Shown here: one piece after another, positions 1 through 58,541 of the stretch
Layout of the letters: every line of letters begins with the position of its first letter
Numbering within the stretch: the first letter of the stretch is position 1
Origin: Alphaproteobacteria bacterium
GTDB lineage: Bacteria > Pseudomonadota > Alphaproteobacteria > Rhodobacterales > Rhodobacteraceae
Direction of reading: 5' to 3'
Length of the DNA stretch: 58,541 nt
Assembly (NCBI GenBank): GCA_003697125.1
Contig: RFGB01000186.1
Location: forward strand, 1 to 58,541
Program-made: the position numbers and the translations under genes
Notes under the pieces: generated by a model
Databases searched by the model: none
Seen by the model: only the letters and a program-made list of their open reading frames with translations
What the model was told of the DNA's origin: nothing

Positions 1-266
1 CGGCCGGCGGGGGCGGGCTCGGCCGCCGGAGCCGGCGCCTGGGCGGCCGCCGGCTCGGCCGACTCGGGCGGCTCGGCCGCGGCGGCCGGGCGCGGCTCAT
101 CCTTCTCGGCGGCGCCATTGTTGCGGTTCGACAGCCCCAGGCGGTGCACCTTGCCGATCACCGCGTTCCGGGTCACCCCGCCCAGGGCCTTGGCGATCTG
201 GCTCGCGCTCTTGCCCTCGGTCCACATGGTCTTCAGAAGCTCGACACGCTCTTCGGTCCAGGACAT
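1..266 (-). CDS. gcrA: GcrA cell-cycle transcriptional regulator (N-terminal part; C-terminus lies beyond the window start)
   Basis: Absent from the ORF track because it is truncated. Reverse complement from the ATG at 264-266 reads MSWTEERVELLKTMWTEGKSASQIAKALGGVTRNAVIGKVHRLGLSNR followed by a Pro/Ala-rich linker, which is the conserved GcrA N-terminal domain. Confidence 0.85.
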   Translation of the reverse strand, partial: MSWTEERVELLKTMWTEGKSASQIAKALGGVTRNAVIGKVHRLGLSNRNNGAAEKDEPRPAAAAEPPESAEPAAAQAPAPAAEPAPAG

Positions 267-297
267 CGCGATACCCTTCCGCTCTGACGGGGCGGGC

Positions 298-325
298 ATT
301 CTAGCCGCCCCCCGGATCCTTGCAA
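298..325 (-). promoter_or_regulatory. Candidate sigma70-type promoter of gcrA
   Basis: Read on the minus strand: TTGCAA (320-325), 16-nt spacer, TAGAAT (298-303). It lies about 30 nt upstream of the gcrA ATG, with a GGAAGGG RBS between. Pattern match only. Confidence 0.35.
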
Positions 326-393
326 GCCATCCCCGCCACCCGCGGCCGAGAGATGGGGACGATTTCCCGTCTTCGCCAGGGGGGGCCGGCGGG

Positions 394-1233
394 TCAGACC
401 GCCTCGGGCAGGGGATGACGCGCGCGGTGCGCCGCCATGCCCTCGGCCACCAGGCGCCCGCAGGCCGCGGCCAGCGCCTTGCGATCGGCGAAGTCGGCCG
501 CGCGCAGGGGCGGATGGTAGATCACCGTCGCCTGCCCGCCGCGCGAGCGGGTCGTCACGTCCCAGACATGGCGGCCGAAGGGCATCTCGCCCCACCAGCC
601 ATAGATGGCGGCGGGCAGGCCCGCGGGCGGATCATAGACCAGGGTGACCGGCTGCACCCATACCGCGGCCCGCAGCTCCTCGCTCATGAAGGCGGCGAAC
701 AGCGTGGACTTGAAGGGCAGCACCCGCATCCCGTCGGTGCTGGTTCCCTCCGGGAAGAAGCACAGGAGCTCCCCGCGCGCGATGCGCGCGCGCATCTCCT
801 CTTGCTGCCTGCGGGCCGCCGCCGCGCGACGTTCGATGAACATCGTGCCCGTCACCGCCGCCAGCGGGCCAATGCCTGGCCAGCCGCGCACCTCGGCCTT
901 GGCAAGGAACGTCACCCGCCCCGCGGCGAGGATGGTGAAGATGTCGATCCAGCTGACGTGATTGGCGACGAGCGCGCCGCCATGGGGCATGCGCGTGCCC
1001 TCCACGCGCAGGGACAGCCCGCACAGCGACAGGCACATCCTGGCCCAGAGGCTTTGCACGCCGTCCTGCCAGCGGGGAAGCCCCGCCCGGTTCAGCGCCT
1101 GCGCGATCAGGAAGGCGGCCAGCAGCAGGGGGGTGCCCAAGGCGATCGCGGCCAGCCGCAGCACCGCCAGCAGGCGCCGGCCCGGCGGCGCGGGCGGCAG
1201 GACCGGGGGATCGGCCTCGTTCCAGGGGGTCAC
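394..1233 (-). CDS. olsA: Lyso-ornithine-lipid O-acyltransferase (PlsC-family acyltransferase)
   Basis: 279-aa ORF with the HX4D acyltransferase motif (NHVSWID) and FPEGTS. The GTG start overlaps the olsB stop (GTGA), the classic olsB-olsA pairing. Confidence 0.8.
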   Translation of the reverse strand: MTPWNEADPPVLPPAPPGRRLLAVLRLAAIALGTPLLLAAFLIAQALNRAGLPRWQDGVQSLWARMCLSLCGLSLRVEGTRMPHGGALVANHVSWIDIFTILAAGRVTFLAKAEVRGWPGIGPLAAVTGTMFIERRAAAARRQQEEMRARIARGELLCFFPEGTSTDGMRVLPFKSTLFAAFMSEELRAAVWVQPVTLVYDPPAGLPAAIYGWWGEMPFGRHVWDVTTRSRGGQATVIYHPPLRAADFADRKALAAACGRLVAEGMAAHRARHPLPEAV

Positions 1234-2015
1234 CGCGCAGCCTCCCGCGTGCGGCCGTAATAGTCGCGGTAGCGCGCCGCCATGCGCTGGGTATCCATCA
1301 CCAGGAACACATCGACCGTGTTGAAGACCGGATCGACATAGGCCCCGTCACCCACGAAGCCGCCCAGGCGCAGATAGGCCTTGATCAGGGCCGGAACCGC
1401 GCGCAGCGCCCGCAGCCGGTCCACCGCCTCGGCCGGCATGCGGTTCATCTCGACATGATGGCCGGGCAGTGCGCGCACCCGCAGTTCGGGCGGGGCGAGG
1501 TGATGGTGCCACAGATAGGACAGCGGCTCGGCCAGCGGCCCGGGATCATTGCCGTGAAAGCTGGCCGTGCCGAACATGATCTCGATCCCGTGGCGGACGA
1601 CATAGTCGCCCAGCGCCGACCACAGCAGATGCATCGCCAGCCCGCCGCGATAATCGGGATGCACGCAGGACCGGCCCAGTTCCAGCATCCGCCGGCCCGA
1701 GGCCAGAAGCGGGCCCAGATCGTATTCGGTGGCGCTGTAGAAGCCGATTCCCGCCCGCGCCACATCGTCGCGCATCAGCCGGTAGACCCCGACCACCCGG
1801 TCGAGCGGATCGCCGGCAAGCGCGTTGTCGATCAGCACCAGATGGTCGACATAGGGATCGAACGGGTCGCGCTCCAGCCGCAGCGCCGCATCCTCGGGCG
1901 AAGGCCGCGCGCCCATCTCCTCGACGAAGACGCGATAGCGCAGCCGCTGCGCGGCGGCGATCTCCTCGGGCGTGCGGGCGATCCGGGCCGTAAGGCGGTT
2001 GGTGTCTGTCTGCAT
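1230..2015 (-). CDS. olsB: Ornithine-acyl-ACP N-acyltransferase (GNAT-like, OlsB family)
   Basis: 261-aa ORF with ATG at 2015. It shows OlsB/hemolysin-like N-acyltransferase sequence (AAQRLRYRVFVEEMG, ELGRSCVHPDYRG) and is coupled to the downstream PlsC-type gene. Confidence 0.8.
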   Translation of the reverse strand: MQTDTNRLTARIARTPEEIAAAQRLRYRVFVEEMGARPSPEDAALRLERDPFDPYVDHLVLIDNALAGDPLDRVVGVYRLMRDDVARAGIGFYSATEYDLGPLLASGRRMLELGRSCVHPDYRGGLAMHLLWSALGDYVVRHGIEIMFGTASFHGNDPGPLAEPLSYLWHHHLAPPELRVRALPGHHVEMNRMPAEAVDRLRALRAVPALIKAYLRLGGFVGDGAYVDPVFNTVDVFLVMDTQRMAARYRDYYGRTREAAR

Positions 2016-2115
2016 CAGCTGACGATCGGTCGTCGGGGTCCGATACCCGCGGGCGGATGGCGCAAACTAGTCGCGGGGGCAGCCGCTGGCAACCGCTGCC
2101 GGCCTTGCGGGGGGC

Positions 2116-2131
2116 TTAACGGGTCCTTAAC
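2116..2131. promoter_or_regulatory. Full-consensus CtrA box TTAA-N7-TTAAC
   Basis: TTAACGGGTCCTTAAC in the 128-nt spacer between the DUF3553 stop and the olsB start, about 100-115 nt upstream of the olsB ATG. TTAA is rare in this GC-rich DNA. Confidence 0.5.
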
Positions 2132-2143
2132 CAGTTTGCCCGG

Positions 2144-2338
2144 TTAGTGGGACCCGGGCCGGGGCGGGGCCTCGGATTCGATGGCCAGTGCGACACGCGA
2201 CCCGTCCAGCACCAGCTTGCCGGCATGTTCGAAGTTGACCGTGATGCGGTTGCCGATGATCGACTGAACCTGCCCGAGCCCCCATTCGGGCGCCGAGGGA
2301 TTGCGCACCAGCGCGCCCGGTTCGAGAAACATGTTCAT
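2144..2338 (-). CDS. DUF3553 domain protein (64 aa)
   Basis: The C-terminal 64 aa of the 161-aa track ORF read MNMFLEPGALVRNPSAPEWGLGQVQSIIGNRITVNFEHAGKLVLDGSRVAL, the DUF3553 signature. The upstream part of the ORF is Arg/Pro-rich junk. The ATG at 2338 is preceded by GGAGGG. Confidence 0.75.
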   Translation of the reverse strand: MNMFLEPGALVRNPSAPEWGLGQVQSIIGNRITVNFEHAGKLVLDGSRVALAIESEAPPRPGSH

Positions 2339-2388
2339 TCCTGGGCCCTCCGCCCTGGCGCGGGCCCCGAGGAGGAGAGGCCGCTTCC

Positions 2389-3000
2389 GTGACCGAGACA
2401 TCCTCGACCGACCCGACCCGGATCGCCGAACTCGTCGCCTCGCGCCTGTGTCACGACCTGATAAACCCGGTGGGCGCGATCGGCAACGGGGTCGAGCTGA
2501 TGCAGGCGACCCTGCCGCCCTCGCCCGAACTGGAGCTGCTGTCGGAAAGCGCGGCGACGGCCTCGGCGAAGATCCGGCTGTTCCGCATCGCCTTCGGCGC
2601 CGCCTCGGCCAGCGAGACGGTCGAGGCACGGGTTCTGGCCGAGATCCTGGCCGGGGCCTATCGCGGCGGGCGGATCGAGATCGACTGGCCGCCGCAGCCG
2701 CTGCACCGGACCGAGGCGCGGCTGATGCTGCTGGCGGTGATGTGCGCCGAATCGGCCCTGCCGCTGGGCGGCAGGATCCGGGTCGAGACGGGTGAGGGGG
2801 CGGTCACCATCGCGGTCGAGGCCCGGCGCACCCGGTTCGAGACCGAGCCCTGGGCGCATCTGATCGACGGGGTCGCGCTGGCGGAATGCCGCTCGGCCCT
2901 GGTCCATTTTCCCTTCGCGCGCAGCCTGCTCGCGGCGGCGGGACGGCGGGCGCGGCTCGAGGAGACCCCGGCAGGGTTCACCCTGTCCTTCGCGGGCTGA
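2389..3000 (+). CDS. chpT: Histidine phosphotransferase ChpT (CckA-ChpT-CtrA phosphorelay)
   Basis: 203 aa. LVASRLCHDLINPVGAIGNGVELM is the HPTransfase/ChpT phospho-His motif. The GTG start lies 8 nt after GAGGAGGAGAGG. Confidence 0.85.
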   Translation: MTETSSTDPTRIAELVASRLCHDLINPVGAIGNGVELMQATLPPSPELELLSESAATASAKIRLFRIAFGAASASETVEARVLAEILAGAYRGGRIEIDWPPQPLHRTEARLMLLAVMCAESALPLGGRIRVETGEGAVTIAVEARRTRFETEPWAHLIDGVALAECRSALVHFPFARSLLAAAGRRARLEETPAGFTLSFAG

Positions 3001-3005
3001 GCCGG

Positions 3006-3542
3006 TCAGGCCGGCGCGGCGGGGCGCCCCAGCCCGGCGCGAAAGCGCCGCCAGTTGTCGCGATAGCGCGCGGCGCTGTCCAGAAGCCGCGCCTGTTCCT
3101 CGTCGGAGAGGGTCCTGACCACCTTGCCCGGGGCGCCAAGCACCAGCGCGCCCTCGGGGATCTCCCTGCCCTCGGTCACCACCGCACCCGCGCCGATCAG
3201 CGCGCCCCGTCCGATCCTGGCGCCATTCATCACCGTGGCGCCCATCCCGACCAGCACGCCGTCGCCGATGGTGCAGCCATGCAGGATGGCGCGGTGGCCC
3301 ACGGTGCAGTTGCGCCCCACGGTCAGCGGACAGCCCGGATCGGTGTGCAGCACGCAGCCATCCTGTATGTTCGACCCCTCGCCGATCAGGATCGGTTCGT
3401 TGTCGCCGCGCAGCACGGCGTTGAACCAGACGCTGGCGCCGGCCATCAGGATCACCCGCCCGATGACCTGCGCGCCCGGGGCGACCCAGGAATCGTCGGG
3501 GACCACCGGCGCCACCCCGTCCAGAACCCAGATTCCGCTCAT
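3006..3542 (-). CDS. Gamma-class carbonic anhydrase family protein (hexapeptide-repeat, YrdA/PaaY-like)
   Basis: Internal Met of the 216-aa ORF: [30 protein letters not shown]...[13 protein letters not shown]. Left-handed beta-helix repeats are present. The ATG overlaps the gmk stop (ATGA). Confidence 0.85.
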
Positions 3543-4192
3543 CGCCTCGCCTCCTCGAATTCGCGATTGAGCCGCTGCACCTGGGCCACCAGCCCCGGCT
3601 GGCGGTCGCGGCGCAGCCGCTCGGCGGTCAGGATCGCCCGAAGCTGCGCCTCGCACAGATCGAGATCCCGGTTGACCAGCACGTAATCATATTCCGCCCA
3701 GTGGCTGATCTCGTCGCGCGCCCGCGCCATGCGCCGGGCGATCACCTCCTCGGGATCCTGGGCACGGCGGCGCAGGCGTTCCTCGAGCGCGGCGATCGAC
3801 GGCGGCAGCAGGAAGATCGAGACCACCGCCTCGCGCAGCGGCGAATTGCGCAGCTGCTGGCCGCCCTGCCAGTCGACATCGAACAGCACGTCGCGCCCCG
3901 CCGCCAGCGCCGCCTCGACCGGTGCGCGCGGCGTTCCGTAGAGATTGCCGAACACCTCGGCCCATTCCAGCAGTTTCCCCGCGGCGATCATCGCCTCGAA
4001 CTCGGCCCGGGAGCGGAAGTGATAGTCGCGCCCGTCGACCTCGCCGGGGCGCGGGGGGCGGGTGGTGACCGAGACCGAGAAGCCGATCTCGGGATCGGCG
4101 GCGACCAGCCGGCGCGCGAGGGTGGACTTTCCAGCGCCCGATGGCGAGGAGAGGATCACCAGCAGGCCGCGGCGGGCGGGTTCATTCGACAT
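3539..4192 (-). CDS. gmk: Guanylate kinase
   Basis: 217 aa with P-loop [10 protein letters not shown] and typical Gmk sequence ([17 protein letters not shown]). Confidence 0.93.
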
Positions 4193-5063
4193 TCTGCACC
4201 TGTTCGCGCAGCTGGTCGATCACCGCCTTCAGCGCCAGCCCGATCGCGACCAGATCGGCCGAGCCGGCCTTGGCGCACAGGGTGTTGGCCTCGCGGTTCA
4301 GTTCCTGGGCGAGGAAGTCCAGCCGCCGGCCCACCGCGCCCGCCTGGCGCAGCAGGGCGCGGGCGGCGGCGACATGGGCATGGGTGCGGTCCAGCTCCTC
4401 GGTCACGTCGGCCTTCACCGCGATCAGCGCCAGTTCCTGGGCGAGGCGCTCAGGCTCGACCGGCGCGCCAGCGCCCAGAAGCGCGGCGACCCGCTCGCGC
4501 AGCAGCGCCCCGCTGCGCGCCTGCCGCGCCTCGGCGGTCTCGCGCGCCCGGGCGGCCAGCGCCTCGATCTCGTCGAGATGGGCGCGGATCATGCCACCCA
4601 GCGCCGCCCCCTCGGCAAGCCGCGCCGCGCGCAGACCCTCCAGCGCCGCCGCCGCCCCCTCCAGCAATGCCGCGCGGCGTTCAGGGGTCAGCAGCTCCTC
4701 GGCCTCGGCCCCCGACAGCACGCCGGGCAGCGCCAGCAGCCGGTCGGCCGGCACGGGCGCAATCTCCAGCCCGGCGGCCCGGGCGCGCGCACCGGCCTCC
4801 TGCAGCGCCGCGATCGCGGCATCCAGCGCGGCGGGATCAAGCCGCGCCGTCGCCGCGCCCCCGATCCGCGCCAGCCGCAGCCCCAGCGTGACCGACCCGC
4901 GGGCGAACAGCGCCTGGGCGCGCGCGCGCAGTTCCGGCTCCAGCGCCTCCGCGCCATCGGCCAGGCGCAGGCGCAGGTCGAGCCCGCGGCCATTGACGCT
5001 GCGCGCCTCCCAGCGCCAGGCGAAGGCGGTGTCGCCGCCCGTCGCCTCGGCGAAACCTGTCAT
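4182..5063 (-). CDS. yicC: YicC-family stress-induced protein / endoribonuclease
   Basis: Starts [11 protein letters not shown]...; the C-terminus [15 protein letters not shown]...[10 protein letters not shown] is the YicC signature. Its stop overlaps the gmk start by 11 nt (conserved yicC-gmk synteny). Confidence 0.88.
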
Positions 5064-5132
5064 CGACTGCACCGGCACCCCCTGTCCGCCCGCCCCGCGC
5101 ATCCGCTGCGGCGCAACTGGCACGGCAATTGC

Positions 5133-5148
5133 TTAATGAAGGGTGAAC
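5133..5148. promoter_or_regulatory. Near-consensus CtrA box (TTAA-N7-TGAAC, one mismatch)
   Basis: TTAATGAAGGGTGAAC in the unusually AT-rich divergent spacer between yicC (start 5063) and the PAS gene (start 5266). Confidence 0.3.
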
Positions 5149-5265
5149 GGTAACTCAATGGCGACAAATCCGGGGAAATGGCTTAAAATGGCACAGAATG
5201 TTGGTTCAGGCGGGATCGGACCGGGTGGCGGGCGTCCCGAAACGGGGCAGGTGGCGGCGAACAGG

Positions 5266-5925
5266 ATGAAGATCTCCGACCCGGTCCTCAAGGATCTGCT
5301 GGATTACTGGGAATCGCTGCGCGCGGGGCGCGAGGTGCCCTACCGCTCGGAGATCGACCCCCGGCGCTTCGAGGATGCGCTGGAGCACATGTTCATCCTG
5401 GAGCATCTGGGCGAGGGGAACATCCGCATCCGCCTTGCCGGGATGTTCCTGTGCGAGATGATGGGCATGGAGCTGCGCGGGATGAGCCTGCGGGCGCTGA
5501 TGCGGCTGGAGGACCGGGCGCCGCTGGACACCGCGCTGGCGCAGGTGCTCTCGGGCCCGTCGATCGCCTATCTGGAGCTGGAGGCGCACGGCCCGTCCGG
5601 GCGGCGGCACAAGGCGTCGATGCTGCTGCTGCCGCTGCGCAGCGATTTCGGCGACATCTCGCGAATCCTGGGCTGTCTGCGCATCGACGGGGTTCCGGTG
5701 GCCGATGGCACGCCGCTGCGCTTCTCGATCAGCGCCGCCCAGATCCGCCCGGTCCGGATCGAGGGGGCGGCCCGCTCGGCGGCGGCGGCCGAGCTTCCCG
5801 GCTTTGCCGAACCCAAGGCGGCCTTCCACCACGACGGGCCGCAGCTGCGCAGCATCGAGGGCGGCAGCCGCCGGCGCGGGTCGCGGCGGCGCAATCATCT
5901 GCGGCTGGTCAAGGACGGCGAGTGA
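5266..5925 (+). CDS. Single-domain PAS protein (PAS_5 / DUF1457 family)
   Basis: MKISDPVLKDLLDYWESLRAGREVPYRSEIDPRRFEDALEHMFILE...IRIRLAGMFLCEMMGMELRG matches the DUF1457 PAS pattern. The start was chosen at an internal ATG, and an upstream GTG is possible. Confidence 0.75.
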   Translation: MKISDPVLKDLLDYWESLRAGREVPYRSEIDPRRFEDALEHMFILEHLGEGNIRIRLAGMFLCEMMGMELRGMSLRALMRLEDRAPLDTALAQVLSGPSIAYLELEAHGPSGRRHKASMLLLPLRSDFGDISRILGCLRIDGVPVADGTPLRFSISAAQIRPVRIEGAARSAAAAELPGFAEPKAAFHHDGPQLRSIEGGSRRRGSRRRNHLRLVKDGE

Positions 5926-5942
5926 CCCGGTGCGGCCGGGCG

Positions 5943-6791
5943 TCAGCCCCGCCGCTCCTCCTCGGCAATGCCCTGCAGGGACAGGACCGCCGTCAGGTCG
6001 GCATGGTCGATCACCGCATCCGCCACCGACCTGAGCGTGGGCTTGGCCCGGAACGCCACGCCCAGCCCCGCCGCGCGCAGCATCTCGGCATCATTGGCGC
6101 CATCGCCCACCGCGACCGCGTCGCGGGGCGAAAGCCCAGCCTCGGCCGCCAGCGCCTCCAGCGTCTCGCGCTTGGCCGCGCGGCCGAGGATGGGGGCGGC
6201 GACCGCCCCGGTCAGCCGGCCATTCTCGATGATCAGCGTGTTGGCGCGATGCACCCCGAACCCCGCCTCGGCCGCGACACGCTCGGTGAACCAGGTGAAG
6301 CCGCCCGAGACCAGCGCGGTCACCGCGCCCAGCGCGTTCATCGTCTGCACCAGCCGCCGCGCCCCCGGGTTGAGGCGGACCCGCGTCGCGCAGACCCGGT
6401 CGAGCGCGGCCTCGGGCAGGCCGGCGAGCAGCGCGACCCTCTCGCGCAGCGCCGCCTCGAAATCCAGCGCGCCCTGCATCGCCCGTTCGGTGATCGCCGC
6501 CACCTGCGCGCCGACCCCGGCCTCGGCCGCGATCTCGTCGATGCATTCCACGCCGATGATGGTGCTGTCCATGTCGGCGACCAGAAGCCGCTTGCGCCGC
6601 CCCGCGGCGGGCAGGATGTTGGCATCCACCGCCAGGCCGGCCAGCGCCGCGGCGGCGCTTTCCACCTCGCCGCCCAGCTCGGCCGCATCCGGGGCCAGCC
6701 GGCGCAGCAGCCGCCCGCCGGCGGCCTCGGCGCGGGCCAAGGCCGCATCGGGCAGGCTGCCCGCCGCGGTCAGGACCAGCACGCGGTCCAA
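5943..6791 (-). CDS. serB: Phosphoserine phosphatase (HAD superfamily)
   Basis: C-terminal ~280 aa of the artefactual 737-aa ORF, with HAD motifs DMDSTII, SGGF and GDGANDAEM. The TTG start lies 2 nt after the DAHP synthase stop; a GTG at 6782 is the alternative. Confidence 0.85.
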   Translation of the reverse strand: MDRVLVLTAAGSLPDAALARAEAAGGRLLRRLAPDAAELGGEVESAAAALAGLAVDANILPAAGRRKRLLVADMDSTIIGVECIDEIAAEAGVGAQVAAITERAMQGALDFEAALRERVALLAGLPEAALDRVCATRVRLNPGARRLVQTMNALGAVTALVSGGFTWFTERVAAEAGFGVHRANTLIIENGRLTGAVAAPILGRAAKRETLEALAAEAGLSPRDAVAVGDGANDAEMLRAAGLGVAFRAKPTLRSVADAVIDHADLTAVLSLQGIAEEERRG

Positions 6792-6793
6792 GG

Positions 6794-8167
6794 CTATTGC
6801 GCGGCCACCGGACGTTCGGCCGAGGCCGAACGCTGGATCTCGTCGGCGACGAGGAAGGCGAGCTCCAGCGCCTGCGCCGCATTGAGCCGCGGATCGCAGG
6901 CGGTGTGATAGCGGTCGCGCAGCGTCTCCTCGCTGACCGCGCTGACACCGCCGGTGCATTCGGTGACGTTCTTGCCGGTCATCTCGAAATGCACCCCGCC
7001 GGCATGGGTGCCCATCTCGCGATGGATGGCGAAGAATTCGCGCACCTCGGCGAGGACCCTTTCGAAGGGCCGGGTCTTGTAGCCGGTGGCCGACTTGACC
7101 GTGTTGCCATGCATCGGGTCGCAGGACCACACGACGCGGCGCCCCTCGCGGGTGACCGCCTCGATCAGCGCCGGCAGATGCGCCTCGACCCGGCCGGCCC
7201 CGAAACGGGTGATCAGCGTCAGCCGCCCGGGCTCGTTGCGGGGGTTCAGCCGGTCGATCAGCCGGATCAGCTCGTCGGGCGACAGGCTGGGGCCGCATTT
7301 CAGGCCGATCGGGTTCAGGACGCCGCGGCAGAATTCCACATGGGCGCCGTCGGGCTGGCGGGTTCGGTCGCCGATCCACAGCATGTGGCCCGATCCGGCG
7401 ATGATCTGGCCGGTGGTCGAATCGACCCGGGTCAGCGCCTCCTCGTATTCCAGCAGCAGCGCCTCGTGGCTGGTGTAGAAATCGACGCGCTTCATCTGCT
7501 CGGCCCGGTCGGGGGTGATGCCGGCGGCCGACATGAAGTCCAGCGCCTGGCCGATGCGGTCGGCCATGTCGCGATAGCGTTCGTAGCCTGCGCCCTCGAC
7601 GAAGCCGAGATTCCAGGAATGCACCCGGTGCAGGTCGGCGAAGCCGCCCTGGCTGAAGGCGCGCAGCAGGTTGAGCGTCGCCGCCGCCTGCAGATAGGCC
7701 TGAAGCATCCGCCGCGGGTCCGGGGTGCGGGCCTCGGCGGTGAATTCCAGCCCATTGATGATGTCGCCGCGGTAGGAGGGCAGCTCGACCCCGTCCTGCA
7801 CCTCGGTCGGCGCGCTGCGGGGCTTGGCGAACTGGCCGGCCATCCGGCCCACCTTGACCACCGGCATCCGGGCGCCGAAGGTCAGCACGACCGCCATCTG
7901 CAGCAGCACCTTGAAGGTGTCGCGGATATTGTCGGCGCAGAATTCCTCGAAGCTCTCGGCACAGTCGCCGCCCTGCAGCAGGAAGGCCCGGCCCTCGGCC
8001 ACCTCGGCCAGGCGCGCCTTCAGCGCCCGCGCCTCGCCGGCGAAGACCAGCGGCGGATATTTGGCAAGCTGTGCCTCGACGGCCTTCAGCGCCCCGGCAT
8101 CCGGATAGTCGGGCATCTGGATCCGCGGCCTGGAACGCCACCCGGACTTGGTCCATGCGCCGGACAT
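6794..8167 (-). CDS. 3-deoxy-7-phosphoheptulonate (DAHP) synthase, class II
   Basis: [23 protein letters not shown]...[12 protein letters not shown]... and the ~457-aa length are typical of class II (AroA-II) DAHP synthases. Confidence 0.92.
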
Positions 8168-8318
8168 GTCTGGCTCCCGCAGCTTCTGGGTCTTGCGGGC
8201 CGACCTATAGGGGATGAAGCGGGGCAAGGCCAGCCCGAAATCCCGCCCCGATCAAGAGGCTTGACCGGCCGGACGGGCTGCTGTCAGGTCGGAATCGGGC
8301 CCCGATCCGGTAGCCGAC

Positions 8319-9308
8319 ATGACCGAACAGACCCCGCGCAGGGCGCGACGCTTCGTCTTCCTGGTTCTCGAGAACGCCACACTGCTGTCATTCGCCTGCG
8401 CCGTAGAGCCCCTGCGCATCGCCAACCGGGTGGCGGGGCGGGTTCTCTACAAGTGGATGATCGCGGCGGAGGAGCGCGGCGGCGTCAGCTTCTCCAACGG
8501 GCTGCGGGTGGTGCCCGACATGGGGCTGGAGGAGCTGGAGCGTGACGACGTGCTGCTGGTGTGCGGCGGCGTCAAGGTGCAGTCGGCGGCCAGCCGGGCC
8601 ATCCTGAACTGGTTGCGGCGCGAGGCCAGGCGCGGCATCACCGTGGGCGGCATCTGCACCGGGTCCTGGGCGCTGGCCAAGGCGGGGCTTCTGGACGGGC
8701 GCAGCTGCACCATCCACTGGGAGAACCGCGAGGCCTTTGCCGAGGCCTTTCCCGAGGTGCGGCTGTCCGACCGGATCTTCGTCATCGACGCAAACCGCTG
8801 CTCCTCGGCCGGGGGCTCGGCATCGGCGGACATGATGCTGCACATGATCGCCGGCGACCACGGCCCCGAGCTCGCCGCACAGGTCGCCGACCAGATGATC
8901 TACACCACCGTGCGCACCGACCGCGACCAGCAGCGCCTGTCGATCCCGACCCGGATCGGGGTGCGCCATCCGCGGCTGGCCTCGGTCATCCGGCTGATGG
9001 AACAGAAGATCGAGGAACCCGAGAGCCCGGGCGATCTGGCGGCCGCGGTCGGCATGTCGACGCGCCAGCTGGAGCGGCTGTTCCGGCGCTACCTCAACCG
9101 ATCGCCGAAGCGCTACTACATGGAGCTGCGCCTGCAGCGGGCGCGGCAGCTGCTGCTGCAGACCGACATGAGCGTGATCAACGTGGCGCTGGCCTGCGGC
9201 TTCACCTCGCCGTCGCATTTCTCGAAATGCTACCGGGCCTATTTCCGCACCACGCCCTATCGCGAACGGGGCACCGCCGGCGAGGCGCCGCAGGATGCGA
9301 TCGGCTGA
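8319..9308 (+). CDS. GlxA-family transcriptional regulator (DJ-1/PfpI-like domain + AraC HTH)
   Basis: 329 aa. The N-terminal type-1 glutamine-amidotransferase-like domain ([18 protein letters not shown]) is followed by an AraC-type HTH ([21 protein letters not shown]). Confidence 0.88.
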
Positions 9309-9330
9309 GGCGGGGCGCGATCGCCGGTTC

Positions 9331-9407
9331 TGGTCGGGGCGACTGGATTCGAACCAGCGACCTGCGGTACCCAAAACCGCCGCGCTACCAGGCTGCGCCA
9401 CGCCCCG
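9331..9407 (-). tRNA. tRNA-Pro (anticodon UGG)
   Basis: The reverse complement folds by hand as a cloverleaf: acceptor CGGGGCG/CGCCCCG, D-arm GCGC-AGCCUGGUA-GCGC, anticodon arm GCGGU-UUUGGGU-ACCGC, T-arm GCUGG-UUCGAAU-CCAGU, encoded CCA. Confidence 0.93.
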
Positions 9408-9464
9408 CCTGCCCTGGTCCGGGACATAGCGCGGAGCGGGGCGGAGGGGAAGCGCCGATCGCGC

Positions 9465-9932
9465 TCAGCCGCAGGGCCACAGCGCGCCCGCGCCGGCGAA
9501 GACGGGGTGGCGCGCCTCGGCGCCCGGCGCGATCCCCAGCTCGGCCGCAAGCCCGCCATTGATCTCCAGCACCGCCAGCACCGGCACCGGCGCGCTGATC
9601 GGCGTCAGATCCCCCGGCCTGGCCCGCTCATGGACATGGACCACCCTGCCGCGATCATCGATGAAGATCATGTCGAGCGGGATCAGGGTGTTCTTCATCC
9701 AGAAGCTGACCCGCTCGGGCCGTTCGCTGACGAACAGCATGCCGGCGAAGCGCGGCAGGCTTTCGCGGAACATCAGCCCGCGCGCCCGCTCGGCCGGCTC
9801 GTCGGCCAGCTCGACATGGAACCGCACCTGTCCGAAGGGGCCGCGCAGGTCGATCGCGTCCTCGCGGCAGGCCGCCGCCGCGGGCAGCGCCCAGATGAGC
9901 GCCAGCACCACCAGGGCGGCGCGAGGGATCAT
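9465..9932 (-). CDS. DUF192 domain protein, secreted
   Basis: The last 155 aa of the 290-aa ORF begin with signal peptide [21 protein letters not shown] and carry the DUF192 core (RGLMFR...GMLF...[16 protein letters not shown]). The ATG overlaps the upstream gene's stop (ATGA). Confidence 0.82.
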
Positions 9933-10540
9933 TCCTGCGATGCGGCTTCCGCGGCCTGCTGGGCGCCGCGCTCCCACAGCGCGACCTCGGCCGCCATCAG
10001 CCCCCGCGGACCCTCGACGGTGCGCACCGCCACCGCCTCTCCGGGGGCGAGATCGCTGAGCCCGCTGCGGCGCAGCACCTCCATGTGCACGAAGATGTCC
10101 TCGGGCCGGCCGAAGATGTTGACGAAGCCGAAGCCCTTGACCTTGTCGAACCACTTCACCCGCGCCGGCTCGAAGGGCGACCTGACCTCCACCTCGGCGA
10201 TGAAGTCGGTGGGCCGCATCTCGCGCGGGGCGGAACCGTTCGGCTGCTCCAGCGCCAGGATCCGGGTGGCCTGGCGGCCCTTCTCGGTCTTCTGCACCTC
10301 GAGCCGGACCTGACTGCCCTCGGTCACGCTGGCGCATCCCCAGGCGCGCAACACATTGGCGTGGAGCAGCACGTCGCCCTGCCCGTCCTCGGCGACGACG
10401 AAGCCATAGCCCTTGCCGGCGTCATACCACTTGACCCGGCCGGCGACCGTGGCTCCCGTGGTGTCCTGCGTTCCCGACAATGCCGCCTCTGCGCTTCCCC
10501 GCCCGGTCGCCGCTCCGGGCTGGCAATCCATTCTGTTCAT
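9929..10540 (-). CDS. Cold-shock-domain protein with two tandem CSDs
   Basis: Two CSD cores are present: [20 protein letters not shown] and [19 protein letters not shown]. The start is uncertain (ATG at 10540 or 10531). Confidence 0.8.
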
Positions 10541-10620
10541 CCTGCCGCCCCCACAACGGCACCCCCGTCCGCAACTCATACTGCGCGACAATTCCCGCAG
10601 TTCAAGCTATTGTGTCACAA

Positions 10621-11424
10621 ATGATCCGCGTTGTCATTCCACGAAAGCCCGTCCACCGATTCCGCCGCGGCGCGGCCGTCGGCCTGATGCTGCTGCCCCT
10701 CATCGCCGGCTGCGCCCCGGGCGCGCGCGAGGCGCCGCCCGCGCCGCCATCCTTCCGCGACCTGGGCGACCGGGCGGGCCTGGTGGCCCGGGAGGGCCCG
10801 ACACTTTCCGCGGTGGCCGAGCGGGCGGCGCGGCTTGCCGCCGAGGCCAGGCCCGCCCCTTCGGCGCGGCCGGTTCCGGCGGAATTCCTGCCGCTGATCC
10901 ACGAAGCGCCCGAGGGGCTGCGCTTTCTTGCCCTGGGGCCGCACCGCGCGCTGGCCGCGGGCGATCCGCCGGCCAGCTGCCCGGCGCTTGCCGCGGGCGG
11001 GGGCGGGACGGCGGCCGATGCGGCGCGGGCGGCGGCCGGGCTCTGCCTTGCCCGGCTGCGGGCCGCCGAGGCGGGCGACTGCGGCTGCCGCATCCTGGCG
11101 GTCGATGATGCGCTCCTGGCCCCGCGGGCGGCCTTCGCCCATGCCAGCGGCCTGCCGGTGCGGCTTGTGCGCCATGGCCGGCTGTCGCGGCTGCGCCTTG
11201 TCGCGGTCGAGGCGTTCGACGGCGGCCGGCCGCGCACGCTGATCCTGGCGGGCGGGCGGCCGCTGTTCGTTCTGGACGAGGACGGGCTCAGCGAGCTCGG
11301 CCCCGACGGGCGGCCGCGCGGCGCGCCGGTCCCGGTCCGGCGCCGGCCGCTCGCGCTCGACCGCGGACGGATCCTGGAGCGGATCGAGGCGGGCGGGATC
11401 ACCCTGCTGATCGGGTTCGCCTGA
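10621..11424 (+). CDS. Hypothetical lipoprotein
   Basis: The ATG at 10621 gives MIRVV...GLMLLPLIAGCAPG, a lipobox. The frame shows strong G/C third-position bias and normal codon choice, unlike the two antisense shadow ORFs. I recognised no family. Confidence 0.65.
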   Translation: MIRVVIPRKPVHRFRRGAAVGLMLLPLIAGCAPGAREAPPAPPSFRDLGDRAGLVAREGPTLSAVAERAARLAAEARPAPSARPVPAEFLPLIHEAPEGLRFLALGPHRALAAGDPPASCPALAAGGGGTAADAARAAAGLCLARLRAAEAGDCGCRILAVDDALLAPRAAFAHASGLPVRLVRHGRLSRLRLVAVEAFDGGRPRTLILAGGRPLFVLDEDGLSELGPDGRPRGAPVPVRRRPLALDRGRILERIEAGGITLLIGFA

Positions 11425-11429
11425 CCGGA

Positions 11430-12164
11430 TCAGACATGCTGGCCGCCGTTGATGTGGATCTCGGTGCCCGAGACATAGGAGCTTTCCGGCGTGCACAGAT
11501 AGTAGATGGTGCGCGCCACCTCCTCGGGCCGGCCCAGCCGGCGCAGCGGGATCGTCTCGGCCAGCTTCTCGGTGCCCGGGCTCAGGATGTCGGTCTCGAT
11601 CTCGCCCGGCGCGATGGCGTTGACGCGGATGCCATGGGGCCCCAGGTCATGGGCCATCTCGCGCGTCAGCGCGGCCAGCGCCGCCTTCGATGTGGCATAG
11701 GCCGCGCCGGCGAAGGGATGCACGCGGCTGCCGGCGATCGAGGTGACGTTCACGATCGCCCCCCGCGCGGCGCGCAGCTCCTCGAACAGGCCGCGCGCCA
11801 GGATGACGCTGGCGAAGAAGTTGACCTGAAAAACATGCGCCCAGCCGCGCAGGTCGGTGGTCAGGGTGTCCAGCCTTTCCCCGTTCGGCCCCTTGGGCGA
11901 GATGCCGGCATTGTTGACCAACGCCTCCAGCCTGCCCGCGGCGAGGCGGCGGCGGATCTCGCCCACCGCGCGCAGGGTGTCGGCCTCGTCGGACAGATCG
12001 ACCTGGATGTGATCCTCCGGACCCGCCTCCCAGGGGCAGTCCTCCGGGAAGGGATGGCGCGAACAGGTGATGACCCGCCACCCCGCCGAGGCGAAGCGCT
12101 TCACCGTGGCATGGCCGATGCCGCGGCTGGCGCCGGTCAGCAGCAGCGTCTTGCGATCGGGCAT
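11430..12164 (-). CDS. SDR-family oxidoreductase
   Basis: 244 aa with TGASRGIG cofactor motif and the YxxxK catalytic motif (YATSKAAL). Confidence 0.88.
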   Translation of the reverse strand: MPDRKTLLLTGASRGIGHATVKRFASAGWRVITCSRHPFPEDCPWEAGPEDHIQVDLSDEADTLRAVGEIRRRLAAGRLEALVNNAGISPKGPNGERLDTLTTDLRGWAHVFQVNFFASVILARGLFEELRAARGAIVNVTSIAGSRVHPFAGAAYATSKAALAALTREMAHDLGPHGIRVNAIAPGEIETDILSPGTEKLAETIPLRRLGRPEEVARTIYYLCTPESSYVSGTEIHINGGQHV

Positions 12165-12228
12165 GGTCCGCCTCCTGCATTTGCCGGCGCAGAATGCGTG
12201 GCGGCGCGCACGGCGGCAAGCCCCGCGA

Positions 12229-12855
12229 TCAGGGATAGAGCCGGGTCACCGTCCACTGGGCGCTGCCGACATCCGGCCGGGTCCAGCGGAAGCGGTCATG
12301 CAGCCGGTAGGCCCCCTCGGCCCAGAACTCGATCTCCAGCGGACGGATGCGGAACCCGCCCCAGTGGGGCGGGCGGCGGGGCGCATTGCCATGCAGGGCG
12401 GCCTGCTTGGCGACCTCGGCCATCAGGGCGGCGCGGCTGCGCAGCGGCCGCGACTGGCGCGACGCCCAGGCGCCGATGCGCGACTGCAACGGGCGCGAGG
12501 CGAAGTAGGCATCGGCCTTCGGGCCGTCCTCGCGGGTGACCAGCCCGCGCACCCTGACCTGCCGGCGCAGCGACTTCCAGTGCAGGACGAAGGCGGCCTT
12601 GCCCGCGGCAAGCTCGCGGGCCTTGACGCTCTCGTAATTGGTATAGAACAGGAAGGCACCGCGCGCCCCGCGGCCCTCGATCTCCTTCAGCAGGACCATG
12701 CGCACATTCGGCATGCCGCGGTCATCCACCGTGGCCAGCGCCATCGCCTCGGGATCGGCGGGCTCGCTCTCGGCCGCCTCGGCCAGCCAGCGGCGCGCGA
12801 TCTCGATCGGATCCTCGCCCGCGAAGATGTCCTTCCGCCTCGCCGGTTCCGCCAT
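12229..12855 (-). CDS. pdxH: Pyridoxamine 5'-phosphate oxidase
   Basis: [11 protein letters not shown]...[20 protein letters not shown]...RQVRVRGL...[15 protein letters not shown]...RLHDR are PdxH signatures. The internal ATG was chosen over the 235-aa track start. Confidence 0.9.
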
Positions 12856-12987
12856 CGCCTCCTCCCGCTGCCAGCGCCGCGCAGCATATTCGCCGGCGCG
12901 GGGAAGTCGAGACCACGGCTTGCGGCAGGGCGGCAAAGCGCCTAAAGGCTATGTCAACCTGCAGGCGGCGGATGTTCCGGGGGCGGA

Positions 12988-13815
12988 ATGGTACAGGTGA
13001 CCGAGCTGATGCGCGGCAAGCGCGGCCTGATCATGGGGGTGGCCAACGACAAGTCGCTCGCCTGGGGCATCGCCCGCGAATGCGCCGCGGCGGGGGCCGA
13101 GCTGGCCTTCACCTATCAGGGCGAGGCGCTGGAGAAGCGCGTGCGGCCGCTGGCCGCCTCGGTGGGCTCGGAGCTTGTGCTGCCCTGCGACGTGACCGTG
13201 CCCGAAAGCATCGACGCGGTCTTCGCCGCGCTGGCCGGCCGCTGGGGGCGGCTCGACTTCCTGGTCCACGCCATCGGATTCTCGGACAAGAACGAGCTTC
13301 GCGGGCGCTATGTCGACACCAGCTACGAGAATTTCGCCCTGACGATGAATGTCTCGGTCTATTCCTTCACGGCGGTGGCGCAGCGTGCCGAGAAGCTGAT
13401 GACCGGGGGCGGGTCGCTTCTGACGCTGACCTATTACGGGTCTGAGAAGGTGATGCCCCACTACAACGTGATGGGGCTGGCCAAGGCGGCGCTGGAATGC
13501 AGCGTGCGCTACATGGCGATGGATCTGGGGCCGCAGAACATCCGGGTGAACGCGCTGTCGGCGGGCCCGATCAAGACGCTGGCCGCCAGCGGCATCGGCG
13601 ACTTCCGCTATATCCTGCGCTGGAACGAGCTGAACTCGCCCCTGCGCCGCAACGTCACCCAGACCGATGTCGGGCGGGCCGGGCTGTATCTGCTGTCGGA
13701 TCTCGCCTCGGGCGTCACCGGCGAGGTGCACCATGTCGATGCCGGCTATCATGTCGTGGGCATGAAGGCCGAGGATGCCCCCGACATCGCCGTGGTTCAG
13801 GGACGCCAGGAATGA
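12988..13815 (+). CDS. fabI: Enoyl-ACP reductase (NADH), FabI
   Basis: [23 protein letters not shown]...[22 protein letters not shown] is the FabI pattern. The start could also be the ATG at 13009. Confidence 0.92.
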
Positions 13816-14315
13816 CCGACCGCCTGCCGCACGAGAAGGGCTTCCACGTCTCGTGGGATCAGCTGCACCGCGACGCCCGCGCCCTGGCCTGGCGGCTGGA
13901 CCGGCAGGGTCCGGGTGCGGAGGGGGCGTGGAAGGCGGTCGTGGCGGTCACCCGCGGCGGCATGGCCCCGGCGATGATCGTGGCGCGCGAGCTGGACATC
14001 CGCATCGTCGACACCATCAGCGTGAAGAGCTACGACCACCAGACCCAGGCCGACCCGGTGCTGCTGAAAGCCCCCGATGCCGGGGTGATCGGCGATGGCG
14101 AGGGGGTGCTGATCGTCGACGACCTTGTCGACAGCGGCCGCACGCTGGACCTGGTCCGCCAGCTCTACCCCAGGGCGCATTTCGCCACCGTCTATGCCAA
14201 GCCCAAGGGCAAGCCGATGGTCGACACCTATGTCACCGAGGTCAGCCAGGATACCTGGATCTTCTTCCCCTGGGACATGGCGCTGCAATATGTCGAACCC
14301 TATCGCGGGCGCTGA
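13812..14315 (+). CDS. gpt: Xanthine-guanine phosphoribosyltransferase
   Basis: [26 protein letters not shown]...[13 protein letters not shown] (PRPP motif)...TWIFFPWD. The ATG overlaps the fabI stop (ATGA). Confidence 0.9.
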
Positions 14316-14330
14316 ACTCGGGACGGCGCG

Positions 14331-14777
14331 ATGATCGGCCGGCTGATCGCCGCGCTGGGCCGTGCCGGGGCGCCGCAGGCCGCGCCGCCCGGGGATGGCG
14401 GGCGCCTCGCGCTCGCCGCGCTGATGGTGCGCCTTGCGCGGGCCGATCAGCGCTATACCGCCGAGGAGGCGGGGATGATCGACGCGCTGCTCGCCACGCG
14501 CTTCGGGCTCGGGCCGGAAGAGGCGGCGCGGCTGCGCGCCGAGGCCGAACGGCTCGAGGCCGGAGCCCCCGACACCGTGCGGTTCACTCGCGCCATCCGC
14601 GAGCTGGTTCCCCACGAGGCGCGCTTCGCCCTGGTCGAGGATCTGTGGCGCGTGGTGCTGGCCGACGGGCGCCGCGACGCCGAGGAGGACGGCCTGATGC
14701 GGCTTGCGGCGAATCTCCTCGGCGTCCCGGACCGCGACAGCGCCATCGCCCGCCGGAATGCCGCCCGGCGGGGCTGA
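14331..14777 (+). CDS. TerB-family (tellurite-resistance-like) protein
   Basis: 148 aa with a TerB-like helical pattern (LMVRLARADQRYTAEEAGMIDALL...LWRVVLADGRRDAEEDGLMRLAANLLGV). Confidence 0.75.
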   Translation: MIGRLIAALGRAGAPQAAPPGDGGRLALAALMVRLARADQRYTAEEAGMIDALLATRFGLGPEEAARLRAEAERLEAGAPDTVRFTRAIRELVPHEARFALVEDLWRVVLADGRRDAEEDGLMRLAANLLGVPDRDSAIARRNAARRG

Positions 14778-14783
14778 CGGCGG

Positions 14784-16157
14784 CTAGTTCACAATGATCT
14801 CGGGGCCCATCAGAAGCGTGGGCAGCCATGTGCTGATGATCGGCACATAGGTGACGATGATCAGGAACGCGAACAGGATGCCCAGCCAGGGCAGCGCCGC
14901 GCGCACCACCGACATCACCGGCATGCCGGCCACCCCCGAGGTGACGAACAGGTTCAGCCCCACGGGCGGGGTGATCATGCCGATCTCCATGTTCACCACC
15001 ATGATGATGCCCAGATGGATCGGATCGATCCCCAGCTCGATCGCGATCGGGAAGACCAGCGGCGCCACGATCACGATCAGCCCCGAAGGCTCCATGAACT
15101 GGCCCCCGAACAGCAGGATCAGGTTGACCACGATCAGGAAGGTCCACCAGCTGAGCCCGGCATCCAGCATCGCCTGCGCGATCGCCTGCGGCACCTGCTC
15201 GTCGGTCAGCACATGCTTCAGGATCAGCGCATTGGCGATGATGAACATCAGCATCACCGTCAGCCGCCCGGCCTCATACAGCGCCTTGCGGGTGTCGCGG
15301 TGCACCCAGGCGGTCAGGATCGCCAGCGGCCGGCGCCAGTAGGGCTGCGGCCGGCCGTCGAAGAACAGCGGCCCCATGTCGCGATAGACGAAGTTCGCCA
15401 CCAGGAAGGCATAGACCGCCGCCACCGCCGCCGCCTCGGTCGGGGTCATGAAGCCGCCATAGATCCCGCCCAGGATGATGAAGATTAGGAACAGCCCCCA
15501 GAACGCATCGCGGAAGCTGTCGGCAACCTCGCCCCAGCCCAGCCAGTCGCCGCGCGGCAGATTGCCCAGCCGCGCCGCGACATAGATGCCGATCATCAGC
15601 ATCAGCCCGGCGAGAAGCCCGGGCACCACCCCGGCCATGAACATCCGCCCCACCGAGACATCGGTGGCCGCGGCATAGACCACCATCACGATCGAGGGCG
15701 GGATCAGGATGCCCAGCGTTCCGGCGTTGCAGATCACGCCGGCGGCGAATTCGCGGCTGTATCCCACCTGCCGCATGCCGGCAATGACGATCGAGCCGAT
15801 CGCGACCACGGTGGCGGGCGACGAGCCCGACAGCGCCGCGAACATCATGCAGGCGAACACCCCTGCCATCGCCAGCCCGCCGCTGAGATGGCCCACGCAG
15901 GCGATGGCGAAGCGGATGATCCGCCGTGCCACCCCGCCGGTGGACATGAAGGTCGATGCCAGGATGAAGAACGGGATCGCGGTCAGGGTGTAATGCCCGG
16001 CCATGGCGTCGAAGAAGCCCTGCGCCACCGAGGCGAGGCTGGCCTCGGAGAACAGGAGCAGGAACACCATCGACGAAAAGCCGAGCGCCACCGCGATCGG
16101 CACCCCGATCAGCAGGAGCCCGACGATCAGCACGAACAGCAGCAGTGCCGACATCAC
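14784..16157 (-). CDS. dctM: TRAP transporter large permease
   Basis: 457-aa polytopic membrane protein of the DctM family. Its start overlaps the dctQ stop by 4 nt. Confidence 0.92.
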   Translation of the reverse strand: MMSALLLFVLIVGLLLIGVPIAVALGFSSMVFLLLFSEASLASVAQGFFDAMAGHYTLTAIPFFILASTFMSTGGVARRIIRFAIACVGHLSGGLAMAGVFACMMFAALSGSSPATVVAIGSIVIAGMRQVGYSREFAAGVICNAGTLGILIPPSIVMVVYAAATDVSVGRMFMAGVVPGLLAGLMLMIGIYVAARLGNLPRGDWLGWGEVADSFRDAFWGLFLIFIILGGIYGGFMTPTEAAAVAAVYAFLVANFVYRDMGPLFFDGRPQPYWRRPLAILTAWVHRDTRKALYEAGRLTVMLMFIIANALILKHVLTDEQVPQAIAQAMLDAGLSWWTFLIVVNLILLFGGQFMEPSGLIVIVAPLVFPIAIELGIDPIHLGIIMVVNMEIGMITPPVGLNLFVTSGVAGMPVMSVVRAALPWLGILFAFLIIVTYVPIISTWLPTLLMGPEIIVN

Positions 16158-16891
16158 GCGCCTCCCCGGCCGGCACCGGCTGCCCGCTCGTCCACAAGAT
16201 CCTCGGCCTCATGCCCGGCAATCAGACGGTCCTGCGTGCCGCGCCAGATGCGCAGCGTGGCCTGCACGAAGCGCACGAGCAGCAGCAGCGCCCCCAGCGG
16301 CAGCACCGCATAGGGCAGCACCCGGGGCAGCTTCTCGTATTCCTCGCCCTCGTTGAACACATCCTCCAGAAAGCGCAGCCAGGAAGGCATCGGCGTGTCG
16401 TTCACCTCATACCAGCCCTGGCCCAGCGCCCCGAAATCCAGGCCGGTGGGAAACCAGCGCCCCGTGGTGGGCGGCAGGTTGGCGAAGGGGGCCCAGAAAT
16501 CCCACGCCGCCTTCAGAAGCAGCAGCGCATAGGCCACGCAGACCGCGGCGCTGGCCAGGCCGAGCGCCCGGCGCCCCGCGGGCGAGAGCAGGTTGATCGC
16601 CACGTCGATGCCCAGATTGGCCGACAGCTTCACCAGATGGCTGATGCCGATCAGGACAAGCCAGGCGAACAGGAAGCCCGTCATCTCGACCGCCCAGAGG
16701 AATTCCAGCTTGGGCAGGACGATGAAGTCGAACGGCGCGGCCAGCGGCACGCCGTCGAACAGATAGCGCACCGGCACGTTGATGAAGGTGATGATGGTCA
16801 TCAGGCCGATCAGGACGGCGATCGCCGTCTCCTCGATCGCGTTGACCGCCCGGCCGAGCGCGGTCCGGGGCTCGTATCGCGGACTGGTCAT
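16154..16891 (-). CDS. dctQ: TRAP transporter small permease
   Basis: 245-aa DctQ-like membrane protein encoded between dctP and dctM. Confidence 0.85.
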   Translation of the reverse strand: MTSPRYEPRTALGRAVNAIEETAIAVLIGLMTIITFINVPVRYLFDGVPLAAPFDFIVLPKLEFLWAVEMTGFLFAWLVLIGISHLVKLSANLGIDVAINLLSPAGRRALGLASAAVCVAYALLLLKAAWDFWAPFANLPPTTGRWFPTGLDFGALGQGWYEVNDTPMPSWLRFLEDVFNEGEEYEKLPRVLPYAVLPLGALLLLVRFVQATLRIWRGTQDRLIAGHEAEDLVDERAAGAGRGGA

Positions 16892-16972
16892 CGGGTGCCC
16901 TCCGGCTGGCGGCCGGCCCGCGCGGGCCGGCGCGGTCGGAAGGGGGGCGGGCGCGCCGCCCCCGGTCGGGGC

Positions 16973-17977
16973 TCAGTGGCGGGCGTTGATTTCCTGCGCC
17001 AGCGCGATCAGCTCGGGCGAGACGTCATCCTCGAACTGCTTCCAGACCGGCTTCATCGCCTCGACCCAGGCCTGCCGCTGCTCCGGCGTCAGGGTGCGGA
17101 TCACCCCGCCGGCCTTGATGATCGCCTGCTTGGCCTCCTCGTTGATCCGCTCCACCTCGGCATTGCGCTCGGCGGTGACCTCGTCAAGGATGGTCTTCAG
17201 CTGGGTGCGCACGTCGTCGGGCAGATCGTTCCACCAGCGCGCATTGACCGCGACCAGATAGTCGATGATGCCGTGATTGGTCTCGGTGATCCCGTCCTGC
17301 ACCTCGAAGAACTTCTGGCCCCAGATGTTCGACCAGGTGTTCTCCTGCCCGTCCACGACCCCGGTCTGCAGCGCGCCATAGACCTCGGAGAAGGCCATCT
17401 TCTGCGGGCTTGCCCCCAGCGCGTTCATCTGCGCCACCAGCACGTCGGAGGGCTGGACGCGGAACTTGAGCCCGCGCATGTCCTCGGGCAGGATCAGCGG
17501 CCGGTTGGCCGACATCTGCTTCATCCCGTTGTGCCAGAAGGTCAGCCCCAGCACCCCGCGCCGGACCATCGAGGTGAGCAGCTCCTGCACCTGCGGCGTC
17601 TGCTGGAACTCGTCCACCGCCCGGATGTTCTTGAACATGAAGGGCAGGTCGAAGATGCGGAACTTCTTGGTGAACTGTTCGAACTTCGACAGCGACGGCG
17701 CCAGCATCTGCACGTCGCCGCGCAGCAGCGCCTCCATCTCCTTGTCGTCGCCATAGAGGGTCGAGTTGGGATAGACCTCGACACAGACCTTGCCGTTCAT
17801 CTCGGCATTGACCCGCTCGGCGAAGCGGGCCGCGGCCAGCCCCTTCGGATGCCGGTCGGCATTGGTCACATGGCTGAACTTGATCACGATCTCGCCGGGA
17901 TCGCATTGCGCCAGCGCCGCGGGCGCCGCTCCGACGGCAAGCGTGGCGGCAGCGGTCAGGGCTGCAAGAAGACGCAT
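16973..17977 (-). CDS. dctP: TRAP transporter substrate-binding protein
   Basis: Signal peptide MRLLAALTAAATLAVGAAPAALA followed by a DctP-family body. The ATG at 17977 is preceded by GGGAGG. Confidence 0.9.
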   Translation of the reverse strand: MRLLAALTAAATLAVGAAPAALAQCDPGEIVIKFSHVTNADRHPKGLAAARFAERVNAEMNGKVCVEVYPNSTLYGDDKEMEALLRGDVQMLAPSLSKFEQFTKKFRIFDLPFMFKNIRAVDEFQQTPQVQELLTSMVRRGVLGLTFWHNGMKQMSANRPLILPEDMRGLKFRVQPSDVLVAQMNALGASPQKMAFSEVYGALQTGVVDGQENTWSNIWGQKFFEVQDGITETNHGIIDYLVAVNARWWNDLPDDVRTQLKTILDEVTAERNAEVERINEEAKQAIIKAGGVIRTLTPEQRQAWVEAMKPVWKQFEDDVSPELIALAQEINARH

Positions 17978-18064
17978 CGGGAACCTCCCTTGTCCGTGTT
18001 GTGGCGTCATTGACCGCACTAGAGCAAGAAACGCGCGGCTTGCCTAGCCCCGCTCTGCCACGGG

Positions 18065-18859
18065 TCAGGGCGGGAACGGGAAGGGACCCTCGACCGCCTC
18101 GACCATCACCGTCTTGACCGTCAGCGTCGCGCCGTCCCAGTCATGCAGGCGGATGCGCAGCGGCTCGACGGTGAAGCCGGCGGGCAGGCCGCGGGGGCTC
18201 TCGGCGAAGGCCGGCAGATCGACCGGCAGCTGGGCCGAGGCGGCCGGCGCGGCCGAGACCAGCGTGCCCGCCCAGTGCCGTTCGACATCCGCATGGACAT
18301 GGCCGCAGGCGATGCGCAGGACCTCGCGCCCGGCGATCGCCCGCGCCAGCGCCGCGCCGCCCTCGAAGGGAAAGCCGTCCATGAAGGGCAGCCCCATCGG
18401 GCAGGGCGGATGATGCATGAAGATGAGCACGGGGCCGCCCTGTGGCACGGCCTCCAGCAGCTTCAGCCGGTCCGCGCACAGCCGTCCCCCGGTCCTGCCG
18501 GGTTCGAGCGTGTCGAGCCCGACGAGGCGCAGGCCGCGGGCCTCCTCGCTGAAGCCGAGAAAGCCGTCGCCGGGGCGCCCGAAGGCCGCGCCCAGCCCGG
18601 CGCGGGTGTCGTGATTGCCGGGAAGCAGGCGCAGCGGCGCCTTCAGCCCCGACAGGATGTCCGCCGCCACCGCATATTGCGGCGCGCCGTCCTCGCGGTC
18701 GGCGCTGTCTGCGACATCGCCGGTATGGACCACCAGATCCGGGCCGATGCGGTTCAGCGCCGCCACCAGCCGCGCCAGCGTCGCGGCCGGATCGACCCGG
18801 CCCTTCCACAGCTCGCCGCGCGCGCGCATGTGGGTGTCGGTGATCTGCGCGATCCGCAT
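18065..18859 (-). CDS. Metallophosphoesterase (class III CpdA / GpdQ-like phosphodiesterase)
   Basis: MRIAQITDTHM (DxH), HTGDVAD (GD), LPGNHDT (GNHD), MHHPP and CGHVHAD (GHxH). The internal ATG at 18859 was chosen. Confidence 0.85.
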   Translation of the reverse strand: MRIAQITDTHMRARGELWKGRVDPAATLARLVAALNRIGPDLVVHTGDVADSADREDGAPQYAVAADILSGLKAPLRLLPGNHDTRAGLGAAFGRPGDGFLGFSEEARGLRLVGLDTLEPGRTGGRLCADRLKLLEAVPQGGPVLIFMHHPPCPMGLPFMDGFPFEGGAALARAIAGREVLRIACGHVHADVERHWAGTLVSAAPAASAQLPVDLPAFAESPRGLPAGFTVEPLRIRLHDWDGATLTVKTVMVEAVEGPFPFPP

Positions 18860-18867
18860 CCCGCAAT

Positions 18868-18932
18868 CCTGTCTGGACATCGAATTGTCACGGGGCGAGG
18901 ATAACAGCACCGGGTCAACCGGACCAGACAGG
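18868..18932. promoter_or_regulatory. 9-bp inverted repeat CCTGTCTGG ... CCAGACAGG bracketing a divergent promoter region
   Basis: The arms are at 18868-18876 and 18924-18932. Each arm abuts the RBS of the outward-facing gene, so both leaders begin CCAGACAGG(A/G). Confidence 0.35.
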
Positions 18933-18945
18933 GGAGAGAAGACGC

Positions 18946-20418
18946 ATGCTCAAGGCCCTTTCGCTCGCCGGGGCGCTGGCCCTGGGCCCGGCTGTCGCGG
19001 CCGCGGCCGCCGGCACCGTGTCCATCGGCCTGCAGCAGGAACCCACCGTGCTCGACCCGACCGCGGACGCCACCGCGGCGATCGATACCATCACCGCCCA
19101 CAACATCTTCGAGAGCCTGACCACGGTGAACGAGGCGGGCGAGGTGCTGCCCGATCTGGCCGAGAGCTGGACGGTCAGCGAGGACGGCACCGTCTACACC
19201 TTCACCCTGCGCGAGGGGGTGACCTTCCACGACGGCACCAGCTTCGATTCGGCCGACGTCAAGTTCACCTTCGACCGCGCCATGGCGCCCGACAGCGTGA
19301 ACCCCACCAAGGGGATCTTCGCCCCGATCGTCAGCGTCGAGGCGCCCGACCCGCGCACCGTGGTCATCACGCTCAAGCAGCCCTCGGCCTTCTTCCTGTT
19401 CGACATCGCCCAGGGCGATGCCTCGATCGTCGCCCCCGAGAGTGCCGAGACCAACAAGACCAACCCCATCGGCACCGGGCCCTATCGCTTCGACAGCTGG
19501 ACCCGCGGCGACCGCCTGACGCTGAAGGCCTATCGCGCGCATCGCGACTACACCCCCAAGATGATCGACACGGTGGTGTTCCGCTTCATCGCCGATCCCG
19601 CCGCCGCGGTCGCCGCGCTGATGGCCGAGGAGATCGACGCCTTCCCGGTGATGCCCGCGCCCGAGACGCTGGAGCAGTTCAAGAACGATCCCCGCTTCGT
19701 GGTGGTCGAGGGGACGACCGAGGGCGAGGTGATCCTGGCGCTGAACAATTCGCGCCCGCCCTTCAACGACATCCGCGTGCGCCGGGCGATCAACCACGCG
19801 CTGGACTGCAAGGCGATCATCGAGGGGGCGATGTATGGCTACGGCACCCCGATCGGCTCGTTCTTCCCCCCGCATCACAAGAGCTATGTCGACCTGACCG
19901 GGCTCTATCCCCATGATCCCGAGAAGGCGCGCGCGCTTCTGGCCGCAGCGGGGGCCGAGAATCTCGAGGTCACGCTGGTGCTGCCGCCCTTCCCCTATGC
20001 CCGCCGTTCCGGCGAGATCATCCAGTCCCAGCTGGCGAAGGTCGGGATCAAGGTGAAGATCGAGAATGTCGAATGGGCCTACTGGCTGAACGAGGTCTAC
20101 AAGGCCCGGAACTACGACATGACGATCATCGCCCATACCTCGCCGAACGATCTTGGCAACTTTGCGCGCGGTCCGAATTACTTCTACGGATACGACAATC
20201 CGGAGTTCAACGCGCTGTGGGAACGGATCCGCACCGAATCCGACCCGGCGAAGCTCGACGCACTCCTGAAGGAAGGCCAGCGCTTCGTGGCCGAGGAGGC
20301 GGTGCACGGCTTCCTGTTCCAGCTGCCGCGGCTCGGCGTCTACAAGAAGGGGCTGACCGGCTACTGGAAGTCGGCGCCGGTCCTGTTCGCCCCGCTGAAG
20401 GATCTGCGCTGGAACTGA
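18946..20418 (+). CDS. ABC transporter substrate-binding protein, family 5 (DppA/OppA/NikA-like)
   Basis: 490 aa with signal peptide MLKALSLAGALALGPAVAAAAA and a family-5 SBP body. Confidence 0.9.
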   Translation: MLKALSLAGALALGPAVAAAAAGTVSIGLQQEPTVLDPTADATAAIDTITAHNIFESLTTVNEAGEVLPDLAESWTVSEDGTVYTFTLREGVTFHDGTSFDSADVKFTFDRAMAPDSVNPTKGIFAPIVSVEAPDPRTVVITLKQPSAFFLFDIAQGDASIVAPESAETNKTNPIGTGPYRFDSWTRGDRLTLKAYRAHRDYTPKMIDTVVFRFIADPAAAVAALMAEEIDAFPVMPAPETLEQFKNDPRFVVVEGTTEGEVILALNNSRPPFNDIRVRRAINHALDCKAIIEGAMYGYGTPIGSFFPPHHKSYVDLTGLYPHDPEKARALLAAAGAENLEVTLVLPPFPYARRSGEIIQSQLAKVGIKVKIENVEWAYWLNEVYKARNYDMTIIAHTSPNDLGNFARGPNYFYGYDNPEFNALWERIRTESDPAKLDALLKEGQRFVAEEAVHGFLFQLPRLGVYKKGLTGYWKSAPVLFAPLKDLRWN

Positions 20419-20470
20419 ACGCGGCCGCGGGCGCCCGCGCCGGCGCCCGCGTCACCCCCTGCTGAGCGCG

Positions 20471-21415
20471 ATGGGCCTGTTTCTGCTGCGACGACTCCTG
20501 ACGCTGATCGCGACCCTGGTCGCGGTCAGCATCGTCGTGTTCCTGGTCATGAACGCCCTGCCCGGGGATCCGGCGCTGATCGTGCTGGGCATCGACAGCA
20601 CCCCCGAGGCGCAGGCGGCGCTGCGCGAGAAGATGGGGCTGAACGAGCCGCTGGCGCTGCGCTATCTGCACTGGGCCGGCGCGGCGCTGACCGGCGATTT
20701 CGGGATCAGCCATTCCTTCGATGTCCCGGTCGGGCGGCTGATCGCCGAACGCCTGCCGCTGACGCTGCCGCTGGCGGCGCTGGCGACGGTGGCCACCGTC
20801 ACCACCGCGATCGCGCTGGGCGTCCATGCCGCGGCGCGCCACGGCCGGCTGGCCGACTGGGGGGTGATGGCGCTCAGCCAGCTGGGGATCGCGGTGCCGG
20901 CCTTCTGGCTGGCCATCCTGCTGGTGATCCTGTTCGCGGTCCGGCTGCGCTGGCTGCCGCCGGGCGGCTTTCCCGGCTGGGATGACCCGGTGGCGGCCCT
21001 GCGGGCGCTGGTGCTGCCCACGGTCAGCCTGGCGCTGGTGCAATCGGCGATCCTGGCGCGGGTCACGCGCTCCAGCGTTCTGGAGGTGATGCGCCTCGAC
21101 TATGCCCGCACCGCGCGGGCCAAGGGGCTGAGCCGTTCGGCGATCCTGCGCCGACATGTGCTGCCCAACGCGCTGATCCCGATCGTCACCATCATCGGCA
21201 TGCAGATCGCCAATCTGGTCACCGGCACGATCGTGATCGAGAATGTCTTCTACCTGCCGGGGCTGGGGCGGCTGATCTTCCAGTCGATCGCCAATCGCGA
21301 CATCTTCACCGTGCAGGCGCTGGTGATGCTGTTCGCCGCGGTGGTGGTGGTGACGAATTTCCTGGTCGATGTCGCCTATGCGCTGATCGATCCGCGGCTG
21401 AAGGACCGGGTGTGA
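20471..21415 (+). CDS. ABC transporter permease (DppB-like)
   Basis: 314 aa starting MGLFLLRRLLTLIATLVAVSIVVFL, typical of DppB/OppB permeases. Confidence 0.9.
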   Translation: MGLFLLRRLLTLIATLVAVSIVVFLVMNALPGDPALIVLGIDSTPEAQAALREKMGLNEPLALRYLHWAGAALTGDFGISHSFDVPVGRLIAERLPLTLPLAALATVATVTTAIALGVHAAARHGRLADWGVMALSQLGIAVPAFWLAILLVILFAVRLRWLPPGGFPGWDDPVAALRALVLPTVSLALVQSAILARVTRSSVLEVMRLDYARTARAKGLSRSAILRRHVLPNALIPIVTIIGMQIANLVTGTIVIENVFYLPGLGRLIFQSIANRDIFTVQALVMLFAAVVVVTNFLVDVAYALIDPRLKDRV

Positions 21416-22227
21416 TGCGCTGGAACGCGGTCGTGGGGGGCGCGCTGGTGGGCCTGGTGGCGGGCGTGGCGGCGCTGTCGCTGGTCTGGACACCCCATGA
21501 CCCCGCCGGGATCGACGTCTCGCGCCGGTTCCTGCCCGCCTCGCCGGCGCACTGGCTGGGCACCGACCAGGTCGGGCGCGACGTCGCCTCGATGCTGATG
21601 GCCGGCGCGCAGAGCTCGATCGCCGTGGCGCTGCTCTCGGTGGGCCTGGGGGCGAGCCTCGGCACCGCGCTGGGGCTGCTGGCCGCCGCCCGGGGCGGCT
21701 GGGTCGAGGAGGCGGTGATGCGGCTGTCCGACCTCGCCTTCGCCTTTCCGGCCCTTCTGTTCGCGATCATGCTGGCGGCCGTGTTCGGCCCGTCGCTGAC
21801 CAATGCGGTGCTGGCCATCGCCTTCATCATGGTGCCGATCTTCGCCCGCGTCTCGCGCGCATCGGCCAATGCCGTCTGGGCGCGGGAATTCGTGCAGGCG
21901 GCCATCGCGGCGGGGCGGTCGCGGCTGGGAATCACCATCGACCATGTGCTGCCCAACATCGCCGCGGTGCTGATGGTGCAGGCGACGATCGAATTCGCCG
22001 TCGCCATCCTGGCCGAGGCGGCGCTGAGCTATCTGGGCCTGGGGGTGCAGCCGCCCACCCCCAGCTGGGGGCGGATGCTGTCCGAGGCGCAGACGCTTCT
22101 CTATCTCGCCCCGCAGCTGGCGATATGGCCGGGGCTGTGCATCATGGTGGCGGTGCTTGGATTCAACCTTATGGGCGACGGGCTGCGCGATGCCACCGAT
22201 CCCCGGCTGCGCGGGGTCGGGGCATGA
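21412..22227 (+). CDS. ABC transporter permease (DppC-like)
   Basis: 271-aa membrane protein with a 4-nt overlap to the upstream permease gene. Confidence 0.9.
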   Translation: MMRWNAVVGGALVGLVAGVAALSLVWTPHDPAGIDVSRRFLPASPAHWLGTDQVGRDVASMLMAGAQSSIAVALLSVGLGASLGTALGLLAAARGGWVEEAVMRLSDLAFAFPALLFAIMLAAVFGPSLTNAVLAIAFIMVPIFARVSRASANAVWAREFVQAAIAAGRSRLGITIDHVLPNIAAVLMVQATIEFAVAILAEAALSYLGLGVQPPTPSWGRMLSEAQTLLYLAPQLAIWPGLCIMVAVLGFNLMGDGLRDATDPRLRGVGA

Positions 22228-23183
22228 CGCTGGTCTCGGTGCGCGATCTGACCATCGCCTTCGGCGGGGCGCTGGCGCTCAGGGCGCTGTCCTTCGACCT
22301 GCGCCGCGGCGAGCTTCTGGGCGTCGTCGGGGAATCGGGTTCGGGGAAGACGCTGGCGGCGCTGTCGCTGATGGGCATGGCGCCCGAGGCGGCCCGGGTC
22401 AGCGGCGCGATCAGCTTTGACGGGGAACGGGTGGACACCCTGCCCGAGACCGGCTGGCAGAGCCTGCAGGGGCGGCGCATCGCGATGATCTTCCAGGAGC
22501 CGATGAGCGCGCTGAACCCGCTGCAGCGCATCGGCACCCAGATCACCGAGGCGATGATCTGGCACGAGGGGATTTCCCGCGCCGAGGCCGATGCGCGGGC
22601 GCTGGCCCTGCTGGGCGAGGTGGGGATGCCCGAGCCGCAGGCGCGGCTGCGCATGTATCCGCACCAGCTTTCCGGCGGCCAGCGGCAGCGGGCGCTGATC
22701 GCGATGGCGCTGGCCTGCAATCCCGATCTGGTTCTGGCCGACGAGCCGACCACCGCGCTCGACGCCACCCGCACCGCCCAGGCCCTCGACCTGCTCAGGG
22801 GCCTCGCCCGCGCCCGCGGCATGGCGCTGATCCTGATCTCGCATGACCTCGCGGCGATCGAGCGGGTCGCGGAACGGATGCTGGTGCTCTATGGCGGCGA
22901 TCTGATGGAGGAAGGCCCGGTGGCCGAGATCCTCTCGCGCCCCGCCCATCCCTACACCGCCGGGCTGATCCGGGCGCGCCCGCGCCCGCGCCCCCCCGGC
23001 GTGCCGCGCCGGCCCCTGCCCACCATCCCGGGCAGCGTGCCGGGGCTGGCCGACCTGCCCCGGGGCTGCCGGTTCCACGGCCGCTGCCCGAAGGGCAGGC
23101 CGGTCTGCGCCGAGGGGCGCCCGCCGCTGGTCGACATCGCCCCCGGGCGCCGGGCGGCCTGTCTCTTCCCCGAGCCGGTCTGA
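22224..23183 (+). CDS. ABC transporter ATP-binding protein (DppD-like)
   Basis: MTLVSVRDLTIAFGG..., Walker A GESGSGKT, signature LSGGQRQR, C-terminal oligopeptide-type extension (HPYTAGL). The ATG overlaps the permease stop. Confidence 0.9.
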   Translation: MTLVSVRDLTIAFGGALALRALSFDLRRGELLGVVGESGSGKTLAALSLMGMAPEAARVSGAISFDGERVDTLPETGWQSLQGRRIAMIFQEPMSALNPLQRIGTQITEAMIWHEGISRAEADARALALLGEVGMPEPQARLRMYPHQLSGGQRQRALIAMALACNPDLVLADEPTTALDATRTAQALDLLRGLARARGMALILISHDLAAIERVAERMLVLYGGDLMEEGPVAEILSRPAHPYTAGLIRARPRPRPPGVPRRPLPTIPGSVPGLADLPRGCRFHGRCPKGRPVCAEGRPPLVDIAPGRRAACLFPEPV

Positions 23184-23208
23184 TGCCCCGCTCCGGACGC
23201 CCGCCACG

Positions 23209-23985
23209 ATGACCCGCGCGCTGGACATCGACGGCGCCGTGCGCCGCTATCGCCTGCCCCGGCGCAGCCTGTTCGGGCCGCGCCCGGTGCTGGAGGCGGT
23301 GCGCGGCGTGTCGCTGCATCTCGAGCGGGGCGAGACCCTGGGGGTGGTCGGGGAATCGGGGTCGGGCAAGTCCACCCTGGCGCGGCTGGCCATGGCGCTG
23401 GAGCGGCCCGATGCCGGCAGCGTGCGGATCGCCGGGCATGATCCCTGGGCGATGTCGGCAGGGGAACGCCGCCGCCTGCGCGCGCGCTTCCAGATGGTGT
23501 TCCAGGATCCGATGGGCTCGCTGGACCCGCGGCGGCCGGTCGGCTGGTCGGTGGCCGAACCGCTGCTGGCCCAGGGCATCCCGCGCGCCACCCGCGAAGC
23601 CCGCGCGGCCGCCGCCCTGGCCGCGGTGGGGCTCGCCGGCGCCGGCCCCCGCTATCCCCACGAATTCTCGGGCGGGCAGCGCCAGCGCATCGCCATCGCC
23701 CGCGCCATCGTGCCCGAACCCGACCTGATCGTGGCCGACGAGCCGGTCTCGGCGCTGGATGTCTCGGTGCAGGCGCAGGTGCTGAACCTGCTGATGGAGG
23801 TGCAGGAGCGCACCGGCGCCGCGATGCTGTTCATCAGCCACGACCTCGCCGTCGTCTCGGCGGTCTGCGACCGGGTGATGGTGATGCATCGCGGCCGCGT
23901 CGTGGCCCAGGGCGACACCGCCGCGGTCCTGGCCGACCCGCCCGAACCCTATCGCGACTGGGCGCGCGCCTTCGCGGCGGCCTGA
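23209..23985 (+). CDS. ABC transporter ATP-binding protein (DppF-like)
   Basis: 258 aa with Walker A GESGSGKST and signature FSGGQRQR. Confidence 0.9.
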   Translation: MTRALDIDGAVRRYRLPRRSLFGPRPVLEAVRGVSLHLERGETLGVVGESGSGKSTLARLAMALERPDAGSVRIAGHDPWAMSAGERRRLRARFQMVFQDPMGSLDPRRPVGWSVAEPLLAQGIPRATREARAAAALAAVGLAGAGPRYPHEFSGGQRQRIAIARAIVPEPDLIVADEPVSALDVSVQAQVLNLLMEVQERTGAAMLFISHDLAVVSAVCDRVMVMHRGRVVAQGDTAAVLADPPEPYRDWARAFAAA

Positions 23986-24014
23986 TGGCCGGGGCTGCGG
24001 CAATGCGGCGCTGC

Positions 24015-24059
24015 GCGGGCGGGAGATGCGGCCTTGGCTTGCCGCCCGCCTTCTGTATA
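24015..24059 (+). terminator. Candidate terminator hairpin after the Dpp-type operon
   Basis: 8-bp GC stem GCGGGCGG (24015-22) / CCGCCCGC (24052-59), 30 nt after the stop, followed by CTTCTGTAT. The loop is long and the U-tract weak. Confidence 0.35.
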
Positions 24060-24138
24060 CATGATGCCGCTGGCGGCGGCGCTTCCGGGGTCCCGCACCG
24101 TCCGCCGGGAAGATGACCGAAAGGGAAAGGGAAACGTC

Positions 24139-24882
24139 ATGCTGCGCAACACCTCAGAATCCCCGGGCGTCCTGTTTCCCCGGGATCTCGACTGGCATCC
24201 GCCTGCATACAGCCCGGGATACAAGTCGTCGGTCGCCCGCTCGCCGCGCCTGCCGCTGATGAGCATCCAGCCCACCACCGCCGACCTGACCGGCCCGCGC
24301 TTCGGGCATTCCGAACTCGGCCCCCTCGACAACGACCTGCTCCTGAATTTCTGCCAGCCCGGCGGATCCCCGATCGGCGAACGGATCATCGTGCATGGCC
24401 GGGTGCTGGACGAGACCGGCCGCGGGGTGGCCGGGGTCCTGGTCGAGATGTGGCAGGCGAATGCCGGCGGACGCTACCGCCACCGCAACGACACCTATCT
24501 TGCCCCGATCGACCCCAATTTCGGCGGCTGCGGCCGCACCATCACCGACGATCAGGGCCATTACGTCTTCCGCACGATCCGGCCCGGCCCCTATCCGTGG
24601 GAGAACGGCCCCAATGCCTGGCGGCCCTCGCACATCCATTTCTCGCTGTTCGGGCATGCCTTCGCGCAGCGGCTGATCACCCAGATGTATTTCGAGGGCG
24701 ACCCGCTGATCCCCCATTGCCCGATCGTGGCCACCATTCCCGACAAGGCGGCGGTGGAACGGCTGATCGCGCCGCTCGACCTCAACCATTCGATCCCGCA
24801 CGACCTGCTGGCCTACCGCTTCGACATCGTGCTCAGGGGATCGCGCTCGACCATCTTCGAGAACCGGCTGGAGGGGAACTGA
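24139..24882 (+). CDS. pcaH: Protocatechuate 3,4-dioxygenase beta subunit
   Basis: [10 protein letters not shown]...[30 protein letters not shown]...[12 protein letters not shown] is the intradiol dioxygenase PcaH pattern. The ATG is preceded by GGGAAAGGGAAA. Confidence 0.9.
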
Positions 24883-25469
24883 TGGCCCAGAAGCTCGACT
24901 ATCTGAAGGAAACCCCCTCGCAGACCGCGGGCCCCTATGTCCATATCGGGCTGGTGCCGCGGCAGGCGGGTTTCGAGATCTACGACAACAATTTCGGCAA
25001 TGTCATCCCCGGCAAGGGCGAACGCATCCGCATCCGCGGCCGCGTGATCGACGGCACCGGCGCGCCGCTCAATGACGTGCTGGTCGAGACCTGGCAGGCC
25101 GACGCGTCGGGCAGCTTCACCAATCCCGAATTCCGCGGCTGGGCCCGGGCGGGTTCCGATTTCGAGACCGGCGAATGGGTGATCGAGACGGTCCGCCCCG
25201 GCGCCGCGCCCAACCGCGACGGGGCCACCCTGGCCCCGCAGATCCTGTTCTGGATCGTTGCGCGCGGCATCAATATCGGGCTGAACACCCGGATGTATTT
25301 CCCCGAGGATGCCGCGGCCAACGCCGCCGATCCGGTGTTCCGCAAGGTGCCGCCGCACCGGCGCGAGACCCTGCTTGCCCAGCCGGGGGACCGGGTCGAC
25401 GGCGTGCAGGAATACCGCTTCGACATCCACCTTCAGGGCGCGCGCGAGACGGTGTTCTTCGACGTCTGA
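24882..25469 (+). CDS. pcaG: Protocatechuate 3,4-dioxygenase alpha subunit
   Basis: [24 protein letters not shown]...RIRGRVIDGTGAPLNDVLVETWQAD. The ATG shares one base with the pcaH TGA. Confidence 0.9.
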   Translation: MAQKLDYLKETPSQTAGPYVHIGLVPRQAGFEIYDNNFGNVIPGKGERIRIRGRVIDGTGAPLNDVLVETWQADASGSFTNPEFRGWARAGSDFETGEWVIETVRPGAAPNRDGATLAPQILFWIVARGINIGLNTRMYFPEDAAANAADPVFRKVPPHRRETLLAQPGDRVDGVQEYRFDIHLQGARETVFFDV

Positions 25470-25483
25470 CGCCCGGGGCGCGG

Positions 25484-25510
25484 GGCCCCGCCGCGGCGGG
25501 CGGCGGGGCC
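25484..25510. terminator. GC-rich hairpin between convergent pcaG and the OYE gene
   Basis: GGCCCCGCC (25484-92) pairs with GGCGGGGCC (25502-10) across a 9-nt loop. There is no U-tract on either side, so function is uncertain. Confidence 0.25.
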
Positions 25511-25526
25511 GGCGCGGGGCGCCGGA

Positions 25527-26741
25527 TCAGCCCATCCAGCCGGGGCGGCGGCGCCTGGTCACATCGGGATCCCAGTCGGGCACCCGGCGGTCCTGGGGAT
25601 AGCAGATCGACAGGTCCACCGGCGGCTGGATGACATAGCGGCGGTCGAAGGGAATCCAGTCATAGGCCATTCCCGACCGGATGATGTGCGGCCAGTCGGG
25701 ATGCGCGAAGAGCGGCCGGCCCACCGCCACCACGTCGCCGGAGCCGGTTTCGAACACCCGTTCGGCATCGGCGCCGTCGGTGATCCCGCCATTGACGATC
25801 ACCGGCTTGCCCGACGCCTCGGCCAGAACCTTCGGCATCGGCAGATCGGAATCCGGGTCGCGATTGTCGGCCCAGTCGAAGCTGGCCCAGTGCAGCGCGT
25901 CGGCGGCGCAGTCGGCCAGCGCGGCGCCGATCTGGCGGGCATAGGCGACGCCGCCGGGCCACGCGCCGGTGAAGTCGTCCACCCCGTCCTGCGACAGGCG
26001 CAGGGTGATCAGCCGGTCGGGCCCGATCGCCTCGCGCACGCGCTGGCAGACCAGCCTGGCGAAGCGGACATTGTTCTCGGCCGAGCCGCCGAACTCGTCG
26101 CTGCGCAGATTGGTGCGCGGGTTGATGAACTGCCACAGCAGATAGCCATTGGCCCCGTGGATCTCGACCCCGTCGAAACCCGCCTCGACCGCGCGCGCCG
26201 CCCCTTCGGCAAAGCCGTCGGCGATGCGGTGGATCTCGGCGACGGTCAGCGCGCGGGCCCTGGGGAAGGTGACCTTCGGCCAGGGGGGGGCGAGGCCGCG
26301 GTCATGCATCTCCTTGTCGGTGTCGGTATAGAGCACCCATCCCGGGGACTGGGTGTCCGAGGCCGAGACCGGGGCCTCGCCCTCGTGAAGGCAGCGCGGA
26401 TCCGCGACCCGCCCGGCATGCATCAGCTGCATGATGATCGGCACGCCCAGCGCGTGAACCGCCTCGGCCACCTTCCGCCAGCCCGCCACATGGCGCGCGG
26501 TGGCGATGCCGGGCTGCGACAGATAGCCGACACAGCCCAGCTCGTCGTTCTGGAACGTCCCCTCGGTGATGATCAGGCCGACGCCGCCCCGGGCGCGGCG
26601 GGCGTAATAGGCCGCCATCTCGTCGGTGGGCGTCCCGTCCGGCTCGGCATTCTGCCGGGTCAGCGGCGCCATCGAGATCCGGTTCTTCAGCGCGAGCGGT
26701 CCCAGCCGGCATTCCGAGAAGGTCCGTTCCAGCATCGGCAT
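25527..26741 (-). CDS. NADH:flavin oxidoreductase (Old Yellow Enzyme family)
   Basis: LKNRISMAPLTR...GVGLIITEGT...IIMQLMHAGR...HGANGYLLWQF are OYE motifs. The ATG at 26741 shares one base with the upstream TGA (TGATG). A C-terminal extension of ~35 aa is present. Confidence 0.88.
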   Translation of the reverse strand: MPMLERTFSECRLGPLALKNRISMAPLTRQNAEPDGTPTDEMAAYYARRARGGVGLIITEGTFQNDELGCVGYLSQPGIATARHVAGWRKVAEAVHALGVPIIMQLMHAGRVADPRCLHEGEAPVSASDTQSPGWVLYTDTDKEMHDRGLAPPWPKVTFPRARALTVAEIHRIADGFAEGAARAVEAGFDGVEIHGANGYLLWQFINPRTNLRSDEFGGSAENNVRFARLVCQRVREAIGPDRLITLRLSQDGVDDFTGAWPGGVAYARQIGAALADCAADALHWASFDWADNRDPDSDLPMPKVLAEASGKPVIVNGGITDGADAERVFETGSGDVVAVGRPLFAHPDWPHIIRSGMAYDWIPFDRRYVIQPPVDLSICYPQDRRVPDWDPDVTRRRRPGWMG

Positions 26742-27442
26742 CACTCCGTGTTGCGGCGGTTGACGGTGTCCAGATACTCAACACAGGTGTCGACGCTCTC
26801 CACATCGGCGAACTTGGCGTCGATGTCATACAGGTTCCATGCCACCGCGCCCGGCACGCGGTCGCCGATCGCCTCGCGCACCGCGATGGGGCGGAACCCC
26901 TCGGCCAGGCCGTCGCAGATCGTGGTGCGCACGCAGGCGGTGGCGGTGACGCCGGTCACGAGGATCGTGTCCACCCCGATCGAGCGCAGATAGCCCGCGA
27001 GCGGCGTGCCCGAGAAGCTGGAGGCGCGCTTCTTCAGCATCACCCATTCGCCCTCGACCGGCGCGATGCGCTCGTCGATGGCCCACAGATGCTCGTCCTT
27101 CAGATCCACCGCCTCGACCGGGATCTTGTGGTGCCACAGCCCCATGTCGGTATGGGGGTTCGACCGATCGGTAATCTGATAGGCGGTGGTGACATGCACC
27201 ACCGGATGGCCGTTGCGCCGGCAGGCATCCAGCAGCCTGCGCATCGCGGGGATGATGCGGTCGTCGATCTCCTCGCAGGTGAAGGGGTTCCCCGGCCGGG
27301 TCCAGGCATTGGCCAGATCGACCGAGATCAGCGCCGGGCGCCTGCCGAAGCCGATGCGCCGCGCGAATCCCCGTTCGCGATAGATGCGGGTGCTTTCCTC
27401 GAAGGCCTGCCGCAGGACGGAGTCCAGGTTCTCGATCGCCAT
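26741..27442 (-). CDS. Isochorismatase-family cysteine hydrolase, N-carbamoylsarcosine-amidase-like
   Basis: MAIENLDS...YRERGFARRIGFGRRPALISVDLANAW (Asp), MLKKRASSF (Lys), VTGVTATACVRTT (Cys), GDRVPGAVAWNLYDIDAKFADVES. From memory this closely resembles Arthrobacter N-carbamoylsarcosine amidase. An AGGAGG RBS is present. Confidence 0.8.
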   Translation of the reverse strand: MAIENLDSVLRQAFEESTRIYRERGFARRIGFGRRPALISVDLANAWTRPGNPFTCEEIDDRIIPAMRRLLDACRRNGHPVVHVTTAYQITDRSNPHTDMGLWHHKIPVEAVDLKDEHLWAIDERIAPVEGEWVMLKKRASSFSGTPLAGYLRSIGVDTILVTGVTATACVRTTICDGLAEGFRPIAVREAIGDRVPGAVAWNLYDIDAKFADVESVDTCVEYLDTVNRRNTE

Positions 27443-27500
27443 GGAGTTTCCTCCTGATGAAGCGACGCCCCCGGCGGGGTGCCGGGGGCGGGCCGGATGC

Positions 27501-29270
27501 TCAGCCCCTGAGCTCGGCGCGCAATTTCTCGGTGGCGGGAAGATCCAGCGCCCAGTCATAGCCGTTGTCGGCCGGCTTCAGCACCACGCCGTAATCGTCG
27601 CGGGCATGTTCGGGGCGGATGAAGCCGTCCAGCACGTCGTCAAGCACCTTCTGCGGGTCGCGTTCCAGCGGATCGCCATAGCCCCCGCCCGAGGGCGAGA
27701 AATAGCTGACCACATCGCCGATCTCGGTCCTGAGGCCCGAGAACTTGGCATGCGCCTGGCGCGTCTCGCCGGTGTGGATGTTGTGGATCTCCAGCTTGCC
27801 GACCGCACCTTCCTTGCCGCCGAAGATGCCCCATGGCGGATCGAGGTGGCGGTCGCTCTCATGGGTCATGAAGCCGGGGGTCAGGTAGCGCTGCGACTTC
27901 ACCACGCCGCAGCCGCCGCGGAACTTGCCGGCGCCGGGGGGCACGTCGTCGCGCACCTCGTAGCGGTCGCAGATCAGCGGCAGATGCATCCCCAGATCCT
28001 CGAGCGGGTTGTTGCGCGTGTTGCGCATCAGCTCCTCGATGGTGTCGGGCCCGTCCGAGAAGGGCCGGCCGCCCATCGCCGCCTCGTTCACCTCGAGGAA
28101 CACCCAGTAGTCGCCATTGGGCCGCACCCCCGAATAGGCGGCGAAGGACAGGGTGGCGGCGTTGCCCGCGGTGCATTTGTCGGGCAGGACCGGGGCCAGC
28201 GCCTTGATCACCAGATCCGACATGCGCTGGATCTGGCAGAACCGCGCCTCGGCCGCCTGGGGCGGGATCGGGTTGAAGATGCAGCCCTCGGGCGCGGTCA
28301 CCTTGATCGGGCGGAAGGACCCCTCGTTCTGGGGGATGTAGTCGCTGTGGGTGTAGGTATCGAGCAGGAGCGCGCGGAACACGAAATAGGCCGCGACCTT
28401 GGTCGATCCCTCGAAGGGCACGTTGAAGGCGGTGGGCACCTGGGGCGAGGATCCGGTCAGGTCCACCTCGACCGAATCGCCGCGCACCCTGACGCAGACC
28501 TTCACCGGCAGGGTCTTGCCGCGGTTGCGCCCGTCATCGTCGAGGAAGCCCTCGGCGTGATAGTCCCCGTCTGGGATCGCGGCGATGGCGTTGCGCATCA
28601 TCCGCTCGGTATAGTCCATCAGCTGCCGGGTGGCCTGGATCACCGTGTCCTTGCCATAGGCCGCCATCAGTTCCTGGAACCGGCGCACGCCCAGCTCGGC
28701 CGAGGCGATCTGCGCCTCGAGGTCACCCATCACCAGCTGCGGCACCCGGGTGTTGTCGCGGATGTATTTCCACAGCCATTCGTTGCGCTTGCCCGCCTCG
28801 TAGAGCTTGACGCCGTCGAACAGCATCCCCTCGGCCCAGACATCGGGCACGTCGATGATCAGCCCCGGGGTGGCGGCGCCGATGTCGACGTGATGGGCGG
28901 TATTGGCCGAGAAGCCCACCAGCTCGTCCTCGAAGAACACCGGCATGACGATGGCGATGTCGGGGCTGTGGCTGGCCCCGCTGTAGGGATGGTTGTGGAT
29001 CACGCAGTCGCCCGGCTTCCAGCCCGACAGCGGGATCGTCTTCTCGATGCCCCGCAGATAGCCGGGCAGCGAGCCGATATGCATCGGGGTCGAATCACTC
29101 TCGCACAGCGTGTTGAAGCTGGTGTCGAACAGTCCCGCGCCCAGGTCCTGGCTTTCACGGATGATCGAGGAATAGGACATGCGGTAGAGCACGTTGCCCA
29201 TCTGTTCGGCGATCGAGTGCAGCGCGCCGCCGATGACCTGCAGCGTGATCGGATCGAGTTCCCTGGTCAT
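27501..29270 (-). CDS. hyuB: Hydantoinase B / oxoprolinase family subunit (N-methylhydantoinase B-like)
   Basis: MTRELDPITLQVIGGALHSIAEQMGNVLYRMSYSSIIRESQDLGAGLFD is the Hydantoinase_B N-terminus. The ATG at 29270 follows GGAGGA. Confidence 0.9.
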   Translation of the reverse strand: MTRELDPITLQVIGGALHSIAEQMGNVLYRMSYSSIIRESQDLGAGLFDTSFNTLCESDSTPMHIGSLPGYLRGIEKTIPLSGWKPGDCVIHNHPYSGASHSPDIAIVMPVFFEDELVGFSANTAHHVDIGAATPGLIIDVPDVWAEGMLFDGVKLYEAGKRNEWLWKYIRDNTRVPQLVMGDLEAQIASAELGVRRFQELMAAYGKDTVIQATRQLMDYTERMMRNAIAAIPDGDYHAEGFLDDDGRNRGKTLPVKVCVRVRGDSVEVDLTGSSPQVPTAFNVPFEGSTKVAAYFVFRALLLDTYTHSDYIPQNEGSFRPIKVTAPEGCIFNPIPPQAAEARFCQIQRMSDLVIKALAPVLPDKCTAGNAATLSFAAYSGVRPNGDYWVFLEVNEAAMGGRPFSDGPDTIEELMRNTRNNPLEDLGMHLPLICDRYEVRDDVPPGAGKFRGGCGVVKSQRYLTPGFMTHESDRHLDPPWGIFGGKEGAVGKLEIHNIHTGETRQAHAKFSGLRTEIGDVVSYFSPSGGGYGDPLERDPQKVLDDVLDGFIRPEHARDDYGVVLKPADNGYDWALDLPATEKLRAELRG

Positions 29271-29280
29271 GGCGTCCTCC

Positions 29281-31371
29281 TCAGGCCTTCGCGATGCGGA
29301 TGTCGCCGTGGCCGAGCACATGGGCGAGATAGCCCGGCGGCAGGAGCGTGGTGGAGTTGTGCTGGATGATCAGCGCGGGTCCCGCGATGCTGTCACCGGC
29401 CAGCAGCTTCATGCGGTCATAGCGGGGGGTGTCGATCTCGCTGCCATCGTCGAAGACGGTGGGGCGGGTGTAGAGCAGCGCATCCTCGGGGTTGCGCCGG
29501 CCGCCTTGCGGCAGATCGGGCAGGGGCAGCTGCTCGACCTCGGCCGAGGCGACGATGCGCAGCGTCACCCCCTCGGTGATCTGGTCGCGGAAGGCGTGGC
29601 CGTATTGCTGGAAATGCACGTCATAGAAATTGTCGATCACCTGCTGGACATTGTCCGGGCCCAGCGGCCCGTCCGGCATGTCGGCGCGCAGCTCGAAACC
29701 CTGTCCCAGATAGCGGCATTCCATGATCCTGCGGAAGCGCCGCGATCCGGGCGGGATCCCGTCGGCGGCAAGCTGGGCGTCGGCCTCGGCGATCAGCGCA
29801 TCGGCCACCGCGTTGATCCGCTGGAACTCCTCCGGCCCCGCCTTGTTCAGCTGGACCAGGATCGACCGGGTGTATTCATACTGCAGATCGGTGACCAGAA
29901 GCCCCATCGCCGCGGTGATGCCCGGCTGCAGCGGCGCGATCACGTCGCGCGCGCCGATGATCTCGGCCAGCGCCACCGCGTGCAGCGGCCCCGCGCCGCC
30001 GAAGCCCATCAGGGTGAAGTTGCGCGGGTCGATGCCCTTGGCGACCGAATTGGCGTTGATCGCCAGCGCCATGTTGTTGTTGATCACCTTCAGGATGCCC
30101 AGCGCCGCATCGCGCAGCGACAGGCCCAGCGGCCGGGCGATGTGCTCCTCGATCGCCTTCTCGGCCAGGCTGCGATCCAGCGACAGATCGCCGCCGAGGA
30201 ACTGTTCGGGATCGAGCCTGCCCAGTGCCACCTGCGCGTCGGTGACCGTCGGCTCGGTGCCGCCCTGGCCATAGCAGGCCGGTCCCGGCACCGCGCCGGC
30301 CGAGCGGGGCCCCACCCGGAAGGCGCCGCCCGCGTCGATATGGGCGATGGATCCGCCGCCCGCGCCGATGGCGTCGATGTCGATCATCGGCACCAGGACC
30401 GGCAGCTGCGCCACCTCGGTGTCGCGGGGGTTCTTGATCCTGAGCTCGCCGTTCTGGATCACCGAAATGTCGGCCGAGGTGCCGCCGATGTCGATGGTGA
30501 TGACATTGCCGGTGTCGCAGTGCCCGCCCGTCCAGCGCGCGCCGATCACCCCGCCCGCGGGCCCCGACAGCAGCAGTCCGATCGGCCGTTCCGAGGAGTT
30601 CTCGACCGTCGAGATGCCGCCATTGGACTGCATGATGCGCACCTGCGCGTCGATGCCGTTGGCGCGCAGCCGGCCCTGCAGGCTGCGCAGATAGCGCGCG
30701 GTCTTGGGGCCGATATAGGCGTTCATCGCCGTCGAGCTGAAGCGTTCGTATTCGCGGATGACGTTCACCACCTCGGAGGAGGCGCAGACGAACGCATCGG
30801 GCAGGATCTCGCGCACGATCTCCTTGGCGCGCAGCTCGTGATCCGGGTTCAGGAAGCTGAACAGGAAGCAGACGATCACCGCATCCAGCCCGCGCCGCGC
30901 GAAGAGTTCGGCCGCCGCGCGCACCTCGTCCTCGGCAAGCGGCACCTCGATGCGCCCGTCGGGGGGCATGATCCGTTCGGTGATCGGCAGGCGGTTGCGC
31001 CGCTTGACCAGCGGCCGCGACTGCCAGGGCACGTCGAACTGCAGGCTGAAATTGTGCGGCCGCTTGTGGCGGGCCATGTGCAGGATGTCGCGGAAGCCCC
31101 GGGTGGTCAGCATGCCCACCTCGGCGCCGTTGCGCTCGATCACCATGTTGGTGGCGACGGTGGTGCCATGGAACACCATGTCGATCTCGCCCGGTTCCAC
31201 GCCCGCCAGCCGGCAGACCTGCAGGATGCCGTTGACCACGCCTTCGGACTGGTCATGGGGGGTGGAGGGGACCTTGGTCACCACCACCTGCCGGCCGTCG
31301 CCGCCGGCGCGGGTGCGTTCCAGCACGATGTCCGTGAATGTTCCGCCGACGTCCACCCCGACCCTGATCAT
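29281..31371 (-). CDS. hyuA: Hydantoinase A / oxoprolinase family subunit (N-methylhydantoinase A-like, ATP-dependent)
   Basis: MIRVGVDVGGTFTDIVL... is the Hydantoinase_A N-terminal ATPase fold. The internal ATG was chosen because the 71-aa track extension is Arg/Ala junk. Confidence 0.9.
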   Translation of the reverse strand: MIRVGVDVGGTFTDIVLERTRAGGDGRQVVVTKVPSTPHDQSEGVVNGILQVCRLAGVEPGEIDMVFHGTTVATNMVIERNGAEVGMLTTRGFRDILHMARHKRPHNFSLQFDVPWQSRPLVKRRNRLPITERIMPPDGRIEVPLAEDEVRAAAELFARRGLDAVIVCFLFSFLNPDHELRAKEIVREILPDAFVCASSEVVNVIREYERFSSTAMNAYIGPKTARYLRSLQGRLRANGIDAQVRIMQSNGGISTVENSSERPIGLLLSGPAGGVIGARWTGGHCDTGNVITIDIGGTSADISVIQNGELRIKNPRDTEVAQLPVLVPMIDIDAIGAGGGSIAHIDAGGAFRVGPRSAGAVPGPACYGQGGTEPTVTDAQVALGRLDPEQFLGGDLSLDRSLAEKAIEEHIARPLGLSLRDAALGILKVINNNMALAINANSVAKGIDPRNFTLMGFGGAGPLHAVALAEIIGARDVIAPLQPGITAAMGLLVTDLQYEYTRSILVQLNKAGPEEFQRINAVADALIAEADAQLAADGIPPGSRRFRRIMECRYLGQGFELRADMPDGPLGPDNVQQVIDNFYDVHFQQYGHAFRDQITEGVTLRIVASAEVEQLPLPDLPQGGRRNPEDALLYTRPTVFDDGSEIDTPRYDRMKLLAGDSIAGPALIIQHNSTTLLPPGYLAHVLGHGDIRIAKA

Positions 31372-31417
31372 TCCGCGTCTCCTCCCTGCGTCTGTCCCGT
31401 CGGCGGACCGGCGGGGT

Positions 31418-32518
31418 TCAGCCCATGTCGGGCACGATGGTCGCCCGTTCCGATCGCCAGCGCAGCGCCACCCGGGCGCCGGGTTCCATGCCTCTTCCCG
31501 CGATCCGTTCGCGGTGGGTCTCGATGCGCACGCTCTGCCGGTCGTCGAGGCGCACGCTGACATAGGCCAGCGGGCCGACCGCATCGATGCCGGTCACCGT
31601 GCCGGCGATGCTGTCCTCGCCCTCCTCGGGCGTGCTGTCCGGCGCCTCCAGCTTGACATATTCCGACGGCACCACCACCAGCGCCGGGCTTCCGACGGTG
31701 GCGGCGTCCGAGACGGCGACGCCGCGCAGGCGGCCGAAACGGGTCTGCACCGCGGCGGTGCCGGCGCCGGTTTCGGCCAGGGTGCCCTCGATGATCTTGT
31801 TGCGCCCGATGAAGCGGGCGACGAAGGGCGTGCGCGGACGGGTGTAGAGATCGAAGGGCGCCGAGATCTGCTCGACACGGCCGGCATTCATCACCACCAC
31901 GCGATCGCCCATCGACAGCGCCTCGGACTGGGCGTGGGTGACGAAGACGAAGGTGATGTTCAGATCGCGCTGCAGGATCTTCAGCTCCTCCTGGATCGAC
32001 CTGCGCAGATTGGCGTCCAGCGCGCCCAGGGGTTCGTCCAGCAGCAGGATCTCGGGTTCGGTGACCAGCCCGCGCGCCAGCGCGAGGCGCTGCTTCTGGC
32101 CGCCCGACAGCGACGCTTCCCGCGCATCGGCGACGTCGCCCAGCTCCAGCTTCTCGATCATCGCCTCGACACGGCGGCGGATCTCGGCCGCGGGCAGACG
32201 GCGCACCTCCAGACCGAAGGCGATGTTCTCGCGCACCGTCATGTGCGGGAAGATGGCGTAGTTCTGGAAGATGGTCGCGGTAGGCCGCTTCTCGGTGGGA
32301 ACCCCGGTCATGTCCTGGCCGCGGATCATCAGCCTGCCCGAGGTGATGCTCTCCAGCCCCGCGATCATGCGCAGGGTGGTGGTCTTGCCGCAGCCCGACG
32401 GCCCGACGAAGGAGATGAACTCGCCGCGCTCCACCTGCAGGTCGAATCCCTCCACGGCCACGGTGCCGCCGGGATAGACCTTGCGCAGCTTCACGAGTTC
32501 CAGGTCATACGCAGCCAT
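31418..32518 (-). CDS. ABC transporter ATP-binding protein (PotA/MalK-type), second NBD of the operon
   Basis: 366 aa with Walker A GPSGCGKTT, signature LSGGQKQR and a C-terminal TOBE-like domain. Confidence 0.9.
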   Translation of the reverse strand: MAAYDLELVKLRKVYPGGTVAVEGFDLQVERGEFISFVGPSGCGKTTTLRMIAGLESITSGRLMIRGQDMTGVPTEKRPTATIFQNYAIFPHMTVRENIAFGLEVRRLPAAEIRRRVEAMIEKLELGDVADAREASLSGGQKQRLALARGLVTEPEILLLDEPLGALDANLRRSIQEELKILQRDLNITFVFVTHAQSEALSMGDRVVVMNAGRVEQISAPFDLYTRPRTPFVARFIGRNKIIEGTLAETGAGTAAVQTRFGRLRGVAVSDAATVGSPALVVVPSEYVKLEAPDSTPEEGEDSIAGTVTGIDAVGPLAYVSVRLDDRQSVRIETHRERIAGRGMEPGARVALRWRSERATIVPDMG

Positions 32519-32579
32519 CGCGGGTTCCCTGTCGCGTGGGGCGGGAAGGGGCGCGCGCGCCCCTTCCCCGTGGTCTGGG

Positions 32580-33803
32580 TCAGGCCGAGAGGAACTCGTC
32601 CCACTTGGCGATCAGATGGTCGTATTCGTCCGGCCACTGGTGCCAGTACTTCACATGCGCGGCGCGCTCCTCCAGGCTGCCGCCGTCGCGCACGTCGCCG
32701 GGCTGGATGCCGCGCTCGGGCGGACCCTGCCAGGGCTTGCCCTCGTACCAGAAGGCGTATTTCTCGGGCGGCATCACGTCCTTGATGTTGGTCGTGGGCG
32801 AGTAGTAGCCCTGCTCGGACACGATGATCGCCGGCGGCCCCGACAGCCAGTAGTCGGCATAGGCGTGCACCGCCTCGACATTGGGCGAATTGGCGATCAG
32901 GCTGATGCCGATCGACCAGGCGCGGTAGCCTTCCTTCGGCACGGCATACTTGCAGGGCACGCCCTGGGCCTTGACCGCCATCACCGCCGGCTGCCAGGCA
33001 TCGGCGAGGATCATCTCGCCCGAGGCAAGCAGGTTGACCAGTTCGCCGAAATCGCCCCACAGGGCGCGGAACTGGCCCTCCTTCTTCTTCGAGATCAGGA
33101 ACTTGGCCGCCTCGTCGATCTCCTCGACCGTCGGGTTGCCCGGGTTCTTGTTCTCCAGCATGCCCATCGAGGTCATCGCCAGCACCGCCTGGCCGAAGGC
33201 GATCAGCGGATCGACGTTCAGGCCGGTCTTGCCCTTGAACTTGGGATCGAACAGCGCCGTCCAGGTGTTGGCCTCCTCGTCCGAGACCAGGTCGGGCCGG
33301 TAGCCGATCGAGTCGAAGTTGAAGACGGTGGGCACCATCCACAGCAGGGTCTTGGCCTCGTCGGCCCAGATCTGGCCCGAGATCTGCGCCCGCGGCTCCA
33401 TGCGCGGATCGGTCTCGGTGAAGATCGGGCGGATGTTGGCCCAGTTCTTCAGCGCGCTGGTCGGGATCGGCTTGATCGTCTCGGTGATGATCACCGCAGG
33501 CAGGCGTTCGCCGATCGTCTCCCAGCAGTCATAGGCGGTCGAGCCCGACAGGAGCTCGGTCTGGGTGTTGGGGAAGATGTCGGCCTTGCCCGACACCGCG
33601 CGCACGCCCGACTTGGCCTTGAAGTCGTTCAGGATCCGCTCCTGCACCGTGACCGACAGGCCGACGGTGCGCAGCTCCTGATCCGACAGCGCCGCCCGGG
33701 CCATGCCGGGCCACACGAGGCCCGAGGAGGCGGCCAGCGCCCCGGCCCCGCCGAGGAAGCCGCGCCGCGTGGGGTGCAGCAGGCTTGGGTGAAGGATCTT
33801 CAT
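32580..33803 (-). CDS. PotD/PotF-type periplasmic substrate-binding protein with Tat signal
   Basis: 407 aa. MKILHPSLLHPTRRGFLGGAGALAASSGLVWPGMARA carries a twin-arginine motif (TRRGFL). Confidence 0.88.
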   Translation of the reverse strand: MKILHPSLLHPTRRGFLGGAGALAASSGLVWPGMARAALSDQELRTVGLSVTVQERILNDFKAKSGVRAVSGKADIFPNTQTELLSGSTAYDCWETIGERLPAVIITETIKPIPTSALKNWANIRPIFTETDPRMEPRAQISGQIWADEAKTLLWMVPTVFNFDSIGYRPDLVSDEEANTWTALFDPKFKGKTGLNVDPLIAFGQAVLAMTSMGMLENKNPGNPTVEEIDEAAKFLISKKKEGQFRALWGDFGELVNLLASGEMILADAWQPAVMAVKAQGVPCKYAVPKEGYRAWSIGISLIANSPNVEAVHAYADYWLSGPPAIIVSEQGYYSPTTNIKDVMPPEKYAFWYEGKPWQGPPERGIQPGDVRDGGSLEERAAHVKYWHQWPDEYDHLIAKWDEFLSA

Positions 33804-33849
33804 GTCGTGTCTCCCTGATCTGGTTGGTGGTGTCTGTCGTCCCGCCGGC

Positions 33850-34602
33850 CTAGTAGCGGCCGACGACGAGTCCCCCGTCCACGGTGATGGTCTGTCCGGT
33901 GAGGTAGCGCGCCCCGTCCGAGCACAGGAACAGGATCACGTCGGCGATGTCCTCGGGCTCGCCCACCCGGCCCATGGGGATGAAGGCGGCGGCGGCCTCC
34001 AGCCCCTCCGGGCCGAGGCTGTGCTCGCGCGACAGCGCCTGGGCGGTGCGCACATAGCCCGGGGCCACGCCATTGACGCGGATGCCGTCGCGGGCCAGCT
34101 CCACCGCCAGCCCGCGCACCAGTCCGACCACGCCCGACTTGGCGGCCGAATAGTGCACATGCTGGTCCCAGCCGTAATTCGTGCCCATGATCGAGGACAG
34201 GCAGACGATCGCGCCGCCGCCGGCGCGGCGCATCCCCGGCACCGCCGGGCGGATGACGCGGATCATGCCCTTCAGGTCCACCTCGAAGGTGTGGTCCCAC
34301 TTCGCGTCGGTCAGCTGGTCCAGCGGCACGCGATGGGCGATGCCGGCGTTGCAGACCACCGCCCCCAGCGGGCCATGGGCCGCCTCGACCGCCGCGACCA
34401 CGGCCTCGGCCGCGGCGGTGTCGGTGACATCCAGCGCGTGGAACTGAGCACTGCCGCCCGCCCCGGCGATCGCCTCCGCCACCGCCGCGCCCTCATCCTC
34501 CAGCACATCGGTGACGACCACATGCCAGCCCGCGCGGGCGAAGGCGTGGGCCGTGGCCCGGCCGATGCCGATTCCCGCCCCGGTGATCAGGACCGTCTTC
34601 AT
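33850..34602 (-). CDS. SDR-family oxidoreductase
   Basis: MKTVLITGAGIGIGRATA...YSAAKSGVVGL. The ATG at 34602 overlaps the upstream SDR stop (ATGA). The 377-aa track ORF is an artefactual extension. Confidence 0.88.
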   Translation of the reverse strand: MKTVLITGAGIGIGRATAHAFARAGWHVVVTDVLEDEGAAVAEAIAGAGGSAQFHALDVTDTAAAEAVVAAVEAAHGPLGAVVCNAGIAHRVPLDQLTDAKWDHTFEVDLKGMIRVIRPAVPGMRRAGGGAIVCLSSIMGTNYGWDQHVHYSAAKSGVVGLVRGLAVELARDGIRVNGVAPGYVRTAQALSREHSLGPEGLEAAAAFIPMGRVGEPEDIADVILFLCSDGARYLTGQTITVDGGLVVGRY

Positions 34603-35345
34603 AGCATCACGTCCCCCGAATTCGGGCCGAGCGTCTGGCCCACATAGATGCGCGCATCCTCGCTGGCCAGGAAGGCGACGGTGGCCGCCACGTCCTCGGG
34701 CTCGCCGAAACGGCCCAGCGGCAGTTCCGCCGCCTTGGCCGCGCGCCATGCCTCGGACAGGCCCAGCACCAGTTCGGTGTTGATCGGGCCGGGCGCCACC
34801 GCGTTGACACGCACGCCGCGCTTGGACAGTTCGCGCGCCAGCGACTTGGTCAGTCCGATGATGCCCGCCTTCGCCGCGGCATAGTGGGCCAGTTCCACCG
34901 CGCCGATCTGGCCCAGCTGGCTGGCGATGTTGACGATCACCCCGCTGCCGGCCGCCAGCATGGACGGAACCGCGCGGCGGCATCCCAGGAAGCAGCCGCG
35001 CAGATGGACGGCGATCATGCGGTCCCAGTCCGCGGGGGTGATGTCGGTGAATGGCCGCTGCTGCAGGAAGCCCGCATTGTTCACCAGAAGCGTCACCCGG
35101 CCCCAGGCCGCCTCGGCGGCGGCGAACATGGCGTCGATGTCGGCTTCCCGGCTGACATCCCCGGGTGCGGCGATCGCGCTGCCGCCCGCGGCGGCAATCT
35201 CGCCCGCGACCGACTGCGCGGCCTCGGCGCGCAGGTCGTTGACCGCCACCCGCGCCCCCTCGGCGGCAAGGCGCAGGGCGATCGCCCGGCCGATGCCGCC
35301 CCCCGCGCCGGTGACCAGCGCGGCATGGCCCGACAGGCGGCTCAT
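34599..35345 (-). CDS. SDR-family oxidoreductase
   Basis: MSRLSGHAALVTGAGGGIGRAIA...YAAAKAGIIGL. The ATG overlaps the permease stop (ATGA). Confidence 0.88.
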   Translation of the reverse strand: MSRLSGHAALVTGAGGGIGRAIALRLAAEGARVAVNDLRAEAAQSVAGEIAAAGGSAIAAPGDVSREADIDAMFAAAEAAWGRVTLLVNNAGFLQQRPFTDITPADWDRMIAVHLRGCFLGCRRAVPSMLAAGSGVIVNIASQLGQIGAVELAHYAAAKAGIIGLTKSLARELSKRGVRVNAVAPGPINTELVLGLSEAWRAAKAAELPLGRFGEPEDVAATVAFLASEDARIYVGQTLGPNSGDVML

Positions 35346-36199
35346 GCGATCTCCTCCTGGATGCCGGTGGCGCGCATCCTGGCGCGCCGCACCGACAGCG
35401 CCATCAGGATGCCGTAGACCGACAGCAGCGCGAAGCTGAACAGCGTGGTCAGCACGCCGAAGGCGAACAGGTTGGGGTGAATCTCCACCGCGAAGGTGCC
35501 GTAGATGGCGATGGGCATGGTCACGTCCGACCCGGCGGTGAACAGCGTGCGGGGAAATTCGTCATAGCTGAGCGTGAAGGCGAACAGCATTGCCGACAGC
35601 ACGCCCGGGAAGATCATCGGGAAGGTGACCTTGCGAAAGGTGCGCGCCGGCGTGACCCCCAGCATCCAGGACGCCTCCTCGACCGAACGGTCGAAGCGGT
35701 TGAAGATGGCCAGCATCACCAGGAAGGCGAAGGGATAGGTATAGACCACGTGCAGCACGAAGGCCGTGCTCCACCAGTTGCGGTCGATGCCCAGATTGTT
35801 GGCCAGAAGCGCCATGCCCAGGCCCAGCAGCACGCCGGGCACGATCATGCCCAGCACCACCAGATAGAACACCAGGCCCGATCCGCGGAATCGTTCCCGG
35901 AACGCCTGGGCGGTCAGCGTGCCCAGGACGGTGGACACGACCATGGTCGCGAAGGCGAGCGTCAGCGAGCGCACCAGAGCCTCGCCGATCGGCAGCGGCG
36001 CCACGCGCGACGGCGGCGCGAAGCCCAGCACATGCCGATACCAGTAGGTCGACCATTCCAGGATCGGGAATTGAGGCCCGCCCTCGGGTCCCTTCTGGAA
36101 GGACAGGATGCCCATCACCACGAAGGGACCGTAGAGGAAGGCGATGAACAGCGCGGTATAGACCGCCAGCCCGCCGCGCAGGAACTTCAGATGATGCAT
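35342..36199 (-). CDS. ABC transporter permease (PotC-like)
   Basis: 285-aa polytopic membrane protein of the PotC/binding-protein-dependent family. Confidence 0.88.
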   Translation of the reverse strand: MHHLKFLRGGLAVYTALFIAFLYGPFVVMGILSFQKGPEGGPQFPILEWSTYWYRHVLGFAPPSRVAPLPIGEALVRSLTLAFATMVVSTVLGTLTAQAFRERFRGSGLVFYLVVLGMIVPGVLLGLGMALLANNLGIDRNWWSTAFVLHVVYTYPFAFLVMLAIFNRFDRSVEEASWMLGVTPARTFRKVTFPMIFPGVLSAMLFAFTLSYDEFPRTLFTAGSDVTMPIAIYGTFAVEIHPNLFAFGVLTTLFSFALLSVYGILMALSVRRARMRATGIQEEIA

Positions 36200-36209
36200 C
36201 CCCGCCCCC

Positions 36210-37088
36210 TCACAGCTCGCGCCGCAGATTGACCACGCGCAGCAGCAGCGTGACCACCAGCGCGGTGACGATGGTCAGGATCACCCCGGCCACCGCGGCG
36301 AAGGCCCATTTCAGGCTGCCCACCTGGGTGACGATGATGTTGCCCAGAAGGTTCACCTTGCGCCCCGACAGCGCCGATGCGGTGGCGAATTCGCCCAGCA
36401 CCATCACCGAGACGAAGATCGCCCCCACCACCACGCCGGGCAGCGACAGGGGCAGCAGGATCCTGCGGAAGATCGTCCAGGCCGATGCGCCCAGGTCGCG
36501 CGCCGCCTCGATCAGGCTGGGATCGATGCGCGCCAGCATGAAGGCGATCGGCCCGACCATGAACACGACATAGATCTGCACCATGCCGATGATCACCGAC
36601 AGTTCCGAGAACAGGAGCGCCTCGATCGGGGCGTCGATGATCCCCAGCTTCATCAGCACGATGTTGATCGCCCCCTCCTTGCCCAGCATCGGCCGCCAGG
36701 CCAGCACGCGGATCAGGAACGAGGTCCAGAACGGGATCACGCAGGTGACCAGCAGGACGGTCTGCACCGTCTTGTCGCGCACGAACTGGCCGATGAACAG
36801 CGCGGTGGGATAGCCGATCAGCAGGGTGATGACGAGGACGGTGAGCCAGATGCGCAGCGTGCGCAGAAGCGCCTCGACATAGGTGGTGGAGGAGAAGAAC
36901 GCCTCCCAGCTCTTGGTCGTCAGGTCAGGCTTGATCGCGAAGGTGGTCTGCGTCCAGAAGCTGACATAGACCATCATCGCCAGGGGCAGGACGAGGAACA
37001 GCAGCATCCAGATCACGCCCGGCGCCAGCAGCAGCAGCTGGCGCCTGCGGGCGGCTGCGCCCTGGGTCACGCTCGCGGCGGCCATCAC
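36210..37088 (-). CDS. ABC transporter permease (PotB-like)
   Basis: 292-aa membrane protein. The start is GTG 37088 or ATG 37085, either one coupled to the upstream stop. Confidence 0.88.
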   Translation of the reverse strand: MMAAASVTQGAAARRRQLLLLAPGVIWMLLFLVLPLAMMVYVSFWTQTTFAIKPDLTTKSWEAFFSSTTYVEALLRTLRIWLTVLVITLLIGYPTALFIGQFVRDKTVQTVLLVTCVIPFWTSFLIRVLAWRPMLGKEGAINIVLMKLGIIDAPIEALLFSELSVIIGMVQIYVVFMVGPIAFMLARIDPSLIEAARDLGASAWTIFRRILLPLSLPGVVVGAIFVSVMVLGEFATASALSGRKVNLLGNIIVTQVGSLKWAFAAVAGVILTIVTALVVTLLLRVVNLRREL

Positions 37089-38173
37089 GCCCTCCCCCCC
37101 TGCGCGGCGTCGACGCGCCGCCCGTCCTCGCCGAACAGATGCGCCGCGGCCGGATCCCAGTGCAGCACCCGCGCCTCGCCCTGGGCGAAGCGCAGCGGGT
37201 CGGACTGGCTGAGATGCCGCTCCACCTCGATGATCCCGCCATCGCGGCGCTGGAAGAAATACAGCACCCGGCTGCCCAGGAATTCGGCGGTCACGAATCG
37301 GCCCTCGATCGCGGGCCAGCCCTCGGGCGCCTGGTCGCCGATCTCCACCGCGTCGTGGCGCACCGCATAGGCGCGGGCATGCACGCCGGCGGGCAGCGGC
37401 AACCTGTCAGCGCCCGAGACGAAGGCGCCGTCGCGCGTCTCGCCCTCCAGCAGGTTGTAGGCATTGACGAAACGCGCCACCCGTGCGGTGGCCGGGCGGC
37501 CGAACACCTCGTCGGGCGGGGCAACCTGCACCGCCCGGCCGCCATCCAGCACGATCATCCGGTCGCCCATGGCCAGCGCCTCGGCCTCGTTGCCGGTGAC
37601 ATGCAGGAACGTCACCCCCAGCGTCTCGCGGATCCGGCGCAGCTCGACGGTCATCCGCTCGCGCAGATTCGCATCCAGCGCCCCGAGCGGTTCGTCCAGC
37701 AGGCAGATCCTGGGTTCGGTCACCAGCGTGCGCGCCAGCGACACGCGCTGCTTCTGCCCGCCCGAGATCTGCGACACCATGCGCCCGCCAAGGCCCGAAA
37801 GCCCCACCAGATCCAGCATCGCATCCACCCGGCGCCCCAGCTCGGCCGGGTCGGTGACCGGATCGACCAGCCGGTTGGCCAGACCGAAGCCGACATTCTG
37901 CGCGACCGTCATGTGCGGGAACAGCGCATAGTTCTGCTGCACGAAGCCAAGGCCCCGCAGATGCGCCGGCTTGTGGGTGATGTCCTCGCCATTCAGGAGG
38001 ATGCGGCCGCGGTCGGGGCGCTCCAGCCCGGCGATCAGCCGCAGCAGGGTCGACTTTCCCGAACCCGAAGGCCCCAGCAGGGTGAGATACTCGTCGTCCG
38101 CGACCATCAGATCCAGATCGGCGATCGCCGGACGGCCGTCATAGGACTTCGACAGCCCCCCGATCTCCATCAT
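37085..38173 (-). CDS. ABC transporter ATP-binding protein (PotA-type), first NBD of the operon
   Basis: 362 aa with Walker A GPSGSGKST and signature ISGGQKQR. Confidence 0.9.
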   Translation of the reverse strand: MMEIGGLSKSYDGRPAIADLDLMVADDEYLTLLGPSGSGKSTLLRLIAGLERPDRGRILLNGEDITHKPAHLRGLGFVQQNYALFPHMTVAQNVGFGLANRLVDPVTDPAELGRRVDAMLDLVGLSGLGGRMVSQISGGQKQRVSLARTLVTEPRICLLDEPLGALDANLRERMTVELRRIRETLGVTFLHVTGNEAEALAMGDRMIVLDGGRAVQVAPPDEVFGRPATARVARFVNAYNLLEGETRDGAFVSGADRLPLPAGVHARAYAVRHDAVEIGDQAPEGWPAIEGRFVTAEFLGSRVLYFFQRRDGGIIEVERHLSQSDPLRFAQGEARVLHWDPAAAHLFGEDGRRVDAAQGGRA

Positions 38174-38353
38174 GCGGCTTCGCCCCCCCGCGCCTGATCA
38201 GCCGAACCCATCGCTCACTCCCCCGCAAAACTGTGCGCCTTGTGCGCAAAAGTCAAAACAAAATCCGCCCCCTGCCCGAAAATCCCGACATCCGGCGGTC
38301 GACCGTTGCCAGACACCCCCCGGATGCGCCATTCTCGCCCCATGCCGAGCGGT

Positions 38354-38367
38354 CTTCGTCTACGAAG
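38354..38367. promoter_or_regulatory. Candidate GntR/FadR-type operator CTTCGT-CT-ACGAAG
   Basis: Perfect 6+6 palindrome with a GT-N-AC core, 31 nt upstream of the GntR gene ATG, in the 224-nt divergent spacer. Confidence 0.4.
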
Positions 38368-38397
38368 TGCATTTCGCGCGCTGCCGGGCCGGGGGTC

Positions 38398-39408
38398 ATG
38401 ATTCCCAGCGCGCCCCCGCCCGGAGAGCGTCCCGCGCCGCGCTACTCGGCGATCGAGCGGGCGCTTGCCGATGCGATCGGCGCGGCCCGGCTGCCCCCCG
38501 GCACGGTGCTGACCGAGGAGCCCCTGGCGCGGCTCTTCGGTACCAGCCGCACCCCGGTGCGCACCGCGCTGGCCGAGCTGGAGGCGCGCGGGCTGCTCGG
38601 GCGGTTCGAGGGGCGCGGCTATGTGGTCGCCGGCGGCCCGCCGCGCCGGCTGCGGCTGACGCGCGACCTCCTCGGCCTGCCCGATCCCCCCAGCGCCCCG
38701 CAGCCGGGCAGCGCCGAGCGCATCGCCCGCGACTTCGAGGCGGCGATCGCCAGCGCCCTGCCCTTCGGGCTCTACCGGATCAGCGAACAGGCGGTCGCCG
38801 ACCATTACGGCGTCAGCCGCACCGTGGTGCGCGAGCTGCTCTCGCGCCTGCAGGATCGCGGGCTGGTGCGCAAGGATCTGCGCTCGCACTGGGTGGTGGG
38901 GCCGCTGACCGCCCGCGACGTGGGGCACTACTTCTCGATCCGGCGCCAGCTGGAACCCCTCGCCCTGACCGACAGCGCGCCCCGCATGCCCGCGGCCGAG
39001 ATCCGCGCGATGTGGCAGCGCCTGGAGGCGGCGATGGCCGAGGCGCCCGATGCCCTGCAGGGCCGCCTTGCCGCCGAACGGATCGCCGCGCTGGAGGAGG
39101 ACATCCACATCCGCCTTCTGGCCCGCAGCCCCAATCCGCATCTGCTGCGCATGATCCACCAGAGCCAGATCGCCCTGACCGTCAACAGCGTCTTCGCCAG
39201 CTTCGTCGGCGCCCGGCCGTTCGGGCTGGCGCTGCGCGAACATGCCATCGTGCTGGAATTCGTCATGCGCGGCGCCCATCAGGCGGCGGCGGCGGCGCTG
39301 GAGGAACATCTGCGGCTGTCGGCCGAACGCACCCGCCAGCGGCTGATGGCGATCAGCGTCTTTCCCAGGCCGGAGCTGCCCGCCTATCTGATCCGGCAGA
39401 AGCGCTGA
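38398..39408 (+). CDS. GntR-family regulator with two tandem winged-HTH domains and an FCD effector domain
   Basis: First wHTH: LTEEPLARLFGTSRTPVRTALAELEARGLL. Second wHTH: ISEQAVADHYGVSRTVVRELLSRLQDRGLV. Then an FCD-like helical domain (EDIHIRLLARSPNPHLLRMI). The internal ATG at 38398 was chosen. Confidence 0.82.
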   Translation: MIPSAPPPGERPAPRYSAIERALADAIGAARLPPGTVLTEEPLARLFGTSRTPVRTALAELEARGLLGRFEGRGYVVAGGPPRRLRLTRDLLGLPDPPSAPQPGSAERIARDFEAAIASALPFGLYRISEQAVADHYGVSRTVVRELLSRLQDRGLVRKDLRSHWVVGPLTARDVGHYFSIRRQLEPLALTDSAPRMPAAEIRAMWQRLEAAMAEAPDALQGRLAAERIAALEEDIHIRLLARSPNPHLLRMIHQSQIALTVNSVFASFVGARPFGLALREHAIVLEFVMRGAHQAAAAALEEHLRLSAERTRQRLMAISVFPRPELPAYLIRQKR

Positions 39409-39413
39409 CACCC

Positions 39414-40613
39414 TCATCCCCCGATCGCCCAGTCCCAGCCGCGGACCAGGTAGTTGTGTTCGCACATCACCGTGTCCCACACGACCACCCGCGACATGCG
39501 CGCGGAATAGTCGCCCCCCTCGCGGCTGTCGCCGGGGCCGAAGATGACCCGCCCCCAGGGGTCGCGGATGTCGCAGGCGGCGGGCTGCCCGCCATACCAG
39601 AAGTCCCATTCCGCCGCCGTCAGGCAGCGCCGCACCGTCTCGGGATTGGCCATGTAGGCCCCGGCGCGGGCCATGATCGCCCCGGCCCGGCCGTCGAGCC
39701 ACCAGTTCAGATAGTCATAGGCCGCATCCAGCGCCCATCCCGCCAGCGTCACCGACAGGCCCAGCCCGCCGAACCAGCCCCGATAGCCCTCGCGCGGGGT
39801 GGCCATGGCGACTGCAACCCCCTCGGCGCGCAGCCGCGTCACCCCGGACCACCACAGCGAGCCGATCATCGGCCCGCCCCCGCGCAACGCCGCCAGCGCC
39901 TCCTCCTCGTCGGTCCAGAAACAGCGGAAATGGCCCGCCACCCGCAGCGCGTGCAGCCGGTCGACCAGGGCGTCGATCTCCTCCAGCGTCAGGTCGCCCA
40001 GATCGCCGGGATGCATCTGGCCGCGCGCCTGCAGCGCCAGCAGCATGTCCAGCGACCCGATCGCGGCATCGGCCTGCAGAACCACCCGCCCCGCCCAGGC
40101 CGGGTCCAGCAGGTCGCCCCAGCTGGTCACCCCGGCCGGATCCGCCCCGACCACCGCGAAGCCGTCGGCATTGTGCACGGTGGGCAGCATGCTGATGCGG
40201 TCCGATTCGCTGTCGCCCAGGCTGCCATCCAGCTGCACAAACAGCCGGCGCGAGGGATCGCCGCCCCGCGCCCGCGGCCGGTCGGGGGCGATGCGCCCGG
40301 TGCGCGGCAGGGCGTTGATCTCGTCCCAGCGGGTGATGCGCGCCACCTCGATCGGCTGGATCGATCCGGCCGGCCAGATCAGGTCGATGTCGTGGAACCA
40401 CTGGTCGTAGACGTCGAAGCTGTCGGGGGACAGCGCGCCGCGGCGCTGCGCCGCGCTGCCGTCGAGGGTGATGAACTCGAAGTCCAGCCCCAGATCCTCA
40501 GCCGCCGCGCGGGTGACCGGGCGGATCTGGGTGACCGAGGTGCCCAGCACCCTGAGCGGCGCCCGCGGGCGCCGCACCGGGGGCGCGGCCAGCGCTGCGG
40601 CCTGGCCGGCCAT
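39414..40613 (-). CDS. PotD/PotF-type binding-protein paralog lacking an export signal
   Basis: 399 aa, clearly homologous to the 32580-33803 protein (PREGYRGWFGGLGL vs PKEGYRAWSIGISL; FWYGGQP vs FWYEGKP). It starts directly at the mature domain (MAGQAAALAAPPVRRPRAPLRVLGTSV), 5 nt after the pxpC-like stop. Confidence 0.8.
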   Translation of the reverse strand: MAGQAAALAAPPVRRPRAPLRVLGTSVTQIRPVTRAAAEDLGLDFEFITLDGSAAQRRGALSPDSFDVYDQWFHDIDLIWPAGSIQPIEVARITRWDEINALPRTGRIAPDRPRARGGDPSRRLFVQLDGSLGDSESDRISMLPTVHNADGFAVVGADPAGVTSWGDLLDPAWAGRVVLQADAAIGSLDMLLALQARGQMHPGDLGDLTLEEIDALVDRLHALRVAGHFRCFWTDEEEALAALRGGGPMIGSLWWSGVTRLRAEGVAVAMATPREGYRGWFGGLGLSVTLAGWALDAAYDYLNWWLDGRAGAIMARAGAYMANPETVRRCLTAAEWDFWYGGQPAACDIRDPWGRVIFGPGDSREGGDYSARMSRVVVWDTVMCEHNYLVRGWDWAIGG

Positions 40614-40618
40614 CCCTG

Positions 40619-41590
40619 TCAGGCGAGCGCGGCGCGGATGCGCGCCATCAGCGCGGCCCGTTCCCGGCGGGCGGCCAGCGCCTCCTCCATCCCCACCTGG
40701 CGGAACCGCACCGGCATGTGCGGCTGCAGCTGGCCGATCAGGTCCATGTCGGCCGAGATCACCGTGCCGATCATGAAATACCCCCCGCCCGAGACAGCGT
40801 CGCGGTGCAGCACGATGGGCTCGGTGCCGCCGGGCACCTGGATCGAGCCGTAGGGATAGCAGGCATCGGTGATGTTGGAGGGGTCCGAGCCCGCCCCGAA
40901 GGGCTGCCGGCGCGGCACGAATTCCAGCGGCCGGCCCCCGCGGAAGCGGTAGCCCATGCGGTCCGCCTCAAGCGCCACCTTCCATTCGTCCTCGAAGAAG
41001 GCGCGCTGCGAATCCCCGGTGATGCGGTGCCAGTAGAGCCCCGGCAGCACGCGCAGCTCGCAGGGGCTGGCGGGCAGCCGCCTGAGCGCCTCGGGCACGG
41101 TCAGGCCCGGGCGCGCGGCATTGCCCGGCCCCAGCGGCAGCCGGTCGCCCGCCGCGATGGCCCGCCCCTGGACGCCGCCCAGCGCGCCGATGGCATAGGT
41201 GGAGCGCGAGCCCAGATGCGGCGGCGTGGCGATGCCGCCCGACACCGCGACATAGGCCCGTGCGCCGGCCCTGAGATAGCCGAAGCCGAGGCGCTGTCCC
41301 GCCCGGACCGGGATCGCCGACCAGCCGGGCTGTTCCTCGCCGTCGAGGAGGACCGGCAGGTCCGCCCCGGTCACCGCCACGGTGGCATCGGTGGTGAATT
41401 CCAGCTCGGGGCCCATGAACACCGCCTCCAGCCCCGCGGCATCCTCGGGATTGCCGACCAGCAGATTGGCCGCGCGCAGCGCCAGCCGGTCCATCGCGCC
41501 GCCCATGGGTATGCCCAGATGGAAGTATCCCGGGCGCCCCAGGTCCTGGATGGTGGTCAGAAGTCCGGGCTTGATGACGTCAATTGCCAT
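40619..41590 (-). CDS. PxpC/KipA-family protein (biotin-dependent carboxyltransferase family; allophanate hydrolase subunit 2 domain)
   Basis: MAIDVIKPGLLTTIQDLGRPGYFHLGIPMGGAMDRLALRAANLLVGN is the AHS2/CT_A_B N-terminal signature; 323 aa. Confidence 0.88.
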   Translation of the reverse strand: MAIDVIKPGLLTTIQDLGRPGYFHLGIPMGGAMDRLALRAANLLVGNPEDAAGLEAVFMGPELEFTTDATVAVTGADLPVLLDGEEQPGWSAIPVRAGQRLGFGYLRAGARAYVAVSGGIATPPHLGSRSTYAIGALGGVQGRAIAAGDRLPLGPGNAARPGLTVPEALRRLPASPCELRVLPGLYWHRITGDSQRAFFEDEWKVALEADRMGYRFRGGRPLEFVPRRQPFGAGSDPSNITDACYPYGSIQVPGGTEPIVLHRDAVSGGGYFMIGTVISADMDLIGQLQPHMPVRFRQVGMEEALAARRERAALMARIRAALA

Positions 41591-42452
41591 TCAGGGCCTC
41601 CATCAGCCGCGCGTTGGTCCCGTCGATGTCCGCACTCCATTGGGCAAGATCGAAATCGACCTTCGCCATCCGCGGCGCCCAGCGCCCGGCCTCGATCTCG
41701 GCGGCGATGTGGTCGTGCTCCTCGCGGCCGATCGGCCGCCACCGGACGATGTCGCCGGGATTGAACAGCACCATGAAGTCGCGCAGATAGCTCACCGTCT
41801 GGGTCGGATCGTAGATCGGCATCGGCGTGATGCCGAACATCTGGTATCCGCCCGCCCCGCGCACGGAATAGATGCAGCCGAAGCAGCCGCCATGGCCCAC
41901 GGTCTGCTTTGGCGTATCGGTGCGCGGGCGCAGGTATTTCGGCACCTCGAGCTGACGTTCGCGTTCGACCAGCTGATAGAGGAAGGGCAGCCCGGCGACG
42001 AATCCGACCATCGAGACGAACCAGGGCGCGGAATGATGCCTTTCGATGAAGGCATCGGCGTCCGGCAGGCCGTTCACGCGGGCGGCATAGTCGAGATCGG
42101 TGCCCGAGGGGTCCTGATGGCGTTCGCGGAAGCGCATCAGCGTCTCGTGCGTCCAGGGGTCGCGGTAGAAGACCGGCACCTCGATGATGCGGGTGGTCAG
42201 CCGCTGGGGCGCGCTCTCGGCGGCGCTTTCCAGCGCCTTCAGCTCGGCCAGCATCGCGTCGGGGGCGATGACGTCGGGATCGAAGCGCACCTGGAACGAG
42301 GCATTGGCGGGGCAGATCTCGGTGACGCCGCGGATCTGCGCCTCGCGCACCGCCTTGGTGATCGACAGGCTCTTGAAGAAGGCGTCGAGCGACATCTCCT
42401 CGTCGATCTCGACGAAGATGTGCTCGTCGCCGCCGAAGGAATATCGGGTCAT
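41580..42452 (-). CDS. PxpB/KipI-family protein (allophanate hydrolase subunit 1 domain), long form
   Basis: 290 aa with AHS1/CT_C_D-like sequence (EICPANASFQVRFD...MVGFVAGLPFLY...GGYQMFGITP). The ATG follows GGGAGG, and its end overlaps the next gene by 11 nt. Confidence 0.82.
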   Translation of the reverse strand: MTRYSFGGDEHIFVEIDEEMSLDAFFKSLSITKAVREAQIRGVTEICPANASFQVRFDPDVIAPDAMLAELKALESAAESAPQRLTTRIIEVPVFYRDPWTHETLMRFRERHQDPSGTDLDYAARVNGLPDADAFIERHHSAPWFVSMVGFVAGLPFLYQLVERERQLEVPKYLRPRTDTPKQTVGHGGCFGCIYSVRGAGGYQMFGITPMPIYDPTQTVSYLRDFMVLFNPGDIVRWRPIGREEHDHIAAEIEAGRWAPRMAKVDFDLAQWSADIDGTNARLMEALNGN

Positions 42453-42469
42453 GAAGGCGGCCTCCCTGG

Positions 42470-43831
<1,362 letters not shown>

Positions 43832-43842
43832 CGCCGCGCCCC

Positions 43843-44079
43843 TCAATCCATTTCCGCCAGGACCGCGCCGGCCATCACCGGCTCCTCGTTCTCGACGCGG
43901 AAGCGCAGGTTGCTGCCGGCCTCCTCGGCCTTGACCTCGTGGAAGGTCTTCATCACCTCGACCAGCCCGATCACCTGGCCCGCCGCGACGCTGCCGCCAT
44001 CCTCGACGAAGGGCGGCTGGTCGGGGGCGGGGCGGCGGTAGAAGGTGCCGGGCAGGGGCGAGCGGATTTCCTTTGCCAT
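43843..44079 (-). CDS. Short biotin carboxyl carrier protein (biotinyl domain only, 78 aa)
   Basis: MAKEIRSPLPGTFYRRP...GQVIGLVEVMKTFHEVKA contains the biotinyl-lysine motif (E-V-M-K). It lacks the N-terminal half and linker of housekeeping AccB. Confidence 0.88.
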   Translation of the reverse strand: MAKEIRSPLPGTFYRRPAPDQPPFVEDGGSVAAGQVIGLVEVMKTFHEVKAEEAGSNLRFRVENEEPVMAGAVLAEMD

Positions 44080-44109
44080 GGGCGGGTTCCCTTTCGGCTG
44101 TGCTGAGGT

Positions 44110-44889
44110 TCAGTCGATCTCGAGATCCATCGGCGCGGCGATGGTGATGCCGGCCTCCAGCAGCGCCTCGCGCACCGCGCGCCCGATCGCCAGCGCGCCG
44201 GGCGTGTCGGAATGGAAGCAGATCGATTCGAAGGCGATGTCGATGTCGTCGCCCTCGACGGTGCGCACCTTGCCCTCGCGACAGGCGCGCACGCATTTCG
44301 CCGCCACCTCGGCGGGGTCGAGCGGGCGCATCCGCCGCGCGAAGACGATCGAGCCCGAGCGGTCGTAGTCGCGGTCGGCATAGAATTCGCGGATCACCGG
44401 CTGGCCCATCTCGGCGGCGATGCGGGCGGTCTCGGAGATGTGCATGCAGTAGACAAAGAGCTCCGGCCCGGTGCGCTGCAGCGCCTCGATCATGAGCGCC
44501 GACAGCTCGGCATCGCGGGCGGCGGTCATGTACAGCGCGCCATGCGGCTTGACATGCTGCAACGCCACCCCGTGGCGGCGGCCGAACTCGCGCAGCGCGC
44601 CCAGCTGATACAGGATGTCGTTGACCAGCTCCTCGGGCCGGGCGGCAATCGTGCGCCGGCCGAAGCCGCGCAGGTCCTGATAGCCGGGATGCGCGCCCAG
44701 ACCCACGCCATGTTCCGCGGCCAGCCGCACCACGCGATCCATGATCGAGGGATCGCCCGCATGGAAGCCGGTGGCGACATTGGCCGAGGAGACGATCGGC
44801 ATCAGCGCCTCGTCGGGCGCCTCGCCCAGGGTCCAGTGGCCGAAGCCCTCGCCCATGTCGCAGTTCAGATCGACCGATGCCCGGTACAT
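44110..44889 (-). CDS. LamB/YcsF (PxpA) family protein
   Basis: [19 protein letters not shown]...[14 protein letters not shown]...LGAHPGY...[11 protein letters not shown] is the LamB_YcsF signature. The ATG follows GGGGAGGAAG. Confidence 0.9.
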
Positions 44890-44965
44890 CGCTTCCTCCC
44901 CTGTCGGCACGGGATGCTGCATCGCTTCAGCGCCCCGCAGAAGTTCTTTTTTCGCTGGCCGCGAT

Positions 44966-44980
44966 ATCGGTTTTTCTGAT
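44966..44980. promoter_or_regulatory. Candidate LysR-type T-N11-A site (ATC-N9-GAT dyad)
   Basis: ATCGGTTTTTCTGAT in the 104-nt divergent spacer, 77-91 nt upstream of the pxpA-like ATG and just upstream of the lysR ATG. Confidence 0.35.
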
Positions 44981-44993
44981 AATGCCGCCGGGC

Positions 44994-45908
44994 ATGAGCT
45001 TCAACCTGCGGCATCTGAAGTATTTCATCGCCACCGCCGAGCTGGGCCAGGTCAGCCGCGCGGCGGTGGAGCTGTCGGTCAGCCAGTCGGCGGTGACCAC
45101 GGCGATCCGCGAGATCGAGGCCCGGCTGGGCGCCCGGCTGTTCGACCGTTCGGCCCATGGCATGGTGCCGACCGAGACCGGCCGGCGCTTCCTGTCCGCG
45201 GCGCGCGACATCCTGCACAAGGTGGACGAGGCGCTGCAGCTGGCCGCCGCGCCCGAGGTCGAGGGCAGCCTGACGGTGGGGGCCACCTACACGGTGATCG
45301 GCTATTTCCTGCCCCATCACCTGGAGCGTCTGGCCAGCGCCCTGCCCGGCCTGTCGCTGCGCCTGCACGAGATGACGCGCGAGATGATCGAGGAGGCGCT
45401 GATCGCCGGGCGGATCGACATCGCGGTGGCGCTGACCTCGAACATCACCGATCCCGAGCTGGAGACCGAGACGCTGATCCGCTCGACCCGGCGGCTGTGG
45501 ACCGCCTCGCGCCATCCGCTGGCGCGGCCGGGGGTCGGGCTGGCCGAGGTGGCGCGCGAGCCCTATGTGATGCTGACGGTGGACGAGGCCGCCCACACCG
45601 CCATGCGCTACTGGTCGGCCACGCCCTGGCGGCCGCGGGTGGTGCTGCGCACCTCCTCGGTCGAGGCGGTGCGCAGCCTGGTCGCCGGCGGGCAGGGGGT
45701 GTCGATCCTGTCGGACATGGTCTACCGGCCCTGGTCGCTGGAGGGGCGGCGGCTCGAGGCGGTCGATCTGGCCGATCCGATCCCGCCGATGGATGTCGGG
45801 CTGGTCTGGCGACGGGGCATCGAGTTCTCGCCCCAGATGGCCGCCTTCCGCGATCACTTCCGCGCCCGCTTCCACGGCCCGCAGCTTCCCGGCGGCCGCG
45901 CCGGCTGA
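44994..45908 (+). CDS. LysR-family transcriptional regulator
   Basis: [52 protein letters not shown] is a LysR HTH followed by a substrate-binding domain. It is divergent from the carboxylase operon. Confidence 0.9.
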
Positions 45909-45921
45909 ACGCCGTCGCGCC

Positions 45922-47412
45922 TCAGGGGTCAAGCCAGCTGTCCGCATCCGACAGCGGCACCTGGAAGCGGCTGGCGGGCCGGGTGCGCGCGCCCCACGCG
46001 CGCAGCACCGCCTTCTCGGCCGCGCGGGCATCGACCTCGCGCCGGATCACGGCGGGATCCCACCCCGCCAGCACCCGCGCGGACAGGGCCGCGCGCAGCC
46101 CCGCATGGGGCGGGCTGTCCCACAGGTCGCGGGTCTCGTCGGGATCGGCGGCCAGATCGAACAGCATCGGGCGATGCCCCTCGACATGGACATATTTCCA
46201 CCGCCCCGCGCGGATCATGCGCTGGGTGGTGGGCTCGCGCCCGGTCCAGACCGAGGCGGTGTCGGTGACGTATTCGCAGAAGGTCTCGTCCAGCCAGGGC
46301 GCGGCGGGATCGCGGGCGATGCCCAGCAGGCTGCGCCCGTGCGAGCGCGGCAGGGGCGGCGCGCCGGCGGCATCGATCAGCGTCGCGCCGACATCGATCA
46401 GGTTGACCACCCTGTCGCAGCGCGCCCCTTCCGGCAGCCGCCCCGGCCAAGCGAGGATCAGCGGGATGCCGGCCGATTCCTCGAACATGGTGTTCTTCCA
46501 CCACAGCCCGCGTTCGCCGGCATGTTCCCCGTGATCCGAGGCATAGACGATCAGGGTGTTGTCGCAAAGCCCGGCGTCGCGCAGCGCGGCCAGCACCTGG
46601 CCGATGCGCCGGTCCAGCGCATGGACAAGCCCCCAATAGGCGGTGCGGGCGCGCAGCACCGCCTGGGGATCGCCCTCGGTGCAGCCCTCGGCCCGCCAGC
46701 GGGCGACCCAGGGATGTTCCCGCGCGGGCGGGGCCAGCCGCGGCGGCCCGATGCGCCCGGCAAAGCGGTCGTAATCCGCCGGGCGGGCGACGAAGGGGCA
46801 ATGCGGCAGGATGAAGCCCACCTGCATCATGAAGGGCGTGTCGTCGCCCGCCGCGCGCGCCCGGCCCAGCTCGGCCAGCCGTGCACAGGCCAGCCGCGCG
46901 GTCAGCTCGTCCACCACCTCATAGCCCGACTGCCCCCGCCCCGACAGGGCGAGCGCGCGCGCCAGCCCGCCGGGGCCGGGGCCGCTCGGCCCCTGGGCCC
47001 CGGCCAGCGGCCCCAGCCGCTGGCGCTCCACCCCCAGCCAGTTCGGCGCGCAGTCGCCGGACAGCCGCTCGGCGAAGCCGTGCAGCTGGTCGGGACCGAT
47101 CAGATGCATCCGCCCCACGCAGATCGTGCGCCAGCCCGCCGCGCCCAGCGCATGGGGATAGCCCGGCAGGTCGGGGGCCAGCGCGTCTTCCAGCGTCCAG
47201 CAGGCCTGCTCGTGGGGCCAGCGCCCGGTCAGCAGCGACATGCGCGATGGCGTGCAGATCGGCGCGGGGCAGCAGGCATTGGTGAAGGTGACCCCGCGCG
47301 CGGCCAGCGCGTCGAGATGGGGCGTCGCCCCGTGCGGGTCGCCATAGGCGCCGCAGACCCGGCGGGCGTGCTGGTCCGAGAACAGGAACAGCATGTCGGG
47401 CGGGCGGGGCAT
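45922..47412 (-). CDS. Sulfatase (Cys-type formylglycine family), no signal peptide
   Basis: MPRPPDMLFLFSDQHAR...CTPSRMSLLTGRWPHE carries the CxPxR-xxxLTGR sulfatase signature; 496 aa. Confidence 0.88.
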   Translation of the reverse strand: MPRPPDMLFLFSDQHARRVCGAYGDPHGATPHLDALAARGVTFTNACCPAPICTPSRMSLLTGRWPHEQACWTLEDALAPDLPGYPHALGAAGWRTICVGRMHLIGPDQLHGFAERLSGDCAPNWLGVERQRLGPLAGAQGPSGPGPGGLARALALSGRGQSGYEVVDELTARLACARLAELGRARAAGDDTPFMMQVGFILPHCPFVARPADYDRFAGRIGPPRLAPPAREHPWVARWRAEGCTEGDPQAVLRARTAYWGLVHALDRRIGQVLAALRDAGLCDNTLIVYASDHGEHAGERGLWWKNTMFEESAGIPLILAWPGRLPEGARCDRVVNLIDVGATLIDAAGAPPLPRSHGRSLLGIARDPAAPWLDETFCEYVTDTASVWTGREPTTQRMIRAGRWKYVHVEGHRPMLFDLAADPDETRDLWDSPPHAGLRAALSARVLAGWDPAVIRREVDARAAEKAVLRAWGARTRPASRFQVPLSDADSWLDP

Positions 47413-47415
47413 CGT

Positions 47416-48588
47416 TCAGTCCAGCGGCGGGGTGCGATAGAGCGTCCGGCCCCCGATGCGGATCTCGACCTGCTGGAGATAGGGGGCGAGCGCGGCGGTG
47501 TTCACCTCGACCCCCAGACCCGGCGCGTCGGGGGCGCGGATCGCGCCATCCGCGATGGGCAGCGGCGCGACCGGCACCGCCCGGGCCAGGGCGCTGGGCC
47601 GGGCGGGGTATTCGCAGATGTCATGGCGCGACAGTCCGGCATAGGGCTGCAGCGAGGCCGACAGGGCCAGATGGGTGGTGAAGCAGTGATTGACATAGAC
47701 CGCCCCGCGGGCATCGGCGTGGCGGGCCGCGGCATGGGCCGGGCCGATGCCGCCGATGCGGCCGGTGTCGATCTGCAGGAAGCGCACCCGGCCGTAATCG
47801 ACGACATGGCGCGCCATGGCGAGGTTGTGCGCCGCCTCGCCCCCGGCCAGACCCACCGGGCTCTGCGCGGCCAGCGCGGCATAGGCCTCGTAGGCATGGG
47901 CGGCGAAGGGCTCCTCCAGCCACAGCGCGCCGGCGGCCCGAAGCGCGGGCAGGCGCGCCGCCGCGGCGGCGACATCCTCGCCGAAGACCTGGCCCGCATC
48001 GACCATCAGCAGCCCGTCGCCGCCGATCCCCTCGCGCGCGGCGGCGAACTGGTCGGCATCCGCCCGGGCGCTGCCGGTGCCGATCGGCCCCCAGCCCAGC
48101 TTGACCGCCGTGAAGCCTTGCGCCCTGGCCTCGCGGCAGCGCGCGCGGGTCTCTTCGGGCGTGTCGCCGAACAAGAGCGAGGCATAGGGCCGCTTCGGCG
48201 CGCTGTGGCGATGGCCCAGCAGCCGCCAGACCGGCTCGCCATGGCGGCGGCCCAGCAGGTCCCACAACGCGGTCTCGAGCCCCGACAGGGTATGGGGCGC
48301 CTGCAGCAGGTCCATGCTGTTGCGCGCCACCCTGACCGCGATGGCGGCGATGTCGGCGGGCGAGTCGAGCCGCGCCCCCAGCACCGAGGCCGCGACCGGC
48401 TGGCAGGCGCCATGGGACATCGGACAGACGAAGGCGGCGATGGAGGGCAGCGGCGCGGCCTCGCATTCGCCCCAGCCGACATGGCCCCCCGCCGCGACCC
48501 GGACCAGAAGCGCATCCTGGCTGCCATCCGCGGCCGCCGTCACCTCGGGCATCGCGAGATAGAAGAAGTCGACCGCCTCGATCCTCAT
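47416..48588 (-). CDS. Enolase-superfamily enzyme (mandelate racemase / muconate lactonizing family, MR-like subgroup)
   Basis: 390 aa. Metal-ligand region MVDAG / LEEP / GGE, strand-6 motif LQIDTGRIGG and a following His (VNHCF), as in acid-sugar-dehydratase-type members. Confidence 0.85.
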   Translation of the reverse strand: MRIEAVDFFYLAMPEVTAAADGSQDALLVRVAAGGHVGWGECEAAPLPSIAAFVCPMSHGACQPVAASVLGARLDSPADIAAIAVRVARNSMDLLQAPHTLSGLETALWDLLGRRHGEPVWRLLGHRHSAPKRPYASLLFGDTPEETRARCREARAQGFTAVKLGWGPIGTGSARADADQFAAAREGIGGDGLLMVDAGQVFGEDVAAAAARLPALRAAGALWLEEPFAAHAYEAYAALAAQSPVGLAGGEAAHNLAMARHVVDYGRVRFLQIDTGRIGGIGPAHAAARHADARGAVYVNHCFTTHLALSASLQPYAGLSRHDICEYPARPSALARAVPVAPLPIADGAIRAPDAPGLGVEVNTAALAPYLQQVEIRIGGRTLYRTPPLD

Positions 48589-50078
48589 GCCGCCCCGCGA
48601 CGGTAGAGCGTGGCGCGCGGGGTGAAGGTGGCGTCGGGGTCGAGCGGGAACATCGGCCGCGCGCAGATCCGGTGGCCGAGCCGGGCGATGTCGGCCGAGG
48701 TCGCCCCCGGCGCGTCGATGTTGAAGTTGCGCCGGACCCAGGCGTCATACATGTGGCGTTCCACATGGGGCGACTTGACGACGATCAGGTCGAAGTCGCG
48801 CGGGTTGCAGCCATTGGCGAAGTAGAGCGCGCGATCGAACAGGCTGACGCTGCGCGAGAGCACCACGACGGTCATGCGCTTCCAGCGCAGCACCGCGCAG
48901 GGTCCGGCATCGATCGGGGTGCCCATGGTCTCCAGCCGCGCCCGGCCGTCGGAGATGAGCGCCACCTCGGCCTCGACCGGCATCGGCGTGAAGCGCCCGG
49001 GGTCGATCGCCCCGCCCAGCGTCACCCGGATCCGCGCCCCCACCCCGGCGGCGTGGGCCGCCGCCGCCGCGGCGGGATCGACGATCTGGGCCAGCACCCG
49101 GCCGGGATAGCCGGCCGCGTCCAGCGCCCGCAGGATGGCGTTCGAATCGCCGGTGGCGCCCGAGGACGTGGCGTCGGCGGCGTCGGTGAACACCACCGGG
49201 CCATCCAGCACCCGGGCCTGGGCGATGGCGCGCGGCAGCGGCACCAGCCGCGCCTGCATCCGGTGGCGCAGCGCCCAGAACTCGCCGGCAAGGCGCAGCG
49301 CCTCGTCGCGGGCGACCGCCCCGTCGCCGGCGGTGGTCACCAGGACCTGGCTGCACAGTTCGGGCACGTCGGTGAAGGGATTGCCGATCATCACCGCCGC
49401 GGCCAGCGCGCGGCCCTCGGCCTGCAACCGCCGGCATTCCAGGATCAGGTCGCCATAGCAGCCGGTGGCGGTGATCAGCTCGTCCCCGCGCACCAGCGCC
49501 GGGATCACCACACGCGCGGTGCAGGGGGGCGGTCCGCCCTGCATCAGCCCGATCAGCAGCCGCGCCGCCCTGGCGCCGGTATCGGCGAAATCGACATGGG
49601 GATAGGTGTGATAGACCGCCAGCGCGTCGATCTGGCGCAGCATGCGGTCGGTGCAGATCCCGTGCAGGTCGAGGGAGATGACCAGCGGCCGTTCCGGCCC
49701 CAGCATGCGGCGGATCTCGGCCAGGAGATGGCCCTCGGGGTCGAGTTCGCCCACCGCCGCCATCGCGCCGTGCAGCGAGGCATAGACCGCGTCGGCCTCG
49801 CCGATCCGGGCGGCCACCGCGTCTAGGATCTCGGCCGACAGGCGCCGCCAGCCATCGGCCGACAGGATGCCCGCGCTGCCCGCCCGCGCGGCGATGGCGG
49901 GGATCACCTCGATCCCGGCCGCCTCGAACACCGCCAGCGCTCCGCCGATCTCGGTGTTCAGGCCGCGATGGTCCAGCATCGCCGCGCCATGGGCGATGTC
50001 GAAATTGGCGTATTCCGACGGCAGCGGGTTGAAGGAGGAGACCTCCTGCTTGCAGTCCAGCATCAGGATCCGGGCCAT
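48585..50078 (-). CDS. M81-family metallopeptidase (MlrC-like)
   Basis: MARILMLDCKQEVSSFNPLPSEYANFDI... is the MlrC N-terminal domain signature; 497 aa. Its stop overlaps the downstream ATG (ATGA). Confidence 0.85.
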   Translation of the reverse strand: MARILMLDCKQEVSSFNPLPSEYANFDIAHGAAMLDHRGLNTEIGGALAVFEAAGIEVIPAIAARAGSAGILSADGWRRLSAEILDAVAARIGEADAVYASLHGAMAAVGELDPEGHLLAEIRRMLGPERPLVISLDLHGICTDRMLRQIDALAVYHTYPHVDFADTGARAARLLIGLMQGGPPPCTARVVIPALVRGDELITATGCYGDLILECRRLQAEGRALAAAVMIGNPFTDVPELCSQVLVTTAGDGAVARDEALRLAGEFWALRHRMQARLVPLPRAIAQARVLDGPVVFTDAADATSSGATGDSNAILRALDAAGYPGRVLAQIVDPAAAAAAHAAGVGARIRVTLGGAIDPGRFTPMPVEAEVALISDGRARLETMGTPIDAGPCAVLRWKRMTVVVLSRSVSLFDRALYFANGCNPRDFDLIVVKSPHVERHMYDAWVRRNFNIDAPGATSADIARLGHRICARPMFPLDPDATFTPRATLYRRGAA

Positions 50079-50087
50079 GGCGCGCCC

Positions 50088-51107
50088 TCAGCCCCGATAG
50101 GGGGTCATCACCACGGCGACGGTGTCGCCGCGGGCCACCCGGCCGGGCCCCGCCGACATCCACAGCACGCCGTCGCGGCGGTAATCGACCCTGAGCGGCG
50201 GGCGGTCGACATCCTCGACGAAATGCAGGAAGCCGGCGGGCTCTCCGGCGCGCACCGTCTCGCCGACCAGGTTGCGCGGCTCGAAGGTCCCCGCCGCCGG
50301 GGCGAAGGAACAGCAGTCGCGGTCGGGAACCACCATGTGCCGGGTTCCGGGACTGCCGTCGCGCTGCCGGGTATCGGGCTCGCCCTCGATGATGCCGAGA
50401 TGCCGCATCAGGTTCACCACCCCCCGCCGGGCGATGCGCAACCCCTCGATGCTGACCCGCCCCCAGCCGCCCAGCTCGGTCCCCAGCGACAGGATTCGCC
50501 GCCTCTCGACCGCCGAGGTCAGCGTCGCCCCCTCGTCCACCCCCGAGAAGATGACGTTGTAGGGCGCCCCGAAGGCCGCGGCGGCGGCCATGGTGCGCGC
50601 CATGCGCTCGGGATCGCCCAGATCATGCATGTTCGTCGAGGGTATCGAATCGCCCGAATGGCCGGCGGTGTGCAGGTCCAGCGAGGCATCGACCATCGGC
50701 AGGATGACCGCGTCGAGGTAGTGGGCCAGCATCTCGCTGAAGCTGCCGCGGGGATTTCCCGGGAAGCAGCGGTTCAGGTCGCGCCCGTCGGCCGGCGACA
50801 GCCGGGTGTCGGCCATCACCGCGGGAATGTTGACCGCGGGCAGGATGATGACCCGCCCCTGCACCGCGGCCGGGTCGAGGCCGCGCGCCAGCTCGGACAG
50901 CGCGATCGGCCCCTCGTATTCGTCGCCATGGATGCCCCCGGTCAGCAGCAGCGTCGGCCCCGGCCCGCCGCGGACGACCACCGCCGGAATCTCGACCACC
51001 CCCCAGCCCGAGGTGTTGCGCGACAGCGGCGCGCGCAGATAGCCCGCCTGGCGGCCCGGCGCCTCCCAGTCGATGTCGGTGGTGATGCGGCTGGGGGCGG
51101 CGGCCAT
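50088..51107 (-). CDS. Succinylglutamate desuccinylase/aspartoacylase-family deacylase (DoeB-like)
   Basis: MAAAPSRITTDIDWEAPGRQAGYLRAPLSRN...LLTGGIHGDEYEGPIAL...GRDLNRCFPG...DLHTAGH are zinc-deacylase AstE/AspA motifs. The internal ATG was chosen. Confidence 0.85.
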   Translation of the reverse strand: MAAAPSRITTDIDWEAPGRQAGYLRAPLSRNTSGWGVVEIPAVVVRGGPGPTLLLTGGIHGDEYEGPIALSELARGLDPAAVQGRVIILPAVNIPAVMADTRLSPADGRDLNRCFPGNPRGSFSEMLAHYLDAVILPMVDASLDLHTAGHSGDSIPSTNMHDLGDPERMARTMAAAAAFGAPYNVIFSGVDEGATLTSAVERRRILSLGTELGGWGRVSIEGLRIARRGVVNLMRHLGIIEGEPDTRQRDGSPGTRHMVVPDRDCCSFAPAAGTFEPRNLVGETVRAGEPAGFLHFVEDVDRPPLRVDYRRDGVLWMSAGPGRVARGDTVAVVMTPYRG

Positions 51108-51177
51108 GATGCGCTCCACTCTTGCGTGGATCGTATGATTGTATACTATTCCATGCAGTGTCAAGCGGAGGCTCCGG

Positions 51178-52350
51178 ATGAGCATCTCCCCGTCAGGCCG
51201 CGAGCCGGTCCGCATCACCCGCATCGCCACCGCCGCGCTGATGGGTCACAGCCCGCCCGGCGGCTGGTCGGCAGAGATCCGCCCCGAGGATTCCATCCAC
51301 ACCCTGATCGCGGTGCACACCGATGCCGGCGTCACCGGATTCGGCAGCGCCTTCGCCCCCGGGCCGCTGGTCGCCGCGGCGGTGGCGCAGCTGCAGCCGC
51401 TGTGCCTGGGCATGGACGCGCTGCAGCCCGAGCGGGTCAGCGAGACGCTGCATCGCCACAGCTTCTGGTTCGGCCGGGGCGGGACGCTGACCCATGCCAT
51501 CAGCGGAATCGACATCGCGCTGTGGGACATCCTGGGCCGGGTCACCGGGCTGCCGGCCTGCATCCTGCTGGGCGGCCGCTACCGCGACCGGGTGCGGCCC
51601 TATTGCAGCCTGCTGATGACCGGCCCCGACCGGATGGGCGAGCGGATCGCCCGATGGCGCGCCCGCGGCTTCCGCGCCTTCAAGATCGGCTGGGGGCCGT
51701 TCGGCCGCGCCGGCGATTCCCGGCTGGACGAGGCGATCGTGCGCGCGGCGGTCGACGCGCTGCCCGGGGGCGGGCAGCTGATGGTCGATGCCGGCGCCTC
51801 CGACGCCTTCTGGCCGCACGGCCTGAAATGGGCCCTGCGCACCGCCGACATGCTGGCCGAACACGGGGTGGCCTGGTTCGAGGAACCGCTGCCGCCCGAC
51901 GCGCTGGAGGACTATGTCACCCTGCGCCGCGCCGCGCGGCTGCCCATTGCCGGTGGCGAGGTGCTCACCCGGCGGCAGTCCTTCCTGCCCTTCATCACCC
52001 GCGGCGCCCTCGACATCGTCCAGCCCGACGCGACCAAGGTCGGCGGGCTGTCCGAACAGCGGCGCATCGCGCGCATGGCCGAGGATTTCGGCCTCGCCTA
52101 TGTCGGCCATGGCTGGAACACCGCGCTGGGACTGGCGGCCGACCTGCATCTGGCCGCCGCGCTGCCGGGGGTCGGGCTGGTGGAATACATCGGCGGATCT
52201 CCCTATGTCGATGCGCTGACCGCCGAGCCCTTCGCGCTGGATGGCGACGGGATGCTGGCGGTTCCCGACCGGCCCGGCCTGGGGGTCGCCCCCGACCCCG
52301 ACCATGTCGCGCGCCTGTCCCCCGACGCCGCGGCCCTGTTCGCGGACTGA
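51178..52350 (+). CDS. Enolase-superfamily enzyme (mandelate racemase / muconate lactonizing family), second copy
   Basis: MSISPSGREPVRITRI...ISGIDIALWDILGR...MVDAG...FEEP...GGE...IVQPDATKVGG...GHGW. A GGAGG RBS lies 6 nt upstream of the ATG at 51178. Confidence 0.85.
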   Translation: MSISPSGREPVRITRIATAALMGHSPPGGWSAEIRPEDSIHTLIAVHTDAGVTGFGSAFAPGPLVAAAVAQLQPLCLGMDALQPERVSETLHRHSFWFGRGGTLTHAISGIDIALWDILGRVTGLPACILLGGRYRDRVRPYCSLLMTGPDRMGERIARWRARGFRAFKIGWGPFGRAGDSRLDEAIVRAAVDALPGGGQLMVDAGASDAFWPHGLKWALRTADMLAEHGVAWFEEPLPPDALEDYVTLRRAARLPIAGGEVLTRRQSFLPFITRGALDIVQPDATKVGGLSEQRRIARMAEDFGLAYVGHGWNTALGLAADLHLAAALPGVGLVEYIGGSPYVDALTAEPFALDGDGMLAVPDRPGLGVAPDPDHVARLSPDAAALFAD

Positions 52351-52397
52351 CGCGAAAACGCTTGCCCGCCCCCGCGCCGCGGTCCAGCCTGCGCGCC

Positions 52398-53273
52398 ATG
52401 GAGAGTCGTTTCGTCACCATCGCCGGAGAGCGGTTCCACATCCGCCTGGCCGGGCCCGAAGGGGCGCCGCCGGTGCTGCTGCTGCACGGTTTTCCGGAAT
52501 ATTCCGGCGCCTGGGAGGAGGTGGCCGCCCGGCTCGCCCCGCGCCTGCGCGTCATCGCCCCCGACCAGCGCGGCTATGGCCGCAGCCCGGCCCCGCCCGA
52601 GGTCGCCGCCTATGCGCTGCGCCGGCTGGTGGCCGACATGGCCGGGCTGATCGCCCGGATCGGCGCCCCGGTCACCGTGGTCGGCCATGACTGGGGCGCC
52701 TCGGTCGCCTATGGGCTGGCCATCTTCCGGCCCGAGCTGGTGGCCCGGCTGGTGATCCTGAACGGGGTGCACCCGATCCCCTTCCAGCGGGCGCTGGCCG
52801 CGGGCGGAGCCCAGACCCGCGCCAGCCAGTACATCCTGAAGCTGCGCGAGGAGGGGATCGAGGCGCGCCTCGCCGCCGACGGCTTCGCGCGGCTGCTGCG
52901 CGCCTTCTCGGCGCAGATGGACATGGGCTGGCTGACACCAGGCCGGCTCGCGCGCTACCGCGCCGAATGGGCCCGCCCCGGCAGGCTGACCGGCATGCTC
53001 AACTGGTATCGCGCCTCGCCCCTGGTGGTTCCGCCGCCGGGCCGGGCGCTGGCCGACCCGCCCCGGCTCGACCCCGCGGCGCTCAGGGTGCGGGTGCCGC
53101 ATCTGCTGATCTGGGGGCGAGAGGACACCGCCCTTCTGCCCGAGGCCACCGAGGGGCTGGAGGCGCTGTGCGACGATCTGACCCGGATCACCCTGCCGGG
53201 CTGCGATCACTGGCTGCACCACCAGAAGCCCGACGAGGTGGCGCGGCTGATCGCGGAATTCGCCGGCGCCTGA
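52398..53273 (+). CDS. Alpha/beta hydrolase, epoxide-hydrolase/haloacetate-dehalogenase-like
   Basis: Last 291 aa of the artefactual 1101-aa ORF: LLLHGFPEYSGAW (HGFP oxyanion motif), VGHDWGA (Asp nucleophile), CDHWLHH (His). Confidence 0.85.
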   Translation: MESRFVTIAGERFHIRLAGPEGAPPVLLLHGFPEYSGAWEEVAARLAPRLRVIAPDQRGYGRSPAPPEVAAYALRRLVADMAGLIARIGAPVTVVGHDWGASVAYGLAIFRPELVARLVILNGVHPIPFQRALAAGGAQTRASQYILKLREEGIEARLAADGFARLLRAFSAQMDMGWLTPGRLARYRAEWARPGRLTGMLNWYRASPLVVPPPGRALADPPRLDPAALRVRVPHLLIWGREDTALLPEATEGLEALCDDLTRITLPGCDHWLHHQKPDEVARLIAEFAGA

Positions 53274-53374
53274 CCGGCGCGACCGCCCGGCCCCGGTCCT
53301 GCAACCCTGCGTTGGTGGACTGCGGACGCGCCGCGATGATATGATCCCGGCATATGTCTATTCGGAGAGTATGC

Positions 53375-54049
53375 ATGAAGTCCCTTGTTGTTGCGTCGGC
53401 CGTTGTCGCTTCGGCTGTCGCCTTCGGCCTGTCGGCCGTTCCCGCCGCCGCCGTCACCCTTGTCGACTTCACCGACCGCACGATCTGGTCGGGATCGGGG
53501 GCAGCGGCGACATCGTTTCACGATTACGGCGCCTTCTCGGTCAGCGTCACCAGCAACCCGGCCGGCCGGCTGAACTTCACCCAGAACTATGACGGCCCGG
53601 CGGGGGCATCCTTCTGCGGCGCGGGCGGGCTGGCCTGCATCTCGGACGGCCTCGGCATCACCGATGACGAGATCGGCGGGACCGAATCCGCGACGCTGAC
53701 ATTCTCGCGCGCGGTGACGGTCAGCGGGCTGCACTTCCTCGATCTCTTCGTGGCCCGGAACCAGTCCAGCCGCGAGACCGCCAAGGTCTCGGTCAATGGC
53801 GGATCCTGGCAAAGCTTCGCCGCCGTGAATACCGGCAATGGCGGCTATCTGTTCGAGGCGGTCAACTGGACCAATGTGACCAGCCTCGCCGTCGCCTATC
53901 AGATCGGCAATGACAGCTCCGGGATGGGCGACTATGCGCTTGCCGCGGTGGAGGTCACGCCGGTCCCGGTTCCCGCCGCGGGGCTGCTGATGATCACCGG
54001 CCTGGGCGGGCTGGGCCTGATCGCGCGCCGGCGCCGGAAGCCGGCCTGA
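53375..54049 (+). CDS. Secreted hypothetical protein with VPLPA/PEP-CTERM-like C-terminal sorting signal
   Basis: Signal peptide MKSLVVASAVVASAVAFGLSAVPAAA, an unrecognised ~170-aa domain, then the tail VTPVPVPAAGLLMITGLGGLGLIARRRRKPA (Pro-motif, TM helix, Arg cluster). Confidence 0.75.
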   Translation: MKSLVVASAVVASAVAFGLSAVPAAAVTLVDFTDRTIWSGSGAAATSFHDYGAFSVSVTSNPAGRLNFTQNYDGPAGASFCGAGGLACISDGLGITDDEIGGTESATLTFSRAVTVSGLHFLDLFVARNQSSRETAKVSVNGGSWQSFAAVNTGNGGYLFEAVNWTNVTSLAVAYQIGNDSSGMGDYALAAVEVTPVPVPAAGLLMITGLGGLGLIARRRRKPA

Positions 54050-54116
54050 CCCGGCCGCCCCGGCCGGGGCGCGCCCCCGCGGCCCGCGTCGCGACCCGGA
54101 TGCGGCAAAGCCGATG

Positions 54117-54153
54117 CATCCCCATGGCCAAGCTGCCGTGGGGATGTTTTATT
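54117..54153 (+). terminator. Rho-independent terminator
   Basis: Stem CATCCCCA (54117-24) / TGGGGATG (54139-46) with an inner GGC/GCC extension, followed by TTTTATT. It lies 68 nt after the CTERM-protein stop. Confidence 0.7.
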
Positions 54154-54193
54154 GTGCCCGCGGGCAGGCAAGGGATTCGGGAATACCGGACGC

Positions 54194-56187
<1,994 letters not shown>

Positions 56188-56188
<1 letters not shown>

Positions 56189-56823
56189 TGGACGCACCCC
56201 GCCCCCCGTTCGCGCCCATGCGCGCCGGCGGCGCGCCGGGGCGCCGGCTGGCGGCGCTGCGCCATCCGCACCTGAACCGCGTGGCGCTGATCTTCGCCCC
56301 CGCGGCGCTGGCCGGGCTGGGCCTTGGCGCCTGGATCGCCGAGGGGGACGTCGTCACCGCCCTGGCCGCCTTCGCCTATGGCCTGCTGTGGTGGAGCCTG
56401 ATCGAATATCTGCTGCACCGCCACCTGCTGCACTGGGCGCCCGCCGGCCCCCGCGGCCGGGCGATCCGGCGGCTGTTGCCCGGACATCTCGGCCATCATG
56501 CACAGCCGCAGGACCCCGACGAAGTGGTCTCGCGCAAGCATCTGTTCGCATTGCCCCTGGGGCTGCTCGCCCTGGCGGGCATGCGGGCGGTGGGCTTCTC
56601 CTGGGGCTGGAGCGTTGCGGCGCTGGGCGGCGGCGCGATGGGCTACGCGCTCTATGAATACCTCCATTTCGCCTGCCATCAGCTGCCGATGGCCTCGCGC
56701 CTCGGCCGCCGGCTGACCCGGCACCACGCCATCCACCATTTCCGCGACGAGACGGTGAATTTCGGCGTCACCTCGCCACTGTGGGATCATGTCTTCGGAA
56801 CCGTCTGGCGCGGGCCGCGCTGA
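56188..56823 (+). CDS. Fatty acid hydroxylase / sterol desaturase superfamily membrane protein
   Basis: Three His boxes are present: HRHLLH, HLGHH and HHAIHH. The ATG shares one base with the parE TGA (TGATG). Confidence 0.75.
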
Positions 56824-56881
56824 GCGGCGCGCGCTTGCGCCCCTGCCGGGCGTCCGGGCAGGCCGAGGATCGCGGGCGGGC

Positions 56882-56955
56882 TGGAGGCGACGACCGGATT
56901 CGAACCGGTGTACACGGATTTGCAATCCGCTGCGTAACCACTCCGCCACGTCGCC
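56882..56955 (-). tRNA. tRNA-Cys (anticodon GCA)
   Basis: The reverse complement is GGCGACGUGGCGGAGUGGUUACGCAGCGGAUUGCAAAUCCGUGUACACCGGUUCGAAUCCGGUCGUCGCCUCCA. Acceptor GGCGACG/CGUCGCC, anticodon loop UUGCAAA, T-loop UUCGAAU; 74 nt with CCA. Confidence 0.92.
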
Positions 56956-57072
56956 GCCTGCCCCGCGGCTCATAGCACCCGGCCGGATGCGGCGCAAGCA
57001 TGGGCCGCCTTGCCGATTGCCCGCCCGTCCCGCTTGTGGCAAGACCGGCAGCGTTCAGCCGCGAGGATGCCG

Positions 57073-57729
57073 ATGACCGACTTCGAAGCCGCCCGCACCG
57101 CGATGGTCGACTCCCAGGTCCGCCCCTCGGATGTGACGCTCTATCCGATCATCGCGGCGATGCTGGAGGTCCCGCGCGAACTCTTCGTGCCCGCCGCGCT
57201 GCGCCCTGTCGCCTATGCGGGCACCGAACTGCCGCTGGCCCCGGGGCGGGTGCTGCTCGACCCGCGGACCATGGCCAAGATGCTGGATGCGCTGAATCCC
57301 GGGCCCGAGGAGCTCGTGCTCGATATCGCGCCCGGGCTGGGCTACTCCTCGGCGCTGCTCGCGCGGCTGGCCGCCGCGGTGGTGGCGGTGGAGGAGGATG
57401 CCGCGCTTGCGCGCGACGCCGCCTCGGCCCTGGCCGCCGCCGGCGTGGCCGACACGGTGATCATGCGCAACGCGCCGCATGCCGGCGGGTCGCCCGAACA
57501 TGCCCCCTTCGACGCCATGTTCATCAATGGCGGCATCGAACAGCTGCCCGCGGCTCTGATCGACCAGATCAAGCCGGGCGGGCGCTGCGTGGCGATCTTC
57601 ATGTCGGGCAGCATGGGACGCTGCGGGCTGGGCATCCGCACCGCCGCCGGAATGGCCTGGCGCACGGTGTTCGACGCGACCGCCCCGGTGCTTTCCGGCT
57701 TTGAAACCGAGGAAAAATTCGTATTTTAG
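57073..57729 (+). CDS. pcm: Protein-L-isoaspartate O-methyltransferase family protein
   Basis: MTDFEAARTAMVDSQVRPSDV...VLDIAPGLGYSSALLARL (SAM motif I). The start could also be the ATG at 57067. pcm-tolC synteny is common in alphaproteobacteria. Confidence 0.82.
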   Translation: MTDFEAARTAMVDSQVRPSDVTLYPIIAAMLEVPRELFVPAALRPVAYAGTELPLAPGRVLLDPRTMAKMLDALNPGPEELVLDIAPGLGYSSALLARLAAAVVAVEEDAALARDAASALAAAGVADTVIMRNAPHAGGSPEHAPFDAMFINGGIEQLPAALIDQIKPGGRCVAIFMSGSMGRCGLGIRTAAGMAWRTVFDATAPVLSGFETEEKFVF

Positions 57730-57789
57730 GGCGGGAAGCTCATTGACGGCCGCAAGTCCGCTTCCCTTGCGGCGCAGCGGGAGACGGCC

Positions 57790-58541
57790 ATGAGGAACCA
57801 TGCGATCTGCGTGCGGGGCGTCCTGGGGCTCATGGCGGCGGGGATCGGGGCGGCGGCGCTGTGGGCCCTGCCGGCCGGATCCGCCCGCGCCCAGACCCTG
57901 GCCGATGCGCTGGTCGCGGCCTATCAGACCAATCCGACGCTTCAGATCGGCCGTGCCCAGCTGAAACAGGCCGATGAACGGGTGGCGCAGGCGCGTTCGG
58001 AGCTTCTGCCCGACGTCACCGCCACCGTGACGGGCACGGTCAGTTCGGACGGGGCGGCCGAAACCTTCCGCAACGCCGATCGCGACTTCCGCCCCGATGC
58101 CTCGGTGGATGCGCGAATCACCGGCACGGTCACGCTGTGGTCGGGCGGGCGAAACCCCGCCAACATCGCCTCGGCCATCGCCAGCGTGATGGCGGCACGC
58201 GCAAGGCTGACCAGCATCGAGCAGGACGTGCTGCTGGGCGCGGTGACCGCCTTCATGGATGTGCGGCGCGACCTGCAGTTCGTGACGCTGGCGCGCAACA
58301 ATGTCCGGGTCAATGGCGAGCTGCTGCGCGCCACGCGCGACCGGTTCGAGGTGGGCGAGGTCACCCGGACCGATGTCAGCCAGGCCGAGGCCGCGCTGGC
58401 CGCCGCGCGGGCGAATCTGGCCCAGAACACCGGCGCGCTGGCCCAGTCGCGGGCGCGGTTCCTCTCGGTGGTGGGGCTGGAGGCGAAGGATCTCGCCCCG
58501 CCGCCCCCCGCCCCCGACCTGCCCGGCACGCTGGCCGAGGC
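57790..58541 (+). CDS. tolC: TolC-family outer membrane protein (N-terminal part; continues beyond the window end)
   Basis: Not in the ORF track because no stop falls in the window. The ATG at 57790 gives MRNHAICVRGVLGLMAAGIGAAALWALPAGSARAQTLADALVAAYQTNPTLQIGRAQLKQADERVAQARSELLP..., a signal peptide plus the TolC repeat pattern. Confidence 0.85.
   Translation, partial: MRNHAICVRGVLGLMAAGIGAAALWALPAGSARAQTLADALVAAYQTNPTLQIGRAQLKQADERVAQARSELLPDVTATVTGTVSSDGAAETFRNADRDFRPDASVDARITGTVTLWSGGRNPANIASAIASVMAARARLTSIEQDVLLGAVTAFMDVRRDLQFVTLARNNVRVNGELLRATRDRFEVGEVTRTDVSQAEAALAAARANLAQNTGALAQSRARFLSVVGLEAKDLAPPPPAPDLPGTLAE

What the first reader, a model, noticed from the sequence alone, without database searches (positions are those of the whole stretch)
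39414..44889. Six-gene operon encoding a split, urea-carboxylase-like biotin enzyme (LamB/PxpA, mini-BCCP, biotin carboxylase, PxpB/KipI, PxpC/KipA, binding-protein paralog) with no assignable substrate
Seen: six minus-strand genes are packed head to tail. The gaps are 30, 11, 17 and 5 nt, and the pxpB-like and pxpC-like genes overlap by 11 nt. The operon sits behind a strong RBS and a divergent LysR gene. The BCCP is only 78 aa but keeps the EVMK biotinylation motif, so it is not housekeeping AccB. The PxpB-like protein is long (290 aa) with an extra C-terminal segment. Established: canonical PxpABC 5-oxoprolinase works without biotin. The carboxyltransferase domain of urea carboxylase (and its guanidine-carboxylase relatives) is built from KipI-like plus KipA-like domains fused to BC and BCCP. 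Inference: this operon supplies every module of such an enzyme as separate polypeptides, plus a LamB-family hydrolase-like subunit. That points to ATP/bicarbonate-dependent N-carboxylation, and then cleavage, of an amide, ureido or lactam compound. The adjacent hydantoinase locus points to a cyclic amide. As far as I know this multi-subunit form has no experimentally defined substrate.
Basis: partly seen in the sequence, partly recalled or inferred. Interest (0 to 1): 0.75.

Follow-up and report, generated by a model that had tools for sequence, protein, structure and literature searches.

The report
Biotin-driven lactam-opening enzyme operon
This operon encodes, as separate proteins, all the parts of a biotin enzyme that probably spends ATP to open small ring-shaped amides (lactams) into amino acids; the operon type is common in bacteria and archaea, but no one has worked out its chemistry.

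Summary
Six head-to-tail minus-strand genes lie at 39414-44889, with exactly the stated gaps, RBS and divergent LysR gene. They encode LamB/PxpA, a 78-aa BCCP, biotin carboxylase, CT_C_D, CT_A_B and a binding-protein paralog.

- The two carboxyltransferase subunits carry urea-carboxylase-specific features: the catalytic Lys, a PSN..D..Y insertion and a C-terminal extension. E. coli PxpBC lacks all three.
- The five-gene core is syntenic in 80 of 80 alphaproteobacterial loci where the contig allows.
- It recurs with shuffled gene order in actinobacteria, betaproteobacteria and archaea.
- BC is fused to CT_C_D in some relatives.

Neighbours recur across lineages: GABA aminotransferase plus aldehyde dehydrogenase, caprolactamase-like pairs, and NCS1 or ABC importers. 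These point to opening a lactam into an omega-amino acid, with 2-pyrrolidinone as the best guess.

The sixth gene is an accessory, signal-less paralog of a Tat-exported PotD-type binding protein, present in about a third of loci.

The operon type already appears, uncharacterised, in P. aeruginosa (PA0492-0496), S. aureus and R. johnstonii (formerly R. leguminosarum) 3841. This is therefore a typical member of a known but unsolved family. The chemistry remains inferred.

The parts
44994..45908 (+). Divergent LysR-type regulator (HTH_1 + LysR_substrate), likely activator of the operon
   Evidence: Pfam. A homolog diverges from pxpA in 46 of 80 related loci. The start at 44994 is chosen from where the HTH domain lies in the ORF.
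44966..44980 (.). Candidate LysR operator, ATCAGAAAAACCGAT (ATC-N9-GAT / T-N11-A box), in the 104-nt lysR-pxpA intergenic region
   Evidence: The same motif class occurs in 30 of 39 related lysR-pxpA intergenic regions. The expected chance rate is about 0.01 per region (my estimate from base composition).
44894..44900 (-). Shine-Dalgarno GGGAGGA, 5 nt upstream of the pxpA-like ATG
   Evidence: Read directly from the sequence.
44110..44889 (-). LamB/YcsF (PxpA-type) hydrolase subunit, 259 aa; proposed ring-opening hydrolase
   Evidence: PF03746, 301 bits. NF003814 PxpA subfamily, 301.9 bits, above the cut-off of 226. 39% identical to E. coli PxpA. PDB relatives are PH0986, TTHB195, PA4511 and YbgL.
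43843..44079 (-). Minimal 78-aa biotin carboxyl carrier protein; biotinyl-Lys at K44 (EVMK)
   Evidence: PF00364. NF005457 (PRK07051), 123 bits, above the cut-off of 87. It fails TIGR00531 BCCP (67.5 against 115.2). It lacks the N-terminal ~75 residues of AccB. K44 is invariant in 75 of 75 homologs.
42470..43831 (-). Biotin carboxylase subunit, 453 aa (ATP-grasp)
   Evidence: NF009471 (PRK12833), 717.5 bits, above the cut-off of 686. It fails the TIGR00514 accC equivalog (581 against 626.5). 50.8% identical to E. coli AccC, with K116, K159, E201, H209, K238, E276, E288, N290, R292, Q294, E296 and R338 all kept.
41580..42452 (-). Carboxyltransferase subdomains C/D ('long PxpB'), 290 aa, urea-carboxylase-type, with catalytic-Lys equivalent K172
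   Evidence: PF02682. TIGR02712 urea_carbox, 120 bits over positions 806-1081, against PxpB TIGR00370 at 69.8 bits (cut-off 145.55). PDB best hit is 3VA7 residues 840-1114. K172 is invariant in 80 of 80 homologs and is Arg in E. coli PxpB.
40619..41590 (-). Carboxyltransferase subdomains A/B (PxpC-like), 323 aa, with UC-type insertion DPSNITDACY; overlaps the preceding gene by 11 nt
   Evidence: PF02626, 294 bits. TIGR00724, 274 bits, above the cut-off of 230. PxpC equivalog, 216 bits, far below the cut-off of 500. The insertion is shared with K. lactis UC and absent from E. coli PxpC. P237, S238, N239, D242 and Y245 are invariant in 76 of 76 homologs.
39414..40613 (-). Signal-less (cytoplasmic) paralog of the PotD/PotF-type binding protein; accessory sixth gene
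   Evidence: 29% identical (E = 6e-35) to the binding protein at 32580-33803. PDB relatives are PotD and PotF. No family member has a signal peptide, whereas the periplasmic paralogs carry Tat signals. Present next to the core in 26 of 80 loci.
38398..39408 (+). GntR/FCD regulator, convergent with the operon and divergent from the transporter genes
   Evidence: Pfam. Gene call of 336 aa. Co-conserved in 25 of 80 loci, and also found in R. johnstonii pRL12 and Nocardia.
31418..38173 (-). Linked uptake and oxidation module: ABC ATPase, two permeases, two SDRs, a Tat-exported PotD-type binding protein and a second ATPase
   Evidence: Pfam. Orthologs (60-86% identity) accompany the core in 21-26 loci, once in inverted position (L059).
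25527..31401 (-). Linked cyclic-amide module: hydantoinase/oxoprolinase A and B, an isochorismatase-family amidohydrolase and an Old-Yellow-Enzyme reductase
   Evidence: Pfam. NCBIfam; the pair is not a caprolactamase equivalog. Orthologs (58-82% identity) lie upstream of the core in L008, L017, L020-22, L026-27, L031, L043, L049, L054 and L078.

Best explanation
The operon encodes a multi-subunit, biotin-dependent enzyme that uses ATP and bicarbonate to open a cyclic amide (lactam). It is the bacterial split counterpart of a urea-carboxylase-like protein plus a LamB hydrolase.

Proposed cycle:
1. The biotin carboxylase uses ATP and bicarbonate to carboxylate biotin on the 78-aa carrier.
2. 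A urea-carboxylase-type carboxyltransferase, built from the PxpB-like (C/D) and PxpC-like (A/B) subunits, passes the carboxyl group to the ring N-H of the lactam. K172 acts as the base.
3. The LamB/PxpA-type hydrolase cleaves the now activated, imide-like ring amide.
4. The resulting N-carboxy-amino acid loses CO2.

The net reaction is lactam + ATP + H2O -> omega-amino acid + ADP + Pi, with bicarbonate recycled. This pays for a hydrolysis that is uphill at neutral pH.

The most likely substrate class is a small N-unsubstituted lactam. 2-Pyrrolidinone, which gives GABA, is the leading candidate.

In this window the operon is controlled by the divergent LysR regulator through an ATC-N9-GAT operator. 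It sits in a conserved ~20-kb island that also holds a PotD-type importer, two SDRs, a hydantoinase A/B pair, an amidase and an ene-reductase. A signal-less binding-protein paralog probably binds the substrate or a related ligand in the cytoplasm.

Shown here: the genes, domains, catalytic motifs, synteny and fusions. Inferred: the chemistry, the substrate and the role of the sixth protein.
For: All five modules are intact and carry their catalytic signatures.
- BC keeps its catalytic residues, and BCCP K44 is invariant.
- The equivalent of the UC general-base Lys is invariant in 80 of 80 loci and in all distant relatives, but is Arg in E. coli PxpB and M. smegmatis MSMEG_0436 (PMC5770610).
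- A UC-type PSN..D..Y insertion is present in the A/B subunit.

The modules are coupled, physically and functionally.
- The order is the same in 80 alphaproteobacterial loci.
- The order is shuffled but the set is kept in an uncultured lineage, a Thermoplasmatota archaeon, Nocardia, a haloarchaeal plasmid and a Burkholderia plasmid.
- BC is fused to CT_C_D in P0193, and apparently also in P0244 and P0159, whose domains are only partial and may be fragments.
- One relative lies next to the biotin transporter gene BioY.

The product is probably an omega-amino acid.
- A GabT equivalog (810 bits, cut-off 724) and an aldehyde dehydrogenase follow the core and its transporter in L012, L033, L040, L052, L053 and L070.
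- Class-III aminotransferases are adjacent in the archaeal cluster, in L097 and on a Paenarthrobacter plasmid.

The neighbourhood has a lactam theme.
- A caprolactamase-like pair (CapB model 1095 bits, cut-off 1000) lies directly upstream of pxpA in 15-25 loci.
- Hydantoinase A/B pairs recur.
- NCS1 'allantoin permease'-type transporters are adjacent in Burkholderia and L097.

Precedents:
- A. nidulans lamA/lamB lactam genes are co-regulated with GABA catabolism (PMC8016842).
- The P. putida PxpABC paralog PP_2920-2 is required for growth on butyrolactam (bioRxiv 10.1101/2021.12.09.472016).
- Lactam hydrolysis is endergonic, and a carboxylation route has been proposed for caprolactamase (PMC8453981).
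- PxpBC homologues bind biotinyl-BCCP in a cryo-EM structure (PMC13012033).
Against: - No enzyme of this architecture has been assayed, so N-carboxylation of a lactam by a biotin enzyme has no direct precedent.
- The window itself has no aminotransferase next to the operon. Its neighbours (SDRs, OYE, isochorismatase-like amidase, polyamine-type binding proteins) do not spell out a 2-pyrrolidinone pathway.
- The P. putida butyrolactam enzyme is described as a three-subunit PxpABC paralog with no mention of biotin. Lactam opening therefore does not require BC/BCCP.
- GabT adjacency is seen in only about 7 of 80 close loci.
- The A/B subunit is slightly closer to E. coli PxpC (182 bits) than to UC (147 bits).
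- Some UC positions are not kept: KlUA N1330 is Q, and UC's 'GD' motif is absent.
Confidence: 0.6

Rival explanations
1. It is a 5-oxoprolinase, as public annotation says ('5-oxoprolinase subunit PxpA/B family'). The dedicated BC/BCCP merely provides the ATP-coupling step, and the product is glutamate.
For: - PxpA passes an NCBIfam PxpA subfamily model.
- The A/B subunit's best solved relative is E. coli PxpC.
- RefSeq names the genes this way in R. johnstonii, Burkholderia and haloarchaea.
- S. aureus carries pxpB-pxpC-accB-accC-pxpA as what may be its main pxp operon (PMC11315280).
- 5-Oxoproline is itself an N-H lactam, so the same chemistry would apply.
Against: - The PxpB and PxpC equivalog models are failed by wide margins (69.8 against 145.55; 216 against 500).
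- Recurrent neighbours are GabT or other class-III aminotransferases, aldehyde dehydrogenases and caprolactamase-like enzymes. Glutamate would not need these.
- In P. putida, distinct PxpABC paralogs are specific for 5-oxoproline and for butyrolactam (bioRxiv 10.1101/2021.12.09.472016).
- One locus (L023) carries a second, separate PxpA copy.
Confidence: 0.17
2. It is a ureide/urea-type N-carboxylase acting on urea, guanidine, hydantoin, N-methylhydantoin, an imide or a similar compound. LamB plays the role that allophanate hydrolase plays in urea amidolyase.
For: - The CT subunits share the UC-specific Lys, insertion and C-terminal extension.
- Hydantoinase A/B and an isochorismatase-family amidase (the fold of N-carbamoylsarcosine amidase and biuret hydrolase) travel with the core.
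- NCS1 'allantoin permease'-type transporters are adjacent in two lineages.
Against: - No allophanate hydrolase (amidase-signature) gene, no DUF1989-type urea-carboxylase-associated gene and no carbamoylase gene lies in or next to the operon.
- No guanidine or other riboswitch is present.
- The proteins fall far below the urea carboxylase equivalog cut-off, and some UC active-site positions differ.
- The aminotransferase and GabT links fit an amino-acid product better.
Confidence: 0.13
3. The PxpB/PxpC-like pair is not catalytic. It regulates or sequesters a biotin carrier, as MSMEG_0435-0436 do on the mycobacterial acyl-CoA carboxylase. Alternatively, BC/BCCP are spare acetyl-CoA carboxylase parts and are adjacent only by chance.
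For: - MSMEG_0435-0436 bind biotinyl-BCCP and lower propionyl-CoA carboxylase activity, with no detectable urea carboxylase activity (PMC13012033).
- RefSeq labels BC and BCCP 'acetyl-CoA carboxylase'.
Against: - The catalytic Lys that is lost in MSMEG_0436 (Arg) is invariant here.
- There is no AccA/AccD-type or other carboxyltransferase partner in the operon.
- BC and BCCP fail the housekeeping equivalog models.
- P. aeruginosa has separate accB/accC in addition to PA0493/PA0494 (PMC6249292).
- BC-CT_C_D fusions and strict co-inheritance with LamB argue for one enzyme.
Confidence: 0.05

Closest known systems
Urea carboxylase / urea amidolyase (K. lactis KlUC, PDB 3VA7 and 5I8I; Oleomonas sagaranensis UC)
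   Same: - The same module set: BC, a CT built from A/B plus C/D subdomains, and BCCP.
- The C/D subunit aligns with UC over its whole length, including the C-terminal extension and the mid-protein insertion.
- The general-base Lys (KlUA K1605) and the PSN..D..Y segment (D1321, Y1324) are conserved.
- The logic is the same: carboxylate an amide nitrogen, then hydrolyse.
   Different: - Four separate polypeptides instead of one ~1200-aa chain.
- The partner hydrolase is LamB/PxpA, not an amidase-signature allophanate hydrolase.
- It falls far below the UC equivalog cut-off.
- N1330 is Q, and UC's 'GD' motif is absent.
- The genomic context points to lactams and omega-amino acids, not urea.
PxpABC 5-oxoprolinase (E. 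coli YbgJ/K/L, B. subtilis KipI/KipA/YcsF)
   Same: - The same three protein families (LamB_YcsF, CT_C_D, CT_A_B).
- Overlapping B/C genes.
- An ATP-dependent lactam (5-oxoproline) opening as the precedent reaction.
   Different: - Canonical PxpB is ~220-240 aa. It lacks the insertion and the C-terminal extension, and has Arg where UC and this family have Lys.
- Canonical PxpC lacks the 10-aa PSN..D..Y insertion.
- Canonical operons have no dedicated BC or BCCP.
- The PxpB and PxpC equivalog models are not met here.
Aspergillus nidulans lamA/lamB lactam-utilisation genes
   Same: - A LamB-family protein works with a urea-carboxylase-like partner for growth on 2-pyrrolidinone-type lactams.
- The genes are co-regulated with GABA catabolism (PMC8016842).
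- Related bacterial loci likewise put GabT next to the core.
   Different: - LamA is a single fused polypeptide. Its urea-carboxylase-like nature is recalled from UniProt P38095 and was not re-tested here.
- The fungal system is defined genetically only.
- The window locus itself has no aminotransferase neighbour.
Uncharacterised bacterial operons of the same architecture: P. aeruginosa PA0492-PA0496, S. aureus pxpB-pxpC-accB-accC-pxpA, R. johnstonii 3841 pRL12 RL_RS33685-33705
   Same: - The same five gene families in one operon.
- The R. johnstonii locus also shares the LysR gene, the GntR gene and the PotD-type ABC/SDR module.
   Different: - None of these has an assigned substrate ('precise function unknown', PMC6249292).
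- The window adds the signal-less binding-protein paralog, which R. johnstonii lacks.
P. putida PP_2920-2 butyrolactam hydrolase, and CapAB/OplBA caprolactam/valerolactam hydrolases
   Same: - ATP-dependent opening of simple lactams to omega-amino acids.
- Each has an adjacent specific regulator.
- CapAB-like genes sit directly upstream of the core in many related loci.
   Different: - PP_2920-2 is reported as PxpABC-like with no biotin components.
- CapAB/OplBA belong to the unrelated hydantoinase/oxoprolinase (actin-fold ATPase) family.
M. smegmatis MSMEG_0435-0436 (Rv0263c/Rv0264c)
   Same: A stand-alone PxpC/PxpB-type heterodimer that docks biotinyl-BCCP in the site equivalent to UC's CT active site.
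   Different: - It acts in trans on AccA3 of the long-chain acyl-CoA carboxylase and lowers that enzyme's activity.
- It lacks key UC residues, including the Lys (Arg instead).
- It has no dedicated BC/BCCP or LamB in the described complex.

Membership tests
Urea carboxylase (EC 6.3.4.6) | BC, CT and BCCP on one polypeptide that meets the TIGR02712 equivalog score (cut-off 1303.85) | tested here: not met
   Separate genes. Partial scores of 519 (BC), 235 (A/B), 120 (C/D) and 17.8 (BCCP).
Urea carboxylase (EC 6.3.4.6) | CT general-base Lys (KlUA K1605) and the D1321/Y1324 segment | tested here: met
   K172 in EVPKYLRPRT, and D242/Y245 in DPSNITDACY. All are invariant in relatives.
Urea carboxylase (EC 6.3.4.6) | Partner allophanate hydrolase (amidase-signature) and/or DUF1989 urea-carboxylase-associated genes nearby | tested here: not met
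   No such domains were found in the genes scanned in the window (14784-57801 plus the operon) or in the surveyed loci.
Guanidine carboxylase | Guanidine (ykkC-type) riboswitch upstream, and CgdAB-type partners | tested here: not met
   The Rfam scan of the whole window found only two tRNAs. No DUF1989 genes are present.
PxpABC 5-oxoprolinase | PxpA (LamB/YcsF) subunit | tested here: met
   NF003814 subfamily, 301.9 bits, above the cut-off of 226. The PxpA equivalog models are not met.
PxpABC 5-oxoprolinase | PxpB and PxpC meet their equivalog models (TIGR00370, NF045499) | tested here: not met
   69.8 bits against a cut-off of 145.55; 216.3 bits against a cut-off of 500.
PxpABC 5-oxoprolinase | ATP-dependent conversion of 5-oxoproline to glutamate | not testable with these tools
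   Needs an enzyme assay or mutant phenotypes.
Acetyl-CoA carboxylase BC/BCCP (AccC/AccB) | accC (TIGR00514) and BCCP (TIGR00531) equivalog scores, and a full-length AccB with its N-terminal domain | tested here: not met
   581.4 bits against 626.5; 67.5 bits against 115.2. The 78-aa protein aligns only with the C-terminal domain of the 156-aa AccB.
Acetyl-CoA carboxylase BC/BCCP (AccC/AccB) | The only BC/BCCP copy in the genome (housekeeping role) | not testable with these tools
   The source is a metagenomic contig, and the window has no second copy. P. aeruginosa, which has the same operon type, has separate accBC genes (PMC6249292).
Biotin-dependent carboxylase in general | Intact BC catalytic residues and a biotinylatable Lys in an (A/V)MK motif | tested here: met
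   All 12 AccC catalytic residues checked are conserved. The only other position mapped, H236, is Arg. EVMK K44 is invariant in 75 of 75 homologs. Actual biotinylation was not tested.
Fungal LamA/LamB-type lactam utilisation system | A LamB homolog together with urea-carboxylase-like BC, CT and BCCP modules | tested here: met
   All modules are present as separate subunits. LamA's own architecture is recalled from memory and was not re-tested.
Fungal LamA/LamB-type lactam utilisation system | Requirement for growth on 2-pyrrolidinone, and linkage to GABA catabolism | tested here: inconclusive
   GabT plus an aldehyde dehydrogenase are adjacent in about 7 related loci, and class-III aminotransferases in 3 distant lineages. 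None is in this window. The phenotype cannot be tested here.

The most novel reading that the evidence does not exclude
These operons define a new reaction class for biotin enzymes: N-carboxylation of a lactam ring nitrogen to drive its hydrolysis, a 'lactam amidolyase'. A urea-carboxylase-type transferase and a LamB hydrolase would work as one machine. The signal-less binding-protein paralog would act as a cytoplasmic substrate-capture or specificity subunit. By extension, this chemistry could explain how LamA/LamB work, and possibly how some stand-alone PxpBC homologues couple to ATP by borrowing a housekeeping biotin carrier.
Probability: 0.45. Interest if true: 0.75.

Novelty: new variant of a known kind. 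Interest (0 to 1): 0.55.

Why it matters
If the proposed chemistry is right, it would have four consequences.
- It would add a substrate class, lactams, to the short list of biotin-dependent carboxylase reactions.
- It would give a mechanism for a widespread operon that is currently mis-annotated as 'acetyl-CoA carboxylase' plus '5-oxoprolinase/allophanate hydrolase'. Carriers include P. aeruginosa, S. aureus, rhizobia, marine Rhodobacterales and haloarchaea.
- It would explain the decades-old fungal lamA/lamB genetics.
- It would supply enzymes, and LysR/GntR sensors, relevant to lactam and nylon-monomer biotechnology.

The comparative data reduce an open-ended 'unknown substrate' to a short, directly testable list: 2-pyrrolidinone first, then valerolactam, 5-oxoproline, succinimide and hydantoins.

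Tried and rejected
Explanations considered and rejected:
- Housekeeping ACC. BC and BCCP fail the equivalog cut-offs, BCCP is truncated, and there is no AccA/AccD partner.
- True urea or guanidine carboxylase. There is no allophanate hydrolase, DUF1989 gene or riboswitch.
- Canonical PxpABC. The PxpB and PxpC equivalog models fail, and the UC-type Lys and insertions are present.
- A periplasmic binding protein as the sixth gene. No member of its family has a signal peptide, unlike the Tat-exported paralog.
- The window's hydantoinase pair being caprolactamase. It scores below the cut-offs.
- Internal terminators splitting the operon. There are none between genes.

Dead ends:
- Niehaus et al. 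2017 (PxpABC), Fan et al. 2012 (UC structure) and Katz & Hynes 1989 (lamA/lamB) are not held. As a result, the biotin-independence of canonical PxpABC, the full list of UC urea-binding residues and LamA's architecture rest on memory or secondary citations.
- A greedy ORF clustering of loci was contaminated by antisense ORFs in this 70% G+C DNA. It was used only for families confirmed by HMMs.
- The representatives search returned many fragments, so only full-length hits were used.
- A search for R. leguminosarum pRL12 locus tags found nothing.
- I could not obtain the P. putida PP_2920-2 sequences to test them for the Lys/PSN signatures.
- I could not assign the imported compound of the PotD-type transporter module.

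Full report
**1. Observation**

The region 39414-44889 holds six minus-strand ORFs, exactly as described:
- a LamB/PxpA-type protein (44110-44889, 259 aa from the ATG with a GGGAGGA Shine-Dalgarno)
- a 78-aa biotin carrier (43843-44079, EVMK)
- a 453-aa biotin carboxylase (42470-43831)
- a 290-aa CT_C_D protein (41580-42452)
- a 323-aa CT_A_B protein (40619-41590)
- a 399-aa binding-protein-like protein (39414-40613)

The spacings are 30, 11 and 17 nt, then an 11-nt overlap, then 5 nt. Pfam and NCBIfam confirm every domain assignment. A LysR gene diverges from a 104-nt intergenic region. A GntR/FCD gene converges on the 3' end. No terminator-like site lies between the genes. The window is about 70% G+C. 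It comes from an uncultured organism: the same proteins occur only on metagenomic contigs.

**2. What the proteins are**

BC and BCCP are paralogs of the housekeeping pair.
- BC passes the PRK12833 model (717 bits, cut-off 686) but not the accC equivalog (581 against 626.5).
- The carrier passes the 80-residue PRK07051 model but not the BCCP equivalog.
- The carrier lacks the N-terminal half of AccB.
- BC keeps all the AccC catalytic residues I checked.

The two carboxyltransferase subunits are the informative ones.
- The C/D subunit scores better to the urea carboxylase model (120 bits, positions 806-1081) than to PxpB (70 bits, cut-off 145.55).
- Its best solved relative is K. lactis urea carboxylase over residues 4-274. 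True PxpB/KipI structures match only residues 115-245.
- The Lys described as the probable general base of the UC carboxyltransfer reaction (K1605; PMC5770610) is K172 here. It is conserved in every long-PxpB relative examined, and is Arg in E. coli PxpB and M. smegmatis MSMEG_0436.
- The A/B subunit is overall closest to E. coli PxpC. It nevertheless carries a 10-residue PSN..D..Y insertion, shared with UC and with all BCCP-linked relatives, that E. coli PxpC lacks.
- K44 of the carrier, K172, and the PSN/D/Y residues are invariant in 75-80 homologous loci.

The enzyme is thus a hybrid: UC-type transferase chemistry paired with a PxpA-type hydrolase.

**3. Conservation**

A scan of one genome per species returned 573 confirmed relatives of the C/D subunit. 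The best 80 are all alphaproteobacteria, at 72-82% identity. They carry PxpA-BCCP-BC-CT_C_D-CT_A_B in the same order wherever the contig allows.

More distant relatives (35-50% identity) keep the set but shuffle it:
- CT_C_D-CT_A_B-LamB-BCCP-BC in an uncultured lineage
- BCCP-BC-LamB-CT_A_B-CT_C_D in Nocardia
- dispersed but complete sets in a Thermoplasmatota archaeon and a haloarchaeal plasmid
- a reduced BCCP-CT_C_D-CT_A_B form
- one copy next to the biotin transporter gene BioY

In P0193, an 826-aa protein, a full-length BC is fused to CT_C_D. P0244 and P0159 show the same BC-CT_C_D pairing, but their domains are only partial, so they may be fragments. This fusion argues that the parts form one enzyme.

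The same operon is annotated in R. johnstonii 3841 pRL12, Burkholderia, Azospirillum and others as '5-oxoprolinase subunit PxpA / acetyl-CoA carboxylase / allophanate hydrolase subunit 1 / biotin-dependent carboxyltransferase family protein'.

**4. Context and substrate**

Two contexts dominate among the 80 loci.

Type I runs LysR | core | TorT-like binding protein + CUT2-type ABC transporter. In L012, L033, L040, L052, L053 and L070 it is followed by a 4-aminobutyrate aminotransferase (equivalog 810 bits, cut-off 724) and an aldehyde dehydrogenase.

Type II, to which the window belongs, adds these genes:
- the signal-less binding-protein paralog
- a GntR/FCD regulator
- a PotD-type ABC importer with a Tat-exported binding protein
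- two SDRs

Orthologs of the window's hydantoinase A/B, isochorismatase-like amidase and Old Yellow Enzyme (25527-31401) reappear upstream of the core in other genomes.

In 15-25 loci a caprolactamase-like pair sits immediately upstream of pxpA (CapB model 1095 bits, cut-off 1000).

Outside the alphaproteobacteria:
- Class-III aminotransferases are adjacent in the archaeal cluster, in L097 and on a Paenarthrobacter plasmid, the last together with an aldehyde dehydrogenase and a glutamine-synthetase-like gene.
- NCS1 'allantoin permease'-type transporters are adjacent in Burkholderia and L097.

Together these point to a small, polar cyclic amide whose ring-opened product is an omega-amino acid.

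**5. Mechanism**

Lactam hydrolysis is uphill at neutral pH: +23 kJ/mol was computed for caprolactam (PMC8453981). This is why known lactamases of this kind consume ATP.

The parts list here suggests the urea-amidolyase solution:
1. ATP and bicarbonate carboxylate biotin.
2. The carboxyl group is transferred to the ring N-H.
3. The LamB subunit hydrolyses the activated N-carboxy-lactam.
4. The carbamate decarboxylates spontaneously.

This chemistry needs an N-H lactam. That may explain why phosphorylating hydantoinase-type enzymes coexist in the same islands. The mechanism is inferred, not shown.

The precedents are genetic or structural:
- A. nidulans lamA/lamB are lactam genes co-regulated with GABA catabolism (PMC8016842). 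LamA's urea-carboxylase-like architecture is from my memory of UniProt P38095.
- The P. putida PxpABC paralog PP_2920-2 is needed for growth on butyrolactam (bioRxiv 10.1101/2021.12.09.472016).
- M. smegmatis PxpBC homologues hold biotinyl-BCCP in the site equivalent to UC's active site (PMC13012033).

**6. Regulation and the sixth gene**

The lysR-pxpA intergenic region contains ATCAGAAAAACCGAT (44966-44980). An ATC-N9-GAT box with an A/T-rich centre occurs in 30 of 39 related intergenic regions, which is far above chance.

The sixth protein aligns from its first residues with the mature part of the Tat-exported PotD/PotF-type binding protein at 32580-33803. Neither it nor any of its orthologs has a signal peptide. 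It sits next to the core in 26 of 80 loci. In L008 and L015 it follows the caprolactamase-like pair instead. R. johnstonii lacks it. It is therefore an accessory of the island, not part of the core. Its role as a cytoplasmic ligand binder, sensor or specificity factor is a guess.

**7. Rivals**

- A biotin-assisted 5-oxoprolinase remains possible (0.17). The failed equivalog models and the aminotransferase links disfavour it.
- A ureide/urea-type carboxylase (0.13) fits the UC features and the hydantoinase and NCS1 neighbours. However, it lacks the expected partner hydrolases and a riboswitch.
- A purely regulatory or spare-ACC role (0.05) conflicts with the invariant catalytic Lys, the fusions and the strict co-inheritance with LamB.

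**8. Novelty**

Ten full-text searches found no assigned substrate for the BC/BCCP-linked form.
- PA0493-0496 is called of unknown function (PMC6249292).
- The S. aureus operon is only named by annotation (PMC11315280).
- A 2011 survey of biotin carboxylases noted the two UC-transferase-like genes as unstudied (PMC3199775).

The window's locus is thus an ordinary member of a widespread, visible but unsolved operon family. Relative to characterised systems, it is a new variant of the urea-amidolyase/PxpABC kind.

Interest is moderate (0.55). The architecture will not astonish specialists. The comparative evidence does, however, turn an old annotation puzzle into a short, decisive set of assays.

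Noticed in passing
window 39414-40613 versus 32580-33803: The operon's sixth gene is a signal-less paralog (29% identity) of a Tat-exported PotD/PotF-type binding protein in the neighbouring transporter module. Every ortholog of the former lacks a signal peptide; every ortholog of the latter has a twin-arginine one. I do not know of an established role for a cytoplasmic binding-protein paralog alongside an enzyme.
   Followed up: partly
related loci, e.g. L003 3559-7465, L007, L022, L026, L027, L031, L054 (directly upstream of pxpA): A caprolactamase-like CapB/CapA pair, often with a divergent family-18 gene that I read by eye as AraC-type (not HMM-checked), sits immediately upstream of the biotin-enzyme core in 15-25 genomes. 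CapB passes the NCBIfam equivalog cut-off. Two unrelated ATP-dependent lactam-opening systems are thus placed in one apparent operon.
   Followed up: partly
related loci: Two PxpA lineages pair with the same, highly conserved BC, CT_C_D and CT_A_B set (60-80% identical). One lineage is 63-78% identical to the window's PxpA and the other 40-48%. This suggests the hydrolase subunit has been swapped, perhaps changing specificity.
   Followed up: no
window 44966-44980, and 30 of 39 related lysR-pxpA intergenic regions: A conserved ATC-N9-GAT (T-N11-A) LysR-type operator with an A/T-rich centre lies close to the lysR start.
   Followed up: yes
related loci L006, L012, L029, L033, L040, L052, L053, L064, L071; Nocardia L096: The binding protein of the CUT2-type ABC transporter that follows the core passes NCBI's 'TMAO reductase system periplasmic protein TorT' model (417 bits, cut-off 200). 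It is nevertheless part of an importer next to a lactam-type enzyme, so the name is probably an over-annotation and the ligand an unknown small polar molecule.
   Followed up: partly
window 38398-39408: The GntR/FCD regulator shows two winged-helix matches (residues 71-132 and about 182-215 of the long ORF) ahead of the FCD domain. The gene call is 336 aa. The reason for the duplicated HTH signal is unexplained.
   Followed up: no
window 24034-25469 (+): Protocatechuate 3,4-dioxygenase beta- and alpha-like genes abut the Old Yellow Enzyme end of the island. An Opp-type ABC transporter lies at 18946-23985, and TRAP transporter genes at 14784-18019.
   Followed up: no
window 45922-51230 (-): Beyond the LysR gene lies a separate minus-strand cluster: a sulfatase, a mandelate racemase/muconate-lactonizing-enzyme-family protein, an M81/MlrC-like metallopeptidase and an AstE/AspA-family deacylase. 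It is not conserved with the operon in related loci.
   Followed up: no
window 9331-9407, 56882-56955 and 54152-56188: tRNA-Pro(TGG), tRNA-Cys(GCA) and a GyrB/ParE-type topoisomerase subunit gene suggest the window is chromosomal. In rhizobia, Azospirillum, Sulfitobacter and haloarchaea, however, the same operon is often plasmid- or chromid-borne (91 plasmid records).
   Followed up: partly
L092 (metagenomic contig), 7237-11828: A LamB gene is followed by a BC-CT_C_D fusion (826 aa), then CT_A_B, then BCCP. The cluster is preceded by a Peripla_BP_4/BPD_transp_2 ABC transporter and flanked by a DMF_alpha (dimethylformamidase alpha) gene. This variant could be a convenient single-construct target for biochemistry.
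   Followed up: no

Follow-up and report, generated by a model that had tools for sequence, protein, structure and literature searches.

A signal-less PotD/PotF-fold protein encoded beside a GntR regulator and its possible role as a cytoplasmic ligand sensor

Described systems and the present locus

NasS and AmiC are binding-protein homologs without a signal peptide, each of which controls a separate regulator (PMC3795266). Both the AmiC-AmiR pair of the P. aeruginosa amidase operon and the NasS-NasT pair consist of a cytoplasmic small-molecule binder that acts on its regulator through a ligand-sensitive complex (PMC3795266). The protein described here, SBP', is encoded in a stretch of 58,541 nucleotides (the window) and is known from its sequence and a predicted structure. 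It resembles AmiC in lying within an amide-breakdown cluster, and NasS in that the ligand residues of the exported relative are kept and the product is routinely annotated as a transporter component. The folds differ, with AmiC being of the LivJ type (class I), NasS of the NrtA type and SBP' of the PotD/PotF type. The regulators differ as well: AmiR and NasT bind RNA as ANTAR antiterminators, while the candidate partner of SBP' binds DNA and is a GntR/FCD protein with an effector domain of its own. Since this partner is a GntR/FCD protein and carries no ANTAR domain, SBP' is an analog in logic that stands outside the AmiC-AmiR and NasS-NasT families.

The LacI/GalR and LysR regulators and the AraR branch of the GntR family carry an effector domain with a binding-protein fold behind the DNA-binding domain. 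Fusions of a GntR/FCD regulator to SBP' place such a fold in the same position; the difference is that SBP' is mostly a separate protein, is of the PotD type and is added on top of the FCD domain. To our knowledge, no described GntR subfamily has the GntR-FCD-SBP' architecture. The locus also shares genes with the PxpABC 5-oxoprolinase and the urea/guanidine carboxylases, as homologs of LamB/PxpA, KipI/PxpB and KipA/PxpC together with genes for a biotin carboxylase (BC) and a biotin carboxyl carrier protein (BCCP) adjoin SBP'. However, SBP' does not track such enzymes across genomes, and we know of no binding-protein-fold subunit in any of them. A full-text literature search found no account of the SBP' family, its cluster or GntR/binding-protein fusions, and a candidate match was set aside as it concerned the Zur regulon.

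The annotated features are listed in Table 1. The ATG of SBP' is the first ATG, GTG or TTG after an upstream in-frame stop in the open reading frame listing, and it lies 5 nt past the stop codon of the KipA/PxpC-like gene (TGA-CAGGG-ATG). The GntR gene is convergent with SBP', the two stop codons being 5 nt apart. A Biotin_lipoyl gene was found at the position equivalent to BCCP in loci L001, L002 and L004. The LysR-type regulator divergent from LamB is the probable regulator of the carboxylase operon. A search for RNA evidence matched only DNA runs, which came from hot-spring metagenomes.

Table 1. Position, strand and main characteristics of the annotated features in the window.
Feature	Position	Strand	Remarks
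Second ABC ATPase (31418-32518); hydantoinase/oxoprolinase A (29281-31371) and B (27501-29321)	27501..32518	-	
Tat-exported binding protein of ABC transporter	32580..33803	-	Distant SBP' paralog
Two short-chain dehydrogenases (34599-35345 and 33850-34602)	33850..35345	-	
ABC ATPase (37085-38173) and permeases (36210-37088 and 35342-36199)	35342..38173	-	
Predicted operator, half of a roughly 26-bp palindrome, TTGACTTTTGCGCACAAGGCGCACA	38241..38258		Overlaps ABC-operon promoter
Second predicted operator palindrome	38357..38382		Just upstream of GntR start
GntR regulator, two winged-helix domains and FCD, 336 aa	38398..39408	+	Pfam; gene call in L005
SBP', signal-less PotD/PotF-fold binding protein, 399 aa	39414..40613	-	ORF, ATG start; main subject
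5-nt spacer (40614-40618) and KipA C-terminal codons	40614..40660	-	Shifted frame reads HPRRARLTG
KipA/PxpC-like carboxyltransferase subunit (CT_A_B)	40619..41590	-	Pfam E 1.4e-87; NCBIfam urea amidolyase-related
KipI/PxpB-like carboxyltransferase subunit (CT_C_D)	41580..42452	-	Domain matches
Biotin carboxylase, 453 aa, start MELSGRR	42470..43831	-	
Biotin carboxyl carrier protein, 78 aa, EVMKT biotinylation motif	43843..44079	-	
LamB/YcsF (PxpA-like) lactam-utilisation protein	44110..44922	-	Heads carboxylase operon
LysR-type regulator	44994..45908	+	Divergent from LamB; Roseibium arranged alike

Fold, binding cleft and relation to exported proteins

The AlphaFold2 model of SBP' (pLDDT 92.8, pTM 0.90) shows the two-lobed fold of a class II binding protein with a predicted ligand cleft. 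PotD, PotF and YdcS were the top Foldseek matches of this model in the PDB (E about 1e-15, TM 0.65-0.80), while the Pfam and NCBIfam matches of the sequence were weak (SBP_bac_6/8, YdcS). The ligand residues of PotD were compared by profile alignment, where D168, W229 and W255 correspond to D182, W254 and W280 of SBP', three residues that do not vary within either SBP' or the Tat paralog. Two further PotD residues, E171 and D257, are replaced by isoleucine and glycine respectively, and the ligand is therefore probably no polyamine. SBP' also differs from PotD and PotF in being only 14-17% identical to them, in having no signal peptide, in not requiring an ABC permease (as seen in clusters of the MFS type) and in being about 60 residues longer, which includes a conserved C-terminal extension (FWYxGxP...GxxRxGG...W).

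An earlier note on this DNA had described SBP' as a paralog of the island's own Tat-exported binding protein. The homology was borne out, as BLASTP aligns the two proteins with 29% identity over 318 aa (E 6e-38, aa 84-394) and MAFFT carries the alignment back to the first strand, where LRVLGTSVT of SBP' faces LRTVGLSVT. The paralog begins with MKILHPSLLHPTRRGFLGGAGALAASSGLVWPGMARA, which is indeed a typical twin-arginine signal. A close kinship within the island was not borne out: Tat-bearing family members elsewhere are 32-39% identical to SBP' whereas the island's Tat protein is 25-29% identical, and the two fall into separate clades of the tree. These identities, the separate clades and the existence of closer exported relatives rule out a recent duplication within the island. 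More than 1000 homologs of SBP' were found, and hundreds of species of Alpha-, Beta- and Gammaproteobacteria carry the gene. The orthologs are 58-81% identical, all of them without a signal, and have thirty-three invariant positions, an extent of conservation that rules out a decaying remnant.

Gene neighbourhoods, regulator fusions and operator-like sites

Neighbourhoods were counted in fifty-nine loci chosen as species representatives, each flanked by 8 kb or more on either side of the gene, and adjacency in eighty loci that were fetched. A GntR/FCD regulator was found near SBP' in all fifty-nine loci (58 by tblastn and L065 by Pfam) and was the immediate neighbour in 42 of the 80. The 59/59 count alone is no proof of partnership, since the regulator of a cluster will be found together with every core gene of that cluster. 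ABC genes were observed near SBP' in 27 of the 59 loci, an MFS transporter takes their place in 21 and the others have neither. SBP' thus shows no obligate link to an ABC permease or ATPase, and in the island the transporter is served by a Tat-exported binding protein of its own. SBP' and GntR also occur together in Burkholderia, Vreelandella and Lonsdalea, where they adjoin a gamma-glutamyltranspeptidase, a TctC-type transporter and a lone dehydrogenase, respectively; judged from these gene orders, the pair is portable among unrelated catabolic genes.

The linkage extends to gene fusion. The protein P0124 (753 aa) consists of a GntR/FCD regulator with two winged-helix domains joined to SBP', its N-terminal half being 41% identical to the GntR protein of the window (E 7e-58) and its SBP' part 44% identical. 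This architecture is kept in at least 27 protein clusters at 67-100% identity. A fusion to KipA was ruled out as an explanation of this 753-aa relative, since the N-terminal half is GntR/FCD and no carboxyltransferase is present. A second, independent GntR-FCD-binding-protein fusion (P0232) comes from the other clade of the family. In the AlphaFold2 model of P0124 the pTM is 0.81 despite a disordered 19-residue linker, which suggests that the halves dock in a defined way, although a pTM value by itself is weak evidence for an interface. Through the fifty-nine loci and the fusions, SBP' shows the conserved linkage to a regulator gene that characterizes AmiC and NasS.

Operator-like sites were searched with a position weight matrix. 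The site overlapping the ABC-operon promoter scores 25.1, with shuffled sequences giving 0-2 matches at or above the threshold, and is kept at the same position in about thirty loci. The predicted operators are confined to the divergent GntR/ABC region, and none was found upstream of SBP' or LamB in the window and twenty related loci. Control of the carboxylase operon by GntR is therefore unsupported, while the lack of an operator upstream of SBP' fits a sensor that is needed before induction.

We lean, by a modest degree, towards SBP' sensing a ligand in the cytoplasm in partnership with the GntR repressor. SBP' would bind the small-molecule inducer of the pathway inside the cell and inform the neighbouring repressor, which would occupy the two predicted operators, palindromes of roughly 26 bp, in the promoter region between the divergent GntR and ABC-transporter genes. 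Closure of SBP' upon ligand binding would alter its contact with the repressor, with either a co-repressor being released or an anti-repressor being engaged, and the transporter and dehydrogenase genes would then be de-repressed; in the fused lineage the same switch would operate within one chain. The fold, the missing signal, the kept cleft residues, the neighbourhoods, the fusions and the operator-like sites are read from the sequences and models themselves; that SBP' touches the regulator physically, what its ligand is and which way the effect runs are what we infer here. In the window, SBP' would be co-transcribed and translationally coupled with LamB/BCCP/BC/KipI/KipA only because that operon fills the variable upstream flank. 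One observation that counts against a sensor is that the GntR regulator has its own FCD effector domain, so that the need for a second sensor is not obvious.

A less probable explanation, which we consider unlikely but well worth weighing, is that SBP' is a core cytoplasmic component of the pathway, acting as an enzyme derived from the binding-protein fold, as a substrate buffer or hand-off protein, or as a client or adaptor of a CobW-type metallochaperone. A hand-off protein would keep the imported compound for the amidase, the deacetylase or the lactam-opening enzymes. The Pseudomonas operon, in the order amidase / deacetylase / MFS / SDR / SDR / small ORF / CobW / SBP', ends with SBP' and has overlapping start and stop codons, and in 28 of the 80 loci (e.g. 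L011) a CobW-type GTPase lies immediately upstream of SBP' and is translationally coupled to it. However, neither CobW nor the deacetylase nor the small ORF occurs anywhere in the 58.5-kb window, and other loci that keep SBP' lack them too. Co-occurrence with SDRs (50 of the 59 loci) and with the deacetylase (42 of the 59) also suits a pathway component, yet the sole universal neighbour is the regulator, beside which SBP' stays among unrelated enzymes. The very high conservation of SBP', with its many invariant residues, would likewise be expected of a pathway component, but across the clade it is the cleft residues, shared with the exported paralog, that are kept, with no new catalytic-looking set among them. 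Moreover, enzymes are rarely found in conserved fusions with DNA-binding proteins, whereas sensor domains typically are. The position of SBP' directly after CobW or, in 19 of the 80 loci, directly after KipA resembles that of a pathway component and to this extent counts against a sensor.

The earlier note proposed that SBP' captures substrate for, or regulates, the biotin-dependent LamB/BC/BCCP/KipI/KipA enzyme as one of its subunits, which is improbable as a general function. This proposal drew on the 5-nt spacing after KipA, to which can be added the overlap of the SBP' start with the KipA stop in Roseibium and Oceanicola and the nineteen loci with KipA immediately upstream. That number also shows that orthologs do not as a rule stay next to KipA-like genes, which was one of the checks suggested. 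The carboxylase genes, including those for the carboxyltransferase, BC and BCCP, lie near SBP' in only 16 of the 59 loci, the constant partner being GntR/FCD. In the remaining 43 they were not found; this group takes in eleven alphaproteobacterial loci with a close ortholog as well as every locus from Beta- and Gammaproteobacteria, such as those of Pseudomonas, Halomonas, Acinetobacter and Burkholderia, and the fusion loci, that of P0124 among them. Sneathiella has a GABA transaminase gene that splits KipA from SBP' while GntR is still adjacent. The carboxylase operon has its own LysR regulator, behaves as a separable module and is one of several alternative neighbours in the flank upstream of the SBP'/GntR/ABC unit. 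The description of SBP' as the last gene of the carboxylase operon thus holds for the local arrangement but not beyond it, as this flank varies.

Loss of the export signal and its implications

Neither a Tat nor a Sec signal was found in any of ninety SBP' family genes from Alpha-, Beta- and Gammaproteobacteria, even when translated from the farthest in-frame start. As a positive control, the RR motif was detected in 36 of 38 co-clustered exported paralogs, and all thirteen distant exported members of the family are Tat substrates. The N-termini of the 120 closest database homologs of SBP' are all short and hydrophilic, and the Pseudomonas forms begin 4-5 residues ahead of the first strand. 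The median N-terminal hydrophobicity of the orthologs is 0.38, compared to 1.32 for real signals. SBP' therefore has no export signal of the kind expected of an ABC-importer binding protein and, as with AmiC and NasS, is a signal-less homolog with kept ligand-site residues. These ninety genes, the MFS clusters without an ABC permease and the GntR fusions support the earlier suggestion of a binding protein that lost export and works in the cytoplasm, and a cytoplasmic location of SBP' is supported by sequence comparison.

A vestigial RR motif had been proposed upstream of the start codon. The upstream in-frame translation does read, as was originally noted, ...HPRRARLTG-M, and no ATG, GTG or TTG lies between the in-frame stop and the start, but the motif is attributable to chance. 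It arises from reading the KipA codons ...ARIRAALA* in the +2 frame and is constrained by KipA. Among stop-free 12-aa stretches of the window (70.7% GC), RR is present in 23% when all six frames are taken; for real genes read with the same frame shift the share is 33%, and for KipA itself 25%. As far as the sequences tell, the whole SBP' family lost its signal long ago, and since this loss is older than the parting of the family's Alpha-, Beta- and Gammaproteobacterial forms, a surviving vestige is impossible. Continued export of SBP' in the service of the ABC transporter, through a non-canonical start or by hitch-hiking through Tat on the signal-bearing paralog, is very improbable: Tat is known to carry signal-less partners, exported family members are its substrates and the Ala-rich N-terminus in the window has a hydrophobicity (0.98) at the low edge of real signals, but the upstream frame is KipA coding sequence without a start codon, maximal in-frame extensions in the ninety genes yield no signal, ortholog N-termini are unconserved, 32 of the 59 loci are without the exported paralog, 21 of the 59 use an MFS transporter, and the domain is found fused to a cytoplasmic DNA-binding protein.

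As Tat substrates already fold in the cytoplasm, signal loss alone would yield a working intracellular receptor. The public annotation of SBP' proteins as "extracellular" or "ABC transporter" binding proteins appears to be wrong on location and is probably wrong on function too. Locally, SBP' is coupled most tightly to KipA, at a distance of 5 nt, and this was misleading for operon-based function prediction, as the constant partner is visible only across genomes. We tentatively suggest, as a reading that may well not hold in full, that SBP' is the first free-standing PotD-type Venus-flytrap ligand sensor for a GntR repressor, with a family that shows every stage from exported protein to cytoplasmic partner to fused domain in living genomes. 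If SBP' does sense for the GntR repressor, this would be a new two-protein sensing design in one of the largest bacterial regulator families, and the family would provide a natural series for the recruitment of binding-protein folds into transcription factors. SBP' and the operator pair may then form a ready biosensor module for the amide or lactam degraded by this widespread, uncharacterised catabolic cluster.

Location and start of the SBP' gene

The genes surrounding the signal-less PotD/PotF-fold binding protein, SBP', are listed in the table. At 78 aa, the biotin carrier gene is too short for the size cut-offs of the ORF lists (80 and 150 aa), and the biotin carboxylase is shorter than the long ORF at 42470-44296 suggests, whose first 155 residues are spurious. 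The genes beyond the LysR regulator appear to be unrelated to the island. The stop codons of SBP' and GntR are only 5 nt apart (39409-39413) and the Oceanicola pair shares 11 nt (L002 11190-11200); as this convergence leaves no room for a terminator, the transcripts must overlap as antisense RNA. The window sequence turns up almost exclusively in assemblies of hot-spring metagenomes (runs X1-X5); RNA runs holding it were not found.

Features of the window around the SBP' gene
Feature	Coordinates	Strand	Remarks
Old-Yellow-Enzyme-type flavin oxidoreductase	25527-26744		downstream of hydantoinase B
Isochorismatase-family hydrolase	26741-27559		downstream of hydantoinase B
Second ATPase, then hydantoinase/oxoprolinase A and B		-	beyond GntR gene
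Tat-signal binding protein (Tat paralog)	32580-33803	-	
Two short-chain dehydrogenases (SDRs)		-	beyond GntR gene
ABC ATPase and two permeases		-	beyond GntR gene
Operator-like palindrome 1	38241-38258		overlaps -35 box of ABC operon
Operator-like palindrome 2	38357-38382		just upstream of GntR start
GntR-family gene	38398-39408	+	two winged-helix domains and FCD; downstream of SBP', convergent
SBP' ORF	39414-40613	-	399 aa, ATG start
5-nt spacer and last codons of upstream KipA-like gene	40614-40660	-	extra bases of the earlier note's feature
KipA-like, CT_A_B	40619-41590	-	upstream of SBP', same strand
KipI-like, CT_C_D	41580-42452	-	upstream of SBP', same strand
Biotin carboxylase	42470-43831	-	upstream of SBP', same strand
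Biotin carrier protein, 78 aa	43843-44079	-	EVMKT motif
LamB/YcsF	44110-44922	-	upstream of SBP', same strand
LysR regulator	~44994-45908	+	divergent from LamB
Sulfatase, mandelate-racemase/enolase-superfamily protein, M81/MlrC-type peptidase	45922-50078	-	beyond LysR gene

The earlier note's description of the gene proved largely correct. SBP' aligns with the Tat paralog (29% identity over 318 residues, E 6e-38), and in a multiple alignment the similarity can be followed as far as the first beta strand. The Tat paralog begins with a textbook twin-arginine signal, MKILHPSLLHPTRRGFLGGAGALAASSGLVWPGMARA, whereas SBP' begins MAGQAAALAAPPVRRPRAPLRVLG, just 19 residues ahead of that strand, and its ATG at 40613 is the earliest possible start downstream of the upstream in-frame stop. 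The exception is the vestigial RR motif described upstream of the start, which we reject as a chance occurrence. At the 70.7% GC of the window, RR is found in 23% of stop-free 12-residue stretches over six frames and in 33% of those read from real genes with the same frame shift. Reading the KipA codons ...ARIRAALA* in the +2 frame yields HPRRARLTG, and many RR pairs occur in this shifted frame at orthologous loci too because the coding sequence of the upstream gene is being read out of frame.

Signal loss and fold across the family

The best 120 homologs of SBP' (58-81% identity; Rhodobacterales, Hyphomicrobiales, Sneathiella, Pelagibius and others) have short, variable and hydrophilic N-termini followed by APAVxRxRxxLRVLGTSVTQ. 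Eighty species-representative loci were fetched, reaching Halomonas, Pseudomonas, Acinetobacter, Burkholderia, Variovorax, Marinobacter and Lonsdalea, and each SBP' gene was translated from its farthest in-frame start. None of the 90 genes extended in this way carries a Tat-type signal, against an RR motif in 36 of the 38 co-clustered exported paralogs, and the median maximal hydrophobicity is 0.38 compared to 1.32. Seven genes gave loose RR-pattern matches, which are either RRRPAL right before strand 1, RR within a contig-cut mature protein, or an upstream gene overlapping in another frame; the Pseudomonas proteins begin directly with MSITLRVLGT. A cytoplasmic binding protein that has lost export, as first proposed, is thus well supported, and export of SBP' by any route is unlikely.

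Distant full-length relatives fall into two groups, one signal-less (40-51% identical) and the other Tat-bearing (32-39% identical). A rough neighbour-joining tree groups the signal-less forms in one clade, with one Tat-bearing member inside, and the Tat protein of the island belongs to a different clade. SBP' is therefore not a recent copy of the latter, an origin that we considered and rejected; judging from these sequence comparisons, the signal loss is ancient and common to the whole SBP' family. The exported members inspected bear Tat rather than Sec signals, with the RR motif found in all 13 distant ones as well as in 36 of the 38 co-clustered paralogs. Tat signals are unusual among bacterial binding proteins, and this habit may explain the easy evolution of signal-less cytoplasmic versions.

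SBP' is a folded and conserved binding protein with an intact cleft. Its AlphaFold2 model (59 sequences; pLDDT 92.8, pTM 0.90) has PotD, PotF and YdcS as best PDB matches at 14-17% identity, and no solved structure closer than PotD was found. In a profile alignment with full-length PotD, the ligand residues D168, W229 and W255 correspond to D182, W254 and W280, residues that do not vary in the family or in the Tat paralog, whereas Ile and Gly stand in place of E171 and D257 respectively; the cleft is thus retained, although a polyamine is an improbable ligand. This small, distinct family yielded 796 clusters in a search of 1.8 billion representatives and is marked off by a conserved C-terminal extension (FWYxGxP...GxxRxGG...W).

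Gene neighbourhoods and island chemistry

Loci were annotated by tblastn with the proteins of the window and of a Pseudomonas syringae locus, and neighbours were counted at the 59 loci having at least 8 kb on each side of SBP'. A GntR/FCD homolog was detected at 58 of them, and Vreelandella, the sole exception, has an ordinary GntR-FCD gene directly upstream, giving 59/59. Less constant are dehydrogenases (SDR; 50), the polysaccharide-deacetylase-like hydrolase (42), the CobW-type GTPase and a conserved small ORF (39 each), the amidase (38), the ABC system with Tat binding protein (27), the MFS transporter (21) and hydantoinase A (10) and B (11). Carboxylase genes occur at only 16 loci, making the proposed role as a carboxylase subunit unlikely. 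Among all 80 loci, the immediate neighbour is a convergent GntR gene in 37 and a co-directional one in five, while CobW (28), KipA (19) or the deacetylase (7) lies immediately upstream. Close alphaproteobacterial orthologs without the carboxylase (including Pelagibius, Hoeflea, Jiella, Ruegeria sp. KLH11 and a Sneathiella MAG) still lie beside GntR and the ABC operon. Upstream genes are heterogeneous among carboxylase-less loci, so the boundary varies, and the LysR-controlled carboxylase operon is one among several neighbours that can occupy it.

A cluster core is common to three proteobacterial classes (L087 3194-11185; L002, Oceanicola, 19368-21200; L004, Sneathiella marina, 19361-21182). 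It comprises an amidase, a PuuE-like polysaccharide-deacetylase-family hydrolase (63-89% identity between classes), an MFS or ABC transporter, two SDRs, a ~100-aa ORF with no family match and a CobW/COG0523 GTPase. In the window, hydantoinase A/B takes the place of the deacetylase, the small ORF and CobW, none of which is present.

Each of the recurring enzymes either opens cyclic amides or cleaves amides (LamB/KipI/KipA working with biotin carboxylase, hydantoinase A/B, the PuuE-like hydrolase and an amidase-signature enzyme), and two dehydrogenases go with them, a set that points to breakdown of a lactam or other nitrogen-containing cyclic amide. In Sneathiella marina, a 4-aminobutyrate (GABA) transaminase gene lies between KipA and SBP' with GntR still adjacent (L004 8507-9802; NCBIfam equivalog match, 823 bits against a cutoff of 724), a hint that GABA may be a product of the pathway, formed for instance from a pyrrolidone-type lactam. 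In the window, the pairing of hydantoinase with the neighbouring isochorismatase-family hydrolase is reminiscent of creatinine breakdown by the N-methylhydantoin/N-carbamoylsarcosine route.

The main rival to a regulatory role is that SBP' is a pathway component, either an enzyme, a substrate buffer or a CobW client. Such a role would account for the many operons in which it follows CobW, such as that of Pseudomonas syringae, where GntR is divergent from amidase-deacetylase-MFS transporter-SDR-SDR-small ORF-CobW-SBP' with no ABC permease in the operon. However, CobW is lost where SBP' is kept, and the SBP'-GntR pair persists amid unrelated enzymes, adjoining a gamma-glutamyltranspeptidase in Burkholderia and a TctC-type receptor in Vreelandella. 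Fusions of the two proteins also argue against it.

Proposed partnership with the GntR regulator

SBP' is locked to the GntR/FCD regulator across three proteobacterial classes and is fused to it in two lineages. P0124, a 753-aa protein from the representative search found on several contigs from several samples, consists of a two-winged-helix GntR and FCD portion (residues 1-345; 41% identical over the full length to the regulator of the window, E 7e-58) and an SBP' portion (residues 361-747; 44% identical to SBP' of the window). This architecture occurs in at least 27 clusters (745-757 aa, 67-100% identity), including a Roseiarcus MAG. The P0124 locus encodes hydantoinase A/B, deacetylase, SDR and peptidases, with no carboxylase. 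Its AlphaFold2 model reaches pLDDT 84.3 and pTM 0.81 even with a disordered 19-residue linker, so the two halves may pack in a defined way. P0232 (605 aa) is an independent fusion, joining an ordinary GntR-FCD regulator to a binding protein of the family's other clade.

The regulator of the window has 336 aa with two winged-helix domains preceding FCD, whereas ordinary FadR-type proteins have ~230 aa. Two conserved ~26 bp palindromes of the type TTGaCTTTtGTGCACaAAGTgCAA lie in the GntR/ABC divergent promoter region and recur in matching positions at ~30 loci. These putative operators are unusually long and hold three or four GTGCA-like elements, which would fit four DNA-reading heads per GntR dimer. 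A position weight matrix, giving 0-2 hits on shuffled sequence, found no further good site anywhere in the 58.5-kb window, nor did LamB or SBP' have one upstream at 20 related loci. SBP' therefore lies outside the control of these operators in alphaproteobacterial clusters, which suits a sensor needed before induction; in the window it is presumably expressed together with the LysR-controlled operon.

SBP' is most likely a cytoplasmic ligand sensor acting through the GntR repressor. Inside the cell it would bind the inducer, which may also be the ligand of the Tat paralog outside, and closure of the cleft would alter its contact with the repressor and so relieve repression at both putative operators. 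The logic is the same as in AmiC-AmiR and NasS-NasT; NasS, too, has no signal, retains the ligand residues found in its exported relative and is prone to misannotation (PMC3795266). From the comparisons made here, the cytoplasmic PotD-fold proteins to which SBP' belongs form a widely distributed, undescribed family that would work with GntR regulators and, by analogy, be a new form of the AmiC/NasS kind of sensor.
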